Of a DNA stretch of 64,000 bases, positions 1 to 64,000 are shown in pieces. Within the stretch, counting starts at the first letter, position 1, and each line of letters begins with the position of its first letter. The translations under genes were made by a program, and so were the position numbers. Origin of the DNA: a virus; the IMG/VR virus record IMGVR_UViG_3300020045_002218, positions 32,001-96,000 of that record; one strand, 5' to 3'. Below the pieces are notes generated by a model that saw only the letters and a program-made list of their open reading frames with translations, did no database searches and had not been told where the DNA came from.

Positions 1-186
1 AAGTGCTACATTGTGTAGCATTAAGTAATCTTAACCTTGTTGGTTCAATTTCTCTACCACAAGATTTACATCTTCTTGGATTACCATCCCAACCATCACA
101 CCTGATTCTATTAGCTAATCTCATTTCAAGTGTTTTTTGTTCAAATGATGCACCAGAGTCTGCATCTACAAAATTATCAAAATCAC

Positions 187-369
187 TCATGCTAGTAGAA
201 TCTCTGGTAAAGGTTGCTTGAATAGAAACTCATGTAATTCTTGTTTCTTAGTTTGAATTACATCTTTATTATGAGAATCTACAGGAAGGTATATTTCACA
301 TCCTGAATGATCTATTCCCATAATATATACTTTCTTTGTATTTAATGGAACATTGTTAAATGGATTCAT
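187..369 (-). CDS. hypothetical protein
   Basis: Short ORF in the minus-strand gene train, overlapping its neighbour. Confidence 0.55.
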   Translation of the reverse strand: MNPFNNVPLNTKKVYIMGIDHSGCEIYLPVDSHNKDVIQTKKQELHEFLFKQPLPEILLA

Positions 370-520
370 TTTTATTCTCTCTTATATAACGATAGGAATG
401 GCATAAGTCACAATTACCTATACCTTTACATTTAGGACAAGGAATCATATTAACATTGTTAAACCAATGTTTATTATAATTCCACAAATTCCAACCAGGT
501 TGTTTATATTTATTGTTCAT
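356..520 (-). CDS. small Zn-finger (CxxC..CxxC) protein
   Basis: CPKCKGIGNCDLC motif; likely start at MNNKYK. Confidence 0.5.
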   Translation of the reverse strand: MNNKYKQPGWNLWNYNKHWFNNVNMIPCPKCKGIGNCDLCHSYRYIRENKNESI

Positions 521-604
521 TTTTGTTAAGTACCTTGAGGCAAGCAACAGATTAGCAATGGTGGAATAGACCTAGGATTTACCACAAGATTTTACAAGGC
601 ACTT

Positions 605-642
605 AAAAAAAAAACCATTAACATATAAAGTATTGATGGTTT
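605..642 (-). terminator. rho-independent terminator
   Basis: AAACCATCAAT..GTTAATGGTTT stem followed by a long U run on the minus strand. Confidence 0.6.
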
Positions 643-698
643 GAGTTGAGGATTAACCTCGGAGGTGAAATACTATGTACGCATCACATAGTTTGGTT

Positions 699-840
699 TA
701 ATACACATAATACTAGGATTTATTGCGGATCTAACATTTGTTTTTACTAGCTTTACATAACCCCAACTATAACACTTTCTTATAGCTCGTTACTGTCCGT
801 AATGATTCAACTGGTTTACCAGTATTCATTATATGTATTA
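699..840 (-). ncRNA. candidate structured ncRNA
   Basis: 13-bp closing stem (699-711 with 828-840; G-U only on minus strand) enclosing three hairpins; no ORF. Confidence 0.5.
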
Positions 841-907
841 AATTTGGAGCAGGTCGTAGGGAAAACACGAAATAAGTTTAACAATTCTTTATCAGGAATT
901 CAACTTT

Positions 908-937
908 AAGTAGTTATCAGGCTATTCTACTTGAGCC
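908..937 (-). ncRNA. H-type pseudoknot element (copy E)
   Basis: GGCU-C-AAGUAG-AAU-AGCC-UGAUAA-CUACUU. Confidence 0.5.
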
Positions 938-956
938 ATGACTTTATACTAACGAA

Positions 957-1067
957 ACACTGTTATCTCTTCTAAATGGTTTATGAGGTTTAAAGTATAT
1001 AACCTCTTACGAACTTCATTATTGTATAATCTCCAAAGTGCTGTGGAATAGCTTAACCTAACAGTGC
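957..1067 (-). ncRNA. candidate structured ncRNA
   Basis: 9-bp closing stem GCACUGUUA/UAACAGUGU with internal hairpins UCCA/UGGA and GAGGUU/AACCUC. Confidence 0.45.
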
Positions 1068-1167
1068 TACATAAAAACCACCTTAATATATGGGTTAGTA
1101 TTGTTAAAAAACATATCAAATTCCTTTTCATTGTGGGTAAAAGTGGCAGAATGCCACATTTAAAATA

Positions 1168-1416
1168 TTATCTGTTTTGTCTGAGGTCAGCTAAAGAACG
1201 AGTAAGATCCATTGAAGCTCTTTTTAAAGAGCTAGTCTGTTTTACACCAGATACTAGATAATCTGGATTGTCTGTATAAGTAAAAAATTTATTAGGGTTT
1301 GTGTTGTGTCTTGCTCTAGCTTGAATTTCTTCTTCGCTTAAAGCTAATACTGTATCTATTTTTGAAATAAGTAATTCAGCACTATCTCTAACTAAAAGTA
1401 AAGTTGTTTTATTCAT
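1168..1416 (-). CDS. hypothetical protein
   Basis: ORF coupled to upstream gene by ATGA overlap. Confidence 0.7.
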   Translation of the reverse strand: MNKTTLLLVRDSAELLISKIDTVLALSEEEIQARARHNTNPNKFFTYTDNPDYLVSGVKQTSSLKRASMDLTRSLADLRQNR

Positions 1417-1631
1417 AATTTTTGTAATGTAAGTTTAATTTGTTCATTAGACATATCATGTAACTGTCTAATGAATTTATTCATTCTTATACTCATGGGT
1501 TCATAAAATATTGTTTTAAGATACTCTCGATAGTCTCTAAACCCAGAATAATATATTAAACCTACATCTAATAATATAGAATGAAGTTCTTGGTTCTCTG
1601 TTGTTGAAGTAAATCCTTTTTGTTTTTCCAT
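1413..1631 (-). CDS. hypothetical protein
   Basis: ORF in coupled operon. Confidence 0.65.
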   Translation of the reverse strand: MEKQKGFTSTTENQELHSILLDVGLIYYSGFRDYREYLKTIFYEPMSIRMNKFIRQLHDMSNEQIKLTLQKL

Positions 1632-1632
1632 G

Positions 1633-1860
1633 TTATGCGTTTAAGTGATAAATTAATTGTATACAATTTCCTAAAATAGATAGTGAAAGTAACCAGAGTA
1701 TTAAAAATGATTTCATTCTTTCATCAGAAAGTTCTGAATGTAATGCTCTCCATTGAGATAACATACCATCAATTTCTTGTATAGCTTCTTTTCTTTTTAT
1801 CCATTCTCCTTTAGGATCTTCTAACATTCCTTTAAACCGTGTATGTCTAAATCGTTTCAT
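1633..1860 (-). CDS. hypothetical membrane protein
   Basis: C-terminal hydrophobic helix; ATGA overlap with polymerase C gene. Confidence 0.65.
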   Translation of the reverse strand: MKRFRHTRFKGMLEDPKGEWIKRKEAIQEIDGMLSQWRALHSELSDERMKSFLILWLLSLSILGNCIQLIYHLNA

Positions 1861-2960
1861 TTATTTCCCTTACAAATATCAAGTATTTGTTTTATTGTTG
1901 AGTTGTTTGGTAATCCAATAGGTGTACTCCAGTTAGGATAGAATAAATCTACACTAGCTGAAATCTTTACAATATCGTGCTGTATTGCTTCTAATTCTTG
2001 CCAAGCCATACACTCAGTTAATTTCTTATTAAACCATTCTACACAGCCTATAGTGTCTTTAATCAGGTAATACTGAGCATCATGTATATGTGCTGATGGT
2101 TTAATATCTAAAGCATATTTAGATGCTAATACTCTTTGTTGCATCTCAATAGCAGATCTATTATTAAGTAATCCATACGATTGACCTAAAGCATTACCTG
2201 CTGTTCTTGATTCAGCTTTAGCTTCATTAGGTGTATTTTTATTACCTAAAATAGTTTGTTTAAGAATAGGCGTTCTAACTCTTAAACCAAATGCACAAGT
2301 AACATAACCATCTTTAGTTGCTTGTACTAATTGAGTATGAACCCATTCATCACTTACTTGATAAAGCTTATGATAATTGGTTTCAATTTGTTTAGCTCTT
2401 TCAACAGGTAAACCAAGATTCTTAACTAAGGTACTCCAAGTACCCTGATAAGTTAAGGCAAATGTTGGACACTTACTTTCTTGTCTCCAGTAAGGATATA
2501 CCTTAGCAATTGAATTAATAGACTCTACAGTATTTACTATATCAGGAAATTGTTCAGGAAAGTAAGCATAAGCTCTTAACGAATGTCCATCAAAACCGTC
2601 AACGTAACATTTTAGTTTGTTGGGATCTTTAGTTGTAAGAGCAGATACTTTGTCCTCTAAAGCGTCAAAATCAGCTCCAGCAAATATCCATCCTTTAGGA
2701 GCAATAAAACATTTCTTAATTAACTTTCCATATTGACTATTAGAAGGCAAATTTTGTAAATTCGGGGATGAACTACTTAATCTACCTGATACAGTTCCTC
2801 CAAGGTTAAAATTACCATGCAGGTAATAATAACCATCATCCTTTAATATTGACTTCTCTTTAAATGCAGATATGAATGTAGAGAGAATTTTCTCGACTGC
2901 TGATAATTCAATGAGTGCTTTTAGTAGTTTAGCAATTTCTATTGCTTCTTGTTTTGTCAT
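1857..2960 (-). CDS. DNA polymerase family A, C-terminal polymerase part (N4 gp39-like)
   Basis: TVSGRLSSSSPNLQN; motif A ADFDALE; motif B RQESKCPTFALTYQG; motif C IHDA; start at 2960 overlaps an upstream TGA (ATGA). Confidence 0.93.
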   Translation of the reverse strand: MTKQEAIEIAKLLKALIELSAVEKILSTFISAFKEKSILKDDGYYYLHGNFNLGGTVSGRLSSSSPNLQNLPSNSQYGKLIKKCFIAPKGWIFAGADFDALEDKVSALTTKDPNKLKCYVDGFDGHSLRAYAYFPEQFPDIVNTVESINSIAKVYPYWRQESKCPTFALTYQGTWSTLVKNLGLPVERAKQIETNYHKLYQVSDEWVHTQLVQATKDGYVTCAFGLRVRTPILKQTILGNKNTPNEAKAESRTAGNALGQSYGLLNNRSAIEMQQRVLASKYALDIKPSAHIHDAQYYLIKDTIGCVEWFNKKLTECMAWQELEAIQHDIVKISASVDLFYPNWSTPIGLPNNSTIKQILDICKGNK

Positions 2961-3106
2961 AAACATCTTTGCCAAAGAATATTTAATCCACCTACTACAG
3001 CTCCTAAAAGATAATTTAACTCTTTAATAGGATTTACTTCCATTACTAAATAAGCTAAACCAAGATTTGCTATTAGTATTAATGTTTGTTTAAGTACACA
3101 ATTCAT
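2957..3106 (-). CDS. small hydrophobic protein
   Basis: MNCVLKQ... two hydrophobic segments; stop overlaps polymerase C start. Confidence 0.5.
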   Translation of the reverse strand: MNCVLKQTLILIANLGLAYLVMEVNPIKELNYLLGAVVGGLNILWQRCL

Positions 3107-3317
3107 AAGTAACATCCTCAAGTAAATAATCTCTTGCTTGTAAAGCATAAGCATAAATATGATTCATATCATCTCTTCCATAAGTATCAATATCAAAGTA
3201 ATCTTCTTCATCAATCTCAGGAAATTCTTCTGATAAATACTCATAATAATTCTGTTCTTCAGTATAGATAACATTATCTACAAGTTTTTGAAATACTTCT
3301 TTATGTGTTTTATTCAT
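3090..3317 (-). CDS. acidic hypothetical protein
   Basis: D/E/Y-rich ORF, ATGA-coupled. Confidence 0.65.
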   Translation of the reverse strand: MNKTHKEVFQKLVDNVIYTEEQNYYEYLSEEFPEIDEEDYFDIDTYGRDDMNHIYAYALQARDYLLEDVTYELCT

Positions 3318-3475
3318 TTGTATTGCTCACATTGATCTTGTTGATCACTAAAGTTACTACAAGGATTGTTAATATCTACAGTAATATTTAAAGCTATAAA
3401 AAGTAATACAGTTAAAATAATTAAATCAAGGAATATAATAAATTCGTTTAAAAACTGTAAGGACTCTTTAATCAT
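3314..3475 (-). CDS. small membrane protein (53 aa, not in ORF track)
   Basis: MIKESLQFLNEFIIFLDLIILTVLLFIALN...; fills the gap and overlaps both neighbours. Confidence 0.55.
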   Translation of the reverse strand: MIKESLQFLNEFIIFLDLIILTVLLFIALNITVDINNPCSNFSDQQDQCEQYK

Positions 3476-3755
3476 GACCTTCACTTAATATTATAGACTT
3501 TAATGATTCAAAAGCTTCTGGAAGTATTTGTAATAATTGTTCCTTATAGTCACCTAACCAAAAACCTATTTTTATGTTTTGTTTAGAATGATGTAGTATT
3601 TCGTTTTGTTCTAAAAGAGTTTTATTAATACTTTCTAATGAAATAGTTTTTTCTTCTAACTCATTTACTTTATTTGTTAAATCTATAATTTGCATACGAG
3701 AATGTGAAAGTATATATAACACCTTTTTTGTTTCTTCATCTAATTCAGTATTCAT
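3468..3755 (-). CDS. coiled-coil hypothetical protein
   Basis: Heptad pattern; ATGA-coupled. Confidence 0.65.
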   Translation of the reverse strand: MNTELDEETKKVLYILSHSRMQIIDLTNKVNELEEKTISLESINKTLLEQNEILHHSKQNIKIGFWLGDYKEQLLQILPEAFESLKSIILSEGHD

Positions 3756-3973
3756 TTGATTACCTCCATATAGTTAGTTGGTTCAAAGTCTTCATCTAAT
3801 TTAAAAATAACTATACCATTTCTATCTAATCCCCATCTAACCGCAAACCAACAACCTTCTTCAATATCATTTTCTGTAAAGGTGTTATGTTGAGGATTCT
3901 CTTTAAAATGTTTAGCTGCTTTAAGAACAAAAACTTCTTCTTCTTTTCTAGCTGATAAGTAAATATGTTTCAT
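3752..3973 (-). CDS. hypothetical protein
   Basis: ATGA-coupled ORF. Confidence 0.65.
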   Translation of the reverse strand: MKHIYLSARKEEEVFVLKAAKHFKENPQHNTFTENDIEEGCWFAVRWGLDRNGIVIFKLDEDFEPTNYMEVIK

Positions 3974-4191
3974 TTAAACTCCAAAGGTAATTCTAAATGT
4001 GATACAAGTAATTTAATAAATGTACATAATTCTTCTTTTGATAATTTACAAGAATCATAATCAGCAACTGAAATATAACAAGTACCATTTGGTTTACTTT
4101 CAAAAGATAATCCAGCTAATTCTATCTCTTTCTTATCTTTAAATTTAAAAGCATAAGCATCTTTATTACCTATAGGTATGTGTTGTTCCAT
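3970..4191 (-). CDS. hypothetical protein
   Basis: AAGGAAG RBS upstream. Confidence 0.65.
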   Translation of the reverse strand: MEQHIPIGNKDAYAFKFKDKKEIELAGLSFESKPNGTCYISVADYDSCKLSKEELCTFIKLLVSHLELPLEFK

Positions 4192-4203
4192 TATTCTTCC
4201 TTA

Positions 4204-4410
4204 TTAATCAATATAACAATATTCAATAGTTTCTGAGCCTGTCAGTCTATCAATTCTTTTGAATTTTAATTTTATTCTTATGTATTCAGATCCTTCTAGT
4301 CTTTGATTATGGTATTCTTTATACCATTTTTCAGAAATCTCTTTAATAGGTTCTTCACGATACCGATTAAATAAACGATCCCAAAGATTTAATTTCTCAG
4401 GTTCAGCCAT
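4204..4410 (-). CDS. hypothetical protein
   Basis: Likely start MAEPEK, 1 nt after the polymerase N stop. Confidence 0.6.
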   Translation of the reverse strand: MAEPEKLNLWDRLFNRYREEPIKEISEKWYKEYHNQRLEGSEYIRIKLKFKRIDRLTGSETIEYCYID

Positions 4411-4411
4411 G

Positions 4412-6007
4412 TTACTCTTCCTCAAATATTTCTGATAATGATTCATCTAATTTAAATGAATCTTCTGTTAAACCAAACTCTGATAAGAGTTGATTATATT
4501 TTTTAAGTAATATCTTACCTCCTGTTGCACCTAAGCCCGTATCTGTTCTATCAGTAATCTCAAAGCCTAATTGATTGTAAACCAATTCAATTAACTGTTT
4601 AGGACTACTAGGGTTGAATGTAACTGGTTTAGGTATTTCTCTTGGTTTGATATTCTCAGGTTTCTTAGCTTTAGCTTTTCTATCTTCATAATCTTTAATC
4701 CAAGCTTGATTAGTAAGTGTTTCCTCTAACTGCTTAATTAAAGGATTATCTTGTATCTGAGCTAATTGAATATCTTTAATAGCTATTAACTCTTGTTCTG
4801 CTTTAAGAACTCGGTTCATGTCCAAGACCATTCCAGTTAATTCCATCTGAAGAATTACTTTTACAGAAGGAATAAAGATAGTATTGTAAATATCAAGTTG
4901 ATTATCAGCTACCATTATTGGATAGTTCTTTTTATAAAGATACCAAGTAGCTAAACAGTCTGTAAGGTTATATCTCAGTAAATCTTGCTTAGATATTAAC
5001 CTAATATCTTTAATATCCTCTTGAGCATAGTTACCCGTATATTCATGTGTATTTGGTTTAAGACCTAATGTATTACCTGCACATGAATTAGTAGCTAAGT
5101 ATGTAATGAGTTTTGTATCATCAACATTCTTAGTCATTACTTCTAAACCATAAAGTAATCCTTGCTGATCTAATAAGTTATTCATGAATAATTCATATAG
5201 GATAACCTTAGCATCATATCCAATATTGTGATATATAAGCTTTCCTTTATATGATTCAAAAAATTGTTTTAATAATGCTTTCTTATCATAGTTATCTATG
5301 TGATTTTGAAAGTAATTAGAAGATATTCCCTCTATATCTATAGAATCATAATCAATACAAAAAGCAATACCATTATGTTCATCCCAAGCAAATGCAATTG
5401 TACCAATACCTGCTTCATTGAAAGATAAGCTAAAGGCTTCTATGTCTACCGTTAAGGCATCATACTGATGTAACCTATCCAACCATAAGGCTATCTCTTC
5501 TATCGTGTCAGGATACGCTTCAGATTCAATAATATCACTACCTATTTCCTTATATGAACCAAGTACATGATTAGCTAAAGTAGATAGTGATAAATCAATT
5601 TTGCTTTGTTTACTTGGATCATAAAATAACACTTTGTAATTAAGAGATAGAATACAATTTATGTGTTCATATCCTTTAATCTTACAAGGTAAGATATACC
5701 CTAAATGAGGATCTACTTTAGTTACTCCTGTTAGGTATTTGAAATATGTACCATCACAAACTAACAAGGTATCTATCCCTAATGAGTGCAATGCAGGAAG
5801 TAAGCTACTTAGATATTCCTTGGCTTGAGAAGCTGTAGGTTTATCATATTTGAGACTAAAAGAGATTATAGTTGAAACATCCAATCCTAGAGCCTCTAAG
5901 GGGTCTAAATAATGCTTTTGGACTTCAGGTAATGAAAGACAAGTTTCTTTCATTAACAAGGCTATATGGAGATTCTCAGTTGAATTATGATGTAATAGGT
6001 GTTTCAT
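4412..6007 (-). CDS. DNA polymerase family A, N-terminal part (UDG-like domain, 3'-5' exonuclease, thumb start)
   Basis: ExoI DIEAF, ExoII HNIGYD, ExoIII YNLTD, QMELTG, FNPSSPKQL; N4 gp39-like N-terminus. Confidence 0.92.
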   Translation of the reverse strand: MKHLLHHNSTENLHIALLMKETCLSLPEVQKHYLDPLEALGLDVSTIISFSLKYDKPTASQAKEYLSSLLPALHSLGIDTLLVCDGTYFKYLTGVTKVDPHLGYILPCKIKGYEHINCILSLNYKVLFYDPSKQSKIDLSLSTLANHVLGSYKEIGSDIIESEAYPDTIEEIALWLDRLHQYDALTVDIEAFSLSFNEAGIGTIAFAWDEHNGIAFCIDYDSIDIEGISSNYFQNHIDNYDKKALLKQFFESYKGKLIYHNIGYDAKVILYELFMNNLLDQQGLLYGLEVMTKNVDDTKLITYLATNSCAGNTLGLKPNTHEYTGNYAQEDIKDIRLISKQDLLRYNLTDCLATWYLYKKNYPIMVADNQLDIYNTIFIPSVKVILQMELTGMVLDMNRVLKAEQELIAIKDIQLAQIQDNPLIKQLEETLTNQAWIKDYEDRKAKAKKPENIKPREIPKPVTFNPSSPKQLIELVYNQLGFEITDRTDTGLGATGGKILLKKYNQLLSEFGLTEDSFKLDESLSEIFEEE

Positions 6008-6353
6008 AAATATTACCTATAACTTCACATTCTTTATGATAAAAAGCTAAAATTACATTTCCCATAACAAAACATCCATCTTTAAAAGAGATTGCAAATT
6101 TAGAATGATTCCACGGTACAGAAACTAAATCACCTTCAAAGAGTTCTTTACCATTTTTATCTTTTAAACCAGTAAACTGTCCTTCAGATCCTTTTACTAC
6201 TTCATATCCTTGAACATTTGCTTTTCTATAAGGCTCATTAGTAACAAGCCATATTCTAGGTAAAATATTACCATCACCAGAATCTGAACAAATACCTATC
6301 CCATATATCCATCCTTTATCTAAACTGAACCCTCTAAACTTACTTTCTCTCAT
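5985..6353 (-). CDS. YopX family protein
   Basis: KFRG...GQFTGLKDKNGKELFEGD...EVIGNIYE. Confidence 0.85.
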   Translation of the reverse strand: MRESKFRGFSLDKGWIYGIGICSDSGDGNILPRIWLVTNEPYRKANVQGYEVVKGSEGQFTGLKDKNGKELFEGDLVSVPWNHSKFAISFKDGCFVMGNVILAFYHKECEVIGNIYETPITS

Positions 6354-6494
6354 TGTTTTACCCTCTTTTCAATATACTCAATACACCATAAACTACCAAC
6401 CACATAACCAACATGATATGTAGTACCATCTTTACTATCTTGAAACATCCTTGTACACTTCCCTCCTAAATTACTTTGTAACTCTTTTACATTT

Positions 6495-7421
6495 TTAGCT
6501 CTGTGTACTTGATTGTACTGGTCTATGAATATTCGTTTCATTTTTAAATACTCTTGATCCAAATATTAATAATTGTTTAATGTCTAGCTTGTGACATCCG
6601 ATACAAAGTACATTATCTTTCAAAGAAATAACTGTGTAGGTATTATCAATCTTTAAACCAATAACATCTTTACCATCTCTAAGTAACTCATACAATTCTT
6701 TTACTTTATCTTTATGAATTGTAATACCTTGAGTAGTTTGAATTTCTTGAGTCTTTTCGTTGTATCTTAATCTAGTTAAACCAGTATATGAGTAACAAGA
6801 ATTAGCTTCAAAGTTTAACCATAGAGCTAACTGCTCTTCACCTTTTAATGCTCTAAACTCATCTTCTTTTTGTTGTTTAAGAATACGTTGATGAGCTTTA
6901 TCATTTTCCTTGGTTTGCCATTCGGCATAATTAGGTATGTAATCTACTGGAAGAAATTCATTCTCTAACCATCTAAAGTCTGCTAAAGAGCATTGTTCAG
7001 GATATAAAGCAACTAACTTAAGAACATTAATTCTTTCATGGTTTGCTGTTTGAAGATATTCTAACTTTCTACTAATAGCTTTAGGTATTTTATTTAAAGT
7101 ATCTTTAATTAAACCAATATTCCTTTGTATTAATACTCTAGGTGTTTGTGAAGGATCTTCTACATAAATGATATTCCAATTAGAAGGAATAGCACTTCTT
7201 AAGAGTGATTGTTGTTTTGATGTAGTATTAGAAAAACTTCTTGTATCTACTAATATGGTTTGATTAGGGAGTTTCTTACCTATCATTGCTCCATAACGGT
7301 AGCTGTATAGGTCATTGCCCTCAGCAAACATTCTATTGTTTGGGGTATGACCTTCAAAACTATCATCTCCATATATCCAAGCATGTAATAACTGGTTGTA
7401 TCCTGAATAAGCTTTAATCAT
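6495..7421 (-). CDS. phage hypothetical protein
   Basis: 308-aa ORF in gene train. Confidence 0.75.
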   Translation of the reverse strand: MIKAYSGYNQLLHAWIYGDDSFEGHTPNNRMFAEGNDLYSYRYGAMIGKKLPNQTILVDTRSFSNTTSKQQSLLRSAIPSNWNIIYVEDPSQTPRVLIQRNIGLIKDTLNKIPKAISRKLEYLQTANHERINVLKLVALYPEQCSLADFRWLENEFLPVDYIPNYAEWQTKENDKAHQRILKQQKEDEFRALKGEEQLALWLNFEANSCYSYTGLTRLRYNEKTQEIQTTQGITIHKDKVKELYELLRDGKDVIGLKIDNTYTVISLKDNVLCIGCHKLDIKQLLIFGSRVFKNETNIHRPVQSSTQS

Positions 7422-7608
7422 CTAGTAAGTCTCTTTCTGTGATAGTCCATCCATCAGATTCAAAAATAGTTTCTTCTGAATTTGTTGCTATAACTAGATG
7501 ATCATTATATAAACCATAGGTATCTGAACTGTCACTACAAGTAAAGTAAATATACGCATTATACTTTTTAAGTAATGCAGCTAATTCTATTTTTAAATTA
7601 GTATTCAT
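7414..7608 (-). CDS. hypothetical protein
   Basis: ATGA-coupled ORF. Confidence 0.6.
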   Translation of the reverse strand: MNTNLKIELAALLKKYNAYIYFTCSDSSDTYGLYNDHLVIATNSEETIFESDGWTITERDLLDD

Positions 7609-7838
7609 AATTCTTCCAATTGTTTCTTTAATTGTTCATGTATTGCTTCATAGTAATCTTCTGTTAATAACAAATCTAACAAAGTATTTCCACTATCAAT
7701 TCTATATTCAAATTCCATATCTTCATCTGGATATTGGAATTCAGGATGTTCAGTATTACATTTAACTGCTGGATAAAACTCTGTTACTTCAATATCAACT
7801 GAAGTACCTTTAATTTGTATTTGGTATGTTCCTTTCAT
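7605..7838 (-). CDS. hypothetical protein
   Basis: ORF immediately after pseudoknot A. Confidence 0.65.
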   Translation of the reverse strand: MKGTYQIQIKGTSVDIEVTEFYPAVKCNTEHPEFQYPDEDMEFEYRIDSGNTLLDLLLTEDYYEAIHEQLKKQLEEL

Positions 7839-7845
7839 TATTTAT

Positions 7846-7871
7846 AAGCAGTTTATTGTCATGCTTAGGAC
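7846..7871 (-). ncRNA. H-type pseudoknot element (copy A)
   Basis: GUC-CU-AAGCA-U-GAC-AAUAAAC-UGCUU. Confidence 0.6.
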
Positions 7872-7877
7872 GTAAGA

Positions 7878-8261
7878 TTAATCTTCTAAGTCAGTTAGTT
7901 GCTTTTCAAGATCTTCAATACTCAAAGCATCTAATGATGCTTCTTTCTTATTTGCAAGTTTCTCACGAATAATTCTTGCTTGATTAGTTCTTAAAGCTTT
8001 AGTTTCTTTAGCTTGTTTATCAGCTAATTTAGATTCAATAACTGCTTTAACAACATCTCGCATTAACTCTAATTCTTTAGTTAAATGAGATCTTGGAGCT
8101 AACAATGTTGGACGCATTCTAGTATCAAGATTGTCACATAAAACTCCATAAGCAGTATCAAGTCTTTCTAGTGAATAACTCCATAAATCTTCAGTTGTTA
8201 CTTCACCATTACCTAAGTTAAATCTTATGTGTTGTTTTGTTGCTTCTAAGAAAATACTCAT
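7878..8261 (-). CDS. conserved phage coiled-coil protein, partner of the 655-aa gene
   Basis: IFLEATKQHIRF..GEVTTEDLW motif; ATGA-coupled. Confidence 0.75.
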   Translation of the reverse strand: MSIFLEATKQHIRFNLGNGEVTTEDLWSYSLERLDTAYGVLCDNLDTRMRPTLLAPRSHLTKELELMRDVVKAVIESKLADKQAKETKALRTNQARIIREKLANKKEASLDALSIEDLEKQLTDLED

Positions 8262-10225
8262 ACTTTTACCTTTAAATATCTTGTGAATGAACCAGTTACT
8301 TTAACAATAAATTCTGCTGGTTGAGTTGAAGAGAATCCTAAACCAGATAATTGATTATCTGATTCTGGTACTCTAAGTTTATTACCTAATACTTCAAATA
8401 CCTTACGATGTTTTTGTAATTCAGGTTTAAGGAATTCATTGAAGAATCCTCTTGGTGGTTCTGGATTTAAACAATCTTCTAAAATAAAGAAGGTATGTTT
8501 ATTACCTCTAGCATACTCTTCTGATAAGAAGTTAGGACTTCTTAAGATAGATTTTACTTTATGAAAGCCATTGGTATTAATATTCCAAATTTGTTTAGTA
8601 ATACCTTTTGAAGTATTATCTAACGAATTTTGAAACACTAATCCTTCTTGTGTAATAAGAATTTCTGCTACTTGAATCTTAGCATTACCTGCCACTGGTT
8701 TATCATAAGAAAAACTATATACTTGACCTTCATACTCAATCTCTGCTGTAAATCCAGCAGAACTTCTTGATGAAGAGTAGTTGTGTACAAATAGCTCAGT
8801 TACTCCATAAGGAGTTCTTTCCCAAATGATGTTTTCAACAGCTACTTTACCGCCAGGATTAATAATATCTACGTCTAGCATTCCAGTTAATCTTGAACGA
8901 CTTCCCTTGTTACTAAAGTAAATTTCATGACCATCTGGTTCAATAGCATGAGCATCAAAGTCAATATTATTAGTACCTTCTGTATTCCATTGGATTGAGA
9001 ACCTTAATGCACCCTCAACTTGTCCTCCAGCATCTTTAACTCTTTGCTTCATAGAATCAGCTACATCACCTGAATAACTAAAAGCAATATCATTACTCCA
9101 AGGGAATAATAATGGAGCTTCTTTGTCTTGTGCAGCAGTTAAAGACATTAAGTTACCTGACTGTTTACTTTCAAATAATACTTCAATAGCTTTAGCTGTA
9201 GGAACAACATTTTTAATAAAAGCTTCTAATGAAATTTCTTCTACTTTAGATAATTTCTTTGGATTGATGGTTTCAGTAGCTAATATATCAAATACATCTT
9301 TTTCTTTTGTAATACTTCTATCAATAAAGATAACTTGTTCTACAGATAAATCATCAATTACTGCATAACGTCTTTGTAAAGATTCTGTTAAACCAAGTTC
9401 TTGAATAGTAGCTTTAGCATCTTCTACCATTCTAGGTGTTACTAATGAAGTAGGTCTTTTGTAATTAGCTGGAGCAACAATAGCTTCAAATTTTCTTACA
9501 GCTTGGTCTAATTCCATTTCATTACTTAAATCTACAAGCAATGTACCAATAGCTGTATTACGAATCTTTCCTCCAGAAGTATAATTACTCCAAGCATAAA
9601 TATCTTTTGAAGTAGATTTATCATAAGCTTTTTTGTGAGCTAAGAAAGTAGATAACATAGCTTTAAACTCAGATCCTCTATAAAGAGAATTCTGTTCAAT
9701 TAACTCTAAAACAGTTTCAATAGAATCAATTGTGATTTCATCTAAACTTCTTTTGAATACTTGTTTAGTTGAAGATGATTCTCCAATAATGGAATCAATA
9801 GATAAACTACCTTTATAAACTTTGGTTTTAGGTAATTCAACATAGAAATGAGTCCATTTAACTAATTCTTTAGTAACGTTAAAGTCAGTACCTAACTTAG
9901 CATGATCACATAAGTATTCTGATTGAATAGATGCTTCTCTAACAAGCTTACCTAATACTTTAGGCACTTCTGTAAAAAGTCCATCTACATCAAAATCCCA
10001 CATAGTAACAATCTTGTTATCTATGATAGCTACAATATTTCCATATTGTCTAATAAATGATTTACAACAATTACAGTTGTGTTCTTGTTTAATAACTGGA
10101 TCAGCAAAGCAATCAAGATAAGCTTCCCATAAAGCATTTCTTTCAAGATTTACTACAAATAATTTGTGTTGACTCATTGAATCAAATTGATTCTTTACTG
10201 CTGTTTTAATATTTTGAAATGACAT
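8258..10225 (-). CDS. conserved phage protein with DUF2135/YfaP-like C-terminal domain
   Basis: HNCNCC metal motif; LRFSIQWN..DFDAH..EPDG..IYF..LDVD..VENI. Confidence 0.7.
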   Translation of the reverse strand: MSFQNIKTAVKNQFDSMSQHKLFVVNLERNALWEAYLDCFADPVIKQEHNCNCCKSFIRQYGNIVAIIDNKIVTMWDFDVDGLFTEVPKVLGKLVREASIQSEYLCDHAKLGTDFNVTKELVKWTHFYVELPKTKVYKGSLSIDSIIGESSSTKQVFKRSLDEITIDSIETVLELIEQNSLYRGSEFKAMLSTFLAHKKAYDKSTSKDIYAWSNYTSGGKIRNTAIGTLLVDLSNEMELDQAVRKFEAIVAPANYKRPTSLVTPRMVEDAKATIQELGLTESLQRRYAVIDDLSVEQVIFIDRSITKEKDVFDILATETINPKKLSKVEEISLEAFIKNVVPTAKAIEVLFESKQSGNLMSLTAAQDKEAPLLFPWSNDIAFSYSGDVADSMKQRVKDAGGQVEGALRFSIQWNTEGTNNIDFDAHAIEPDGHEIYFSNKGSRSRLTGMLDVDIINPGGKVAVENIIWERTPYGVTELFVHNYSSSRSSAGFTAEIEYEGQVYSFSYDKPVAGNAKIQVAEILITQEGLVFQNSLDNTSKGITKQIWNINTNGFHKVKSILRSPNFLSEEYARGNKHTFFILEDCLNPEPPRGFFNEFLKPELQKHRKVFEVLGNKLRVPESDNQLSGLGFSSTQPAEFIVKVTGSFTRYLKVKV

Positions 10226-10277
10226 GATAATTCTCTTTGTAAGTGATATGGTTTATAAAGCCATAGAAATGAATAAT

Positions 10278-10304
10278 GAGTAGTTTTACTTCATACTCAG
10301 GAAG
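10278..10304 (-). ncRNA. H-type pseudoknot element (copy B)
   Basis: CUUC-CU-GAGUA-U-GAAG-UAAAAC-UACUC. Confidence 0.6.
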
Positions 10305-10360
10305 GATTTGTAATCTACCAATCAACGGATGGAGGTACTTAGCTTACAGTGGCTAGACTT

Positions 10361-10459
10361 TTTTATTGCTGAACACTATTCCGAAAATTAATATCTCGAA
10401 CCAGACATCGAACCTGAATTTTATAACCTTTCCCGTGTTTTTGATAAGGCAACAATAAA
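10361..10459 (-). ncRNA. candidate rod-like ncRNA with two GGUUCGA T-loop-like motifs
   Basis: UUUAUUGUUG/CAGCAAUAAA and AACAC/GUGUU stems. Confidence 0.45.
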
Positions 10460-10487
10460 AGCATTTTTAAGACTTACTCAGGTCTTA
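10459..10487 (-). ncRNA. H-type pseudoknot element (copy C)
   Basis: UAAGAC-CU-GAGUA-A-GUCUUA-AAAA-UGCUU. Confidence 0.6.
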
Positions 10488-10604
10488 GGATAGTCAGTCG
10501 CACGCAGAAGCACTAAATTAATAAGCTGTGAACCATGACATTGTAACGCTAGTACATATTGTACTTATCCTTTTAAAGCATTTTATTGGCTGCAAGCCAC
10601 ATTG

Positions 10605-11864
10605 TTAAATGAATACAAACCATCTATTATCGAGTATCTCAATAAACTCTTTACTATCTTTAACTGGTTTACCTGTAGCTCTAGCTTCAGCTCTTGTTTT
10701 AAATGATTGTACATCTTTACCTTGAACACGTTCTTTTAGTTTGTGTTGTACAGGTACAGGTGATTTAGTAGGAAATGTTTTACCTTTAACTTCAGGTAAT
10801 TCAACTACACCATTTACTTTCTTTAGTTCATATTGTTTTAAATCTTCTTCAGTAAATTCAGTACCAATCTCTTCCCAATACAATACACCTGAACCTCTAG
10901 GTAATAGTCTATTGTGACTCATGGATTGAATGAATATGTCATAGTTACCATGATCTCCAGGATGTAATCTTACATTCTGAATCTTAGATAAACCAAGCAT
11001 ATCTCTTGCGTTGTCACCAGCAAATACTTTACCTGTCGTTCTATCTCTAATAAGAATTAATTTCTTAGGTTGAACTCTTGCTTCAGTCTTAATAAGTTGA
11101 TAGAAAGCACTACCTTTAAGAAATTTCATTCTATGTTCAAGAATGAAAGACATAATCTCAGTACGATCATATTGAGCTTTATCAGGTACAACATACAAAG
11201 ATACTTTAGATGTAATATCTTCTAACTGGTTTGTGTTTACATTTTCTACAGAAGAATAGAATGAACTTGAATTTGTTTGACCTGTACTTCTTGCTTTGAA
11301 ATAGGTATTTAATGCTTGTTCATTAGCTTGTGTAGCTTTTTCCATACCTTCAGATGTAGTATCCCATACTTGGATATTTCCTTTTGGAATACCAATACTA
11401 GATAAATCTGAAGCATTAGCTGGTACACGACATACAATAGTCCATCTATTGTCTAAAGTTTTGATAATATTAGTAAGTTCGTAATGTTTAATTCTTGATG
11501 TATTTTCATTACCATCAGTAGTAATCATTAATAAAAAAGATACATGATTTTTTGTAGCATCGGGTAACGATTTACATAATTCAATTGCATCTGCTATAGC
11601 ATCCCATAAAGGTGTCATATTATCTGCTTTCCAATCTTTAACTGGAAGTAGTACATGAGGATTAGAATTAACTACTGTACGTCTTACAGGGTTAAAGTTA
11701 AATCCAAAATCAATAACAGATACAATAGTATCTAATTTCTCTTGGTTTGCTGCATTTACTACTGCTTGAATATTTCTATTATAATCTTTAATAGCAGCAG
11801 TTTTTAAAGATTGCATACTACCTGAATGATCGTTAATAAAAACTATATATTGTTTATTTTGCAT
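10605..11864 (-). CDS. von Willebrand factor A domain protein
   Basis: MIDAS DHSGSM, TPLWDA, ITTDGNEN. Confidence 0.85.
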   Translation of the reverse strand: MQNKQYIVFINDHSGSMQSLKTAAIKDYNRNIQAVVNAANQEKLDTIVSVIDFGFNFNPVRRTVVNSNPHVLLPVKDWKADNMTPLWDAIADAIELCKSLPDATKNHVSFLLMITTDGNENTSRIKHYELTNIIKTLDNRWTIVCRVPANASDLSSIGIPKGNIQVWDTTSEGMEKATQANEQALNTYFKARSTGQTNSSSFYSSVENVNTNQLEDITSKVSLYVVPDKAQYDRTEIMSFILEHRMKFLKGSAFYQLIKTEARVQPKKLILIRDRTTGKVFAGDNARDMLGLSKIQNVRLHPGDHGNYDIFIQSMSHNRLLPRGSGVLYWEEIGTEFTEEDLKQYELKKVNGVVELPEVKGKTFPTKSPVPVQHKLKERVQGKDVQSFKTRAEARATGKPVKDSKEFIEILDNRWFVFI

Positions 11865-11877
11865 AAATTTTTCTCAT

Positions 11878-11904
11878 AAAAAACTCCTATTTATTAGGAG
11901 TTTT
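11878..11904. terminator. probable bidirectional terminator
   Basis: AAAACTCCTA-TTTAT-TAGGAGTTTT with A/T tails. Confidence 0.65.
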
Positions 11905-11935
11905 ATTTGTTGGATGTTAGTGGTGGTACACCACA

Positions 11936-13912
11936 TTATTTAATAGGACACATACCACTTGCACAATCTTGAGAATCTATTTCATTATCATTAGAATCTA
12001 AATTAGGTAATACAAACTCTTTTAATGTTGATACATATTCTTCATAAGTTTCTTTAGTAACTACTTCTTGTGGAAGATAAGCATATCCTAAGTCTTGTGC
12101 AGTTTTAGTAGGATCAGCTTTATATAGAAAGCTTACTCCTACATAAATATCCCAATTATTAAGTAACCAGTTAATAATATCTTTTACTTCATTTGGTTCA
12201 TAAGAAATAGTACAAGATACATTCTGTTGACACCAATGTACTTGATATTTCTTATATCTTTCTAACTGTTCAATAGCTGTTTCTTGGTTTACTTCTACAA
12301 TACCATGTGAAGTCTTAACTTTAGTAAATGGTACATTTTCCCATTTAAGTGGAAAAGTAACCAACATACCTTCAGAGTCTAATGGATTATTCCATACCTT
12401 ATAACCAGCATCTTTCAATGCAGGTAGTAATGGATCATGTTTACCAAAGTTTACGTTATTAAAAATATATTTACCTAAAGAAGTATGTAAACCTTCTTGA
12501 CACATAAACACCTTAGATAAAGTACCACTTGGTTTAACTAAAGTAATGTTTTTAGGTCTTTGTAAACCTAATTCATCAGCCATAGAATATGCTGCTGATA
12601 TAGCTTCACGTTTCATTATCTCTAAATCATATTCTGATAAATCAGGTCTTTGAGAAATACCTGTTAAGCCAATACCACATAATCTAAAGAATTCATTGTT
12701 AAGATGCCAAGCTTCTTGTAATACACCATCTTCAAGATTAACAAGAGTTTGTCTGTAGTTAGCTCTAGCAGCATAATATATGGTTTTAAGTAAACCTGAA
12801 GTATCTCCAATAAACTTAGATACATCAATTTCAACAAGATTACAGAATCCTTTGTTAGGTAATAATACTTCCGCGCACGGGTTGAGTAGATTAAACCAAG
12901 GTGCTTTAGTAAGTGCAGTAGCTCCATTAATGAATCCTGGTTCACTGCCACCTGAATCTTCCATAAGATTAAAAATATGCTCTAATTCTTTTTTACTTGG
13001 CTTATCATAAAATATTAAAGAGTTATTGGATTGACTTCTTTGAGAGTTACCATTCCAAAATTCTCTTTTAGCTACAGCAAACTCTTCCCATTCAGGTTGA
13101 TTGTACTCAAATAAGGCAATCTGAGCTGATCTACGGCTTGATAAGATTGTACCTAACCAATTAACTATATCCAGAATATCAATGCGTGAGAGCAATTCTC
13201 CTGCCTTTTTATTCATGATATTAGCTATAGCTACAAATGCTTTACTAATAGCTTCATCACCTGAACTAATCCAACCATACCCTTTAAGTCTACTACCTGC
13301 TGGACGTAGTTCAGAGAAGTCAAATACAAGCTTATTTGCTGGATATTTACCTGCAAGAATCTTACCTATAGATTTACTCCAAGCTTCTGCACTATCACCT
13401 ACTCTGATAGTCCATACACCTTTCTCAAATGTTTCTATATTTTTCTCTAATCCTCCTTTAGAGGTACGTTTAGTTCTAATGACATCAATAGTAGGAATAG
13501 GTTTAAAGAAGCCATTAAGAGTACCTACCTTAGGCTTAAATCCTACGCCACATCCCTGCATTAAAAGCCAAAGTACATCAACCATATCATATACAGTTTC
13601 AACAACAATACCTGAACAATTGAACATTGATGATTCTCTTACTTTAGATAAATCTGTACCACCTAACCACAATGTTCTTCCAGATACAGAACATTTCTTC
13701 TGTAACATTAAATTGTAAAAAGCAGATAACTCTAATTCTTCATCTATAGAAAGAGTTCTACCTAAAGCTCTTTCCCATAACCATGCTTGATGATTTTGTA
13801 CTCTAAAGCAAATATCTTCCCATGATTCGTATTGAGTTTCTTCCTCATTCAAAGGACGTGCATACGTCCTACGAACAATTACATCACTTCTTGTTTGTAA
13901 CGGATTATTCAT
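11936..13912 (-). CDS. nrdJ: class II (B12-dependent, RTPR-type) ribonucleotide reductase
   Basis: RTYAR, GRTLW, FNCS, LMQGCGVG, NPCAE, VKPSGT, C-terminal CASGMCPIK. Confidence 0.92.
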   Translation of the reverse strand: MNNPLQTRSDVIVRRTYARPLNEEETQYESWEDICFRVQNHQAWLWERALGRTLSIDEELELSAFYNLMLQKKCSVSGRTLWLGGTDLSKVRESSMFNCSGIVVETVYDMVDVLWLLMQGCGVGFKPKVGTLNGFFKPIPTIDVIRTKRTSKGGLEKNIETFEKGVWTIRVGDSAEAWSKSIGKILAGKYPANKLVFDFSELRPAGSRLKGYGWISSGDEAISKAFVAIANIMNKKAGELLSRIDILDIVNWLGTILSSRRSAQIALFEYNQPEWEEFAVAKREFWNGNSQRSQSNNSLIFYDKPSKKELEHIFNLMEDSGGSEPGFINGATALTKAPWFNLLNPCAEVLLPNKGFCNLVEIDVSKFIGDTSGLLKTIYYAARANYRQTLVNLEDGVLQEAWHLNNEFFRLCGIGLTGISQRPDLSEYDLEIMKREAISAAYSMADELGLQRPKNITLVKPSGTLSKVFMCQEGLHTSLGKYIFNNVNFGKHDPLLPALKDAGYKVWNNPLDSEGMLVTFPLKWENVPFTKVKTSHGIVEVNQETAIEQLERYKKYQVHWCQQNVSCTISYEPNEVKDIINWLLNNWDIYVGVSFLYKADPTKTAQDLGYAYLPQEVVTKETYEEYVSTLKEFVLPNLDSNDNEIDSQDCASGMCPIK

Positions 13913-13921
13913 ATAACTCCT

Positions 13922-14350
13922 TTATAAAAGTGGTTTAGCCTTAATAATTAATTCTTTGTGGTTCTCTAAAAATCTATCTCTAATTTCTGCTGTTGGGAAA
14001 GCTAAAAAATAAGAAAATGTATAATACCAATTCTTAAGAATATTATCTTTATCAAACTGTATTACAAATTTTTTAACTTCTTCTGTCCAATCAGGAATCC
14101 AATCACCATTAACATCTTTCATTAACTGACTTAACATAGCTAAAGCAATGCAAGTTTCTGCTTGTTCTTTAGTAGCAAATAATCTTTTTGTAGTAGTTCC
14201 TTTATCTATAAAATATCCATTAATAGTTTTTAATTCTTCCCAACAAGTAACTTGCTTCTTCTCCTCTTTCTTAAATTTAATACAAGTAAAAGATGAATTT
14301 TCTTCATCTACAATATACCCTTTAGGTACTTTAATATTTAATTCATTCAC
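13922..14350 (-). CDS. phage hypothetical protein
   Basis: GTG start with AGGA RBS; W.PDW..F..AEIRD.FLE pattern. Confidence 0.7.
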   Translation of the reverse strand: MNELNIKVPKGYIVDEENSSFTCIKFKKEEKKQVTCWEELKTINGYFIDKGTTTKRLFATKEQAETCIALAMLSQLMKDVNGDWIPDWTEEVKKFVIQFDKDNILKNWYYTFSYFLAFPTAEIRDRFLENHKELIIKAKPLL

Positions 14351-15026
14351 CTTATTTTCCTTTCTTAATAGTTACTGGTTTAAATTCTCTACAACTTGGT
14401 GACACAGAAGAGTTATTATTCAAAAATAAATAACATACTCGTTTAACTCCTGTATCACCTAATGTTTTAAAGAATGTGCATTCATTACAAGTTTGTTTCT
14501 TCACTCTTATCCTTATCTAATTTAGATCTTGCAAACCAAGCTTGTTCTGCTGAGCCTTCATCTAAATCATAATTACCCTCACAATCAAACCATTCTTTAA
14601 ATAGCTTTAATTCTTTTGATTCTTGTTCTGTCATAATTAACCTACTAAAAATGTTTGTTGATATTCATCTAATACAAGAAGAAATTTTCTATATTCTTCT
14701 TTAAGTAAAAGATACTTTCTTTCAATTTCTAAAAGTTCTTGATGTACTTCAACTGGTATTTCTATCATTTCATTTGATTTCATTTTGAGATCCCTTTATT
14801 AAGTCAAATCTAAAACATGTAGTTTCATTAGCATATCTTGGCTCACTACTATGTTTACATTTATTTAATGATGTAATATTTGATTGAAAGAACTCACAAT
14901 CTTTACATAAAAAAGTTCTTTCAAGTTTACGTTGTATATTTCTCTTCTTATTTAAGAGTCTACTTTTTTTACCTTTACTCATAAAAGCACCTTTTATTTT
15001 TGGTAATTTAGTGGGCGTAGACCCCA

Positions 15027-15643
15027 TTAAGTTATCTCAATAACTGCATCTCTTGATAGTCCAGATCTACTCTTTACAATTTGAGCAGTCATTTTTGATC
15101 CTGTTCTGTTGAAGATAAACCCACTTGAACATTGTTCTTCTAATGCTCTTGCACCATAGAAATGTTGCTCTGCTGATTTTAGTTGCTTGTTCTTGTATAC
15201 ATGATGAACTAAGATGATAGTACATTGTGTTTTCGTTACAATAGCTTTTAAGCTATTAATGATATTAAGAACATCTGCATTGTTATCCGTATCCTTATTC
15301 ATAAATGAAGCCATCATCTTAAATGAATCAATAATGATAATTGTACTTGGTTCACTGTCTTGTCTTAATGTACTGAAGAAGTCTTCATACTCTTCTTCAT
15401 TTACAGGAACATTATACATTTCCTTATCATAGCAAGGAGCAGAATCAAAATTAAAGTGTACAATTTCGTACCCTTCTTTTCTCCATTCTTCAGATTTATT
15501 GTGTAAGAATGTGGTCTTTCCTGTACCTGCCAACGAAGCAATTACATTTATGTCTGCTTTGATAAACAGCTTATCCTTATCTAAACACGTTACTGGTTTC
15601 AAGATACACTTCCCATATTTAGTTTCAACTGTTGGAATTAACA
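15027..15643 (-). CDS. RecA/DnaB-like P-loop ATPase (AAA_25-like)
   Basis: Walker A SLAGTGKTT, IIIIDS, ILVHH, KSR; likely start MLIPTV after a structured leader. Confidence 0.75.
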
Positions 15644-15660
15644 TTAGTTTCCTTAGAGCA

Positions 15661-15755
15661 TAAAAAAACCTCAATAACTGTGAGTAGTGGTCACACCTAA
15701 AGAGGTTTAAAAGGATCACCTTTTGAGCTAAGTTCCCACTACGGACATACTTCAA
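15661..15755 (-). promoter_or_regulatory. structured leader/attenuator
   Basis: 5' GUAGUGG complementary to loop CCACUAC within terminator AAACCUC..GAGGUUUUUUU. Confidence 0.45.
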
Positions 15756-15874
15756 AAGAAGATAGAATTTTAGTGGTTGTAACTAGAATTCTTCAGAAGA
15801 ATTCTAACATTTTTGTTAAGAAAAAGCAATAGTTATTTTTATTTATGGGTGAATAGCGGTGGAACACCGCATTA

Positions 15875-16306
15875 TTAAGATATTCCTATAAATACTGTTT
15901 TAGCTTTTGAATGCTGAGTAATTAAACCATGCGTATTAAAGTCGTTGAAGGTATATAGCTTATTAACCTCTAAGATGGTTTCTTGTTCTTCTTTCCATAA
16001 AATAATGTTTGATGAACATTTGATGGGTATTAGTATACATCTCTTAGATACACCATCTGTATGACTATCAATTGTACCTTCTATAATTAGTATTTGTATT
16101 GATAAATCTGTTTTATAAAGGTGATTTGGGATAGCTTTTAAAACTTCTTCTTGATAAGGTAACATTACAGGGTAATCATTTACAAAATATTGTTTACCTA
16201 TACCATTAAAATAAAATGTATTTGATGCAACATTAGGTAAAGCTTTAACCAAGGTTAAGAATTTAGATATGTTTATTTTCTTTTTTAACTCATATTTTCT
16301 TATCAT
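15875..16306 (-). CDS. 2OG-Fe(II) oxygenase-like (cupin) protein
   Basis: HxD (HTD) and distal H (NTHGL). Confidence 0.6.
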   Translation of the reverse strand: MIRKYELKKKINISKFLTLVKALPNVASNTFYFNGIGKQYFVNDYPVMLPYQEEVLKAIPNHLYKTDLSIQILIIEGTIDSHTDGVSKRCILIPIKCSSNIILWKEEQETILEVNKLYTFNDFNTHGLITQHSKAKTVFIGIS

Positions 16307-16411
16307 AATCTTTAGGTATCTTATAGTATGTTTTTGGTAAAAATGACTTTTTAACCTTTAGGTTTAGAAAAAATAAGAACTTCCTACAATTAAGTAAGAA
16401 GTTCTATTTTA

Positions 16412-17419
16412 CTAGCTGATAAAATATTCAGCGTCTCTTATTTTACCTTCTAATGAGGTGTCGTATTGTTTATATTTGATTGGTCTACCTAGAAGTTCTG
16501 AGATGATGTTAGACAAGTAATTCATCTTATAGAGTTCTATGCAAATATCTAAGTAGTGTTGTCTCATTGTATGTACATTATTTGGATGACAATAGAATGC
16601 GTCATGAATGGTTAATATATTAAAACCACTCTTATAACATCTTCTAGTAAGTTCTCTACTAATACAAGCATCGCAACTTTGCACAACATTTGCAATGATA
16701 GGTATAGCATAATCAGTACATACACCTTGTTTCATGTACTCATAAGTGAATGAACTCTTAGTTCCATGAATATCTCTAATACGGAGTGATGTATTCTCTG
16801 CTTCATGAGCTAATACTCTAGCAGTATGACCATCCCATAACGTCCATTGATATTCTCCTTTCTTAGGATTCCAAGCAGACTTTAAGTCTTTAGCAATCTC
16901 AATAGTACAAGGAACTATTTCTTGTTGTGCAGCATAAAACTGTGTTAGTTCTGGAGTACCTTCACCAAACAATTCTTTTGGTATTCTTGTAGAACCATAG
17001 ATTCCTCCTTTCATTAAAGCTGATTTAGCATCATCTCTAGCTACCTGAATTTCAGTATCTAAATGATTATTCATCTCTTGAGTAAGATTAGCATATACAT
17101 CTTGTACTTTACCTGTGTTAATTAGATTGGTTTGAATAAGAGTTTTCTCACATCCGACTAACAAACCAGCAATACTGATACCTGAAGCACTAGCATCAAG
17201 ACCCATAATGAAGTTCGTTGGTTTACCAGCTTGAACTAAACGTAGTGCATTAACTGCCTTTGCAAATAATAAGCTTTTCTTTGCAATACCAATTCCATCC
17301 TCTAAGTAAGGCATATTGTCTTTTGTCCATTCTACACGCTCTTCCCATGTACATTTATCATGTCCAAACTGTGAAGCCACATCTATCAACAAATACTCAT
17401 AAGGTGTAATCTTTTGCAT
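16412..17419 (-). CDS. RNA polymerase II subunit 2 (N4 gp16-like)
   Basis: EYLLIDVASQFGHDK, motif A GLDASASG, motif B R..AK...YGS, motif C IHDAF. Confidence 0.92.
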   Translation of the reverse strand: MQKITPYEYLLIDVASQFGHDKCTWEERVEWTKDNMPYLEDGIGIAKKSLLFAKAVNALRLVQAGKPTNFIMGLDASASGISIAGLLVGCEKTLIQTNLINTGKVQDVYANLTQEMNNHLDTEIQVARDDAKSALMKGGIYGSTRIPKELFGEGTPELTQFYAAQQEIVPCTIEIAKDLKSAWNPKKGEYQWTLWDGHTARVLAHEAENTSLRIRDIHGTKSSFTYEYMKQGVCTDYAIPIIANVVQSCDACISRELTRRCYKSGFNILTIHDAFYCHPNNVHTMRQHYLDICIELYKMNYLSNIISELLGRPIKYKQYDTSLEGKIRDAEYFIS

Positions 17420-17424
17420 AACCT

Positions 17425-18054
17425 TTACTCCACTAAATGAATTGTATTAGCTCTTTCAATCAGAGCATTCTTTAAACGTAAATCAGTTTGTTCTTCAGCT
17501 ATCTCTTTGATTAGGTTAGCTTTATATGTGCAGTAAGCTTCATGTGCTTCTTGTTCTATAACATACCTTCCTAAGTTAATGTCTTTATATCCGTTACTAC
17601 ACTGTGCTTTAAATTTTCCTGAAGCTTTTTCAAAGCTAACACCTAACTTGTACTTTCCTCGTCTACATTTAGATACATTACAAAGCTTATTTAATTTTTG
17701 TGAAACAAAGATACATGTATTAGGCGAATACTCTTTATTACCCTTTACTAATAAATCTTTATCTAACTGTTTGTTCTGCCAGTCTTGTGTTTGCATCCAT
17801 TTCTTAAAATTAGAGAATACTAACCATTCATTACAAACAGAACATCCTATATATGTAGGGTATTTATCTAACCATTCCTGTGCATAACACCTTTGTAACA
17901 TACTTTGCCACACTTTATAGTATGGACAAGTTACTTGTTTATCTTTTCTTGGTACTACTTGATAAGTAGCATCATTAGTACCAACACCATAGACAGGTTT
18001 ACGCATTGCTAAGCTTAATTTATTAACTGGTATCTCTTTAAATTCGTTAATCAT
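17425..18054 (-). CDS. HNH-like homing endonuclease with AP2-like DNA-binding domain
   Basis: YKVWQSMLQRC..Y.GCSVCNEW..FSNF..W..LDKD..YSPNTC; C-terminal LGRY..EAHEAY. Confidence 0.85.
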   Translation of the reverse strand: MINEFKEIPVNKLSLAMRKPVYGVGTNDATYQVVPRKDKQVTCPYYKVWQSMLQRCYAQEWLDKYPTYIGCSVCNEWLVFSNFKKWMQTQDWQNKQLDKDLLVKGNKEYSPNTCIFVSQKLNKLCNVSKCRRGKYKLGVSFEKASGKFKAQCSNGYKDINLGRYVIEQEAHEAYCTYKANLIKEIAEEQTDLRLKNALIERANTIHLVE

Positions 18055-18067
18055 TTTATTTATTCCA

Positions 18068-18178
18068 TAAAAAAAGACGTACTTCAAACAGGGTGGAATT
18101 AGCAGAATATTGAGCTACCCATTTGAATACGTCTTTGTTTAAATACTCTTTTATGTGATTCCACTCACATGCTTATTG
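18068..18178 (-). promoter_or_regulatory. promoter plus structured attenuator leader of the endonuclease
   Basis: TACAAT -10; hairpin with GUGGAA loop; terminator stem containing complementary UUCCAC. Confidence 0.5.
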
Positions 18179-18183
18179 TATCA

Positions 18184-19107
18184 TTAATCTAATGCTATGT
18201 ACTCCTCTTTTGCTATGTTTATGACACTTTTATCATACTCGGATGATTGGTAGTTAATACTATATCCACTTGAATATAATCTACCTCTACTATCATAACG
18301 ATGTAGTAAATAGAACTTATCTGGAAGTTCATTATACAAAGAGTATGTTTCAGCTTTAGCTAATTCAAACTGATGTTTGATTTCTTCTAACTGAAGTACA
18401 GTTTTATCTTTGTACTCATCTTTCATCTTAAATTCTTTATCCCACTCTAATACGAATGAATCTAAAGATAATTCAATAGCATTTTGTATGTTTAATATAT
18501 CTAAAGATATTTTAAGATCATGATGATTATGTCTTTTCAAGACACAATGTTCTTTAAACGTTAAGAAACCGCAGTCATCATTACTAACAACTTTGTTTGG
18601 TTTACATAACATAGGTGGTAAGAATTTGGTTCTGTTTATAGCTTGTAATGTTATTGGTTCAAGTTTGTACACACTTCTAATACATAGTTCTTTAGAACTA
18701 TTATGGTAGATGTTATATAAGTCACTTGCACATAGTACAAATAAAATGTCTGCTGCTGTTTTAACACCGTCAATATCATCTAAGTATTTCAAAGAAGGGT
18801 ATATAGCTCCGCATACAGCTTGAATACTTTGACTATCTGAACTAAGACAAGCTATTAATACATCCATGACTAACTCATCACCATCAATAAATCCATTATA
18901 TAAATGATCTATCAAATGTGTTACTCTTGCTCCTCTTGAATAGAGATATTCTTTACTTAAGAAATCAGCAAGTAACTGTTTACATTGAGTAATCTTACCA
19001 TCAAGATTACGTTCAATGTCTTCCCTGACAAGTCTTCTAATATTCTTTTTATTAAAAGATTCCTCATTATGAATCTGTTCTAATCTGTCTAACATACTGT
19101 TCACCAA
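18184..19107 (-). CDS. RNA polymerase II subunit 1 (N4 gp15-like)
   Basis: FLPPMLCKP, NHHD..ISLD.LN, FYLLHRYDSRGRLYSSGY.INYQ. Confidence 0.92.
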   Translation of the reverse strand: MVNSMLDRLEQIHNEESFNKKNIRRLVREDIERNLDGKITQCKQLLADFLSKEYLYSRGARVTHLIDHLYNGFIDGDELVMDVLIACLSSDSQSIQAVCGAIYPSLKYLDDIDGVKTAADILFVLCASDLYNIYHNSSKELCIRSVYKLEPITLQAINRTKFLPPMLCKPNKVVSNDDCGFLTFKEHCVLKRHNHHDLKISLDILNIQNAIELSLDSFVLEWDKEFKMKDEYKDKTVLQLEEIKHQFELAKAETYSLYNELPDKFYLLHRYDSRGRLYSSGYSINYQSSEYDKSVINIAKEEYIALD

Positions 19108-19250
19108 GATTTAGTTACACAACAAGCATCCATACTATTTTTGTAATAGTTATACCAATACTCTCTTGCTTCCAAGGTAGAGAATTCTTTAGTTGTTGGT
19201 TTAGATAATGGAGTCCAATATCTATATGTAATTGTGTACATGACTATCTC

Positions 19251-19589
19251 CTAAATACTTACATTAACATCTGCAATTGGGTATTTATGACAAGCTTCTA
19301 ATAATTTTTCAAGCCAAGGAATAAATTGTTTATATGTTCCCCAACCATTAGAAGCATCAAATTGTTTGAAATACTCAGGCTGATTCTTCATTACTACTAA
19401 AGCATTAGATATTAATTCAATGTAATCTTCAGCTTTTGTAATACCTTGTGTATGCCACAAAGCTTCGTAAATACCTGCTTTTTCAGCCATAGTATTTAAG
19501 TTATGTGTAATATTTGCACTGAATACTTCGTGTTGAATTATCTCTTTTCCTGTATTTAAAGGTAATGTAAACCATATATCTAAACTCAT
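19251..19589 (-). CDS. conserved phage hypothetical protein
   Basis: NITHNL..MA..AG..NGWG.Y pattern; GAGGTG RBS. Confidence 0.75.
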   Translation of the reverse strand: MSLDIWFTLPLNTGKEIIQHEVFSANITHNLNTMAEKAGIYEALWHTQGITKAEDYIELISNALVVMKNQPEYFKQFDASNGWGTYKQFIPWLEKLLEACHKYPIADVNVSI

Positions 19590-19731
19590 TTCACACCTCT
19601 TACATAATGAGCAATACCTGTCATATCAGATTCTTTTACTGCTTGTTGTCTATCACTCGTTGGTTTAGCAATTAAACCAGTACGAGAATTAATAACGTAG
19701 TACATAACACACCTCATGTTAAAGTTGATTA

Positions 19732-19751
19732 CCACCTCATAGAATGCCTTT
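19732..19751 (-). promoter_or_regulatory. repeated early-region motif, copy 5 (candidate phage promoter)
   Basis: AAAGGCATTCTATGAGGTGG. Confidence 0.6.
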
Positions 19752-19802
19752 AAACCAAATAAAACAAGTAGTTAAAGGTAAAGGACTATCTTTAGCTTTG
19801 GG

Positions 19803-19830
19803 AGTAAAGTGGACGTAAGTCCACTTTACT
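19803..19830. repeat. 12-bp perfect inverted repeat, GTAA loop
   Basis: AGTAAAGTGGAC-GTAA-GTCCACTTTACT. Confidence 0.8.
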
Positions 19831-19835
19831 AATAA

Positions 19836-19866
19836 GAAAAACAAAGGACTCCATTTAAGGAGTCCA
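19836..19866 (-). terminator. rho-independent terminator
   Basis: GGACTCC-TTAAAT-GGAGTCC plus U tract. Confidence 0.75.
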
Positions 19867-19872
19867 ATAGTT

Positions 19873-20229
19873 TTAGAAATTCAAGATGTCAGTAACATCA
19901 TCAATCGGAGTGGCATCACTGAATACAGCAGTACCTGCATGAATTGCAAGTAATGTAGATGCACTGTAACCTGATAAAATTCCAAGTACAACATCAGAAG
20001 GATTTCTGACAATTGCAAAAGCTTTACCATTCTTGTTTTTGCCTTCAACAACTTTTAATTTACGTTGTTTTTCAGGATCATTTAACGCAACAAGAACACG
20101 TTGAAATTGTGATTCATTGATGTGGTTACTTAATGAGAAGAATCCCAATTGATCACCTGATTCAGAATTAATAAATGCTTGTTTTACAGTTGAGTTAGTT
20201 ACTGCTGGAACTGTTTCTTGATATGCCAT
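19873..20229 (-). CDS. early protein (N4 gp2 position; homology not evident)
   Basis: Own promoter motif and terminator. Confidence 0.7.
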   Translation of the reverse strand: MAYQETVPAVTNSTVKQAFINSESGDQLGFFSLSNHINESQFQRVLVALNDPEKQRKLKVVEGKNKNGKAFAIVRNPSDVVLGILSGYSASTLLAIHAGTAVFSDATPIDDVTDILNF

Positions 20230-20266
20230 TGTAATCACCATAATTGTTATTGTGGACGGAATTGTC

Positions 20267-20286
20267 CTACTACATAAAATGCTTTT
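20267..20286 (-). promoter_or_regulatory. repeated early-region motif, copy 4
   Basis: AAAAGCATTTTATGTAGTAG. Confidence 0.65.
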
Positions 20287-20692
20287 AAAATTTGTAAACC
20301 AACAGTTAAATAAATAACTGCTGGTTCATGATTAAATTAAACCTAATTCTTTACATGCTTGAGTGTAAGCATTAGCTTCACGTTGCTTACGATCACGTTC
20401 TTCAGCTTCATAAGCTTTAAGAATCTCTTTTTGTTCACGAAAGAAGAGTCTACGATTTTCTTCACGCTCAGTTAATTCTTTTTTATACATTGACATGGAT
20501 ATTCTCCTAATCGTTGCTTAGAACGCATTTTCATGCGTATGAGAGGTATTCCCAAATAAAACCAATAACTAAGATTGATAGTAATAGCCAACCTTCTTTT
20601 GGAAATTTGGGTTTATCACATTGAATGATGAGATTTTTATTAAATTTATATGACATAAATACTCCTAAAGCACATCCATGTGCCATGTTAAG

Positions 20693-21223
20693 TTAATAAG
20701 AACAAGCTTCTATTTCACAAGCTTGTATTAATATATTCAAATCTGATTCCCAAGTAGGGTTAAACATATTAATAACTGGAATATCTTGTTGAATAGCTAA
20801 TCTAATAGCTTGACCAGTACCGCCAGTGTTATAGTCTGTTTTGGTTTCAGCTCCATCAGGAGTCCAACACAATACAAAGTCAACAGGTGATTTAAGATCA
20901 ACACCAAGAATTTGATGACAATTTCTAGCCATTAATTTTCTAGCACCTTGAGATAATCTATCCCAAGCTGGATGAAGTGATTTAGCTAATTCCATTGCTT
21001 CATTACTGACTGTTACAATGCCTGTAAAACAATCATTAAATCCCTTCCAAGGAATGAATTCAATTTTGTTAGTACAACCACCACTGAATGCTTTATCAGC
21101 ACCATCAGCAGCTCCTGAATACAATGTAAAACCAATTGACTCAAGTTCACCTGCTACATCAGACATAATAGCTAATATGTCTATTGGTGTTTTACGACTA
21201 CCAATTCCTGCATACGTTTTCAT
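20693..21223 (-). CDS. SLOG/DprA-like nucleotide-binding protein
   Basis: YAGIGSR.TP, SGAADGAD.AF, RNCHQILG, GGTGQAIRLA. Confidence 0.85.
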   Translation of the reverse strand: MKTYAGIGSRKTPIDILAIMSDVAGELESIGFTLYSGAADGADKAFSGGCTNKIEFIPWKGFNDCFTGIVTVSNEAMELAKSLHPAWDRLSQGARKLMARNCHQILGVDLKSPVDFVLCWTPDGAETKTDYNTGGTGQAIRLAIQQDIPVINMFNPTWESDLNILIQACEIEACSY

Positions 21224-21250
21224 AACATATACTCCAAGTTAAGTTAATTT

Positions 21251-21270
21251 TCACTATATAGAATGCTTTT
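21251..21270 (-). promoter_or_regulatory. repeated early-region motif, copy 3
   Basis: AAAAGCATTCTATATAGTGA. Confidence 0.6.
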
Positions 21271-22043
21271 AAGATTGTATAAAGACTTGTTAAGAAGTAT
21301 TAGTAGTTACTTTCTAAGTCAGATATTTCTTCTTCAAGATCATAAACTTCATCTTTGAGTTGATTTATTTGTCGTTGAAGTGAAGGAATATCTAAGTTGT
21401 AAACATACTCTTTTAATTCTTCAAGAGTAAGAGAAGGAAGTTTAAGAACTTCATCAATGGTAAAATTTGAAGGTATCATAATAGTTCTATAAGATTGTTA
21501 GTAGTATCTTAGTGGACGTTAGTCCACATTGTAATTAGTGTTTAGTGTAATTTTAGTTTTTTATTATTTGTAGATAGAATGTTAAATTGTATAAAATTTA
21601 CACAATAACAATATATAGACATATCCTGTATCTTGACTACTATATGTAGTATTAAGAGATAATATTTGTATAATATTTATACAATATAAATATTCTTCCT
21701 ATTAATAACTAAGGTTATTAGGACTAACTTATTGTTTTATATAACAACTAATAATTATATTGGTTCATTATTTTACTTTTACTCTAAAATATGGTATTAA
21801 TACTACATTGTATTTGTATCATTCAAACACAAAGCCTTTATGACTTATATGTATTTACAGATGAACCATAACTGATTGGACTCTCTATAAGGCTTTGAAC
21901 TGTTCTCATGATACAAACACAAAGTAGTATAAATACTTCAATTTAAGGATAGAGTTCTTTACTCAGACTATCTCTGCTGTGTGCTTTATGTGTAGCTTTA
22001 AAGCTTAAAGACTCAAACCAATTAAGGAATGAGTCTTTATTGT

Positions 22044-22226
22044 TTAGAATGGATCTTGACCTTCATCAATTAATGTGATGTAACCATCAGATGTAAGAAC
22101 ACCTTTATATGGTTTTGGTTCATCTTCGAGTATTGCATCACAAGAGATGCAATGATGATAGTCATCAGCTGTTACAGTCTGAACTGTTTTACAAAGACGA
22201 CAAGTAACTTCAATTGTTTCACACAT
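22044..22226 (-). CDS. small Zn-ribbon early protein
   Basis: CRLC..CISC; likely start MCETIE after AGGAG. Confidence 0.65.
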   Translation of the reverse strand: MCETIEVTCRLCKTVQTVTADDYHHCISCDAILEDEPKPYKGVLTSDGYITLIDEGQDPF

Positions 22227-22261
22227 GGTAGTTCTCCTGATCAGGGAATAGACAACATTGT

Positions 22262-22281
22262 CTATTACATTAAATGCCTTA
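22262..22281 (-). promoter_or_regulatory. repeated early-region motif, copy 2
   Basis: TAAGGCATTTAATGTAATAG. Confidence 0.65.
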
Positions 22282-22314
22282 AAGAAAAAACATAAGCTAC
22301 TCCGAAGAGTAGCT
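22282..22314 (-). terminator. UUCG rho-independent terminator
   Basis: AGCTACTC-TTCG-GAGTAGCT followed by U tract. Confidence 0.85.
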
Positions 22315-22498
22315 ATTTGTTTAGTCTTCAGAATGTTCCTCATTCCAAGTATTTAACCATTCATTACCATTTTCAAGTGATAACTCTTCTTCATCGTAAG
22401 AAACTACTTCAATAGTTCCATCTGGATTAACTAAGTAAGTCATTGTATTCACCTTTATTATTGTTATTAAAAGAGACTCATCCATGAGTCAATAAGAT

Positions 22499-22870
22499 TT
22501 AACCTTCGTTAGCTTTATCCAAGTCATTAAGCTTTGAATTAACCTTGCGTTGCATCTCGAAACATTGTTCAAGATAAGCATCAAGTTCAACATCAGACAT
22601 AGCTGAGATGTCCACTTTACCAAGTTTATCGGTAACACGAACAATTGCATCAAGTGATAGATTCAATGCAGCAGATTCAGCTTTCTGACGTTTAAGGATT
22701 GAATCCATTTCATTTGCACCATAAGCAAATGCACCATCAACCATGTCAATAGCATGTACAGTTGCTGATGCACCTTTACTGATAACTAAACCTGCTGCTG
22801 TTGTCACTTGAGGTAACAATGCAATAGATTGTGATGCAGCTTGTAACAGTTCTTTAGTGAATGCACTCAT
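22499..22870 (-). CDS. first early protein (N4 gp1-like by position and helical character)
   Basis: AGGAG RBS before MSAFTK; first leftward gene. Confidence 0.65.
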   Translation of the reverse strand: MSAFTKELLQAASQSIALLPQVTTAAGLVISKGASATVHAIDMVDGAFAYGANEMDSILKRQKAESAALNLSLDAIVRVTDKLGKVDISAMSDVELDAYLEQCFEMQRKVNSKLNDLDKANEG

Positions 22871-22933
22871 TGTAATACTCCTAATAGGATTAACACCATG
22901 TTCATGACACATGATGAGACACATGAATTGTAT

Positions 22934-22953
22934 CTACTACATTGAATGCTCTT
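22934..22953 (-). promoter_or_regulatory. repeated early-region motif, copy 1
   Basis: AAGAGCATTCAATGTAGTAG. Confidence 0.65.
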
Positions 22954-22959
22954 CATATA

Positions 22960-23290
22960 TAGCTCTATATGCTACGAGAATGACGTATAAGCAACGATAA
23001 GACATAAGTAATGCAATCGTGTACGTTATGACTAATGGTGGGGTGTATATTCAAATATGGTATTCATAGACTCTATAGGGGGGGTATCTTAGGTTTGTGA
23101 CTGAACTGAGGTAGTGTAATGGATTAGTACATAAATTATGTAAATTCTTAAAACTTTTTGTTCCAAAAAATTTTCAATAGACTTATACACAATTTATATT
23201 TTTCTTGAAAAGTTTTTGTTTACCAAAAAATATTAAAATACTGGACTATCTCTTTCTCTTAGATTTATACTATTAGAAACCTAAACCATA
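22960..23290. other. putative genome terminus/terminal-repeat junction
   Basis: Divergent strand switch between early and late modules, as at N4 genome ends; G7 run at 23078-23084. Confidence 0.45.
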
Positions 23291-23300
23291 AGAGATTGTT

Positions 23301-23672
23301 ATGTATTCATTAAGTGAAAAATCAATAAACAGATTGGAAGGAGTTAATTCTTCCTTGGTTCAAGTAGTTAAAAGAGCTATAGAATTAACCACTATAGACT
23401 TTGGTGTTACTGAAGGATTAAGAACAGTAGAGAGACAAAAAGAATTATTTGCTACTGGTAAGTCTCAAACCATGAAATCTAAACATATTGTAGGTAGAGC
23501 TGTAGATTTAGTAGCTATGCCTAATGGTAGAGTATCTTGGGAATGGAAATACTATATTCATATTGCTACTGCTATGAAACAAGCTGCTAAAGAGTTAGGT
23601 GTAGATATTGAATGGGGTGGTGATTGGACTACTCTTAAAGATGGTGTTCACTTTCAATTAAAGGATAAATAA
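23301..23672 (+). CDS. endolysin, M15 peptidase (L-Ala-D-Glu)
   Basis: EGLRT.ERQ, SKH..GRAVD, WGGDW..KDGVHFQL. Confidence 0.9.
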   Translation: MYSLSEKSINRLEGVNSSLVQVVKRAIELTTIDFGVTEGLRTVERQKELFATGKSQTMKSKHIVGRAVDLVAMPNGRVSWEWKYYIHIATAMKQAAKELGVDIEWGGDWTTLKDGVHFQLKDK

Positions 23673-24337
23673 TGAGAATTACATTAGATTTTGAACATTC
23701 ACATGAGTTAATAGATTTACTTAAATCACTTGGTTCAAGTCTTAAAAAAGATGAACCATGTATAGAGTTACAAGAAACATATCCAAGAGAATTTGAAGAT
23801 TCTTTTTCTCCTTTAAATACATTTGGATATATGGATGACTTAACATGAATACAAATACAGCAATTAAAATTTGTAGCAATCATCTTCAATGGAGTAAGAC
23901 AGGTAATCATATTAAATATGAAGAATTAAATACTACTTTATTTCAGATAGCTTTAGAACATTTAATTACTTTGGCTCAATCTGTTGAGAAAGAAGGTAAT
24001 GGACTAGGTGACAAGTGATTTGTAATCATGATTGGTTTAAAACTAATCAAACTAAAAGAGAGTGTAATAAGTGTTCTTGTACGGAATTTTTAATACATAA
24101 TATTTGGGTTAAAGGGGTAAATAATGGAAAATATTTTTTATAGATTTTACTGGTTTTCAAAAAAAAAAAAAAAGTTATATGTATATAAATAATCTACATG
24201 ATTTTATTATAGGGTAATTACCTGCTTAAAAAGCTTTTAATAAAAATTATAAATTATAAATAATGAACACACACACTATAATTTTCTGGAAGTAACTGGC
24301 TGAAAGCCAGTTACTAAATAATAAAATAGGAATATAA

Positions 24338-24568
24338 ATGAAAATATTTGATGTATTAAAAATAGGTAATAGCTTATCTGATCCTTCTTGGTGGAAGAAA
24401 GTTCAATCTTTTATTAACTTAATTTCTGGTACTGCACCATTAATTATTATTACTGTACCTATTACAAAAAATTTACTTACAGTAGATAACATACTGGCAC
24501 TTAGTTCAAGTGTTGCAGCTTTGAATGTTTATTTTACAGTAGCTACGTCTAAAAAAATAGGATTATGA
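24338..24568 (+). CDS. holin-like small membrane protein
   Basis: Two hydrophobic segments, basic C-terminus. Confidence 0.45.
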   Translation: MKIFDVLKIGNSLSDPSWWKKVQSFINLISGTAPLIIITVPITKNLLTVDNILALSSSVAALNVYFTVATSKKIGL

Positions 24569-25464
24569 ATCTTTTTTATATTTGCGGAAATACTGGTCAT
24601 ATCGTTAATTCTGATTTAGCTTGCAATATTTCAGATTTTCAAGGTAATACACTTGATGGAATAAGTGTAGAAGGTAATATTTTATGGATTATAGGTGATG
24701 ACTCTGATGGTAATTACTGTTTAAATGGTACAGTAAATCCATTAGGGATTGATTTAATAAATCCTATTAGATCTTTTCTCTGGAAATATACTGATATATG
24801 TAGCAATGGTATAAATGTCTGTGCTGTAGGATTACAAAATAATGATCCTATCGGATTATTTACTTTTACAATGGAAAGTTATCGATTAGAATCGTCTACA
24901 ACAAGTTGGAATAGTGTAGTGTATGGTAAAAATAAATTTATAACTGTTGGAATAAATATAGATAATAAATTAGAAATTGCAATAAGTTTAGATGGATTTA
25001 CTTATGATAGTTTTAATGAGATTACAGAAACATCTGTATTACCAAAAATAACTTTTGGTAATGATATTTTTATTATTTGTAGTAATGCTTTATATAAATC
25101 TATAGATGGTGATATTTGGGAAAGCATATATAATAATTTTACTTCATGGATAGATGTTAATTATAACAGTAATGGATTTTTAGCTATTAATGGTACACAA
25201 AGTGCTTCATCTATAGACGGTATTACTTGGGAAATACGCATATTACCTACAATATCTGGTGTAACATGGCAAAAATTAACATCTAACGGGGATGTTATTT
25301 GTATGAGTTTTTATGATGGTATACAGACTATGGTAGTAATTTTTTCACAAGATAATGGTGTAACATGGAGTAACTCACAAACACTTACAAATGTTAATGG
25401 TAATATATTTGCTTTACATTCAGCTAAATTTTGGAATCTTTTTAAACAATCTTATGAAACATGA
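24565..25464 (+). CDS. BNR/Asp-box beta-propeller virion protein
   Basis: Repeated S.DG..W boxes. Confidence 0.65.
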   Translation: MNLFYICGNTGHIVNSDLACNISDFQGNTLDGISVEGNILWIIGDDSDGNYCLNGTVNPLGIDLINPIRSFLWKYTDICSNGINVCAVGLQNNDPIGLFTFTMESYRLESSTTSWNSVVYGKNKFITVGINIDNKLEIAISLDGFTYDSFNEITETSVLPKITFGNDIFIICSNALYKSIDGDIWESIYNNFTSWIDVNYNSNGFLAINGTQSASSIDGITWEIRILPTISGVTWQKLTSNGDVICMSFYDGIQTMVVIFSQDNGVTWSNSQTLTNVNGNIFALHSAKFWNLFKQSYET

Positions 25465-26153
25465 ACAATTTAACCTTAGAACAGTTTAAAGAAGTTTTAC
25501 CTAAGCATGTAAGAGGAAGTCTTACTCAAGAAATTGTAGATGAAATTAATACTAATATTACTGATCCTATTTTAGGTAAAGTATATAGAGATAATTTACT
25601 AAGTTATACTTCAGTAATGAATGAAGGTAGATTTAAAACTACTGATTACATTAATGCTGTTAGGTATGTCAGTAATAGGATGATGAGTGATAGTAATGTA
25701 TCCGCTTACTTAAAGACATTTCCTGATAAACATCAATGGTTTATTGAAGAGGGTACTTCTGCTAAAGATATTAGTAGTTATGTTGCTATGTTTGTTAAGG
25801 GTAAGTTAGTTCAAGCTATTATGGCACAAACTCTTACTCCCTTTCATATCTTAAATCAGGAATATCATCAGAAAGCTTTAAATGTTTTAGTTGAGTTAAT
25901 GTTTAATGCTAAATCTGAAAAAGTTAGATGTGATTCTGCAAAAAATGTTATGGATGCTCTTAAACCACCAGAAGATACTAAAATAGAAATTAATGTTGGT
26001 TTAAAAGAAGATAGTAAATTACAAGAAATAAAACAATATATGCTAGAATTAGCAGCATTACAACATAGAAACATAGAGCTAGGAATTACCTCTGCTAAAG
26101 AAGTTGCTCACAGTACATTAACTGTTATTGAAGGTGAGTTTACAGATATTTAA
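25461..26153 (+). CDS. N4 gp69-like protein (putative small terminase)
   Basis: RDNLLSYTSVM.EGRFK..Y.NAV.YVS, SEKVRCDSA..LKPPE. Confidence 0.8.
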   Translation: MNNLTLEQFKEVLPKHVRGSLTQEIVDEINTNITDPILGKVYRDNLLSYTSVMNEGRFKTTDYINAVRYVSNRMMSDSNVSAYLKTFPDKHQWFIEEGTSAKDISSYVAMFVKGKLVQAIMAQTLTPFHILNQEYHQKALNVLVELMFNAKSEKVRCDSAKNVMDALKPPEDTKIEINVGLKEDSKLQEIKQYMLELAALQHRNIELGITSAKEVAHSTLTVIEGEFTDI

Positions 26154-26191
26154 TATTATGATAGTCTATATTTATTTTCAAAGGAATTAGT

Positions 26192-26557
26192 ATGGCAACT
26201 GATTTAAAAGATTTTAGACGTGGTGATACATTTCTTTTAAAATTTAATTTTGGAACTGGAATAAACATTACTGATTGGAATATTACATTTTCTTTAAGAG
26301 ATACTTTTACTTCAGCTTTAGTTACATCAGTTAAACGTACTGCTGGTGATTATCCATTAGATGAAGTATTAAATGGCATTTTTTATTACTTTTATGATTC
26401 AGAATCTTCTCAATTATTAGTACCTAAAAAGTATAAATATGATTTACAATTAGTAATTCCTGGTATACATAAACAAGTTCATACATTACTTCCTAAAGAT
26501 GAAAATTATAATGAACCCTTAATAATACTTCCTGATGTTACTTGGATTGATATATAA
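26192..26557 (+). CDS. tail/baseplate-like structural protein
   Basis: RGDTF..Y.YDLQ pattern (BppU-N-like). Confidence 0.55.
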   Translation: MATDLKDFRRGDTFLLKFNFGTGINITDWNITFSLRDTFTSALVTSVKRTAGDYPLDEVLNGIFYYFYDSESSQLLVPKKYKYDLQLVIPGIHKQVHTLLPKDENYNEPLIILPDVTWIDI

Positions 26558-27033
26558 TGGATAATTATACTGTTGAGTATGTTGATATAGTTCCTATTAA
26601 TGTAAATGAAGGTACTCAATCTTTTATTTTTGAAGAAATTCAAACATTTAATATTATTCCTACAGAAACTTTAGTCGTAAATAACGGTTCAATATCAATA
26701 AATTCTTTTAAGCAAATAGCTATAAGAGATATTGGAGGATTAAGAGTTTTACTTGCAGATCAATCTTATGCAGATCAATCAGATATTTCTTCTTACGGAA
26801 AAGTTATTGGATTTTCTAAAGGAGCAGTAGTTACAGGAGATTTATTAGAAATAGTAACTGCTTCTAAATTAGATGGATTTACAGGACTTATTCCTAATGG
26901 ACAAATATATCTTGATTTAAATGGATTAATTACTCAAACAGTTCCTATATCAGGATTTATACAACAATTAGGTGTTGCTTTAACATCTACAACTATTTTG
27001 GTAAATATAAATTTACCTTTTTTACTTTCTTAA
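26557..27033 (+). CDS. virion structural protein
   Basis: Gly-rich beta pattern; late operon. Confidence 0.55.
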   Translation: MDNYTVEYVDIVPINVNEGTQSFIFEEIQTFNIIPTETLVVNNGSISINSFKQIAIRDIGGLRVLLADQSYADQSDISSYGKVIGFSKGAVVTGDLLEIVTASKLDGFTGLIPNGQIYLDLNGLITQTVPISGFIQQLGVALTSTTILVNINLPFLLS

Positions 27034-27042
27034 GGATTTCAA

Positions 27043-27639
27043 ATGGCAGTTAATAAATATTTTACAAATAATGCAGGTGTACTTACAGAAGTAATTGCTC
27101 CTACTACATCTACTGGTGCAGGTGATTCAGGTAAAATTGTAGCTCTTAATGCTTCAGGTATTTTAGATCCAACTATTGTAAATAGTAAAACAACTTCAGC
27201 AGGTGCAGGTGACAGTGGTAAATTACCTGCATTAGATGGATCAGGTAAATTAGATACCTCATTTATGCCTACAGGTATTGGTGCAGATACAGCTTCAATT
27301 GCTACTTCAGAAACTTTAGCAGCAGGAGATTTAATTAATGTTTGGAACAATGCTGGCACAGCAGCTGTACGAAAAGCTGATGCTACCACTTCTGGGAAGG
27401 AAGCACATGGATTTGTTCTTGCAGCATTTACTCATCCTACAAATGCTACAGTATATTTTGAAGGTTCAAATTCAGCTAAAACTGGATTGACTCCAGGTAA
27501 GCAATTTTTATCTACTACAGCAGGTGGATGTACGACTACTGCCCCAGAAGGATCAGGCAACGTGGTTCAGAGAGTCGGATTTGCTACCAGCGCGACATCG
27601 ATAAACTTTCAATCAAACGAGCCATTGACACTAGCATAA
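27043..27639 (+). CDS. virion structural/tail fibre-associated protein
   Basis: Internal repeat TSxGAGDSGKxxALxxSGxLD. Confidence 0.6.
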   Translation: MAVNKYFTNNAGVLTEVIAPTTSTGAGDSGKIVALNASGILDPTIVNSKTTSAGAGDSGKLPALDGSGKLDTSFMPTGIGADTASIATSETLAAGDLINVWNNAGTAAVRKADATTSGKEAHGFVLAAFTHPTNATVYFEGSNSAKTGLTPGKQFLSTTAGGCTTTAPEGSGNVVQRVGFATSATSINFQSNEPLTLA

Positions 27640-27643
27640 TCCG

Positions 27644-28237
27644 ATGGCAGATAGAAAGCCTATTGTAAATTCAAATGGAACAAAGTCAGAGTTGTCTTTG
27701 GGCGATTATATGGATTTGTTTGGCTTAAAGTTACGCAATACAGCCAACACGTTTAGCTCTACATTCGTTAGCGCAGCAACCGCAAACCGCACAATCACAA
27801 TACCCGACAAAGATTTCACAATTGCTGGGCTGGATGATTTAACGGCTTTAGCGAGCATGTTAAACCCCGTCGGTACTATACGAGAGTTTAGCGTATCGAC
27901 GAATCCCGCGTCTTTGCTTGGGTTTGGGACGTGGACGGAATTTGGAACAGGAAGAGTCACAGTCGCAATTGACGCTGGACAAGTCGAATTTGACACGAAT
28001 GGCGAAACGGGCGGTGAGAAAGCTCATTTATTGACTAGCGCGGAAAGCGGTGTTCCCGCCCATACACATTCTATTGCTAATGTTGGTCTAGTGTCAGGCA
28101 GTCAATATGCAGGAGGAGCAAGCATTTCGCAAACTGGCAGTAGAATTACTGCAGCGAATACCGCAGCTAATGCGGCATCGGCACATAATAACTTGCAGCC
28201 GTATATCGTTGTTTATCGCTGGGTAAGAACGGCTTAA
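27644..28237 (+). CDS. tail fibre/collar-type protein
   Basis: PVGTI..NP..LLGFGTW..GRV.V..GGEK.H.LT..HTH..HNNLQPY.VVYRW.R. Confidence 0.8.
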   Translation: MADRKPIVNSNGTKSELSLGDYMDLFGLKLRNTANTFSSTFVSAATANRTITIPDKDFTIAGLDDLTALASMLNPVGTIREFSVSTNPASLLGFGTWTEFGTGRVTVAIDAGQVEFDTNGETGGEKAHLLTSAESGVPAHTHSIANVGLVSGSQYAGGASISQTGSRITAANTAANAASAHNNLQPYIVVYRWVRTA

Positions 28238-28578
28238 CTCTCCATCGTTCAGATTCAACTATTGAAATTGAGGCAATAGTTACACTAAGTTCAAGTACTA
28301 TTGTAAACATAATAAGTGGTTTGTTTACAAATTTAAGTTCTGATGCTATAAGTGTTGGATATTTAACTGTAGAAGGAGTAAACCGAATAGAACAATGTAC
28401 ATTAAAAGGTATTATTCCAGCAAATACACATGGAACTAATACTATAAATCTTTCAGTGATGTCTGGCGGATATTCTGTAAGCACAACGTACTTTAATAGA
28501 CGTTTTTCAGATAGTGCAACAGTGCCTATGTTTGGTGGACTTCTAGCAAGTACAATCATAGTACGAGAATATGTATAA
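28237..28578 (+). pseudogene. orphan tail-fibre C-terminal domain fragment
   Basis: Frame open from 28192 with no proper start or RBS; AT-rich, begins where the GC-rich block ends. Confidence 0.45.
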
Positions 28579-28603
28579 CTATAATTAAGTAGAATATATT
28601 TAT

Positions 28604-28957
28604 ATGATAGAACCAATTTCAGTAATTTCAGAAGCAAAAGACGGTTATCAATTATCTTTAGGTATGCTAACAATTCTAATATTAGGATTTTCTTGGTTTA
28701 TTATTAAATATTTTGAAATTACAAAAAATCAAGATATTAAAGATACTGAGAATAATATAAGAATTGATAAAATTAATAAAGAGCATACTGATCAAGTTGA
28801 TAAAATTCATTTAGAACATAGCAATAGGATAGAAAGATTAATTGAATCACATAGAGCAGAAGTTTCCACTACTCTTGATAAACTTACTTCTACACTACAT
28901 GACTTACATATTGCACTTGAAAAACGTGTAGTTTCATTTAGAAATAATGAATCCTAA
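28604..28957 (+). CDS. single-TM coiled-coil protein (holin/antiholin-like)
   Basis: N-terminal TM; immediately before terL. Confidence 0.5.
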   Translation: MIEPISVISEAKDGYQLSLGMLTILILGFSWFIIKYFEITKNQDIKDTENNIRIDKINKEHTDQVDKIHLEHSNRIERLIESHRAEVSTTLDKLTSTLHDLHIALEKRVVSFRNNES

Positions 28958-30527
28958 AACAGTTGTAGAATATTTAAATAATATTTCATATAAAGAAGAT
29001 ACTAATTATGTACCTTCTTTATTTGCACTTGAATTTATTAATTTTATTAAGCTTGTTAATGGTGAGACAGGAGAAGAACACAAAACTCCTGTAATTCATT
29101 TTAAGATGTTAGATACAATCCAAGGTAAAGAAACAGATATTATCAATATGCTATTTAGAGGTAGTGCTAAAACTACGATAATGGCTGAGTATTTAATTCT
29201 TTATATTGGTACTTATGGTTCAATACCTAATTTTGGTAAAATATCTTTAGGGCTTTATGTTTCAGATTCCATTGAAAATGGTGTTAAAAACATGAGAAAG
29301 AACTTAGAGTATAGGTGGCAAAATAGTTCTTTCTTACAGGAATACATACCTTCTACAAGGTTTACAGATGTAAGGTGGGAGTTTGTTAATGCTGATGGAA
29401 TACAAACTGTATTCAAAGGATACGGTGCAAAAACGGGAGTGAGAGGAGCTAAGGAAATGGGTCAAAGACCTTACTTAGCAATATTAGATGACTTAGTTTC
29501 AGATGAAGATGCAAGGTCAGTAACAGTTATTGCAAGCATAGAAGATACTGTTTATAAAGCTATCGACTATGCACTACACCCAACTAGAAGAAAAGTAGTT
29601 TGGAACGGTACACCATTTAATTCAAGAGATCCTTTATACAAAGCAGTAGAATCTGGTGCATGGAAAGTAAATGTATTTCCTGTGTGTGAACATTTTCCCT
29701 GTACCAAAGAAGAGTTTAATGGTGCATGGGAAGATAGGTTTACTTATGAATATGTTCAAGAGAAATATATTAAAGCACTTAAAGCAGGAAAAATAGATAC
29801 ATTTAACCAAGAATTAATGTTAAGGATTATGAGTGATGAAGATAGGCTTATTACTGATTCAGATATTAGATGGTTTAAAAGAGAATCGGTATTAAAGAAT
29901 AAAGGAATATTTAATTTCTATATTACAACTGACTTTGCAACAAGTGAAAAGACTTCTGCTGACTTTAGTGTTATCTCTGTATGGGCTTATAATGCTAATG
30001 GTGACTGGTTCTGGGTTGATGGAATATGTAAGAAACAAACTATGGAAAAGAATGTAGATGAATTATTTCGTTTATCTCAAATGTATAAACCACAACAAGT
30101 AGGTATAGAAGTTACAGGTCAACAAGGAGGATTCATTCAATGGATTGAAGGAGAAATGATGAATAGAAATATTTGGTTTACTATTGCTAGTGATAATAAT
30201 TCTTCTAAACCTGGAATAAGACCTAACACTAACAAAATGCAGAGATTCAATATTGTTGTACCTTGGTTTAAGACTCATAAGATTTACTTTCCAGAAGAGT
30301 TAAAACTAGAACCAGCAATAGTAGAGTGTATGGATGAATTAAAATTAGCTAGTGCTGGAGGATTCAAATCTAAACATGATGACTTTATAGATACTATTAG
30401 TATGCTTAGTTCAATAACTCCTTGGAAACCAAGTCAAGATATTCCTGTTAAAGATACTACACAAACTTCTATATGGGAACTTGACATACCAGAAGAAAGA
30501 AACTACATTAGCTCATATATTGTATAA
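28947..30527 (+). CDS. terL: terminase large subunit (N4 gp68-like)
   Basis: FRGSAKTT, GAKTGVRG, ILDD, TTDFATS, HDDFIDTIS. Confidence 0.95.
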   Translation: MNPKTVVEYLNNISYKEDTNYVPSLFALEFINFIKLVNGETGEEHKTPVIHFKMLDTIQGKETDIINMLFRGSAKTTIMAEYLILYIGTYGSIPNFGKISLGLYVSDSIENGVKNMRKNLEYRWQNSSFLQEYIPSTRFTDVRWEFVNADGIQTVFKGYGAKTGVRGAKEMGQRPYLAILDDLVSDEDARSVTVIASIEDTVYKAIDYALHPTRRKVVWNGTPFNSRDPLYKAVESGAWKVNVFPVCEHFPCTKEEFNGAWEDRFTYEYVQEKYIKALKAGKIDTFNQELMLRIMSDEDRLITDSDIRWFKRESVLKNKGIFNFYITTDFATSEKTSADFSVISVWAYNANGDWFWVDGICKKQTMEKNVDELFRLSQMYKPQQVGIEVTGQQGGFIQWIEGEMMNRNIWFTIASDNNSSKPGIRPNTNKMQRFNIVVPWFKTHKIYFPEELKLEPAIVECMDELKLASAGGFKSKHDDFIDTISMLSSITPWKPSQDIPVKDTTQTSIWELDIPEERNYISSYIV

Positions 30528-30536
30528 GGAATATAA

Positions 30537-31166
30537 ATGTTAGTTAGTGATTTTTTAAATATTGTTAAATCAGGTAATTTATCTGAAACTAAAGTTACAG
30601 ATGCTAGTCTTCTTAATTTTTTAAACTTAGGTTTAAATGAATTATATGGTAAATATAGTCTTAATATAAAAGAAGAAAATTATGTTTTAACTTCAGATAC
30701 AGAATATGATTTACCAGATGATTTTATTTCATGTATTAAAGTAACATCCCCTTCTGAATATCATAGAGATACTAATGGTAATATAGCTAAACTATCAGAT
30801 TCGTTATTTGAATTATCTATTAATGTGTATGGTGATTGGAATAGTTTATTAATTACTGAATTTGGTATGTTAAAAATAGATAAGCCTATTGTAGGACAAT
30901 CTATTAGATTAATTTATAAAGCATCTCCAAAACAACTTACATCTTCTAATTTAACTTCTAAACTTAAAATAGGTAATCAATACTTAGAAGCATTATCTAT
31001 GTATATGACTTATCTTGGATTTATGCAGAATGGTGGTGGTACTCAAGGAGATTCAAATACTTATCTTAATAGATATGTAATGGCTTGTAATAATTTAGAA
31101 ACTAATGGAGATACAAGTAAAATATCTAATGTAAATAATAAATTTAATGAAAGAGGATTTGTATAA
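30537..31166 (+). CDS. head-tail adaptor (N4 gp67-like)
   Basis: Follows terL; NLGLNELY..L..F.ERGFV. Confidence 0.7.
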   Translation: MLVSDFLNIVKSGNLSETKVTDASLLNFLNLGLNELYGKYSLNIKEENYVLTSDTEYDLPDDFISCIKVTSPSEYHRDTNGNIAKLSDSLFELSINVYGDWNSLLITEFGMLKIDKPIVGQSIRLIYKASPKQLTSSNLTSKLKIGNQYLEALSMYMTYLGFMQNGGGTQGDSNTYLNRYVMACNNLETNGDTSKISNVNNKFNERGFV

Positions 31167-32428
31167 TGCCAACTCCAGAAGATTATGCTTTATCTGCTGC
31201 ATCCTCTGCTAATGATGCTTTATTAAGTGCATTATTAGCTACTGCTAAATCTGTTCTTACAAGTGAAGATCAGGTAGCTGCTGCTCAGTGGGCTGCTGAT
31301 GCTTATACTTATATGCTTAATTGTCAAAATGGCGTAAGTATTGTAAATAATAATTCTTCTATTGAAGCTACTATATTAGCTTTAGCTACAGATTTTGCTA
31401 CAAAGTACCTTGGCTCACATTCTACTGCCCCTGTATCAGCACAAATTGGAGCACAATATTGGAATAGTACAGATATAACAATGTATACTTGGGATGGTAC
31501 ATCTTGGATAATTCCTAGATCTTTATTTGATGGAAATATTAATGCAGGAACATCAAGTGTTTCTGAAGGTAAAGTTCAATTACGAAGAGATTTAGCAGGT
31601 TTATGGACAGTATCTAATCCTATATTATCTATAGGTGAGTTAGGTATTGAAACAGATACTGGATTTATAAAGATAGGTGATGGAGCATCTCCTTGGGTAG
31701 ATTTGCTATATTCAGGATCTCCTAAAAGTGTTATTACAGGAATTGAAAATGTAAATAATACTTCTGATGTTAATAAACCTGTATCTACTTTACAAGCTAC
31801 TGCTATTCAAACAGCTTTAAATACTGCTAAAGCATATACAGATACTTCTAGGTTAGGACATTTAATTGATGTAGGTGAATATTCTGTAGCAATATCTAAT
31901 GCTTATCCTATATCAGGAGGTTCAGGTATTTCAGGAACTATTCTAAAAGGAAATGTATTTAATTGCACTGGTTCAGGTACTATTAACTCTTTATCTATAA
32001 CAGATGGATTTTCATTAAGAGCTTTAGTAGATAATCCTACACAATCTGATACAGATTGGCTTATTACAGCTAAACCTATATTACATGATAAACCTTATAT
32101 AATTGTTTTATATATCCCAGGATTAGTAATTAATGCTTATACTTACCCTTCTCATATATTTACTATACCTGTATCCTTTGCAGTAAATTTTGAATTAAGT
32201 AAAGCTAGCAGTAAAATTTATGCAACAGATACATATACTTTAAATATTTTAAAAGGAGGATTAATTATAGGTACTATTGTATTTAATGTAGGTTCAACTA
32301 CAGGGGTATTTAGTACACCTTACATAACAACATGTAATGCAGGCGATACGATTGAAATAAGATCTCAGGATAATCCTGATGCTTCTCTTTCAGATGTATC
32401 TATATCACTTTATGGTACAAGAATTTAA
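31166..32428 (+). CDS. tail fibre protein
   Basis: Mtd-N-like QLRRD..W..NPIL..GELG.ETDT..KIGDG; NVNNTSD.NKPVST repeat. Confidence 0.75.
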   Translation: MPTPEDYALSAASSANDALLSALLATAKSVLTSEDQVAAAQWAADAYTYMLNCQNGVSIVNNNSSIEATILALATDFATKYLGSHSTAPVSAQIGAQYWNSTDITMYTWDGTSWIIPRSLFDGNINAGTSSVSEGKVQLRRDLAGLWTVSNPILSIGELGIETDTGFIKIGDGASPWVDLLYSGSPKSVITGIENVNNTSDVNKPVSTLQATAIQTALNTAKAYTDTSRLGHLIDVGEYSVAISNAYPISGGSGISGTILKGNVFNCTGSGTINSLSITDGFSLRALVDNPTQSDTDWLITAKPILHDKPYIIVLYIPGLVINAYTYPSHIFTIPVSFAVNFELSKASSKIYATDTYTLNILKGGLIIGTIVFNVGSTTGVFSTPYITTCNAGDTIEIRSQDNPDASLSDVSISLYGTRI

Positions 32429-32440
32429 TTAGGAAATATA

Positions 32441-32887
32441 ATGGCAAAAATAAGTGAATCACTTAGAAATCATCTATTAAATAATGCAGTAGCATCAGGA
32501 CTTACACCATTTGCAGTAACATTTTTTAATGGAGCAGTACCTTCACTTCCTTCAGATGCTGTAACAGGAGCTACTTTAGTTATGTTTACTGTTAATAATG
32601 ACGGTATAACAGGTGCAACATGGGGAACTGCTGTTGCTGGTATTCTTTCAAGAACACCCTCAGAAGCTATGAGTGGTACTTGTTTAATTGGAGGATCACC
32701 AACATTTTATCGAGTACATAATATTACTGAAAGTCCTTCTGCGGCAAATACGACATTTTATAGAACACAAGGTACACTTGGAGCAGCAAATACAGATGGT
32801 ATATTAGATACCTCCTTTTTTCCTATGATTTTAGGTACAGTATATAACTTAGGTAATGTTGTTATTCCTTCATATATGGGAAGTTAA
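32441..32887 (+). CDS. virion structural protein
   Basis: Late operon, AGGA RBS. Confidence 0.6.
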   Translation: MAKISESLRNHLLNNAVASGLTPFAVTFFNGAVPSLPSDAVTGATLVMFTVNNDGITGATWGTAVAGILSRTPSEAMSGTCLIGGSPTFYRVHNITESPSAANTTFYRTQGTLGAANTDGILDTSFFPMILGTVYNLGNVVIPSYMGS

Positions 32888-32892
32888 TTTTA

Positions 32893-34377
32893 GTGAATAA
32901 TCTGATTAAAGATGCTAAATATTATATGTTTTATCCTCCACCTGTATTGCAGAAAGTACCTGCATATAGCTATGAAGAAATAAGATATGTAACATCTGAA
33001 TCAGATGCTTATACGGTAAATGATGTAATTGTATTTAAAATTATTCCTCGTAAAATAAAGCAACCAAATACAGATAGAGTTGTTGTTTTTACAGAAAATA
33101 TACCAGGAAAAACTTTAGAAATTTTAAAAACATCTATATCTAATAATGGAAATAGAGCTATTAAAGTCGTTGTTAAAGTTCCTGAGAGTTATTCTTGGTT
33201 TACTCCTGTACCCTATATAAAAGAATTTAATATTGTTGGATGGAATGGCGGAGCAGTATCTAAACAATATTTTATTAATTATGGTGAAGCAGAGTTTTCT
33301 ATTGATGAAACTGCTGTAGGAGTAATTGCTGGTTTAACATCTACAAATAATGCAGTAGAAAATGCTCATTATAGTTTAATTAAATATGCTTTTTATGGTA
33401 CTTTAGGAAAGTATTCTATTTTTATAAATGGATCAGATATAGGTTTATTAAGTAAAAATTATAATTCAACTACTAAATTTAAAATTATTGTAGGTTTTTC
33501 TGGTATAAAATTTTTAGTAAATAATGTAGAAGAATACTCATATTCCGTTAAGCCAGAAATATCTACATATAATTTAGATACAAGTTTATATAATAGTTTT
33601 GATAGAGTTCTTAATGCTTCTATAAAACAAGTATCTTATGCAGAAATTGGTGTTATATCTTCTGTATTAAATTATATAATTATGAATGGTGTAAAATATC
33701 AATTACATAATAATAATATTTTAATAAATAATATTTGGTATAGTGCAATAACTAACGGATATGTAATTATAAATGGCTTACTTTATAATGTAGACGATAA
33801 TAAAATATTTTATAATGGTTTAATTATTCCAGTTATAAATAATACAGTAACTGTTTCAGGTGTACCTGAAAGTATTTATAATATTTCGTATGACACCATA
33901 ATAGTTATTAACGCTAATATATATTCTGTATTTACTGAAATAGTAAATATTAATAATCAAAAATATCCTACAGGATATTGGGTAGTAGGTTTAGATTGTA
34001 ATTTAATAAGTAAAGATTATTCTAGTAGTATAAATTTATGTAACATTGGATGTAACTTAGAACCTTACTATGATTTAACATCAACAATATTATTAGAGTC
34101 TTCTTTAATTTATTTAGGAGGAACATATATATCTTCACAAATAAATATAGATAATTCAATATATACAGAATATGTATTAAATAATAAAATAAATTTAGGT
34201 AACGTTTTATATTATGTAGGTTATTCATATATATCTAATGAATTAAAATTTAATAATTATTTATTTGCTGGTGGACTTACACCTACAATACCTCCAAAAC
34301 TTGTAAATGGTTTTGAATTAAATTGTTCTTTAAGAAATTATTTTATTGAAGATCCTTCACTGTTTGTTATTTTATAA
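32893..34377 (+). CDS. virion structural protein (beta-rich, lectin-like)
   Basis: Long ORF in tail cluster. Confidence 0.55.
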   Translation: MNNLIKDAKYYMFYPPPVLQKVPAYSYEEIRYVTSESDAYTVNDVIVFKIIPRKIKQPNTDRVVVFTENIPGKTLEILKTSISNNGNRAIKVVVKVPESYSWFTPVPYIKEFNIVGWNGGAVSKQYFINYGEAEFSIDETAVGVIAGLTSTNNAVENAHYSLIKYAFYGTLGKYSIFINGSDIGLLSKNYNSTTKFKIIVGFSGIKFLVNNVEEYSYSVKPEISTYNLDTSLYNSFDRVLNASIKQVSYAEIGVISSVLNYIIMNGVKYQLHNNNILINNIWYSAITNGYVIINGLLYNVDDNKIFYNGLIIPVINNTVTVSGVPESIYNISYDTIIVINANIYSVFTEIVNINNQKYPTGYWVVGLDCNLISKDYSSSINLCNIGCNLEPYYDLTSTILLESSLIYLGGTYISSQINIDNSIYTEYVLNNKINLGNVLYYVGYSYISNELKFNNYLFAGGLTPTIPPKLVNGFELNCSLRNYFIEDPSLFVIL

Positions 34378-34386
34378 AAAGAAATT

Positions 34387-36648
34387 ATGATTAAAAATAT
34401 AGAACTTAATAATGATGATAATGAAAATTTTAAAGTATCTAAATTAGTTAAATGGAAGAATCCTCCTAAACTGGATGACTTAAAAACTGATCTAACTACT
34501 GCATTATCAGATCATAATAAACATATATCTAAAGTAAATACTTGGTTAGATAACTTAAATATAACAGGTTCAGCTAGGATTGATAATGGTAAGAAAAGAA
34601 GTAATATTCAACCTAAACTTATCCTTAAACAAGCTGAATGGAGAAAAGCTGCATTAACAGAACCTTTCTTCTCTACAGATGATTTATTTAATGCTGAACC
34701 AATAACCTATGAAGATAAGAAATCAGCAGTACAAAATGCTTTAGTATTAAATAAACAATTTAATACAGATATTGATAAGAATAAATTTATTACGGACTAT
34801 GTACACACATTGGTTGAAGAAGGTACTGCTATTGTTCGTACTGGGTGGGAATATATTGAAGAAGTAGTAGAAGAAGAAGTACAAGACTTTGAATTTATTC
34901 CTTCACAAGATCCATCTTACATACAGAAATTACAAACATTGGCTCAAGGTAAACAAGATGATCCAATTAACTTTAGTCAAACAGTACCACAAGAGTTTCA
35001 ACAAGCTTTAGAGTTAAGTATGCAGTATAGCACACCTATGTTTCCACAAAATATAGGTTCACATATTGAAACTAAAGAAAAAATAATTAAGAATTGTCCT
35101 ACAGTAGAAGTACTTAATTTTAATGATACTATTATAGATCCATCATGTAGAGGAGATATTGATAAAGCTAGATTCTTTATTTATAGATTTGAAACAGATA
35201 TGTCTGATTTACAAAAAGCAGGTATATACTCCAATTTAGATAAAATTGATACTGAGTTTTCAGAAAATATAACTACTGATAGTTATAACAGAGAACAATA
35301 TACATTTAATTTTAAAGACAAACCAAGACAAAAATTAGTAGCTTATGAGTATTGGGGATATTGGGATATTGATGGATCAGGTATAGTTAAACCTATTGTA
35401 GTTACTTGGGTTAATAATATTATTATTAGACAAGAAGATAATCCATTTCCTCATAAAAAATTACCTTTTGTTTTAGTACAATATATACCCGTTAGACAGT
35501 CTATTTATGGTGTACCTGATGGTGAATTTTTAGAAGATAATCAAAAAATTGTAGGTGCTGTTACTAGAGGTATGATTGATCTTATGGGTAGATCAGCTAA
35601 TGCTCAACAAGGTATTAGAAAAGATGCTTTAGATGTAACTAATAAAAGAAAATTTGATAAAGGTGAAGATTATGAATTTAATCCTACTACCCATCCTAGT
35701 GAAGCATTTCACATGTCTGTATTTCCAGAAATTCCACAATCTGCTCAATATATGCTTAACTTGCAAAATATGGAAGCTGAATCTATTACAGGAGTTAAAT
35801 CCTTTTCACAAGGAATTGGTGGACAATCTTTAGGTAATGTTGCTGTAGGTATTAGAGGAGCACTAGATGCTGCTTCTAAAAGAGAATTATCTATTGCTAG
35901 AAGATTAGCTGATGGTTTGGTTAAAGTAGCTAGGCAGATAGTTTCTATGAATTCAGAATTCTTATCTGAAGAAGAAGTAATTAGAATTACTAATGAAGAC
36001 TTTGTTACTGTAAGAAGGGATGACTTAGCAGGTAATATTGACATTAGAATTAGTATTTCTACTGCTGAAGTAGATGAACAGAAAGCTCAAGAATTAAGTT
36101 TTATGCTTCAAACTATGGGTAATACAATGCCACAAGATTTCAGTCAAATGATTCTTGTAGAAATTGCTAAATTAAGAAAGATGCCAGACTTAGCTAAGAA
36201 GATTGAGAAATATGTTCCTGAACCTCCACAACCAGATCCTTTAGTAGAAGCACAATTAGCGTTGTTACAAGCTCAAACCCAAGAGATACAAGCTAAGATA
36301 GCTGAACACCAAGCACAAACAGAATTAGAATATGCTAAGATTGCTGTAGAACAAGCTAAAGCTAAACAAATGAATAGTCTTACTGATAAGACAGATTTAG
36401 ACTTCATAAACGATGAATCAGGTGTATCACATCAAAGAGCTATAGAAACTGTACAGGCTCAAGCTAAAGGTAATATTGCTTTAGAACAAACTAAACATCA
36501 ACAAAAGATTGAAAAAGGTTTATTTGATCATGAACTAAATAAAAATTTAGAAGCCAGTAAGCATCAAATGAATTTACAAAACAAAATGTTAGATCATGCT
36601 TCAAGTATGGATCAACTTCAAGCTAAACCTAAATCAGGAGTTAAATAA
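34387..36648 (+). CDS. portal protein (N4 gp59-like)
   Basis: W.NPP...QPKLI.KQAEWR..LTEPF, YEYWG..DI.G.G, GAVTRGMIDL.GRSAN. Confidence 0.95.
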   Translation: MIKNIELNNDDNENFKVSKLVKWKNPPKLDDLKTDLTTALSDHNKHISKVNTWLDNLNITGSARIDNGKKRSNIQPKLILKQAEWRKAALTEPFFSTDDLFNAEPITYEDKKSAVQNALVLNKQFNTDIDKNKFITDYVHTLVEEGTAIVRTGWEYIEEVVEEEVQDFEFIPSQDPSYIQKLQTLAQGKQDDPINFSQTVPQEFQQALELSMQYSTPMFPQNIGSHIETKEKIIKNCPTVEVLNFNDTIIDPSCRGDIDKARFFIYRFETDMSDLQKAGIYSNLDKIDTEFSENITTDSYNREQYTFNFKDKPRQKLVAYEYWGYWDIDGSGIVKPIVVTWVNNIIIRQEDNPFPHKKLPFVLVQYIPVRQSIYGVPDGEFLEDNQKIVGAVTRGMIDLMGRSANAQQGIRKDALDVTNKRKFDKGEDYEFNPTTHPSEAFHMSVFPEIPQSAQYMLNLQNMEAESITGVKSFSQGIGGQSLGNVAVGIRGALDAASKRELSIARRLADGLVKVARQIVSMNSEFLSEEEVIRITNEDFVTVRRDDLAGNIDIRISISTAEVDEQKAQELSFMLQTMGNTMPQDFSQMILVEIAKLRKMPDLAKKIEKYVPEPPQPDPLVEAQLALLQAQTQEIQAKIAEHQAQTELEYAKIAVEQAKAKQMNSLTDKTDLDFINDESGVSHQRAIETVQAQAKGNIALEQTKHQQKIEKGLFDHELNKNLEASKHQMNLQNKMLDHASSMDQLQAKPKSGVK

Positions 36649-37275
36649 TGACTTCATTTACAGAATGGTTAAAACAAAAGAATTCTGCTGCTTATGATAC
36701 ACTATCTGGTTTTGGTACTAAACCTGGGGCAGGAGGTGCAGCAATGCAAGGATTATGGAATGGAGTAGCTGATGTAGTAAGATTTCCTGCACAGATAGCA
36801 AATGAAGCAGGTAGAGAAATAGGTTTAAGAACTAATGAAGAAGCTGCCTTAGCAGCTCAACAAATAAATAATACAATACAAACCAATCCCTTTATATCTC
36901 CTCAAACTCAAGAAGTATTTACTGAATCAGCTAAACAGTATCCTATTACAGAGACGGTAAACAATATTCTTCCTTCATTAGTTGCTGGACAAGCATTATT
37001 AAAATCAGGTATAAAAGGTGTAGGAGTACCCTTAGCAGCAAGATTTCAAAATGCAAAGAAAATAGGCTCATTTAATGGCTTATCTCAATATTTAGATTCA
37101 CTTAATAACAAATAAGAAAATGATATGAAAAGTAAAGATAATAAACCAACACCTAAACCAAAGAAATGTTAAAGAACTAATATGACCTGTAAAACAGAAA
37201 CAGAACAAAGTATTAGATCATGCCTCAAATATGGATCAAATTAAAGCTAAACCTAAGCCAGGAGTTAAATAATGA
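36577..37275 (+). repeat. 75-bp imperfect direct repeat of the portal 3' end (36577-36651 and 37201-37275)
   Basis: Both copies end AAACCTAARYCAGGAGTTAAATAATGA. Confidence 0.85.
36648..37115 (+). CDS. hypothetical protein, paralog 1
   Basis: Shares LS.FG..G....GL.NGV.D.VR.PA with 37272. Confidence 0.75.
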   Translation: MTSFTEWLKQKNSAAYDTLSGFGTKPGAGGAAMQGLWNGVADVVRFPAQIANEAGREIGLRTNEEAALAAQQINNTIQTNPFISPQTQEVFTESAKQYPITETVNNILPSLVAGQALLKSGIKGVGVPLAARFQNAKKIGSFNGLSQYLDSLNNK

Positions 37276-37901
37276 ATCCTAGACAGTATTTAAAAGATTA
37301 TTACTCTAATTCTCCTAATGACAATATACTAAATCAATTAAGTAACTTTGGTTCTGAAGTTGGTGGAGGTAAATCTTTTATTAATGGATTAGCTAATGGA
37401 GTTTCTGATATAGTAAGATTACCTGCAAAAGGATTTGCTACATTAGGTTCTTTAGCGGCAGGTCAAGATCCTACAAGACGACAGAATCAAATTGATGATT
37501 TCTTTAAAATAGACGCATTACAACCTTCAGTTAAAGAATACCCTACAATAAATACTTTAGGAAATACTACTACTATATTAGGTGGTGGAACATTAGGAGG
37601 AATATCTAAAACAAAACCTTTAGTATCTAAAGCATTAGAACAAGTAGCAGGAACTCTTAAAAATACTTTAGTAGGTAACATATTACAAACAACAAATGAT
37701 AATCTTAAAAATTCTACTAATAATTCTATACAAAACTATGGTAAAGCATTTATTAATGGTTTAGGTTCAACAATAGCTAAACCTGTCACTATAGTTAATA
37801 ATGGATTAGGTTCTTTTGCAGATTATATAAATAATACAGATCATTCTGCTTTACGAGATAAACAGAATAAAAATATAAATAATTTTTTTAACTATTCTTA
37901 A
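37272..37901 (+). CDS. hypothetical protein, paralog 2
   Basis: See paralog 1. Confidence 0.75.
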   Translation: MNPRQYLKDYYSNSPNDNILNQLSNFGSEVGGGKSFINGLANGVSDIVRLPAKGFATLGSLAAGQDPTRRQNQIDDFFKIDALQPSVKEYPTINTLGNTTTILGGGTLGGISKTKPLVSKALEQVAGTLKNTLVGNILQTTNDNLKNSTNNSIQNYGKAFINGLGSTIAKPVTIVNNGLGSFADYINNTDHSALRDKQNKNINNFFNYS

Positions 37902-37911
37902 GGAATTTAAA

Positions 37912-38277
37912 ATGGAAACACGACAAAGTATCGCGTTAAAACAAAAACAAAATGGAGTAGATAATATTGAAAACAATATTACTGCTCATGCTGGAGGTAC
38001 ACAAGCTGCTGCATTAGCTTTAAATTCATCTAAAACTGTACATAATGTAACTACAGTTGCTACTGCTGCTGATTCAGTTAAATTACCCTTAGCTGTAGGT
38101 TCAGGTGTACAACATCTAGTAAATAACTCAGGAGCTAATTCTATGAAGTTATTTGGTGATGGTACAGATACTATTGATGCAGTTGCTACTGCTACAGGTG
38201 TAAGTATTGCTGCTGGTAAAGCTAGATTACTTACAGATATTGCTGTAGGTAAATGGATTAGTTTGTTAGGTGCTTAA
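37912..38277 (+). CDS. probable capsid decoration/structural protein
   Basis: Ala/Thr/Gly-rich, strong RBS. Confidence 0.55.
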   Translation: METRQSIALKQKQNGVDNIENNITAHAGGTQAAALALNSSKTVHNVTTVATAADSVKLPLAVGSGVQHLVNNSGANSMKLFGDGTDTIDAVATATGVSIAAGKARLLTDIAVGKWISLLGA

Positions 38278-38308
38278 TTAATAATTATCTCATAAGAGGA
38301 CACAAGAA

Positions 38309-38626
38309 ATGCGTAAAGAAATTGAAGAACAAATTAAAGAATTAAAAGAAGTAACAGCTTTAAGAGATTCACTAACTAAGTTAGAAAAGAATAAAGATTT
38401 TCAAAAGGTAATCTTTCAAAACTATTTTGATAAAGAACCTACTCGTTTAACTATGATTAGACCTTCTATTAAAACTGAAAATCTACCTCATATTGATGAT
38501 GCTTTTAAAGCAATAGGTTTATTAAAATTATTCTTTGATATGGTTCTAAATAAAGGTGAACAAGCAGAGACTGAGATAGCTAAACTTACTGAAGAGTTAA
38601 ATAACTTAGATGGAGAAGAAATCTAA
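38309..38626 (+). CDS. N4-like head-module protein
   Basis: L.KL..NKDF.KVI...YF pattern; position between portal and scaffold. Confidence 0.7.
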   Translation: MRKEIEEQIKELKEVTALRDSLTKLEKNKDFQKVIFQNYFDKEPTRLTMIRPSIKTENLPHIDDAFKAIGLLKLFFDMVLNKGEQAETEIAKLTEELNNLDGEEI

Positions 38627-39645
38627 TGAGTGAAGAACAAGATATTCAAGTTGAAGATGTTCCAGATGAACAAGACTTCCTTAATATGTCTGATGAAGAA
38701 TTAGCTGCTGTTGATGTTAATTCTTTAGGTAAACCTATTCAAGAAGATACTTCAGAAGACACTCAGGAAGACACCTCAGAGGCTAATACAGTCGATTCTA
38801 TAGAAGAGGAAGCTCCTAGTGAGGAAATAGACTATAAGGCTGAATATGAACGTATTACAGCTCCCTTTAAAGCTAATGGAAAACAAGTGCAAGTTGCAAC
38901 TATTGAGGATGCACTAACACTTATGAAGATGGGTGCTAACTATCAAGAAAAGATGGTTGCTATTAAACCTCATCGTAAAACAAGTCAAAAACTAGCAGAT
39001 AATGGTATTGATGAGGAACAGCTTAATTACTTGATTGATCTCAAGAATAAGAATCCTCAAGCTATACAAAAGTTATTAAAAGAAAGTGGTATTGATCCAT
39101 TAGATATAGATACTTCAGAAGAAGTAAATTATAAACCAAACAACTACCAAGTAGATGATAAAACAATTGAGTTGAATGATGTACTGGAATCTATCCAACA
39201 TACTCCTCAGTTTGATACTACAGTAAAGATTCTTGGTTCACAGTGGGATCAACAAAGTAAAGAATATTTAAGTTCTAATCCTCAAACAATAGCTGTTTTG
39301 AATGAACAAATTGGTAATGGTATTTATGACACTATTGCTAAAGAAGTTTCAAACCAACGTATGTTAGGAAGACTTAATAATGTATCTGATTTAGATGCTT
39401 ATAGAACTGTAGGCGATTGGCTTAATGAGCAAGGTGTATTTAATAAAATACAACCTCAACAACAACCTGTTACTACAACTATACCTACTAAACCAGTACA
39501 AGATAATAAACAACGTAAACAAGCAGCAAGTATTACTAATAGTAAACCATCTACACCTAAAAAAGATTTAACAAATGTAGATTGGTTTAATTTAAGTGAT
39601 GAAGACTTTGCTGCTTTGGAAAAACAATTATTAAAACAGGTATAA
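38626..39645 (+). CDS. N4 gp57-like scaffold/tape-measure protein
   Basis: PFKANGK..LMKMGANY..KM; acidic N-terminus. Confidence 0.85.
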   Translation: MSEEQDIQVEDVPDEQDFLNMSDEELAAVDVNSLGKPIQEDTSEDTQEDTSEANTVDSIEEEAPSEEIDYKAEYERITAPFKANGKQVQVATIEDALTLMKMGANYQEKMVAIKPHRKTSQKLADNGIDEEQLNYLIDLKNKNPQAIQKLLKESGIDPLDIDTSEEVNYKPNNYQVDDKTIELNDVLESIQHTPQFDTTVKILGSQWDQQSKEYLSSNPQTIAVLNEQIGNGIYDTIAKEVSNQRMLGRLNNVSDLDAYRTVGDWLNEQGVFNKIQPQQQPVTTTIPTKPVQDNKQRKQAASITNSKPSTPKKDLTNVDWFNLSDEDFAALEKQLLKQV

Positions 39646-39648
39646 AAA

Positions 39649-41067
39649 ATGACGCAAGTTTATGGTAACGGAACAAACTCCTCTATTGGAGAACAACTTG
39701 TCACAGAACATTATGCAGAAGCACTTGTTCTAAAAGAGGTAGCTAAAAAAGAAGTATTTGGTAAATTAGCAAATACATTTAGAATGCCTAAAAATAAAGG
39801 TAAAACTATTGAGTTTTACCATTATATGCCTTTGTTAAGTGACATTAATATTAACGATCAAGGTATTGATGCAAATGGTTTAACTACCAGTTTTGAATCT
39901 ACTATTGAGATTAAAGATCCTGCATTGAAAAATGTAGGTAATGAATGGGTATCTTATTGGGCAGTAGGTAATCATGCTTCAGTAGATGCTACAGCTATTG
40001 TCAATGCAAAAGCTAAAGCAGTAGATATTTTTAAACGCTTAGGTGTATTTAATACTGACTATGCTACTACTAAAGCGGCATTACTAGCATTAACACCTCC
40101 TTGGGTTATTACAGAGAATGCTTCTGTTAATGGTTCAGGTAATCTTTATGGTAGTTCTAAAGATCCTACATATATTACCTCTAAAATGCCTGTATTGGGT
40201 GAATTAGGTGGGTATGTAAATAGAGTTGGGTCTAAACGTATTAAACTTACAGGTACATTTGCTAAATATGGTTTTTATACTCAGTGGAGTGAAGAATCAG
40301 AGTTGTTTGATACGGATGCTCAGTTAGCTGTACATCGTAGACGTGAAGTAATGTATGCTGCAAATGAGATTCAAGAAGATTTATTACAAATTGACTTGTT
40401 GAACTCTGCTGGTGTAGTTATCTATGGTGGTAGTGCAACATCTAAAGCTACTATTACAGGTGAAGTTGGTTCAGTATCTACATTAACTTATGATGATTTT
40501 GTTAAGTTAGATATTCAATTAGATATTAATAGATGTCCTCGTAATACTACTGTTGTTACTGGTAGTAAAATGACTGATACTAAAACTATTAACTCAGCTA
40601 GATTTATGTATGTAGCTCCTCAAGTAGTTTCTCAATTGACGAAGATGGTAGATAATTTTGGTTTACCTGCATTGACTGAGTATCGTCATTATGCAGATAG
40701 AGTTACTGAAGTAGGTGATGAGTTAGGTAGTATCAGAGGTTTCAGAATCATTGTACATCAAGAAATGATGGTATTTGAGGGTGCAGGTGCAACTGTATCT
40801 AATAATGCTGGTTATATGCAAACTGGTGGTAAATATGATGTATATCCTCTGTTAGTAGTTGGAGATGAATCATTTACTACTATTGGTTTCAAAACTGGTG
40901 GTAAAGGTAGTAAAGTTGAGATTCATACATTTGAACCTAAATCACAAGTAAGTTTTGCTAATGATCCTTATGGCTCATCTGGTTTCACTAGCCTCCAGTG
41001 GTATTATGGTTTTTGCTGTTTCAAACCAGAACGGATAGCGATGCTTTTGACAGTGGCAGAGTATTGA
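39649..41067 (+). CDS. major capsid protein (N4 gp56-like)
   Basis: MPK..GKTI, NDQGID, GNLYGSSKD, EDLLQIDLL, DPYG..GF.S.QWYYG. Confidence 0.95.
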   Translation: MTQVYGNGTNSSIGEQLVTEHYAEALVLKEVAKKEVFGKLANTFRMPKNKGKTIEFYHYMPLLSDININDQGIDANGLTTSFESTIEIKDPALKNVGNEWVSYWAVGNHASVDATAIVNAKAKAVDIFKRLGVFNTDYATTKAALLALTPPWVITENASVNGSGNLYGSSKDPTYITSKMPVLGELGGYVNRVGSKRIKLTGTFAKYGFYTQWSEESELFDTDAQLAVHRRREVMYAANEIQEDLLQIDLLNSAGVVIYGGSATSKATITGEVGSVSTLTYDDFVKLDIQLDINRCPRNTTVVTGSKMTDTKTINSARFMYVAPQVVSQLTKMVDNFGLPALTEYRHYADRVTEVGDELGSIRGFRIIVHQEMMVFEGAGATVSNNAGYMQTGGKYDVYPLLVVGDESFTTIGFKTGGKGSKVEIHTFEPKSQVSFANDPYGSSGFTSLQWYYGFCCFKPERIAMLLTVAEY

Positions 41068-41156
41068 TCAGTAAGGAATTGTAAATCTATTTAGGGTTTA
41101 CTCTTACAAAGATAATATGGTACTATACCCTTTTCTAAACAACTAGGTATAGTATC

Positions 41157-41774
41157 ATGTTTCTAATCCAAAAATTACCATCAAAAGAAGTAACCAGTAA
41201 AACTGGTATTGTTAAAATGAGATCACAAGGACTGTTCAAATGTCCTGTATGTAAGAAAGAAGTTATCAAAGATATTGATAATGGAAGAAAGATAGAAACA
41301 TGTAGTAAACAATGTAGAATATACCCAGATCTTAAACATGGAATGTGTGGTACTCCACTTCATAATATATGGAGAAGTATGAAAGGTAGATGTGACAGTA
41401 ACTCTGTAAACTCTATTAATTATAAATACTATGCTGGTAAAGGGATTACATACCAAGAATCTTGGAAAGAATTTAATAATTTTTTAGTTGATATGGGAGG
41501 TTCTTATAAACCAGGATTATCAATTGATAGAATAGATCCAAAAGGTAACTACACAAAAGAGAACTGCCAATGGATTACATTAGAAGAGAATTTGCGAAAA
41601 GATCAGATTAGACCTATATATAAATACACTAAAGAAGGTGCTTATGTATGTTCTTATGAATCAGTAGCAGAAGCAGTATTAGCAGGTGAAGCTCCATTTA
41701 GTTCTAGTCTCTCAAGAGTAGCAAGAGGGGAAAGAACTCATTATAAGGGTTACGTCTGGAAATACGAAGAGTAA
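41157..41774 (+). CDS. free-standing HNH-like endonuclease with NUMOD1-like C-terminus
   Basis: W..MK.RC..Y..KGI..SIDRID..GNY..ENC.W; YES..EA..YKGYVW. Confidence 0.85.
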   Translation: MFLIQKLPSKEVTSKTGIVKMRSQGLFKCPVCKKEVIKDIDNGRKIETCSKQCRIYPDLKHGMCGTPLHNIWRSMKGRCDSNSVNSINYKYYAGKGITYQESWKEFNNFLVDMGGSYKPGLSIDRIDPKGNYTKENCQWITLEENLRKDQIRPIYKYTKEGAYVCSYESVAEAVLAGEAPFSSSLSRVARGERTHYKGYVWKYEE

Positions 41775-41909
41775 TACAAAGTATAGACTCAACAGAGAAA
41801 GTGCCTAGAATCGAAGATTTGATGCCTCTCTGTTAATGTTTATAGATAGTCAGGATATTCGTATCCATTGCCGTAGGAATGACCTACATAATTTAAAGAG
41901 AATTAAACC

Positions 41910-42470
41910 ATGACAGAAATAGAACAAGAAGAGCTTACCCTATTAAAAGAGAGAGCTAATTTAATGGGTATTCAGTATCATCCTAGTATTGGGTTAGGTA
42001 CTTTAAGGGACAAAGTAAAAGCTGCATTAGATTTAGATGCTTCATCTAAACCACAAGATACAACATCAGTTGATATGTCTGAGTTTGTAGAAACACTAGG
42101 ACAAAAGAAAGCAAGACTTAAGAAGGAAGCAGAGAAATTAGTTAGAATTAGAATCTCTTGTATGAATCCTTCTAAAGCAGAAATTCCAGGTGAAGTTGTT
42201 TGTGTAGGTAACAAGTTCATAGGACAAATTACTCAATATGTACCCTTTAACAATGAACCAATTCATGTAAGAAAAATTATTTTAGATAGATTACAAGAAA
42301 GAACATATACACATCATTACACAGCACAAGGTAAATCTGGTAAAGATGAAAGTAAAAACAAACAAGTAAGAGAATTTAATATTGAAATTCTTTCTTTCTT
42401 AACAGAAGAAGAAATTAAAGATTTAGCTCATCAACAAGCTATTACAGATAGATTGAAAGACGGAGATTAA
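41910..42470 (+). CDS. N4 gp55-like protein
   Basis: LK.RA..MGI.Y..IG..TL; KLVRIRI.CMNP.K. Confidence 0.85.
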   Translation: MTEIEQEELTLLKERANLMGIQYHPSIGLGTLRDKVKAALDLDASSKPQDTTSVDMSEFVETLGQKKARLKKEAEKLVRIRISCMNPSKAEIPGEVVCVGNKFIGQITQYVPFNNEPIHVRKIILDRLQERTYTHHYTAQGKSGKDESKNKQVREFNIEILSFLTEEEIKDLAHQQAITDRLKDGD

Positions 42471-42471
42471 A

Positions 42472-43512
42472 ATGACTATTTTAGCAGCAGAAGTAACTGC
42501 TTTATTTGATCCATTAATGGCTTCTATTAAAGAGAAGCTTGATGTACTTGCAACTGAAAATCATTTAAAAGGAGTTGCGTATGATACTGTGTATTCAGAA
42601 GCTCTTTCTAATGCTTTACAACAAGTAGTTCAGTTAATTATTGGTACAGATCAAAGAGCATTAACTGCTGCTAAAGTTCTTACAGAGAATCAAACCAAGT
42701 TAAATCTTATTGCAGAGCATGACGGTATTGTAGCTAGTACAGCTAAGACAGATGCTGAAAGAATTAAAGTTGAGGCAGAAACATTACTTGTACCTAAACA
42801 AGGAGCATTATTAGATCAAGAACTACTTAATGCAGTTGCTGAAAAAGCAAGTATTCAAGCTAAAACAGCTACTTTAGTTGCTGAGTTAGAAAATATACCT
42901 AAACAAGGGAGATTAATAGAATCTCAAATTATTGGTTCAGGATACGAAAATCAATTAAAGCATCAACAAGGCTTAAATTTAGCTGCTGAAGCTATCTTAA
43001 TACCTAAACAAGGAAATCTATTAGATCAACAAGTTTTACAGAGTAAAGGTGAAGTATCCTTAATTCCTAAGAAATCTCAATTAATGGATGCACAAATAGT
43101 AGAATTACTTAATAGAGGACAAAATTTAGCTCTTGAAGCAATTAAATTAGGATATGAAGGGGATAATTTAAAATTGCAAGGGGATAATTTAAAGATACAA
43201 GGAGATATAGCTACACAAGAACTTGCCCTTAAAAAATTAGAAGAGCAAAATATTGGTGCAGAACGTAAACAAATTCTTACAAATGCAGAAGTAAATAGAG
43301 CTAATGCTAAGAGAATAACAATGGAAACAAATCAAAGGAAACAAGAAAGTGCAGTAAAAGCGTTCGACATAGTATCACAAAGTCATAACGTTTTCTTAGC
43401 ACATACACCAGGAGCTATTTCAGGATTTACAGATCAAACATTAACTATGTATGCTAATAAGGCTTTTGAGTTAATAGATGAAGATAGTATAAAACTACAA
43501 TTATTTACATAA
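42472..43512 (+). CDS. N4 gp54-like structural protein
   Basis: FD.LM start; repeated IPKQGxLLD units. Confidence 0.7.
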   Translation: MTILAAEVTALFDPLMASIKEKLDVLATENHLKGVAYDTVYSEALSNALQQVVQLIIGTDQRALTAAKVLTENQTKLNLIAEHDGIVASTAKTDAERIKVEAETLLVPKQGALLDQELLNAVAEKASIQAKTATLVAELENIPKQGRLIESQIIGSGYENQLKHQQGLNLAAEAILIPKQGNLLDQQVLQSKGEVSLIPKKSQLMDAQIVELLNRGQNLALEAIKLGYEGDNLKLQGDNLKIQGDIATQELALKKLEEQNIGAERKQILTNAEVNRANAKRITMETNQRKQESAVKAFDIVSQSHNVFLAHTPGAISGFTDQTLTMYANKAFELIDEDSIKLQLFT

Positions 43513-43513
43513 T

Positions 43514-46500
43514 ATGTCATCCTTAGCTGTAGCAATAAATTTAATAAATAATCCAAGAGATTTCTTTAAAGATGCTATTTTAAGAGGTCAATCTGGTTAT
43601 GGAATAAATAATGCACTATTATTTTCTACCGTAACCAGATTTACTAATAAATTAAATAAAGTATATTCATTAATTAAAAATAAAAATAATGAAACAGTAA
43701 ATCAATTTCCTTATGGTATGTGTAATGCTTATATTTCTGATTCTTATATTGATTTTGCTGAATTAGAGAAAGATTGTCGTAAATTTATTAAAGATCAAAA
43801 GATAGAAGTATTAGATTACCTTAAACAATTAGATAAGTTTTTATCTAAAGCTTATGCTGATAGAAATGGTGAAGCATTACAAACTGAATTAAATAATATT
43901 AATGCTATGCCTGATGATCCTGAACCAAGTGAAGGTAATCCTAATCCTTCACATCCTAAAGCTGATGCTTTAAAAGTGTTCTATGATAAATTAGAGAATG
44001 AAGATAATTCTTATATGATTAAAGAATTAGAATCTTTAGAAGATGCTTATTTTTTAGAATTAGAAATAGCTAAACTACAAGTTGATTTGGAAATATTATC
44101 TGATCCTAAAAATCAAAAAGAATTACAAAATAAACAAAAAAAGTATGACAAAATTAAAGATGATAATCCAGATAATAGTATACTTAAAACTTTATATTTA
44201 GATCAATTAAAATTAATTACTGAAAACGAAAAAAAATATTCAGATACAATTTATAAATTATCTAGTATAGATGAACAAAAATTTACTATAGTTAAAGATG
44301 CAGAATATCTATCTGAACAAGATTATCAAAAAAAAATAAATGCTATAAATCAACAAAAAATAATACATGAATCATTTATATTAGAAAATAAAAAAGAATA
44401 TAAAAAATTATATGATTTACTTATGATTTATCGTGTAGCTAATACTGGCATTTTATCATTAAAAATGTTTGATACTGAAGGACATCCAATAATATTAGAA
44501 GGAATAGAACAAGGAATAATTTCTAAAAATAAAGAAGATATTAAAAAACAAGAAGAATTTATTAATGAACCTTATCTTGAAATATCGTATGTATCTCTTA
44601 ATACACATACTGAAAACATTATCCATAATATAAAACAAAGAAAATATGGTAATTCTATGTTTTGGGCTATTCGTATGCACAAAATATTTGCTAATAAAGA
44701 TTGCTTATATGCAGGTTTTAGTAGAAATATAAAGAATATTAATATATCTAAAGTGTTTTTAGCTAAACATAGGGATATATATGAAATAGATCCTAATGTA
44801 TTTTTTGAAGAAGTATATGTTTCAGATGATCCTAAAATATCAGTCTTATGTCATATAAAAAAAAATACTAATCCAACTCAATATGGCATATTTATGCTAA
44901 CAAAAGATGATAGTCCATATTTAAAAATCCTATCAGAAAAAAAAGAAAAAATACTAAAAGATAAAAATACAAATAAACCTTTAGAATTTTATCCAATGAT
45001 TCCTATTAGAGAATTAAATAAAAATTTAATTGAAAAAGAATCTAAACTCAAAAATTCTTGTGAAGAATTATTAAGAAATTTATATATAAATATTAATGCT
45101 ATATCATCTGCAATAGATAAAATAGGAAAACAAAAAATATCTATAATTTGTCATGGAACATTTATAATGAATTACCTTAAAGAAAGATACAAGGTATATA
45201 GTAATATGCTCCTAAGATCTTATTTTAGTAAAAATGATTCAACACAAATTTTCTTAGATTACTTTGAAAATCTTCCAGATAAAAATAATAGAATCAATAC
45301 AAAAAATACAGATGTAGATTCTATTTTAAAGGATATTTATTTAGCTTTTGGAATATCTATAGATAATTTTGATTTAGCCAGTACAAAATATCTTTACACT
45401 TTTTTTGAAACAGTAGCATTGCAATGTAACATAGATAAAGAAAAATTTTTAAAATATGTAGATGATCAAGAAAAAAATAACATACATAAAAATGCAAATT
45501 GTTATTTTTTACAAAATTTCTTATCAATTAGAAATACACATTTTAAAACTGATCTATGTTTTAATTATATTGAAAAAGAGACATTTTCTGGTGTATTAGA
45601 TAAATTTAATACGACATATATAATAATGAATCCGCCTGCTAATACATATAACAAGTTTTATGATATTTGGGATACTGCATCACAAGAATTTCATGGTAAA
45701 AATTCAGATCATTTTACTGCACATTTTAAGATAGATTATTCTAATAATATACTAAAAATTTATCTTCAAATAGATTCACAAACATATTCAGTAATATCTG
45801 TTCACGGGTTATACATAGTATATAGTAGAAGATATACTAAACCTTTAGAATATATAAAAGAAACTGATAGAGCTACAGGATATTATTCTAAAGATATAAA
45901 AAATAGATCATATAGAGCTAAAAGTGATAGAATATTTTATCATTTAGGGTACTATTCTTTTAAAAAAGATACACAAATAGCTCAAGTAAATGGTATTGTA
46001 CCTAAAGAAAATAAAGATTTGAGTAATTTTATTATTCCTTTATGGCATCATGATATTACTGAACCTAGTTATGTACAAAAAGATACTTTATATTCTGTTA
46101 ATGATGTAAACAATACACTTCAAAAATCTATAAATTTACTTATATTTGGTGATTTACAACCAAATCAAATAGCAAATGTACCTGAAAAAACAGATTACTT
46201 TGTTCCAGAAGAGCATCAAGTCGAAGTTATTCAATCTTGTTTAGATTCATTTGTAAGTAAATTTAATAAATTTGAAACATATAATAACTTTATGTCAAAC
46301 TCTTCAAATATAGATAAACAAAGTTATAATGATCTATTTTTTAATATAGGAATTAATCCTAATGTATCAGCGTATTGTAATGTACCTCCTACAGCAAATA
46401 ATGCAACATATATGGTAGGTCAAAGTAAAGTATCTTTTAATATATCATCACAATTAATGAATAATAAATATACCTTTTATTTTGAAACTCTAAGCCAAGA

Positions 46501-46549
46501 GAATAGAATATTTGGAAATATAAAAAACAATAAATTTAATTTTAATTAA
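43514..46549 (+). CDS. N4 gp53-like structural protein (divergent)
   Basis: Position; FYP.IPIR motif. Confidence 0.55.
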   Translation: MSSLAVAINLINNPRDFFKDAILRGQSGYGINNALLFSTVTRFTNKLNKVYSLIKNKNNETVNQFPYGMCNAYISDSYIDFAELEKDCRKFIKDQKIEVLDYLKQLDKFLSKAYADRNGEALQTELNNINAMPDDPEPSEGNPNPSHPKADALKVFYDKLENEDNSYMIKELESLEDAYFLELEIAKLQVDLEILSDPKNQKELQNKQKKYDKIKDDNPDNSILKTLYLDQLKLITENEKKYSDTIYKLSSIDEQKFTIVKDAEYLSEQDYQKKINAINQQKIIHESFILENKKEYKKLYDLLMIYRVANTGILSLKMFDTEGHPIILEGIEQGIISKNKEDIKKQEEFINEPYLEISYVSLNTHTENIIHNIKQRKYGNSMFWAIRMHKIFANKDCLYAGFSRNIKNINISKVFLAKHRDIYEIDPNVFFEEVYVSDDPKISVLCHIKKNTNPTQYGIFMLTKDDSPYLKILSEKKEKILKDKNTNKPLEFYPMIPIRELNKNLIEKESKLKNSCEELLRNLYININAISSAIDKIGKQKISIICHGTFIMNYLKERYKVYSNMLLRSYFSKNDSTQIFLDYFENLPDKNNRINTKNTDVDSILKDIYLAFGISIDNFDLASTKYLYTFFETVALQCNIDKEKFLKYVDDQEKNNIHKNANCYFLQNFLSIRNTHFKTDLCFNYIEKETFSGVLDKFNTTYIIMNPPANTYNKFYDIWDTASQEFHGKNSDHFTAHFKIDYSNNILKIYLQIDSQTYSVISVHGLYIVYSRRYTKPLEYIKETDRATGYYSKDIKNRSYRAKSDRIFYHLGYYSFKKDTQIAQVNGIVPKENKDLSNFIIPLWHHDITEPSYVQKDTLYSVNDVNNTLQKSINLLIFGDLQPNQIANVPEKTDYFVPEEHQVEVIQSCLDSFVSKFNKFETYNNFMSNSSNIDKQSYNDLFFNIGINPNVSAYCNVPPTANNATYMVGQSKVSFNISSQLMNNKYTFYFETLSQENRIFGNIKNNKFNFN

Positions 46550-46558
46550 GGAAAAGAA

Positions 46559-47170
46559 ATGGATACTAATTACTCATGGTTTACACAGCCATCAACACGA
46601 AACAGAGGTTCTTCTAAACCTAATCCAGATGAAATATCTCTAATAGATTCTTTAAGTAGTTGGTTTCTAAATCCAGCACAGAATAATAGAGGTATGTCTA
46701 CACAAGAAGCTAATCAACAATATAATCCTCCATCAATTCAAAATGGTAAACTTGTAGCAGGAACTCCTATGGAAGGATCTATTCCTCAATTACAACCTCA
46801 AATAGCTAATGCTTTTGATGGTGTAGCACAAATGAATTTAGATCATCAACAACTACAAAATACTAATGATCCTTTTTCTTCTCAAGCTTTAAAACAATTA
46901 TCTCAACAAGAAATTACTCAAAGGTTATTTCCTAATTCACAAACACAACAACTTAAAACAAATATCTTAGGTGAACAAATACCTATGAATCAATTACCTA
47001 AAGGTTCGGGTTATGTTAATGGTAAATTATTTGATTCTAACAAACAATCTCCTCAAGGAATGTTTACTGGATATAGTAAAGAAAGAGATGCTTCTTTAGA
47101 TAGTTATGGTAAAGTAGATAAAAATTCTGATTTCTATAAAAGAAATAAAAAAGCTATGGAGAATCTGTAA
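46559..47170 (+). CDS. internal virion/ejection protein
   Basis: Q/N-rich; precedes vRNAP. Confidence 0.55.
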   Translation: MDTNYSWFTQPSTRNRGSSKPNPDEISLIDSLSSWFLNPAQNNRGMSTQEANQQYNPPSIQNGKLVAGTPMEGSIPQLQPQIANAFDGVAQMNLDHQQLQNTNDPFSSQALKQLSQQEITQRLFPNSQTQQLKTNILGEQIPMNQLPKGSGYVNGKLFDSNKQSPQGMFTGYSKERDASLDSYGKVDKNSDFYKRNKKAMENL

Positions 47171-48096
47171 TGAGAAGAAATAATGTAATTATGCAACCTT
47201 CAGCAATGCCTTTTACTACTCAACAACCTGAATATGTACAAGACTTAAGTCAAATATTTGCAGAACAAAATGCTAGAAATCAACAAGCAAATGCTGTTAA
47301 TAATAAAATAGATCAACAACAAAGAAGAGGTTCTGACTTAACTCAGTTAGATGAATTGATTGCTATTCAAGATAGGTATAAAGCAAGAAAGAATGCTGAA
47401 ATGCAAACACCTATGTATAAAGAAGATCAAGCTAAAGAATTAGCACAAGCTCTTCTAGGCACGAAACAGGTTGAGTCTATGAGTTATGGTGGTAATCCCA
47501 TTAAACAGTCTCCTGATGGAAAATATTGGCTTGAGAACGGACAGGAAGTAACTGACGTAGCAAACATTCAAACTAATAATAAATATGATCCTATTACAGG
47601 ATCATTAGAAGCTTTAAAATCTGGTAATCCTTTAGCTCTTCAAGCATTACAAGAACAAATGAAACCTAAAGCAGGTATGGATTTAGCAGATAGAATGTTA
47701 TTAGCACAACAACAAGCTAACTATAAAAAAGATATTGCGGATGCTAAACCAAAGAAAGATACTGATCTTAAGCCCAAACAAATAGGGGATATGCTTACTA
47801 ATCTTTTAGGTAAAAATCCTACAGATGAAGATAGAAGTATTTTAACTACACAACTCCAAAATGCAGATTCACCAGAAGCAAGAGATGCAATACTATCTGC
47901 TGCACAACAGTCAATAATAGAGCCATCATGGGGTAACAGTTTTAGAGGTGCATTAGCTGGAGCAGGTGTAGGTGGAGCAGCTACATTAGGAAATCCTTTA
48001 GGATTTTTAGGAGGAGGATTAATTGGAGCTACATTACCCTTAATGTCTAAAAGACACTTAAATCAAGATAAATTTACACAAGCAATGAAGGAATAA
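47170..48096 (+). CDS. internal virion/ejection protein
   Basis: Q-rich with C-terminal glycine-zipper segment. Confidence 0.6.
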   Translation: MRRNNVIMQPSAMPFTTQQPEYVQDLSQIFAEQNARNQQANAVNNKIDQQQRRGSDLTQLDELIAIQDRYKARKNAEMQTPMYKEDQAKELAQALLGTKQVESMSYGGNPIKQSPDGKYWLENGQEVTDVANIQTNNKYDPITGSLEALKSGNPLALQALQEQMKPKAGMDLADRMLLAQQQANYKKDIADAKPKKDTDLKPKQIGDMLTNLLGKNPTDEDRSILTTQLQNADSPEARDAILSAAQQSIIEPSWGNSFRGALAGAGVGGAATLGNPLGFLGGGLIGATLPLMSKRHLNQDKFTQAMKE

Positions 48097-48097
48097 T

Positions 48098-51000
48098 ATG
48101 TCTTCTACATTTAGGGGTTCAACTTTTGATAGTTCTTCTTTTGATAACAATACTGACTTGGTACATCAAAAGAAAACAAGTCTATTAGATAAAGTATTTC
48201 AAAAGAGAACTGATTTAGGATTCAGTTCAGCTAATTTAAAGGATAGATCTGTAGAAGCATTGGATGCTGATACAGTTAGAATTAATCCTAGTGTAGCAGA
48301 TAAAGCTTTTGATCCTATGGTTAAACCAGTAGATGTAAGACTTAAAAGTAATAACTTTGGTGAATCATTTAATGCTTTTGAGACTTCTCATGATAATGAA
48401 GATGATCCTGAAGTAGCTGCTAGATTACAAAAACAAAGAGATACTATTGATAATGAATGGACTCATGGTTGGTTTAATCCAGCTACAAACCAAGATGTAT
48501 ATGATAGAGGTAATGCTAGTAAACAAGTATTAACAGATAAGCTTAAAACAGTCAATGAAGGTAAAACTGGATTAGACTTTGCTTTAGGTGAAAAAATTCA
48601 ATTAGACAAATTTGGTAGACCATTAGGTGATATGAAATTCTCTAATGAGGATGTATCTGCTATTGATGCTATGAATACTCCTGAGTTAAATGCTTCCTAT
48701 AACACACCATATAACTTTGCTAAAGTAAACAAAGATGGTGGTGGATTAATAGATACAGCTAAAGACTTTGCAGGTACTCTTTTAACTAAAACACCTACCG
48801 TATTAGGTAACATAGCTGTTGGTACTCATGGTTTAGCTTCTGCAATGGTTAATGCACCTACACAGGCACTAGGAAATATTGTAGGTGGTGATACTGGAGA
48901 CAGCATTAAAAAGTTTGGTGATATAGCTAGTACCTATGAGTTACAAAATATTCTTCAAAATAGAACTCATTATGCTAAACCTTTAGTAGATGCTTTACCT
49001 ATATCGGATGAGGCAAAAGACACCTTAAACAATCTTAAATATGAACCAAATAGATTAGATGCTACTACTGATAAGCTATATCAATCTGATGCTTTAGCTA
49101 AGTCAAGACAGGATTCTGAATACAGATCAAACCAAACACAAAGATTAAGGGATGAATTAGGGTATAAACCAAAAGGTGTATATGAGAGTGCTATGGCACT
49201 CTCTTCTGATGTAGTGGATTCATTACAGGCATTTGTAGAGAATCCTAGAGCAACACTTACACATGATTTACCTGCTAACATAGCTCAATTAGCTGTACCT
49301 ATTGGAGTTACAGGAAGAATTGTAGATAACATAGCTATGAAAATTGCATCTAAAACTTCTGGAGGAGTTGTTGATGGTGTAATTACCCAAGTAGGTAAAG
49401 ATGCAGCAACTAAATATATTAGTTCTGCTCCTGTACAAAAACAGTTATTAGCTATAGGTGGTTTAACTGAAGGTACTCAAGCAGCATCTTCTATTGTAAA
49501 TCAGGCAGAAGAAGCTAATGTATCTCCTAGTCAGTATTTAGCACCAGCTATTGTAGGAGGTGTTGTTACAGGTCTTATTGGTACTGGTTCAAATAAATTA
49601 CTTGGTGCTACAGCAGCAGATGCTCTAGTTGGTGTAAACAGAGTTAAAGGATCTGCATTTACTAAAGCTCTTAAAGCGTTTACATCAGAAGGGATAGTAG
49701 AAGAATTTCCACAATCGGTAAATGAACAGTTAGCTACAAATATTGCATTAGGAAAAGAAAATGTAATAGAAGGTGTAGGTCAAGCAGGTGGTTCAGGAGC
49801 TATTGTTGGTGGTCTATTAGGTGGAGGTATGCACACACCTATATTGTTACAGGATGTTCTACAAGCTCGAAAAACACCTTCAGTTGAACCAACATCCGTC
49901 TCAGAAGAGAAACCTTCTACAATCGAAGATTTGACACCTTCTAAGGTAGATATTAAAGCTTATGAAGATTCAGTTAATAACATTACAGATGACAACAGAC
50001 AAGAAGTTATAAACCAAGGTATTAAAGATTATCCTGTTGACGGTACTTTACCTGAAAAGATTCAAATGGCTGTAGCCATTGGTAAAGCTAGAGATGGGTT
50101 TAATTCACCAGAGCATGATGCAATATATAGACAAATTAATGCAGAAATTCAATTACAGAATTTTGCTAAAGGAATGCCTAACTTCAATGATGTAATTTCT
50201 GATCCAAATACTTCAATTGAAGATATTCAAGATAATCTTATTACAGGTGCAGTAGATTCTACATCAGAGAATACTGGCTCATTATTTAATGATATTGGTA
50301 GAACTAAAGATGAGGATACATTAAATATTCTTAAAGATATTTCTATAGCTAAACAAAAAGAGTATGCTGAAAGTGATACAGTAAATGATCCTTATGTATT
50401 AGTTACTACAGGTATTGAAACTAAAAACTTACCTAAAGAATCTTCTGAAGTATTCTCATCTATTACAAGGAATGAATATACAGACTTAAATCAAGGATTA
50501 ACTTTATTATCTAGTCATGTTAAATCAGCTACAACACCAGAACAAAAGAATACTGGTATATCAGCATTAACTAAAACTATCTCTAAAGTATATTCAGATA
50601 AAGTAGATATTACTTCTGCTACAGAAAGATCAGTTAAACAAGCATTAAATACTATTAATGGTTTAGTTAATAACAAAGGTACTATTACTATTGAACCAAG
50701 TGATACATTAGAACAGATTCACAATAAGATATTACCTACATTTGGTTCAACTCCTATTAAAGGTAGTTCTAGTAATCCTAAAGCAAATGCTTTTATAAAA
50801 GCTACTAATAAAGTATTACAAGGCGCACAAACATTATCTAAATTCTTAACACAAAAATATGTAAATGATAAAACCACAGGTGAAGTACATCAAGAAATAA
50901 TTGATGGTAAAGGTGAGAAATTAAGTGTACTAGACCATGCTACTATTATTTCTGGAAAGATTGCAGATACAAATTCTGATGAAGAATCAGTAAATAGGGC

Positions 51001-54000
51001 ATTTAATAGATTTACTAACTGGGTAGACTTTCATACACAAAAAGCAGAATTATCTACTGCACTAGGAGCTATTCCAGAATCTAATAAGAAAGCTCAACAA
51101 ATAATTGAAACAGCATTAGAAACTTTACAAGGACAAGATACTTTTAAAGAATTTAAGAGTAATCCAATTATATGGACTAAAGGATTATCTAGTTTAGCTG
51201 AGACAATGAATGCTGAAGTATTTTTCATGCAGAATACTCTTGATACTTTACAAGAATTAAAAGATGCTAGGTTTGGTTCTAAAAATACTGCTACACAAGT
51301 AACCTCTACTGCTGAAAGTATCTCTCAGACTGATGAGAATGCCCTAGATTTAACGAATGTAAATCAGGAAGATACTATTGAAGAAATCAATATGGATGAT
51401 ATTCCTGAGAAATCAGTAACCTCTAAAGAATCTTCATTTAATGAAGAACAAGAAAAAATTTATCAAGATTATGAAGCTGAACAAGATTCACAACAACAAG
51501 CTCAAAATGAGCCTACAAGCAACGAAATAAGTAAATCTGAAGAAGTTATTACCTCAGAAAAGAAAGCTTCTGTAACAGTATCTACAGAGCTTACAGAGGT
51601 ATCTTTGGATAATGAACAGACTCAAGATTTACTTGAAGTACCTTTACCACCTGAAGATACTAAAAATTATTCAGAGTTAATTAATAGAACGTATTTCCCC
51701 TTTAGTACAGAAGAACAACTTAAAAGTATTAGAATATTTTTCTTTGCTAATGCTCTAAAAAATAAGATACCTGAAGCAAAAGCTAGATTTTTGTACTTAC
51801 AAGAGTTAGCTACAAATAATAAAGATACTATTAATGAGACATTTGATTTACCTATCTGGCGTTTTGATATTATAAGACCATATTCTTTAACTCATAAATG
51901 GAAAGATGGTAAGTTAGTATCTAAAACTAGAGCAGTAATTACTTCCTTAATAGATAACACAAAGCAATTCTTTAGTGATTTATTTAATATTAAAAATGAT
52001 AATTTATTTAACAGAATTCCTAATTTATTGGAACATATCCAACAAAATAAATTAGTAAATAATGATAGCTTAGATGCAATAGTTAAGTTTCATACTGATT
52101 TTGTTAAAACATTTGAAGCTAATATTAACCCTGAATTACTTAAAGAAAGTTTATCTGATAATGCTGCATCATCATTATTTGTATATGATCCTAAAAAAGG
52201 TAAAACATACCTAGAACCAAATACTTTATTTGCTATGAGTCTTGGTTCAATACAGTTTTTACAAACAGCACTATCTACGGTTTATAATGATGATGATGCT
52301 ATTAGAAGTATTGTTGGTTTAAAAGAAGGTGACAACTTACCCGCTTATGTAAGAGATTTATTAAGTGATAAAGGTTCTGTAGCTAACATAATGAAGAATC
52401 AATTAGGAGCTTCTTTATCTAAGTTGTTAGGTGTAACATATAAACCAGATACTACATTACCTCAAATCGAAGGATTTGAAGCTTCATTAGGTGCTTATGC
52501 TTTAAGAACTCTTATTGATATAAAATTACTCGAAGAAACTCAAATTGAGAAATCTACTATTAATGCTATGAAGAATCAACTTGAAGAAGGAACTCTTCCA
52601 GGAAACCAAAAGACACAAGATATAGTAAATAAACTTTACATTGGTGCAACAACCTTTGTAAGAGTAGCTGCACAAAAGAATATTGAAACAGGAAGACCTG
52701 AAGTAAAATCTGAAATTAAAGAACTACTTGAAGCTATTAAACCAGCAAGTAAAGAATTAGATGATTTACTTAATACAACATTTTCAGAAGCATTACCTTC
52801 AGGTAGTAAAACTTCCTTGAAGGCTTTAAAAAAATGGTTAGGTAAAACTTGGCAAGGTTCTAATGCTGAATATACAGAAGCAGAATACAAAGCAATAAAG
52901 AAGTATAACGATACTGCATATACAGCAGAAACTAAAGCTATGAATGCTGCTTTAATATTAGATGAAGAATTTATTAAACAAGTAGCTTTAGGTGAACAGT
53001 ATACTGATGTAGTTCAAAAACATTTTGAAAAGACTAGAGCAGGTAAAGAATTACAAGCAGAGAATGAGTACAAGTATTTGATGGATTCCTTTGATGTATT
53101 TAAAGAACATGGTTCACTTTACTTCTTATCTAAGTTTTGGAAACAAGGAAGAGTAGGTATGGAGAAAGGACCGCAAAACAGTAAAATGATGAGATGGTTA
53201 TTTGCTCCTAAAGGTGTTGAATATGAAGTTAACTTATCTAACAAAGAATCCTCTAAATTCTTTAAATTAGCTGTTGTAGCAGCATTTGGTACAAAGATAG
53301 ATCAAATATTAGATACAGCCTTAGATAAAGAATTTGATGCCTTACTGGTCAAATATAAAGATGTCCTAGAAGACTACTCTAAAACTAAAGGATATACAGA
53401 AAATGTAACACAAGAAATGAAAGATACTCTTCTTGATGCTATATATGCTGGTAAAGAAGGATTTCATAGTTATGCTGGATTACTTGAATTAGCCCATTAC
53501 AATGAGAATAAAGATAAAGGTAAATTTACTTCTCAGTTAATGAGAGAAGATGATGGTATTACTAATGGTCCAGCAATAGGATGGTTACTCTTTAATGGTG
53601 GAGATAATAAAAGAGTATTAGATGGATTTGCTATCTTTACAGATAGTCATGAAGATACATTTACTACTCACATGGCTAAAGAAGGTAGTGCAGATAATTA
53701 CAATCTTATGGGTCAAAAAGCTAAAGAGAACCAAGTAATTGTTAATAATAAATTAGAAGAGTTAAACACTTACTTAACAGAGAATCCAACTGTAAGATCT
53801 TCTATATTTAGAATTAAATATTATGATAAAAAGAACGGAACAGACTCTTTTAATGCTTGGTTCTATAAACAAGGTTTAGGGGATATGTTTGCTACAAATT
53901 CTTATGAGTTTGGTTTATTACTTAATGTTATTGAAGAATCTAAAACTCTTATAGATACCAACGAAGGTAAGAAGAAAGCTAATTATAAAGAGAATTTACA

Positions 54001-57000
54001 ACCTACTCTAAATGCAATTCATTCTATGGTAGGGGAGTTAAATAGATCATTTGCTAAGATGCCTTTAATGACGCTTATCTTTGGTTCGGGTATTAATAAG
54101 ATTGCTAGTAATATTGGATATATTGCTATTGATTCTATGTATGAAAAGATTCAAAAGGTTATTAGAAGTAAACCAAAGAACCAAGAAGAAATAGATGCAC
54201 AGAGAATATTACTTAAAGAAATAGAAGATAATATTATTGAGCTTACAGGATATGATATTCCTTTACCTTTAAACGAAGATAAAGAAGAAGATGCTTCTCT
54301 TTATTCTAATTCTGTTGCAGAAGATTACGATTCAACATTAGCTGCATATTCTATTGAAGCTCTTAAGAATTTTAAATTACCTATTTATGTAGAAAAGAAA
54401 TTAGCTAAACAAATAGCTAATGTTTATGTACCTATTATTAGAGCTTCTGTTAATGCTAACTTTCAAACATTTATTGATAACAGAAAAGCTATAAACCAAA
54501 TATATGATATAGGTAATACTGTACTTAAAACACATATAGAACATGAAGTATCTCTTGTTCTTAAAGATGGTTTAACTAAACAGAAGTTATTAGATATTTT
54601 TGAGAAAGCAGTTAAGCTAATGCCTTCAATGAAAGTACCTAATTTTGATGGTACTGAGAGAGAAATATTCTATTGGAATAAAGATGAATCTAGTTCTACT
54701 ATGCCTGAATTTAAGGTACAAGTAAAACGTAAAAAGAATAAAGAAATACTGTCTTTTTCTTATTTAGATGATAACGGTGAGGTACATACAAGTAAACCAG
54801 TAATACTTAACAGTTCAACTGATACAGGTCATGCAGTAGGTATATTACTTGAAGCTATAGGTGTAAGAACACCTATTATGACTATTCACTATACAGATTC
54901 TTTACCTGTTAAAGAAATAATGAACAGTAACTTAATATCTACTATGGTTCATGATGCTAGAATTGGTGCAGCAAATACTTCTGATGAAGGAAGTTATTTG
55001 ATGAATAAGAAGTTGCTTGAAAGCATTAATTTACTTAATCCATTTAAACAAGCAACAGATTATTTACAACAAGTATTTGATAACTTACCTAAAGGAGATT
55101 CTAAACTATCTAGTAAATTAAAAGATGCTTTAGAGAAACCTTTAAAAGAAGCATTTAAGAATAAACAAACTGTTCCTCATGTACAACAAGGTAAAAGAAA
55201 GGTAAGTCCTTTAGTCTATAACAAAGAAAATTCAGGTAAACAATTTAAAGATTATTTAGGCTATTTAAATGAATGGGTGAAATACCAAACAGGTGTAAAA
55301 AATGAGATAGCTAAGTCTATTAAAGCATTTGGTAACTATGGTGGTAATGCTACATTTAAACCTCAAATGGTTGAAGCTGTTAAACAAGACAATTTCAGAG
55401 AATTAGTAGCAGAAGAGTTTAAAGATGTACTAAAGAATATCTCTTTAGGTAAAGGAAATAAACCGTTAAACGATATAACAGATAAGCTTATAAATCTATA
55501 TACACAAGTAAATGTTGTAGAAACACTGCAAGAGTTTATTAATAGAATAGATACTCTTGGTTTAACTATTGAGCAATTCAAACAACATCAAACCAATATT
55601 GAGAATAAAATATTAGGTACTTCTAAACAAGAAACTAAAACTAAACCAAATAAATCTAATAAAGAAGAAGTAACTAATTCAACAACTCAAACTAATGGGG
55701 ATAAATTAGTAATATTACCTATAGGTACTTCTGGTTCAGGTAAATCTACTTGGATTAAAAGTCTTAAAGGTGAGTATGTAATTATTTCTCCTGACGAAAT
55801 GAGAGTTGAATTCACAGGAAGTATGGATGATAAGTCTCAAGATAAAGAAATTTATGAAGCTGTAAAACAAAGAACTATTAAAGCTATAAATCAAGGCAAA
55901 CAGGTAATTATTGATAGTACAAATCTTCAAAGAGATAGAAGAAGAGACTTTACTAATGCTATTTTACAAGCTATTCCTGATGCTAACGTTGTTTATAAAT
56001 TACTTCCCTTAAATCCAGAATTAGCTAAACAAAGAATTAAAGCTCAAATAGATAAAGGTGAAAATAGAGCAAATGTTCCAGATAGTTCAATTGATAGACA
56101 TGCGGAATTATATAAGGAAATGCTTAATGATATTAAAGATGAGCCTATAAAAGAATTCAAAGAACAAACCAATGAAGATATTCCTTTTATTTTAACTAAA
56201 GATAAAGTACAAAAATTAAAAGAATTTCTAACTAAATACATAAACCAATCGTCTACATATTCTATAAAAGAGGTTCTTACTTTAGTAAATACTAAAGCTC
56301 CAGACTTTAAAGATATGGATATTGTAAAGTATATGTATGGACAGTTACTGTCTACATATTATTCTGATACAAAACAAAAAGAAGATTTTGAAAAAGGTAA
56401 TAATACTCCAGATCAATTTTATGCACATAAAAATTATTGGAATACTAGAAAAGAATATGGACTTAGATTAGTTAAAGACAATCAGTCTGGTAAAGTAAAA
56501 TTACAGAATATTAATAAACAACTTAATGAAAATAATAAACCTCTTGGTTCAACACCTGATGCTAAAGATTTACTTACCGATATAGAAGATTTAAAGAAAG
56601 ATATTACTACTGAGAATATAGTATCTGAATTTGATGCTATGCCTAAAGGTGATGATGAAACACATAACACATTCTTAAGAAATTTTGTGTCTCAAGTAAT
56701 AGCTCCAGTAGTAGAAGCAACTGAATTACTTCTGTTTAGTAAAGCTACATATACCTATGGACAGTATTCTGCTGAGTTAAAGAAAGTAGCTATTAACTTA
56801 GGTCAAGCATTACAAGAACAATACTCTCCATTTAAGATGTCTGCTCAAGAAGTATTTGCCCATGAATTCTCTCATGCTGTTACTTGGACTGCATATCAAA
56901 TGCCTAAGAATGGTACCCTTAAAAGAAAGATTGATAGTTTATTTTATAATGTAAGAAGAGAGTTTAATAAAGCTAAATTAATAGATACATCTTTAGCTAA

Positions 57001-60000
57001 TTGGGATTATGTATTTAATAATGCTGATACTATAAAAGTAGATAATGCTCCTAATTCTTTAGGAGAAGTAACAACTACTTCATACGACAGAGGTATTCAA
57101 GAGTTTATTGCTTTTGGTACTACTAACAAGGAATTTAGAAATCTAATTAAAAGACTTCAACCTAAACAATTAAAAGTAAATCAAGTATATGAAGGTACTG
57201 GTTCAGATGTAATTAAAGAAGCTTCTTGGTTAGAAACAATAACTAATATTTTTAAAAAAATATTAGATTCATTTATGAGAATAGCTAAAGGTAATGATTA
57301 CCTTGAACCATTAACTCAGTTTGATACTAATGTAAGGCTTATATTAGCTGCTAATATAGATAAACCTTTTATTAATATTACTGCTATTACAGATAAAGTA
57401 GAAGCTGAAGTAGCTAAAAAGACTAATGAAGGTTTTAAAAAAGGACTTAGAATCATTGCTAAAGGTAGAAATTCTAAAGTTCAAGCTATTAGAAGTGCCG
57501 CTAAATTAGCTGATGCTGTACCTGCTATTGGAGGATTTCAAACTAATCAAGTAGTAAGACAAACTCTTAAATTAATTACTAATCCAACAGCTAGACAATT
57601 TGCTTTAGACTTAGTTAAAGATATTGCTGATGTAAATGAAAATAGTAAACCAATAACTAATACAACTATTCAGCAGAAGACAGCAGATGCTGATAGAAAT
57701 AAAGCTACAGATTCTGATGAGAATAACTGGAGTAAACGAGTTACATTAAACCATGAACAAGATATAGCTTATAATAGTGTTCTTGTTAGAGGAGATTATG
57801 AGAGTCTTAATGATGCTTACGGTAATGATGCTATTAAGCTATTAAAGGATAAATCTTTTAGAGATAAAGAGATTAAACTTATTGAAGATCAAATATATAA
57901 CTTAAAAAGTAAAGCTCTTAACTTAGCTAATCTAATGGTTCATGGTAAGAATATGTTTAATGGTATGACAGAACATAATGCTGTACTTATTGCTAAACAA
58001 GGTAGAAGTATCTCTCAAGATAAGTATCAAAAAGAAATAGATTTAGTAACTAAACTAAGCAGACTTTATGCTATTGGTTTACAGGATGAAAACCAAGTAA
58101 ACCAAATAATATCTTTATTAGAAAGTAATTTTGATGGTATGAAACAAATGCTTAAAGTTCATAAAGAACTTAAGAAACAGCAGTTATCTGAAATAGATGC
58201 TCTTACTGTTATTGATGGTAAAACTCATACGACATTAGATCCAAACAAAACAATATTTTTAGGTACTAAAGAAGATGAAAAACATTTAGTATCTGATTGG
58301 AAAGCTAAAGTAATAGGTAGATTAGAAAGAGATCCTAATGATCCATTATCTACTGAAGGTATTTTGTATTTAGTAGATGTTAAAATGCAAAATGATTGGG
58401 ATGCTAAAGCTATGGCTACTACTGATATTACACCTGGCTCAAGTAATTTTCAGTCTGGTATAGTTAAAACCGATAGATTTAAAGCAGAAGAAAATAGAGA
58501 GAAAGCTAAACTTAAAGAAGATGGTACTAACACTAAAAATCATATATTTACAAGAAATAATTCTAATGTATCACGAGTAGCTATTCATAATGCTCAAGGT
58601 AAAATTATTAGATATGAATATATTCTTGATAGAGAAACACAAGAAAAATATCTTAATCCAAGAATAAATGTATTAAGGGACTTAGCTGCACAAAAGAATG
58701 GTACTGCATATAGAGCTAAAGCTTATGAGTTAAATCATAAGTTAGTGGATGCTCTTTTTGATTACTGGAAGAAATTAGGACATGATGCTAGAAAGGATAT
58801 GATTTGGGTTGGTTCAGATAGTAAGTATAGTGATTTATATAACACTATTCCTACGGAAACTAAAGAATATATTACTAAAATATTTGGTACTAAAAATGGA
58901 TTTTATATGGCAGAAGAAGAACTGCGAGAAGTATTTGGATACAGAAAACAATCTATAACTAATTGGATTCAACCTGTACAAGCTGATAATTTGAAAAAAA
59001 CTATAGGAAACATGATCTATGAGCAAGCTAAAAGATTTGGTTTAAACCAAGCTAATATTAAAGCTATAGAAACTATGTGGATTGAAGGTATAGCAATAGC
59101 TAAAGATACTATTGTTGTTAAATCTGGTGTTGTATCAGCAGCTAATGAATCAAGTAACTTTATGACTGCTAAGTTAGCTGGTGTTCCTATTGGATTCTAT
59201 TATAAAAATAAAATATCTGCTATGAAAGCAGAACAGGAATACAGAAGAAATTCTCATGCTTACTTATCTCATTTAAGTAATGCTTATGGTAATCCAGAAT
59301 ATATTACTAAAGAGATAGCTCAAGAAATGAGTATTCTTGAATCTGCATTATCAACTAATGAAATGAGTTATTTACATGATGAAGGATTAGCTTCAACAGT
59401 AGCTGAAGAAGGTTCTTATAAAGATAAACATCAAACCATGTTATTTAATAAAACTGAGAGAGCTAGAAACATATTTGATAAATTACCTAAAGTAGTTAAA
59501 GATACTCTTAAAATAGCATCAATATCTGAAGGTACTAAGATATATAAACTATTAGATGAGATAGCTCAAATGGGTGATATTACATCACGTCATGTATTAG
59601 TTAAATGGGAAGAAGAGAAAGCTAGACAACAAGGTAAAGAGTTTGATAAGAATAAAGCTATAGACTTATCTAAATTCTTATTTATCCAATATCACACAGT
59701 TACTAATGACTTGGTTCAATATGGTAATGATATTGGTTTGTTAATGTTTACTAAATTTGCTGTTAAGACACTCAAAGTCTTAACTTATATGGTAGGACAA
59801 CACCCTGCTAGATTATTAGCACTAGGTATCTTTGAAGAGTTATTTGCTACTACAGAGTGGATATGGCATACAAGTATGAATAAGTTAGCTAATCCAATTA
59901 CATCTGCTTTAGCTACTATTGATGCAAATCCAATAGTAAACTTATTAGTAACTCCTCCTGCTTATATGCCACAAGAAGTATTAGGGGCATTAAGTACACT

Positions 60001-60016
60001 TCCATTAGTACCATAG
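48098..60016 (+). CDS. virion-encapsidated RNA polymerase polyprotein (N4 gp50-like)
   Basis: 3972 aa, no Cys seen; motif A EDDGITNG, motif B RSFAKMPLMTLIFG, motif C VHDA; HEFSH zincin motif. Confidence 0.93.
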   Translation: MSSTFRGSTFDSSSFDNNTDLVHQKKTSLLDKVFQKRTDLGFSSANLKDRSVEALDADTVRINPSVADKAFDPMVKPVDVRLKSNNFGESFNAFETSHDNEDDPEVAARLQKQRDTIDNEWTHGWFNPATNQDVYDRGNASKQVLTDKLKTVNEGKTGLDFALGEKIQLDKFGRPLGDMKFSNEDVSAIDAMNTPELNASYNTPYNFAKVNKDGGGLIDTAKDFAGTLLTKTPTVLGNIAVGTHGLASAMVNAPTQALGNIVGGDTGDSIKKFGDIASTYELQNILQNRTHYAKPLVDALPISDEAKDTLNNLKYEPNRLDATTDKLYQSDALAKSRQDSEYRSNQTQRLRDELGYKPKGVYESAMALSSDVVDSLQAFVENPRATLTHDLPANIAQLAVPIGVTGRIVDNIAMKIASKTSGGVVDGVITQVGKDAATKYISSAPVQKQLLAIGGLTEGTQAASSIVNQAEEANVSPSQYLAPAIVGGVVTGLIGTGSNKLLGATAADALVGVNRVKGSAFTKALKAFTSEGIVEEFPQSVNEQLATNIALGKENVIEGVGQAGGSGAIVGGLLGGGMHTPILLQDVLQARKTPSVEPTSVSEEKPSTIEDLTPSKVDIKAYEDSVNNITDDNRQEVINQGIKDYPVDGTLPEKIQMAVAIGKARDGFNSPEHDAIYRQINAEIQLQNFAKGMPNFNDVISDPNTSIEDIQDNLITGAVDSTSENTGSLFNDIGRTKDEDTLNILKDISIAKQKEYAESDTVNDPYVLVTTGIETKNLPKESSEVFSSITRNEYTDLNQGLTLLSSHVKSATTPEQKNTGISALTKTISKVYSDKVDITSATERSVKQALNTINGLVNNKGTITIEPSDTLEQIHNKILPTFGSTPIKGSSSNPKANAFIKATNKVLQGAQTLSKFLTQKYVNDKTTGEVHQEIIDGKGEKLSVLDHATIISGKIADTNSDEESVNRAFNRFTNWVDFHTQKAELSTALGAIPESNKKAQQIIETALETLQGQDTFKEFKSNPIIWTKGLSSLAETMNAEVFFMQNTLDTLQELKDARFGSKNTATQVTSTAESISQTDENALDLTNVNQEDTIEEINMDDIPEKSVTSKESSFNEEQEKIYQDYEAEQDSQQQAQNEPTSNEISKSEEVITSEKKASVTVSTELTEVSLDNEQTQDLLEVPLPPEDTKNYSELINRTYFPFSTEEQLKSIRIFFFANALKNKIPEAKARFLYLQELATNNKDTINETFDLPIWRFDIIRPYSLTHKWKDGKLVSKTRAVITSLIDNTKQFFSDLFNIKNDNLFNRIPNLLEHIQQNKLVNNDSLDAIVKFHTDFVKTFEANINPELLKESLSDNAASSLFVYDPKKGKTYLEPNTLFAMSLGSIQFLQTALSTVYNDDDAIRSIVGLKEGDNLPAYVRDLLSDKGSVANIMKNQLGASLSKLLGVTYKPDTTLPQIEGFEASLGAYALRTLIDIKLLEETQIEKSTINAMKNQLEEGTLPGNQKTQDIVNKLYIGATTFVRVAAQKNIETGRPEVKSEIKELLEAIKPASKELDDLLNTTFSEALPSGSKTSLKALKKWLGKTWQGSNAEYTEAEYKAIKKYNDTAYTAETKAMNAALILDEEFIKQVALGEQYTDVVQKHFEKTRAGKELQAENEYKYLMDSFDVFKEHGSLYFLSKFWKQGRVGMEKGPQNSKMMRWLFAPKGVEYEVNLSNKESSKFFKLAVVAAFGTKIDQILDTALDKEFDALLVKYKDVLEDYSKTKGYTENVTQEMKDTLLDAIYAGKEGFHSYAGLLELAHYNENKDKGKFTSQLMREDDGITNGPAIGWLLFNGGDNKRVLDGFAIFTDSHEDTFTTHMAKEGSADNYNLMGQKAKENQVIVNNKLEELNTYLTENPTVRSSIFRIKYYDKKNGTDSFNAWFYKQGLGDMFATNSYEFGLLLNVIEESKTLIDTNEGKKKANYKENLQPTLNAIHSMVGELNRSFAKMPLMTLIFGSGINKIASNIGYIAIDSMYEKIQKVIRSKPKNQEEIDAQRILLKEIEDNIIELTGYDIPLPLNEDKEEDASLYSNSVAEDYDSTLAAYSIEALKNFKLPIYVEKKLAKQIANVYVPIIRASVNANFQTFIDNRKAINQIYDIGNTVLKTHIEHEVSLVLKDGLTKQKLLDIFEKAVKLMPSMKVPNFDGTEREIFYWNKDESSSTMPEFKVQVKRKKNKEILSFSYLDDNGEVHTSKPVILNSSTDTGHAVGILLEAIGVRTPIMTIHYTDSLPVKEIMNSNLISTMVHDARIGAANTSDEGSYLMNKKLLESINLLNPFKQATDYLQQVFDNLPKGDSKLSSKLKDALEKPLKEAFKNKQTVPHVQQGKRKVSPLVYNKENSGKQFKDYLGYLNEWVKYQTGVKNEIAKSIKAFGNYGGNATFKPQMVEAVKQDNFRELVAEEFKDVLKNISLGKGNKPLNDITDKLINLYTQVNVVETLQEFINRIDTLGLTIEQFKQHQTNIENKILGTSKQETKTKPNKSNKEEVTNSTTQTNGDKLVILPIGTSGSGKSTWIKSLKGEYVIISPDEMRVEFTGSMDDKSQDKEIYEAVKQRTIKAINQGKQVIIDSTNLQRDRRRDFTNAILQAIPDANVVYKLLPLNPELAKQRIKAQIDKGENRANVPDSSIDRHAELYKEMLNDIKDEPIKEFKEQTNEDIPFILTKDKVQKLKEFLTKYINQSSTYSIKEVLTLVNTKAPDFKDMDIVKYMYGQLLSTYYSDTKQKEDFEKGNNTPDQFYAHKNYWNTRKEYGLRLVKDNQSGKVKLQNINKQLNENNKPLGSTPDAKDLLTDIEDLKKDITTENIVSEFDAMPKGDDETHNTFLRNFVSQVIAPVVEATELLLFSKATYTYGQYSAELKKVAINLGQALQEQYSPFKMSAQEVFAHEFSHAVTWTAYQMPKNGTLKRKIDSLFYNVRREFNKAKLIDTSLANWDYVFNNADTIKVDNAPNSLGEVTTTSYDRGIQEFIAFGTTNKEFRNLIKRLQPKQLKVNQVYEGTGSDVIKEASWLETITNIFKKILDSFMRIAKGNDYLEPLTQFDTNVRLILAANIDKPFINITAITDKVEAEVAKKTNEGFKKGLRIIAKGRNSKVQAIRSAAKLADAVPAIGGFQTNQVVRQTLKLITNPTARQFALDLVKDIADVNENSKPITNTTIQQKTADADRNKATDSDENNWSKRVTLNHEQDIAYNSVLVRGDYESLNDAYGNDAIKLLKDKSFRDKEIKLIEDQIYNLKSKALNLANLMVHGKNMFNGMTEHNAVLIAKQGRSISQDKYQKEIDLVTKLSRLYAIGLQDENQVNQIISLLESNFDGMKQMLKVHKELKKQQLSEIDALTVIDGKTHTTLDPNKTIFLGTKEDEKHLVSDWKAKVIGRLERDPNDPLSTEGILYLVDVKMQNDWDAKAMATTDITPGSSNFQSGIVKTDRFKAEENREKAKLKEDGTNTKNHIFTRNNSNVSRVAIHNAQGKIIRYEYILDRETQEKYLNPRINVLRDLAAQKNGTAYRAKAYELNHKLVDALFDYWKKLGHDARKDMIWVGSDSKYSDLYNTIPTETKEYITKIFGTKNGFYMAEEELREVFGYRKQSITNWIQPVQADNLKKTIGNMIYEQAKRFGLNQANIKAIETMWIEGIAIAKDTIVVKSGVVSAANESSNFMTAKLAGVPIGFYYKNKISAMKAEQEYRRNSHAYLSHLSNAYGNPEYITKEIAQEMSILESALSTNEMSYLHDEGLASTVAEEGSYKDKHQTMLFNKTERARNIFDKLPKVVKDTLKIASISEGTKIYKLLDEIAQMGDITSRHVLVKWEEEKARQQGKEFDKNKAIDLSKFLFIQYHTVTNDLVQYGNDIGLLMFTKFAVKTLKVLTYMVGQHPARLLALGIFEELFATTEWIWHTSMNKLANPITSALATIDANPIVNLLVTPPAYMPQEVLGALSTLPLVP

Positions 60017-60052
60017 AACGCACGAGAATGTGATTTTAGAGAGATAACAATT

Positions 60053-60084
60053 AAGAGTCATATTCATTAATGAATATGACTCTT
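60053..60084. terminator. 32-bp perfect palindrome at the convergence point
   Basis: AAGAGTCATATTCATT-AATGAATATGACTCTT. Confidence 0.75.
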
Positions 60085-60382
60085 TAAGAGGCTTATATGA
60101 AGAAATGGACTAAAGAGTTTAAGAAGAAGAATAGTGAAAAAGATAACATACATAGACAGTTTTATATTGACTATGGGCATAACCCTATCATAAAAGATGA
60201 TGGTAAAGACCATACACCTAAATTACCTAAGAGAGTTTAAATATAATTCAAGTTTCTTTTGTAATGATAAAAATGTTTTAGATTCATTAAATCCTGCTAT
60301 AAAAGCATCCTTAATGTATTGTTCTGTAAATACTTTTGGCTTATCTAAAGGTAAGAATCTATCCTTTGAATCTCTTGATTGT

Positions 60383-60874
60383 TTACGCATTTTCTTCCTT
60401 CATAACAGTATTCACAACTATTTCTTTACCTAAAGCTGTATATTTCATTGTAAGCTCAATATATTCAATGCGTTGTTTCTGTACCTCAAACCAAGCTCCT
60501 TTAGCAAAGTAATGAGGATTGAGCTGATACATCCCTGTATCAATTCTAAATAAGATGTTTTTCTTGATCAATTGACTTATATTATTAGCAAAAGATTGTG
60601 GTTTAATATCAAGTTCTTTAACAATAACTTTCTTGTCTCCAGCAGATATTGAAATTGTACCTGTGTAATTTACACGTTTAACAAGTTCCCAGAGTAACTC
60701 ACTACAACTGTGTTGTAACTTAGCTAAGTCACTTAAATCATCAATATAGAGTTTCACAAAATTAGGCTCTCTTTCAACTTTACTAACACTATGGGAAATT
60801 GTCTTGTATATTTCACCTGTTTCAAAGTCTACATGAGTGTCTGTTTGTTGGTAAATATTGGTTTTCAAAAGCAT
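60383..60874 (-). CDS. RepL-like winged-helix replication/maintenance protein
   Basis: VD.ETGEI, EPNFVKLY, wHTH ending Y.LNP.YF.KG. Confidence 0.7.
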   Translation of the reverse strand: MLLKTNIYQQTDTHVDFETGEIYKTISHSVSKVEREPNFVKLYIDDLSDLAKLQHSCSELLWELVKRVNYTGTISISAGDKKVIVKELDIKPQSFANNISQLIKKNILFRIDTGMYQLNPHYFAKGAWFEVQKQRIEYIELTMKYTALGKEIVVNTVMKEENA

Positions 60875-60931
60875 ACTCCAATTAGATGTATAAACAGTAT
60901 ATAAATATATACTCTAATGAAAGTATAACAC

Positions 60932-60970
60932 ATAAGTTGGGAGCTTATCAAGTATAAGTTGGGAGCTTAT
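60932..60970. repeat. two 17-bp direct repeats, 22-bp period (iteron-like)
   Basis: ATAAGTTGGGAGCTTAT at 60932 and 60954. Confidence 0.85.
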
Positions 60971-61135
60971 AAGTTATAAGCCTAGGGCGTATTGAATAAT
61001 GAAGATACTTCATATAAATCAAAGACATAAATGAACACTCTCTTCTATTATATTTAGGTAGATTTTTAATTATGTGCTACGCACATTGCGTAAGCAGACT
61101 TCGTCCGCTTCCACGCTCCAATCTAATATACATGA

Positions 61136-61468
61136 TTAGTTACAATCTCTAAGAAAATCTATCTCAGCATCTGTAAGTTCACCTATAACTAACTCTGATT
61201 CTGATTCATTAGTAAATATATGTCCTTCAATTTCAATAGCAGTAATTTCTACTACATTAAGTAAAGCTCCTTTAATACTTTCAAACCCCATACCTGAATC
61301 TATTGAACCATCATCTAATGCTTTATTAGCTTTAAGTTCTATTTCTTCTACTGTATCTCCGTAGAAGTTAATTGAAGAATAAATTCCTCTACCTCCACCC
61401 CAATATAATCCATAAACTAAACCAGTAGCTCTAAAGTATTCTGTTGTCTTATGGTTTTGTAATTTCAT
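61136..61468 (-). CDS. hypothetical protein
   Basis: AGGA RBS; 110-aa ORF. Confidence 0.7.
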   Translation of the reverse strand: MKLQNHKTTEYFRATGLVYGLYWGGGRGIYSSINFYGDTVEEIELKANKALDDGSIDSGMGFESIKGALLNVVEITAIEIEGHIFTNESESELVIGELTDAEIDFLRDCN

Positions 61469-61618
61469 TTAGTTTATCCTGCTTATTTTGGTTAATATGC
61501 TCAATAAGCTCCTTTTCATTATAATTAGCTTTAGAAGGTTCTGTTTTATATGTCTTTTGATACAAAGGATTAGTATCCCAATCATCTGGTTTACTAACAC
61601 TAACTGTTTTTATATTAT

Positions 61619-61861
61619 TCATAAAAACATACTCTTTCTAATATCAGCTTCTTTTTTAAGAATTTCATGTAAGAAACATTTCATTGCATAGCGTTCTACA
61701 TTACAAAAAGGTAAATCTTGTGGTTTTGCTGTGTGTAAATTTATAAAGAATTGATCTACTTCTGTTATATATTCTCTTGTTTCAGTAACTTTTGTACCCT
61801 TAACTTTAGCTTGAGCTATAAGTAGTTCTTCTAATGTATCAAATTCAAGTATGTATTTCAT
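61619..61861 (-). CDS. hypothetical protein
   Basis: GAGGA RBS. Confidence 0.6.
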   Translation of the reverse strand: MKYILEFDTLEELLIAQAKVKGTKVTETREYITEVDQFFINLHTAKPQDLPFCNVERYAMKCFLHEILKKEADIRKSMFL

Positions 61862-62227
61862 GTTAAATTATCCTCATTCTTATCTTCTATACAAAAAGTA
61901 TCAAAAACAATTTCAGGAAATTTTTGAATAACATATTCTTGGAGTTTACTTTCTACTTCCTTATATTTTTCATAGGCATCGGTTTTACAGTAAACACCTT
62001 GTAAGGGTAATATAAGTTCAATTCTAGCCTGTTTCATAATAAATCCTTTCTAATTCCTGTCAAAGATTCGCACTTAAGTATCTTAACCTCAACAGGTGTT
62101 ATGTTATAGTGTGTGAACCATGAAGTATTCTTGAGTTTATTCAGAAACTCATTAGCTTCTTCAGAAGAAGAAAACATTGCACAAATACATTCTTTAAACC
62201 AACAAGATTCTTTTACACAGTAAATTT

Positions 62228-62548
62228 TCATTTTAATTTATTCTCTTGATGAATTTCAGCAAATACTATTTCGACTTCAGGAATTCTTTTTACTGTTGAA
62301 TCACCCTTAAGAAAGTAATCTTCAAAATACTTGGGATCTACACCAATTCTGATACATGCAGAAACACCATCCTTAATGTTTTGTTCACTTCTGTTAGGGT
62401 ATTTTTCCATAAGTTCTAATATATAAGCAAATTCAAACCTGTTATTTGCTTCTTCTTGGTTTAATATTTTGATACTCGAAGCATCATACATAGCGTTTAA
62501 AGCTCCTACAGTGCGATATTTGAGGGGTAAGTAAATGAGCCAATACAC
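62228..62548 (-). CDS. hypothetical protein
   Basis: ORF in gene train; start uncertain. Confidence 0.55.
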   Translation of the reverse strand: MYWLIYLPLKYRTVGALNAMYDASSIKILNQEEANNRFEFAYILELMEKYPNRSEQNIKDGVSACIRIGVDPKYFEDYFLKGDSTVKRIPEVEIVFAEIHQENKLK

Positions 62549-62743
62549 TTTAATGTGTAAAGGCTCTATATAGGCTTATTTAGAAGAATCTTCTTCTTCG
62601 TCTTTCATTCCAATCATTAGAGCAACTATCCATATTCCTCCTAAACCTATCATAAGTGGAATTATCATAGCTCCAATAGCAAATAAAATAAAACCTAACA
62701 CTATTATTGCTGTTGCTTTTAAGATGTCAGTAAAACTCATAGA

Positions 62744-63040
62744 TTAACCAAATACAGCAGTATCATCATTAATCTCAGATTCTATTTCTACAAGAACATC
62801 TTCATCAATACCATCTTGAATTGATCTTACTTCTGTAACAATATTAGGTACTTTTTCTTGTTTAGAACCATCTTTAATATTTTTAGGTTCTAAAGTAATT
62901 ACTGCATATAAACCTCTTTCACCTCTACCTGCAATTACTTCTGTTTTATGACTCATACCTAAGAAGTTTACTTGTTTTGAAGCATACTCGTAAATAGCGT
63001 CATAAATTTCTTTTTCATTTAGTGTTGCTGTTTGTTGCAT
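62744..63040 (-). CDS. N4-like conserved small protein (gp46-like)
   Basis: L.E.EI..AI..Y..AGRG..G..A pattern with acidic tail. Confidence 0.65.
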   Translation of the reverse strand: MQQTATLNEKEIYDAIYEYASKQVNFLGMSHKTEVIAGRGERGLYAVITLEPKNIKDGSKQEKVPNIVTEVRSIQDGIDEDVLVEIESEINDDTAVFG

Positions 63041-63043
63041 TGA

Positions 63044-63220
63044 TTACTCTCCTAAAAATGAACCTGTGTTACAAAAGTTTACTAATGACTCTAGCATTAA
63101 TTCTTCTGTATATTTAATTACTTCAAGACATTCTTCAAGTGTTTCTTGAATACTTTGTGTAATGAATTCTGCTTTCTCTTCTGCTGAACTATAAAAAGTA
63201 TCTTTTAATTCTATTATCAT
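63044..63220 (-). CDS. acidic hypothetical protein
   Basis: ATGA-coupled to the RusA-like gene. Confidence 0.55.
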   Translation of the reverse strand: MIIELKDTFYSSAEEKAEFITQSIQETLEECLEVIKYTEELMLESLVNFCNTGSFLGE

Positions 63221-63597
63221 GTTACCTCTGTTATTTGTACTAAACATCGTGGGTTATTCTTAGATATACCACCAAATGAATTACTGGATTCAATAATTAT
63301 TGTGTAGTTATCGTCTTCAATGATACCTGCCCCAACAAGACTATCTTGTAGAAATTTAGCTATTACACTAACAATATTATCTAAATCAAATTTACGTTTA
63401 TCTCGATAGTAAACTGTGTAATGAATCTTAATTTTACTCATTTGGGGTAAAGCAAATACTTGTTGTTGTATTTCTTTCTGAAATTGTATTTTAGCTTGGT
63501 TCAGAATATGATAATTCATGTTCCGATAATGATTTAAGTTTAACCTAACTACCTTTTTACCAACTAAAATGTGTAAAGGTACGTTTAGTTCATACAT
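63217..63597 (-). CDS. RusA-like Holliday junction resolvase
   Basis: LNLN.YRN, DLDN, KF..D.L...G.IEDDN, NPR. Confidence 0.8.
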   Translation of the reverse strand: MYELNVPLHILVGKKVVRLNLNHYRNMNYHILNQAKIQFQKEIQQQVFALPQMSKIKIHYTVYYRDKRKFDLDNIVSVIAKFLQDSLVGAGIIEDDNYTIIIESSNSFGGISKNNPRCLVQITEVT

Positions 63598-64000
63598 GAT
63601 TCTTCCAATCCCAAGTAATAATACTTGGTTTAATTTTCTTATCGAAAACAATAAGCATACTTGGAAAAGGAGGGCTGTTTTTATCAGGATTCTCAGGGTC
63701 AATAAACTTAACCCTACCTTTTAATAATAGAATTTTTCCTTTACAAGCAATGTTATGAAACCATTTAGTATCTGTTCTTGCTGGAACTAAACATACTACT
63801 CTTTCACAATAATCTTTTTGAGATTCTTCATAAGCCTTATTAAGCCATATAGGTAAAGCAGTTGCATAAGGCGGATTCATCCATACAGATCCTCTCCATT
63901 CTTGAATTAAAGCATTATCTGCTTCTGTATAGAAGTTAGTACATTTAGTATTTTCAGGATAAGCACAAGCATCTAAGTCAAATTGATAAGGTATTTTGTT
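63590..64000 (-). CDS. phage N6-adenine DNA methyltransferase (Dam-like), 5'-truncated by window edge
   Basis: Frame stays open to 64000: FDLDACA..W.NPPY..LVPARTDTKWFH..GRVKF. Confidence 0.88.
   Translation of the reverse strand, partial: NKIPYQFDLDACAYPENTKCTNFYTEADNALIQEWRGSVWMNPPYATALPIWLNKAYEESQKDYCERVVCLVPARTDTKWFHNIACKGKILLLKGRVKFIDPENPDKNSPPFPSMLIVFDKKIKPSIITWDWKNHV

Follow-up and report, generated by a model that had tools for sequence, protein, structure and literature searches.

In the N4-like Vibrio phages JA1 and VCO139, an HNH gene interrupts the DNA polymerase gene (Fouts et al. 2013, PMC3670811); in Escherichia phage Pollock (KM236242) the polymerase is encoded by gp44 and gp46 with the HNH gene gp45 between them. 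Among T4-like phages, genes in pieces include nrdA-a/mobE/nrdA-b of Aeh1 and gene 43A/43B of phages 25 and 44RR (reviewed by Edgell et al. 2010, PMC2988022). According to that review, NrdA keeps full function when split, and the 43A and 43B products co-purify and show polymerase activity; in phage 44RR the split persists without an endonuclease (PMC2988022). S-SBP1 and other T7-like cyanophages carry an exo/pol gene fission (Czernecki et al. 2023, PMC10201439), which originated by frameshift without any gene insertion and was reported to be the first such case in PolA (PMC10201439). In metagenomic 'fractured genes', split inteins flank a free-standing endonuclease located between the gene halves (Dassa et al. 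2009, PMC2677866). The thumb of family A polymerases is also known to accept insertions, namely the thioredoxin-binding domain of T7 and the thumb extension of phiKMV-like phages (PMC10201439).

The locus described here lies in a 64-kb stretch of DNA (the window) from an uncultured N4-like (Schitoviridae) phage, whose genome is roughly 70 kb, so that the window covers most of it. A 3972-aa ORF at 48098–60016 corresponds to the giant virion RNA polymerase. The DNA polymerase matches 476 phage records, the best from Schitoviridae at 45–48% identity, and Schitoviridae gp39 homologues are its closest relatives; by these features and by its exonuclease and polymerase motifs it fits the N4-like subfamily (cluster 17 of Czernecki et al. 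2023). An earlier note on this DNA had described the polymerase as two genes with seven small ORFs between them; this observation is confirmed by the ORF listing, PF00476, PHROG 17 and tblastn with the EcP1 polymerase, all of which agree. The sequence thus indicates that the replicative family A polymerase of this phage, a homologue of N4 gp39, is encoded as two polypeptides, with the following features:

4412–6007, minus strand: polymerase N half, a 531-aa ORF with an N-terminal alpha/beta domain, the 3'-5' exonuclease, the beginning of the pol domain and the thumb as far as helix H2.
1857–2960, minus strand: polymerase C half, 367 aa, with thumb helix I, palm, fingers and motifs A, B and C.
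4454–4498, minus strand: split-specific tail YNQLLSEFGLTEDSF, N-half residues 504–518, a 15-residue helix-and-turn.
4415–4453, minus strand: acidic tail extension KLDESLSEIFEEE, N-half residues 519–531, specific to a subclade.
2883–2957, minus strand: C-half head helix TKQEAIEIAKLLKALIELSAVEKIL, conserved far more than the remaining C half.

The N half ends in ..DTGLGATGGKILLKKYNQLLSEFGLTEDSFKLDESLSEIFEEE. The longest C-half ORF runs from a TTG (1857–2975, minus strand, 372 aa), and the ATG that agrees with relatives (MTKQEAIEIAKLLKAL..) lies at 2960–2958, giving the 367-aa product proposed previously; within the ATGA at 2960–2957, this ATG shares letters with the stop codon (TGA) of the preceding ORF. 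A tblastn search of the 64-kb window with the intact 865-aa EcP1 polymerase placed EcP1 residues 1–488 on 6007–4502 (47.8% identical to the N half) and residues 497–853 on 2939–1872 (57% identical to the C half). Aligned to intact polymerases, the halves therefore jointly span one N4-type gp39, as had been suggested, with only ~8 residues absent at the junction. PHROG 17 (DNA polymerase) is matched by the N half at profile positions 518–922 (E 5e-67) and by the C half at positions 931–1250, while PF00476 is found on the C half only (E 1.3e-34). The N half aligns by profile to the Klenow exonuclease domain, and its AlphaFold model (mean pLDDT 86.9 for the N half alone) has Pol I/Klenow as best Foldseek matches (E 1e-10), together with DEDD nucleases. 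As to the N-terminal family 4 UDG-like domain of this subfamily, an alpha/beta domain is modelled at ~residues 1–165 and can be aligned with intact N4-like enzymes. Klenow chain residues 300–510 and Klentaq residues 236–445 are matched by the C half, which carries motifs A, B and C with their invariant residues. No second polymerase, intact or otherwise, was found in the 64-kb window by tblastn with EcP1, Pfam or PHROG; the genome extends ~6.6 kb beyond the window.

On the Klenow chain the break falls between residues ~293 and ~300, between thumb helices H2 and I, which agrees with the earlier placement of the split in the thumb. Three of the four thumb helices, along with the first elements of the palm, belong to the N half, and the C half alone lacks a thumb. 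JA1/VCO139, Pollock and the window share the enzyme family and the genomic module, and in each a single gp39-type polymerase is encoded by two co-oriented genes that foreign DNA separates. Their cuts, however, lie in or just after palm motif A (N parts of 559 and 648 aa), ~50–130 residues later than that of the window, and they are sporadic cases with a single HNH gene in the gap, whereas the window shows inheritance in a large clade, a conserved extra tail and seven non-endonuclease gap genes. The S-SBP1-type polymerases are likewise family A enzymes made from two genes, which are adjacent there, and AlphaFold predicts their single-chain-like reassembly; their break separates the exonuclease and polymerase domains, whereas that of the window follows thumb helix H2, inside the polymerase domain. 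A T7-like exo/pol fission was accordingly rejected for the window. The thumb tip of T7 and phiKMV-like enzymes accepts large additions in-frame within one chain while the fold is kept; in the window the chain itself is broken in the same region.

Both ends created at the break are distinctive. The tail motif, ..LxxLIxEFxITEEEL, is present in all stand-alone N halves (n=35) and missing from intact enzymes in the thumb alignment; no deposited phage genome matched the tail in our search. In the AlphaFold model, residues 497–510 of the N half form a helix. The acidic extension is common to the N halves P0121–P0127, recurs as ..ELFEEE in P0133–P0137, and has a pLDDT <50 when the N half is modelled alone; across the last 34 N-half codons (498–531), this extension included, dN/dS is 0.22 against the related contig L010. 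On the other side of the break, stand-alone C halves (n=94) start 3–14 residues ahead of (E)AIExAK(I/L)LKALI, and the C halves of the window and L010 are 90% identical in the first 40 residues and 40–55% beyond.

Stand-alone halves are frequent among relatives, all of them metagenomic: among the best 120 N-half relatives, 35 have fewer than 550 aa, and among the best 120 matches to the C half, 94 have at most 400 aa and begin at the same point. The same cut occurs in independent IMG/VR contigs with two gap genes (L010), three (L004, and L003 with an HNH gene among them), one each (L023, L024, L026, L027) or none (L036, where the genes of the two halves overlap), and the polymerase is uninterrupted at this point in EcP1, phCDa, pVco-5, D456 and many IMG/VR loci. 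Inheritance of the split across a large clade with the tail motif and the HNH gene of the close relative L003 are observations beyond the earlier note.

That the split is an artefact of chimeric metagenome assembly, or a dead gene of a defective phage, appears very improbable. When reads were sought, a check proposed earlier, the window's own reads were not found: no public run contains the window itself (best share 0.08). Its assembly is supported only by other assemblies with the same architecture; contigs of other runs span the N-half stop into the gap genes, and the architecture recurs in eight or more IMG/VR contigs of different sample origin and in dozens of protein clusters drawn from four databases. 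A dead gene might be suspected from the in-frame TAG within motif B of the L003 C half; against this, dN/dS is far under 1 (0.19–0.36 for the two halves, indicating purifying selection) and catalytic residues are invariant, namely exonuclease (Exo I–III) residues D188/E190, D265 and Y346/D350 in 36 N halves, and D96, E101, R158, K162, Y170, H292 and D293 (numbered without the initiator Met) in 93 C halves.

Seven co-oriented ORFs occupy the gap between the halves (2961–4411, 1451 nt), with ambiguous starts for g1, g5 and g7:

4204–4410, minus strand: g1, 68 aa with its ATG after GAGGA, or 80 aa with the start at 4446.
3970–4191, minus strand: g2, 73 aa.
3752–3973, minus strand: g3, 73 aa, retained in the gap of L010.
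3468–3755, minus strand: g4, 95 aa, with weak, sub-threshold helical-domain matches.
3314–3475, minus strand: g5, 53–56 aa, with the hydrophobic core FIIFLDLIILTVLLFIALNI and no family match.
3090–3317, minus strand: g6, 75 aa, very acidic.
2957–3106, minus strand: g7, 49 aa with its ATG behind GAGGA, or 65 aa from 3154, hydrophobic.

None of the seven, g1 and g2 included, matched a family in Pfam, PHROGs or PADLOC, and no endonuclease was detected among them, as the earlier note had stated for homing endonucleases. Two are shared at high identity: the L010 copy of g3 (78% identical) lies immediately after the N-half stop, and the L003 homologue of g6 (83% identical) immediately upstream of the C half; their dN/dS values are 0.27 and 0.32. 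Only seven close clusters of g3 were found among 5.8 billion proteins and a single representative cluster of g6 among 1.84 billion, and an Atlas search gave no lead for g6. By comparison with relatives, g1 is absent in L010, L003 and L004, and relatives' contigs connect 4412 straight to 4051 or 3400; g2 has no homologue in the fetched loci; the g4 segment is exactly missing or swapped (joints 3429/3456 to 3751). The least certain of the gap genes is g7, whose TGA overlaps the C-half ATG, because relatives lack its segment: they skip 2968–3088, or 2960–3100 with nine other letters instead, and L003 has no g7 segment.

Across relatives the gap holds 0, 1, 2, 3 or 7 genes, and contigs of four other runs, from other metagenomes, show cassette-level insertions and deletions exactly at gene borders, with joints at 4412, 3751, 3088 and 2960–2968. 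The previously proposed insertion hotspot at the split point is thus borne out. Since the gap contains no terminator-like sites or GC-rich hairpins, promoter-like sites are no more frequent than in shuffles, and stops and starts overlap, it is plausible from the sequence that the halves and the gap ORFs form one transcription unit.

A quite different possibility is that the pieces are rejoined, through a group I or II intron, a split intein or ribosome bypass, into a normal single-chain polymerase. Introns and inteins do occur elsewhere in N4-like phages (PMC5746245, PMC3670811), and in the relative L009, whose polymerase is broken elsewhere at SGRLSS/C, weak Intein_splicing matches lie on both sides of the break with an HNH gene between; this locus may be a fractured gene at another site of the same polymerase. 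Fractured genes and the window are alike in presenting a metagenomic replication gene as two ORFs with other coding DNA between, but the window halves have no intein halves, and therefore no protein splicing is expected. As the earlier note had found by eye, signatures of rejoining are missing here. Rfam detected no group I or II intron in 1500–6500, the one hit being a chance-level miRNA match; Pfam found no intein domain in either half (E up to 0.1); the 28-residue tail has no Cys, and the N half ends in EEE; the C half matches intact enzymes from ~residue 10, leaving no space for a C-intein and no HN-Cys/Ser/Thr junction. The gap consists of coding sequence throughout and, in relatives, measures anywhere from 0 to 1.45 kb; tail and head are conserved at the protein level with synonymous changes. 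Rejoining is hence highly doubtful.

How the gene came to be cut is suggested by the 227-aa ORF of L003, which belongs to PHROG 374 (HNH endonuclease, E 1e-73). Because this 80%-identical relative has an HNH gene at exactly the same site, the finding suggests the 'genes in pieces' route already described, and the origin of the split is likely an endonuclease insertion. The attribution draws on a single close relative and on comparison with analogous cases, the window gap itself having no recognisable endonuclease; HNH genes sit at other cuts of N4-like polymerases too (PMC3670811). As in T4-like genes in pieces, an enzyme essential for replication is made as two polypeptides, here with modelled reassembly. 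Those cases concern a family B polymerase or ribonucleotide reductase in few isolates, with one endonuclease or an untranslated spacer as the gap; the window, in contrast, has a family A enzyme, a clade-wide split and a multi-gene cargo slot.

The cut and its position, its retention across the clade, the conservation of tail and head, purifying selection on both halves and variable gap content are read directly from the sequences; assembly of the halves into a single enzyme without covalent joining is suggested by modelling. The N + C complex model scored 0.87, a mark that 58 of 80 solved complexes attained, against 2 of 110 mismatched pairs, and the best of three controls scored 0.00. Contacts agreed by at least 93% between runs, with partner pLDDT of at least 86. 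The predicted interface (~300 contacts) takes in N-half residues 500–530 (in detail 500–518 and 520–530) and C-half residues 2–25 (2 and 5–25), consistent with the earlier proposal that the added ends help to form it; the high score may merely echo the known single-chain PolA fold and structures. Alternatively, the halves could be a separate exonuclease and polymerase meeting only on DNA, comparable to Pol III epsilon and alpha. Exo/pol separation into two genes is known in T7-like cyanophages (PMC10201439), and the N half is modelled to fold confidently without its partner; we nevertheless consider this improbable, as the cut falls within the pol domain, most of the thumb lies on the N half, leaving the C half without one, and the modelled interface is large.

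In the polymerase tree, all 36 split rows fall within one 48-row side, and the 21-row clade that includes the window is split throughout (support 97); the thumb split is a long-standing, inherited trait of a large metagenomic group whose members share the tail motif. The tree requires at least 3 to 7 state changes, with the intact P0181 nested in a split clade. A single origin can therefore not be taken as given; the junction may have been gained repeatedly, lost through recombination or spread horizontally. Specifically, the split may have arisen several times or may spread horizontally, a homing cassette bringing tail and head by co-conversion, in which case the conserved ends would be footprints of a mobile element rather than adaptations for docking. 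We regard this as possible, if on the unlikely side. Besides the state changes and the HNH gene at the site in L003, it is favoured by further sequence comparisons: P0181, which has no tail, is sister to the split P0166 and matches it up to ..KKHL, diverging exactly at the tail start, and in L010 the N half and the first ~40–60 C-half residues are window-like while the remaining C half is L004-like; an AU test rejects the N-half tree topology when it is applied to the C half (p 7.8e-7). On the other hand, the tail amino acids are kept across N halves that are only ~37–50% identical, most examined gaps have no endonuclease, and tail and head lie inside the modelled interface. Co-conversion and docking are not exclusive readings.

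Overall, we consider it probable that the gp39-homologous PolA of this phage consists of two thumb-split polypeptides, with a cut derived from an endonuclease and the gap serving as a cargo slot. A free-standing homing endonuclease gene would have inserted at the thumb tip; the polymerase reading frame would have run on into the insert, and the resulting tail would have been retained for aiding the docking of the pieces. Once the two-piece enzyme worked, the gap would have become a neutral, well-expressed landing site at which small accessory genes were gained and lost as cassettes, the nine genes presumably being co-transcribed, with translation of each starting at a ribosome-binding site of its own or through stop-start coupling. 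Splitting by an endonuclease is already known from Aeh1 NrdA, phage 25 gp43 and the JA1/VCO139 and Pollock polymerases; new here are the thumb H2/I site, its conserved tail and the endonuclease-free cargo.

The family A DNA polymerase of this uncultured phage is encoded by two separate ORFs, carried on a Schitoviridae-type contig whose ORF listing for the window also includes a 3972-aa virion RNA polymerase ORF at 48098-60016.

4412-6007, minus strand: polymerase N half, a 531-aa ORF
1857-2975, minus strand: polymerase C half, 372 aa from a TTG, or 367 aa from the ATG at 2960, the start used by relatives

Judged by sequence comparison, the two halves are parts of one N4 gp39-type polymerase. 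Positions 518-922 of the protein family PHROG 17 fall on the N half and positions 931-1250 on the C half, and in the intact 865-aa EcP1 enzyme, residues 1-488 map to 6007-4502 and residues 497-853 to 2939-1872. Identity to cultured N4-like phages is 45-48% for the N piece and about 60% for the C piece. Together, the ORF, PHROG 17 and EcP1 mappings confirm the proposal of an earlier note that the polymerase is split into two genes with seven small ORFs between them; an intact polymerase elsewhere, which the note named as a refuting case, did not turn up: the rest of the 64-kb window gave no second match to the EcP1 polymerase. The ATGA overlap that the note described at the C-half start is present at 2960-2957, and the gap ORFs number seven as stated, with the corrections that three of their start codons are ambiguous and that the last (g7, 2957..3106, minus strand) is doubtful. 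In Pfam, the PF00476 match is confined to the C half; since the N half of these phages lacks a Pfam polymerase match, their polymerase may be miscalled as truncated or missing.

To locate the cut, we used alignments to known structures. The N-half profile aligns to residue ~293 of the Klenow chain (..STSEEVLEE, helix H2), and the C half is alignable from Klenow chain residue ~300, or Klentaq residue 236 (helix I). The N half thus comprises the N-terminal domain, the exonuclease and thumb helices H to H2, and the C half comprises helix I, palm and fingers, which places the cut between helices H2 and I, inside the thumb, as had been suspected from the sequence. A confident AlphaFold model of the N half alone (mean pLDDT 86.9), placed on Pol I/Klenow by Foldseek, contains a helix at residues 497-510, with the last 12 residues disordered without a partner. 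Prediction of the complex of both halves scored 0.87, compared with 0.00 for the best of three controls; of 80 solved complexes 58 attained this mark, as did 2 of 110 mismatched pairs. Contact agreement between runs was at least 93%, and partner pLDDT at least 86. The prediction supports binding of the halves, and its modelled interface includes N-half residues 500-530 and C-half residues 2-25, in agreement with the earlier idea that the added ends may form the interface. Structures of family A polymerases as single chains are known, however, and the prediction may simply reproduce them; the score shows likeness to the intact fold, not binding between the window's own copies.

The catalytic residues of exonuclease and polymerase do not vary across 36 N halves and 93 C halves, and comparison with relatives gives dN/dS of 0.19-0.36 for both halves. 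At its end every stand-alone N half carries an extra segment, ..KK(H)LNxLIxEFxITEE(E/D)L, which intact enzymes lack; over the last 34 codons (498-531), which include this tail (residues 504-518 of the window's N half), dN/dS against L010 is 0.22. C halves begin 3-14 residues ahead of a conserved helix, (E)AIExAK(I/L)LKALI, referred to here as the head. In the window's subclade an acidic end, ..SEIFEEE, is added behind the tail; it lies at 4415-4453 (minus strand) as ..SLSEIFEEE, and is kept in two subclades as ..(I/L)FEEE. A MAFFT pairing of the N-half tail with the C-half head as duplicates was dropped, the larger alignment showing a segment that is absent from intact enzymes. Short tail queries, which have limited sensitivity, found no match to the tail in 50,697 records of deposited phage genomes.

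The same cut recurs among IMG/VR relatives over a wide range of N-half identities: 85% in L010 (two gap genes), 80% in L003 (three), 62% in L004 (three), 42% in L023, L024, L026 and L027 (one) and 37% in L036, where the genes overlap without a gap; in the remaining IMG/VR contigs the polymerase is intact or cut elsewhere. L036 has the minimal form of the thumb split (7490-7521), its N half ending in ..FDFTDEDIDG* and its C half starting within the last N-half codons in another frame, with no gene between; this overlap suggests translational coupling. In a collection of 5.8 billion proteins, stand-alone N halves make up 35 of the 120 best N-half relatives and stand-alone C halves 94 of the 120 best C-half relatives, all of them metagenomic; among the many relatives known from protein only are P0001 (91% identity) and P0121 (88%). 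A tree of 121 N regions confines every split row to a single side of 48 rows, and the 21 rows of the window's own clade are split without exception (support 97). The split state needs at least 3 to 7 changes on this tree, in which the intact P0181 adjoins a split enzyme; the nearest cultured phages, phCDa, pVco-5 and D456, have an intact polymerase. The two-piece polymerase is a family, not an accident.

Rejoining of the halves by an intron or an intein is unlikely, in line with the earlier reading that neither intein residues nor a group I intron are present. Rfam found no intron, returning only a chance-level miRNA match, and the gap is entirely coding and varies in length from 0 to 1.45 kb among relatives. 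Pfam found no intein domain in either half, and intein halves would have no room: the tail lacks Cys, and alignment of the C half with intact enzymes begins close to its first residue. A contrasting case is the break in L009 (6001-9663) and in protein P0182, where the same polymerase is interrupted after SGRLSS by sequence starting CLP.G..V; in L009, weak Intein_splicing matches occur in both ORFs that flank this SGRLSS/C break, and the two are separated by an HNH_3 gene, an arrangement resembling a split-intein 'fractured gene' as described by Dassa et al. 2009.

The gap itself spans 1451 nt, with seven co-oriented, tightly packed ORFs whose stops and starts overlap. None of the seven has a family match in PHROGs, in PADLOC or above the Pfam threshold, bearing out the view that none is a homing endonuclease. 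Two of them, g3 (3752..3973, minus strand; dN/dS 0.27) and g6 (3090..3317, minus strand; dN/dS 0.32), retrieved only a handful of near-identical relatives in wide protein searches and belong to this lineage alone; for g6 the ESM Atlas offered no lead. Gap gene content varies among relatives at 62-87% N-half identity, g3 recurring only in the gap of L010 and g6 only in that of L003. Contigs of four other sequencing runs have indel joints at 4412 (the N-half stop), 3751, 3088 and 2960-2968 (the C-half start); among runs sharing the window's words the best share was 0.08, and the four examined showed only relatives. From the differing content and these joints, the gap is clearly an insertion hotspot, as the earlier note had anticipated.

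We infer that halves and gap genes are co-transcribed: promoter-like sites show no excess (24, compared with 29.4 expected from shuffles), the scan gave no terminators, the gap contains no GC-rich hairpins, and most genes are preceded by a GAGG-type ribosome-binding site or begin in a stop-start overlap. Immediately upstream of the polymerase is a 122-aa gene (5985-6353, minus strand; ..GNIYETPITS), and L003 and L004 carry homologues in the corresponding position. The window has no Dda-type helicase gene where N4-like phages usually carry one.

How the polymerase came to be cut may be suggested by its relatives. The first gap gene of L003 is an HNH endonuclease (PHROG 374, E 1e-73), and HNH genes fill other N4-like polymerase cuts, in Pollock, VCO139, L009 and L020. 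By analogy, the most economical account would be that a homing-endonuclease route cut the polymerase gene, as in known split phage genes, and that the endonuclease was then lost and the two-piece enzyme fixed. Polymerases of L001, L014, L020, L028, L033 and L040 (Pollock, VCO139 and IMG/VR contigs) are cut at other recurrent places, namely after SGRLSSSxP, within or after motif A, and near C-half residue 146; 18 of the 120 best N-half relatives are of intermediate length (560-724 aa). The C half of L003 carries an in-frame TAG (9203-9205) in a 3-codon insertion within motif B (..PTFLL*LTYGG..), which may reflect a dead copy, an assembly error or a further break.

The two halves give conflicting trees. 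The N-half tree groups the window, L010 and L003 against L004 (99/98), the C-half tree places the window with L003 and L010 with L004 (100/100), and an AU test applied to the C half rejects the N topology (p 7.8e-7, for a group picked after the identity table had been seen). An exchange of whole halves exactly at the cut had to be modified: in the L010 C half (7940-9040) the stretch that resembles the window covers the first ~40-60 residues, the remainder resembles L004, and the breakpoint falls some 60-90 codons into the C half. The head helix thus moves together with its N half and tail, which fits either co-adaptation of docking ends or co-conversion around a homing site; the mosaic signal may also come from a chimeric L010 assembly. 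The next gene downstream in L010 is L003-like.

A more ambitious reading, which we regard as improbable, is that the tail-head pair is a dedicated docking module making the thumb tip a permanent two-subunit joint. On this reading fast-changing genes for host takeover or counter-defence would use the gap as a privileged site of expression, linked to an essential gene, and the acidic ..IFEEE that closes the N half would act as an intrinsic tail for binding partners; such tails, contacting polymerases, are used by single-strand-binding proteins and helicases.

The split is of an already known kind, an essential phage gene in pieces, with a homing endonuclease as the most likely route. Edgell et al. 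(PMC2988022) review the splitting of Aeh1 nrdA by free-standing endonucleases and their association with gene 43 of phage 25, which is split yet yields working products, and a split polymerase was reported for JA1/VCO139 (Fouts et al. 2013, PMC3670811). Czernecki et al. (PMC10201439) present the exo/pol fission of T7-like phages as the first of its kind in PolA, and in their account N4-like enzymes are single chains. We found no description of a thumb split of N4-like polymerases in the literature searched, and therefore take the site, the clade-wide spread, the conserved tail and the endonuclease-free cargo as new.

Splitting of essential phage enzymes by selfish DNA is known, and is usually sporadic and recent. 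Here, by contrast, the cut in a family A polymerase falls within the polymerase domain itself, and a large and diverse uncultured N4-like group has kept this state, with a conserved added tail. For the engineering of two-piece family A polymerases it offers a naturally occurring split site already tested by evolution; searches for small phage accessory genes gain a defined hotspot; and it is a test case for the passage from selfish insertion to fixed subunit boundary.

What the first reader, a model, noticed from the sequence alone, without database searches (positions are those of the whole stretch)
7846..10487. Repeated, covarying H-type RNA pseudoknot used as an intergenic punctuation element
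Seen on the minus (coding) strand: A 7846-7871 GUC-CU-AAGCA-U-GAC-AAUAAAC-UGCUU; B 10278-10304 CUUC-CU-GAGUA-U-GAAG-UAAAAC-UACUC; C 10459-10487 UAAGAC-CU-GAGUA-A-GUCUUA-AAAA-UGCUU; E 908-937 GGCU-C-AAGUAG-AAU-AGCC-UGAUAA-CUACUU. A possible minimal copy lies at 10577-10599. Both stems change sequence but stay paired (S1 GUC/GAC, CUUC/GAAG, UAAGAC/GUCUUA; S2 AAGCA/UGCUU, GAGUA/UACUC). In A-C, the CU loop 1, 1-nt loop 2 and A-rich loop 3 are kept. All copies are intergenic. Established: type III antitoxins (ToxI) are compact H-type pseudoknots that phages can mimic, and compact pseudoknots can block exonucleases or regulate translation. Inference: a structure-selected phage RNA element acting as antitoxin mimic, processing/protection signal or protein ligand.
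Basis: partly seen in the sequence, partly recalled or inferred. Interest (0 to 1): 0.85.

Follow-up and report, generated by a model that had tools for sequence, protein, structure and literature searches.

The report
Widespread phage gene-end RNA pseudoknot
Three of the five reported "pseudoknots" are genuine copies of a tiny, strongly conserved folded RNA that sits just after gene ends in hundreds of unrelated phages, is absent from the RNA family catalogue, and probably shields the ends of phage messenger RNAs.

Summary
Copies A (7872-7845), B (10304-10277) and C (10487-10459), all on the minus strand, are real. Inside this one window the evidence is weak: a loose pseudoknot descriptor fits about 430 places per strand, the same as in shuffles.

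Across these sequences both stems covary (96% of cells paired against 77% in shuffles, 0 of 500 shuffles as high). Loop 1 (C-U), a 1-nt junction and loop 3 (..AAAC) are nearly invariant. A covariance model built from the outside sequences finds exactly A, B and C in the window (E 3e-4 to 3e-6). Copy E and the "minimal copy" are not members; the latter is an N4-type GNA-triloop hairpin.

The element lies on the sense strand. It starts 5-11 nt after a stop codon in 84 of 150 cases and never 0-4 nt after one. In several phages it is followed at once by a tRNA gene or a hammerhead ribozyme.

No Rfam 15 family matches it, and I found no paper describing it. Earlier agents of this scan reported what appears to be the same kind of element on other genomes.

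Best reading: a constitutively folded cap or barrier at the 3' end of the upstream gene's mRNA (about 0.45). The ToxI-mimic idea is not supported.

The parts
7845..7872 (-). Pseudoknot A. S1 7871-7869 / 7860-7858 (GUC/GAC; the fourth pair, 7872/7857, is a C.A mismatch). Loop 1 is C7868 U7867. S2 7866-7862 / 7850-7846 (AAGCA/UGCUU), plus U7867-A7845. The junction is U7861. Loop 3 is 7857-7851 (AAUAAAC). It starts 5-6 nt after the TAA stop (7880-7878) of the 127-aa gene and ends 7 nt before the next ATG (7838).
   Evidence: model R1 hit 7874-7843, 30.0 bits, E 2.8e-4, not in the seed; the same S2 variant AAGCA/UGCUU occurs in other phages
10277..10304 (-). Pseudoknot B, the canonical copy. S1 10304-10301 / 10292-10289 (CUUC/GAAG). 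Loop 1 is C10300 U10299. S2 10298-10294 / 10282-10278 (GAGUA/UACUC), plus U10299-A10277. The junction is U10293. Loop 3 is 10288-10283 (UAAAAC). It ends 52 nt upstream of the ATG of the 655-aa gene.
   Evidence: R1 hit 10306-10275, 39.3 bits, E 3.2e-6 (it was one of 150 seed sequences)
10459..10487 (-). Pseudoknot C. S1 10487-10482 / 10473-10468 (UAAGAC/GUCUUA). Loop 1 is C10481 U10480. S2 10479-10475 / 10463-10459 (GAGUA/UGCUU, two G.U pairs). The junction is A10474. Loop 3 is AAAA (10467-10464; A in place of the usual C). It lies 117 nt after the stop of the 419-aa vWA-like gene.
   Evidence: R1 hit 10487-10456, 34.9 bits, E 2.6e-5 (a seed member)
871..899 (-). Doubtful divergent copy F: AUUC-CU-GAUAA-A-GAAU-UGUU-AAAC-UUAUU. 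It has the family geometry, the CU loop 1, AAAC, and 5 of 5 S2 pairs (one G.U).
   Evidence: the descriptor without an S2 requirement found it (background 5/5 pairing is 9 of 857); but R1 gives only 8.1 bits, E about 10. Treat as unproven.

Best explanation
A, B and C are members of a large, uncatalogued family of compact H-type RNA pseudoknots of about 28-30 nt. The consensus is: S1 of 4-5 bp closed by an invariant C-G pair, loop 1 C-U, S2 (U)GAGYA/URCUC(A), a 1-nt junction, and loop 3 ending in AAAC. The element is transcribed as part of phage mRNAs.

Shown: the fold is under selection, it lies on the sense strand, and it is placed just outside the footprint of a ribosome that is terminating on the upstream gene.

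Inferred: it stays folded all the time and acts in cis as a mechanical barrier or 3'-end cap. After the transcript is cut further downstream (by RNase P at a tRNA, by a hammerhead ribozyme, or by an endonuclease), or after it ends, 3'-to-5' exonucleases would stop at the knot. The upstream cistron would then be kept intact up to its stop codon.

In this N4-like phage, A caps the 655-aa/127-aa gene pair. B and C sit in the 379-nt spacer in front of that pair.
For: Family and fold.
- S1 covaries freely (A-U 58, C-G 43, U-A 26 and so on). S2 shows compensatory variants GAGCA/UGCUC, GGACA/UGUCC, AAAUA/UAUUU, AGGCA/UGCCU, GGGUA/UACCC and AAGCA/UGCUU.
- 49 of 67 non-canonical loops pair 5 of 5 positions, against 9 of 857 in the background.
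- The covariation score is 0.556 against 0.184 in shuffles (0 of 500 as high) and 0.04-0.15 in the slid controls.
- G.U pairs are frequent (U.G 59 at one S2 pair), which fits RNA read from this strand.

Sense strand. Flanking genes lie on the same strand as the element on both sides in 130 cases. Both lie on the opposite strand in 3.

Tie to the gene end. The distance from stop codon to knot is 5-11 nt in 84 of 150 cases, 0-4 nt in none, and negative in 3. In the same loci, ordinary terminator-like hairpins start less than 5 nt from the stop in 27 of 129 cases and show no such peak. The distance from knot to an SD-preceded start is mostly 19-41 nt.

A 3' end is made just downstream.
- In L199 two knots each abut a type III hammerhead (Rfam RF00008, 50.5 and 41.2 bits).
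- A tRNA gene starts about 10-13 nt after the knot in L050, L081 and L138.
- In Arthrobacter phage Amigo the order is SSB stop, 6 nt, knot, tRNA-Gly.

A in the window has the typical 5-6 nt spacing after a stop.
Against: - There is no transcript-end, half-life or nuclease data; the function is inferred from position alone.
- Strong sequence conservation of S2 and the loops across phyla is more than a mere roadblock would seem to need. It could point to a specific partner or to chemistry.
- About 15% of copies have a TAAATA (T4-late-promoter-like) motif 8-40 nt upstream, so some may lie at the 5' ends of transcripts.
- B and C are not next to a stop codon. A lies only 7 nt from the next ATG, closer than in most other phages.
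- Nested folding energies of the window copies are unremarkable (z -0.9 to -2.1).
Confidence: 0.45

Rival explanations
1. The knot is a specific recognition or processing site: a docking signal for a conserved protein or ribonuclease (RNase P, E, Y or III, or another host factor) that cuts or marks the polycistronic RNA at gene boundaries.
For: Near-invariant single-stranded positions (C-U, AAAC) and a preferred S2 sequence hold across hosts from Saccharibacteria to Lactobacillaceae, Rhodobacteraceae, Actinobacteria and Bacteroidota. The element sits next to other processing elements, tRNA genes and hammerheads.
Against: No partner is identified. S2 tolerates complete replacement when the change is compensatory. 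Invariant loop bases are also what a compact triplex pseudoknot needs for its own tertiary contacts (my knowledge of BWYV-type and preQ1-I folds).
Confidence: 0.2
2. The knot acts on the terminating ribosome. Sitting at the mRNA entry channel when the stop codon is in the A site, it would stall, release or block onward movement of ribosomes, insulating neighbouring cistrons or tuning termination and reinitiation.
For: There is a sharp exclusion of 0-4 nt and a peak at 5-11 nt after the stop. This is the same spacer range as between slippery sites and frameshift pseudoknots (the spacer range is from my knowledge). The knot also lies about 19 nt or more from downstream starts.
Against: One third of the copies have no ORF end within 60 nt, B and C among them. 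The spacing is equally explained by a need not to be melted by ribosomes, combined with compact genomes.
Confidence: 0.12
3. The knot is a transcription signal: a terminator, attenuator or antiterminator formed in the nascent RNA.
For: A U-rich run (6 or more U in 8) follows the knot in 39 of 224 copies, against 5 preceding it. UGCUCUUU resembles boxA (my knowledge). In StB12 and in L247 an intrinsic terminator follows within 10-60 nt.
Against: Transcription must pass through the knot to make the tRNAs, hammerheads and closely following genes downstream of it. Most copies lack a U-run. S2 covariation argues against recognition of the boxA sequence.
Confidence: 0.08
4. The knot is itself a small ribozyme or a ligand-binding aptamer.
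For: It has highly conserved unpaired bases in a preQ1-I-like architecture. It lives in the same niches as hammerheads.
Against: Neighbouring genes are very diverse: 86 clusters among 121 downstream genes. That is unlike a riboswitch. No cleavage-site logic is evident. There is no Rfam match.
Confidence: 0.05
5. The knot is a type III antitoxin (ToxI-like) mimic that neutralises ToxN/TenpN/CptN-type abortive-infection toxins.
For: Only the general likeness of a small pseudoknotted RNA.
Against: The copies are dispersed and single, not tandem repeats. One copy per genome is seen in SIO1 and StB12. The element is tied to stop codons. It occurs in phages of very many phyla.
Confidence: 0.02

Closest known systems
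Luteovirus/enamovirus -1 frameshifting pseudoknots (e.g. BWYV, 28 nt)
   Same: The architecture and size are almost the same: a 5-bp S1, a 1-2-nt loop 1 beginning with C, a 1-nt junction, and a 6-7-nt A-rich loop 3 ending near ..AAAC, placed 5-9 nt downstream of the codon the ribosome is decoding (my knowledge of the BWYV structure; spacing).
   Different: Here the element follows a stop codon in dsDNA phages. There is no slippery site and no overlapping reading frame. S2 is longer (5-6 bp). No sequence relationship was tested.
preQ1-I riboswitch aptamer (Rfam RF00522)
   Same: A compact H-type knot with a short P1, an A-rich tail (..AAAAC U..) lying in the P1 groove, and a 3' tail that pairs with the loop.
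   Different: There is no Rfam hit. S2 is long enough to form without a ligand. There is no link to queuosine genes. The element sits after genes rather than in leaders.
REP elements and terminator hairpins as 3' mRNA stabilisers in bacteria
   Same: They sit between cistrons right after stop codons and have a proposed role as barriers to 3' exonucleases (established for REP in malE-malF; my knowledge).
   Different: Those are simple hairpins without a conserved tertiary motif. In the same loci such hairpins show no 0-4 nt exclusion and no 5-11 nt peak.
Exoribonuclease-resistant RNAs (xrRNA) of flaviviruses and plant viruses
   Same: A small pseudoknotted fold that works as a mechanical block to a processive nuclease (PMC12397905, abstract only).
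   Different: xrRNAs block 5'-to-3' Xrn1 with a ring-like fold of about 45-70 nt in eukaryotic RNA viruses. Here the direction would be 3'-to-5', the host is bacterial and the fold is simpler.
ToxI and other type III antitoxin RNAs
   Same: Small pseudoknotted RNAs connected with phage-host conflict.
   Different: ToxI is a tandem array of 36-nt repeats next to toxN and is cut by ToxN. None of these features is present here.

Membership tests
The new gene-end pseudoknot family (model R1, built here) | Significant match to a covariance model built from phage and prophage sequences outside the window | tested here: met
   A 30.0 bits (E 2.8e-4, not in the seed), B 39.3 bits, C 34.9 bits. The next best hit in 64 kb scores 13.1 bits. 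E and the 'minimal copy' give no hit. F scores 8.1 bits.
The new gene-end pseudoknot family (model R1, built here) | Both stems pair, with loop 1 = C-U, a 1-nt junction, and loop 3 ending AAAC | tested here: met
   C has AAAA instead of AAAC and two G.U pairs in S2. A has a 3-bp S1.
The new gene-end pseudoknot family (model R1, built here) | Sense strand, starting 5-11 nt after a stop codon | tested here: inconclusive
   A meets it (5-6 nt after TAA 7880-7878). B and C are on the sense strand, but no ORF ends within 30 nt upstream of them.
Type III antitoxin RNA (ToxI/CptI/TenpI) | Tandem array of about 36-45-nt direct repeats | tested here: not met
   The copies lie 181 nt and 2.4 kb apart and are single.
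Type III antitoxin RNA (ToxI/CptI/TenpI) | Adjacent ToxN/AbiQ-type endoribonuclease gene, or a demonstrated mimic of a host array | tested here: not met
   The neighbouring proteins match phrog_1735, phrog_2018 and phrog_26613, and Pfam gives nothing ToxN-like. Host arrays could not be examined.
preQ1-I riboswitch (RF00522) | Match to the Rfam model | tested here: not met
   No Rfam hit at gathering score, at E<=5 over 24.5 kb, or at E<=10 over 101 nt around B.
preQ1-I riboswitch (RF00522) | Leader of queuosine/preQ1 genes | tested here: not met
   Downstream genes are highly diverse. In the window the downstream gene encodes a 655-aa protein of unknown function.
Luteoviral -1 frameshift stimulator | Slippery heptamer 5-9 nt upstream and an overlapping -1 frame | tested here: not met
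   The element follows stop codons in intergenic DNA. No ORF continues through it.
   TGGCT-TGC-AGCCA is one of seven such hairpins. The phage encodes N4-like RNAPII subunits and a 3972-aa ORF. The promoter definition comes from PMC4496689 and PMC9163698. Promoter activity was not tested.

The most novel reading that the evidence does not exclude
Phages of nearly all bacterial phyla share one tiny, sequence-conserved triplex-type pseudoknot as a universal 'gene-end cap'. It would be a self-contained RNA device, parked at the exact edge of the terminating ribosome, that sets mRNA 3' ends and cistron-specific stability without any phage protein. It may also turn out to have its own chemistry or a universal host partner.
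Probability: 0.4. Interest if true: 0.85.

Novelty: new variant of a known kind. Interest (0 to 1): 0.78.

Why it matters
If this is right, it is one of the most widespread cis-acting RNA elements of tailed phages, and it is missing from Rfam 15. It would explain how phages set different mRNA levels within long operons. Observed positions include the gap in front of the scaffold/capsid genes in Staphylococcus and Lactobacillus phages, and the gene ends of RNR in SIO1 and SSB in Amigo. It would offer a portable 30-nt stabiliser or insulator for synthetic operons. It would also give phage annotation a new marker of gene ends. Cultured model phages carry it (SIO1, StB12, phig1e, Amigo), so the question can be tested directly.

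Tried and rejected
- Close relatives of this phage. I therefore saw no near-identical genomes and no reads. The fetch from genomes holds no genome for this window.
- Relatives of the 655-aa gene in IMG/VR and JGI (38-65% identity, L001-L033). They carry no such knot beside the gene. In L029 a plain hairpin follows the 123-aa gene. The knot is therefore not tied to this gene family.
- T7-like RNA polymerase promoter. Five phage genomes at least 94% complete that carry the knot have no PF00940 match. Caveat: that search rang in no control genome either.
- General promoter or punctuation at every gene. SIO1 and StB12 have one model hit each. The strict pattern matches once or twice in each of five large phage genomes.
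- boxA/NusB-E site and pistol ribozyme. These were considered from memory. S2 covariation, the topology and the absence of an Rfam hit speak against them.
- Literature. Motif-string and keyword searches gave no description of this element. A bulk catalogue of about 10,000 viral RNA candidates (PMC10690425) may contain it; I could not check.
- Stx2a phages, E. coli phage AugustePiccard and P-TIM68. Their BLAST look-alikes are not supported by the model.
- The spacer between C and B is not unusually structured (z +0.5).
- Some GTDB pattern hits (Pseudomonas, GC-rich) lie in coding sequence without an S1 and are chance matches.
Full report
**What is in the window.** The window comes from an N4-like phage of about 30% GC. 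It has two N4-type RNAPII subunit genes, a split family-A DNA polymerase, a ribonucleotide reductase, portal, terminase and capsid genes, and a 3972-aa ORF at the place of the virion RNA polymerase. Genes from 1 to about 22.9 kb are on the minus strand.

A fills the 39-nt gap between the 127-aa gene and the next gene. C and B lie 181 nt apart in the 379-nt ORF-free spacer between a 419-aa gene and the 655-aa gene. No small ORF ends next to B or C.

**Is it more than chance, judged from the window alone?** Mostly not.
Ten dinucleotide shuffles gave 389-449.
- With loop 1 fixed as CU there are 31 sites against 18-29 in shuffles.
- The shared octamer CCTRAGYA occurs 5 times against 6.9 expected.
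- Local alignments among A, B and C score 24-27, below the ten best scores of shuffled intergenic sets.
- Nested MFE folds use S2 in A, an extended S2 in B and S1 in C, with z-scores of -0.9 to -2.1.
- Only a statistic tuned afterwards to the A-C geometry and limited to intergenic DNA stood out: 16 hits against 7.0+-2.8, and a best triple sharing 6 of 9 columns, reached in 1 of 400 shuffles.

The 'covariation' among three copies picked for their pairing was therefore circular at this stage.

**Outside sequences change the verdict.** These contigs have GC of 0.28-0.64 and sizes of 4-216 kb, and several carry two copies on one strand. A slightly wider pattern matched more than 119 contigs of GTDB genomes from very many phyla. 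Many of these contigs are 35-50 kb and look like phages or prophages. A few GC-rich Pseudomonas hits lie in coding sequence and are chance.

In 125 unique IMG/VR copies the bases flanking the loop covary almost perfectly: A77/T44 opposite T77/A43, and G78/C28/A13/T6 opposite C77/G28/T14/A6. Two bases the pattern left free complete S2 (C in 116 of 125, then A in 88 of 125). The position allowed to be A or C is C in 124 of 125.

To test S2 without circularity I scanned 2.8 Mb of held DNA for a 4-bp stem, an 8-nt loop, 1-4 nt and then AAAC, with no S2 requirement. Of 67 loops of the form CU....A. that were not the searched sequence, 49 pair at all five S2 positions with the five bases after AAAC. 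Among all other candidates only 9 of 857 do.

The S2 variants are compensatory: GAGCA/UGCUC (the commonest), GGACA/UGUCC, AAAUA/UAUUU, AGGCA/UGCCU, GGGCA/UGCCC, GGGUA/UACCC, and AAGCA/UGCUU, which is the window's A.

On an alignment of 148 such sequences plus B and C, the pseudoknot gives the following.
- 96.1% of cells are paired, against 77.0% in shuffles (0 of 500 as high).
- The covariation score is 0.556 against 0.184, and 0.04-0.15 with partners slid by 1-3 columns.
- All four S1 pairs change on both sides in 5-84 sequences.
- Three S2 pairs change on both sides.
- A fourth S2 pair alternates between U.G, C-G and U-A.

The many G.U pairs fit an RNA read from this strand.

They are B 39.3 bits, C 34.9 bits and A 30.0 bits (E 2.8e-4). 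A was not in the seed.

E (908-937) and the 'minimal copy' (10577-10599) are not found. The latter is a 5-bp/3-nt-loop hairpin of a separate family of N4/LUZ7-like hairpins (PMC4496689 and PMC9163698). A further candidate, F (871-899), fits the descriptor with 5 of 5 S2 pairs but scores only 8.1 bits. I leave it open.

**Is it known?** No Rfam 15 family matches. This holds at gathering thresholds over the window, at E<=5 over 24.5 kb, at E<=10 over 101 nt around B, and at E<=0.1 over nine other carriers. Literature searches found no description. A bulk catalogue of viral RNA candidates could contain it unnoticed.

BLAST with one copy found carriers among cultured phages, none annotated at that spot. 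Of these, the model supports Roseophage SIO1, Staphylococcus phage StB12, Lactobacillus phage phig1e, Arthrobacter phage Amigo and crAss-like cr7_1. Lentibacter ICBM1-3, Celeribacter P12053L and Synechococcus S-CRM01 were BLAST matches only and were not run against the model.

Notes of this same scan describe what looks like the same kind of element on other genomes (e1-5350340, e1-3598929). I reached the family independently before reading them.

**What the context says.**
- *Strand.* Flanking genes are on the knot's strand on both sides in 130 cases, and on the opposite strand on both sides in 3. Convergent ends (15) outnumber divergent starts (6).
- *Distance from the stop.* Among 233 unique copies, 150 have the stop of an ORF of at least 60 aa within 60 nt upstream. 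The distance from stop to S1 is 5-11 nt in 84 of them, 0-4 nt in none and negative in three. The three negative cases are those where the UGA inside CCUGAG is itself the stop.
- *Control.* In the same loci, terminator-like hairpins begin less than 5 nt from the stop in 27 of 129 cases and at 5-11 nt in only 23. For any strong hairpin the count below 5 nt is 124 of 636.
- *Distance to the next start.* Downstream, SD-preceded starts lie mostly 19-41 nt after the knot, and almost never closer than 19 nt.

The knot is thus parked just beyond the reach of a terminating ribosome and just outside an initiating one. A in the window has the typical 5-6 nt spacing.

*What follows the knot.*
- In a Polynucleobacter contig, two knots are each joined to a type III hammerhead (Rfam RF00008, 50.5 and 41.2 bits).
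- tRNA genes start about 10-13 nt after the knot in L050, L081 and L138.
- In phage Amigo the order is SSB stop, 6 nt, knot, tRNA-Gly.
- In SIO1 the single copy starts about 10 nt after the RNR stop, reading S1 as GCAC.
- In StB12 and phig1e the single copy lies between the minor head genes and the scaffold/capsid genes. In StB12 an intrinsic terminator follows 60 nt later.

Downstream genes are very diverse, with 86 clusters among 121. Five large, nearly complete carrier genomes have no T7-like RNA polymerase (weak control).

**Reading.** Shown: a conserved H-type pseudoknot RNA on the sense strand, tied to gene ends, with a ribosome-sized exclusion zone.

Inferred: it stays folded and serves as a barrier or cap at the 3' end of the upstream cistron. 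The cases where RNase P or a hammerhead must cut a few nucleotides downstream show two things. Transcription reads through the knot, which speaks against a terminator. And the knot ends up at the 3' terminus of the upstream RNA.

The architecture is that of the luteoviral frameshift knots and the preQ1-I aptamer: a 5-bp S1 closed by C-G, loop 1 C-U, a 1-nt junction and an ..AAAC loop 3. Both folds are known for tight triplex packing; this comparison is from my own knowledge and no structure was computed.

I put this reading at about 0.45. The rivals are:
- a specific protein or RNase site (0.2), favoured by the unusual sequence conservation;
- an effect on the terminating ribosome (0.12), favoured by the sharp spacing;
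- a transcription signal (0.08): a U-run follows 39 of 224 copies;
- a ribozyme or aptamer (0.05);
- a ToxI mimic (0.02).

About 15% of copies have a TAAATA motif 8-40 nt upstream, so some may lie at the 5' ends of late transcripts. That case is not explained by a 3'-cap role.

**Limits.** No reads, transcript ends or near-identical genomes could be examined. The seed sequences were gathered with sequence patterns, which inflates apparent conservation of S2. The role of B and C, which are not next to a stop codon, is unclear.

Noticed in passing
window 1143-1157, 10587-10599, 11920-11934, 15856-15870, 19803-19830, 21512-21527, 61072-61086 (read on the minus strand): A second, unrelated hairpin family: (A)ATGYGG-type 5-7-bp stems with 3-4-nt loops (GNA on the template strand). 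Most lie right after stop codons, and three have CAYCCA about 12 nt downstream. They look like the hairpin promoters of N4 vRNAP and of LUZ7 early/middle genes (PMC4496689, PMC9163698). The pair 11943-11894 / 15882-15833 is the top-scoring intergenic similarity in the window.
   Followed up: partly
window 20269-20284, 21253-21268, 22936-22951 (minus strand); similar sequence near 19750: A promoter-like motif, AAGCATTYTATRTAGT, lies upstream of small genes in the presumed early region. It produces an excess of high-scoring intergenic alignments over shuffles.
   Followed up: partly
window 48098-60016 (+), 16412-17419 and 18184-19107 (-), 1857-2975 and 4412-6007 (-): The window is an N4-like phage at about 30% GC. 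It has a 3972-aa ORF where the virion RNA polymerase is expected (by size and position only; not searched), two RNAPII subunit genes, and a family-A DNA polymerase split into two genes about 1.4 kb apart.
   Followed up: partly
L193:1166-1258:-, L220:1957-2058:+, L207:1775-1876:+, L188:4716-4832:- (bacterial MAG contigs): Tiny ORFs of 30-38 aa end in ..AHC.EGC....S, and their UGA stop is the UGA inside the knot's CCUGAG. In these cases the peptide gene overlaps the element by 5 nt. This is a different, possibly chromosomal, context.
   Followed up: no
L247 (Selenomonadaceae MAG contig, 6.9 kb held): Six copies of the knot lie within 4 kb. Three are followed within 10-15 nt by an intrinsic terminator-like hairpin, and two are preceded by a repeated module of about 45 nt. 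This may be an array of small RNA genes that end in the knot.
   Followed up: no
L199 7271-7347 and 7541-7617 (minus strand; Polynucleobacter MAG contig): Two knot-plus-type-III-hammerhead units lie 270 nt apart, with the hammerhead starting at the last base of the knot.
   Followed up: partly
L138 2886-2908 (-): One knot overlaps the 3' end of an ARAGORN-predicted permuted tmRNA gene in a viral contig rich in tRNA genes.
   Followed up: no
window 574-581, 715-722, 3029-3036 (minus strand) and 10300-10306: TAAATCCT, or AAATCCT just upstream of B, is enriched in minus-strand intergenic DNA: 3-4 occurrences against 0-1 in about 25 kb of coding sequence. Its meaning is unknown.
   Followed up: no
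window 15790-15818 (minus strand): A good sigma-70-like promoter (TTGCTT, 17 nt, TAGAAT) lies in the spacer upstream of the 242-aa helicase-like gene. It follows a GNA hairpin.
   Followed up: no
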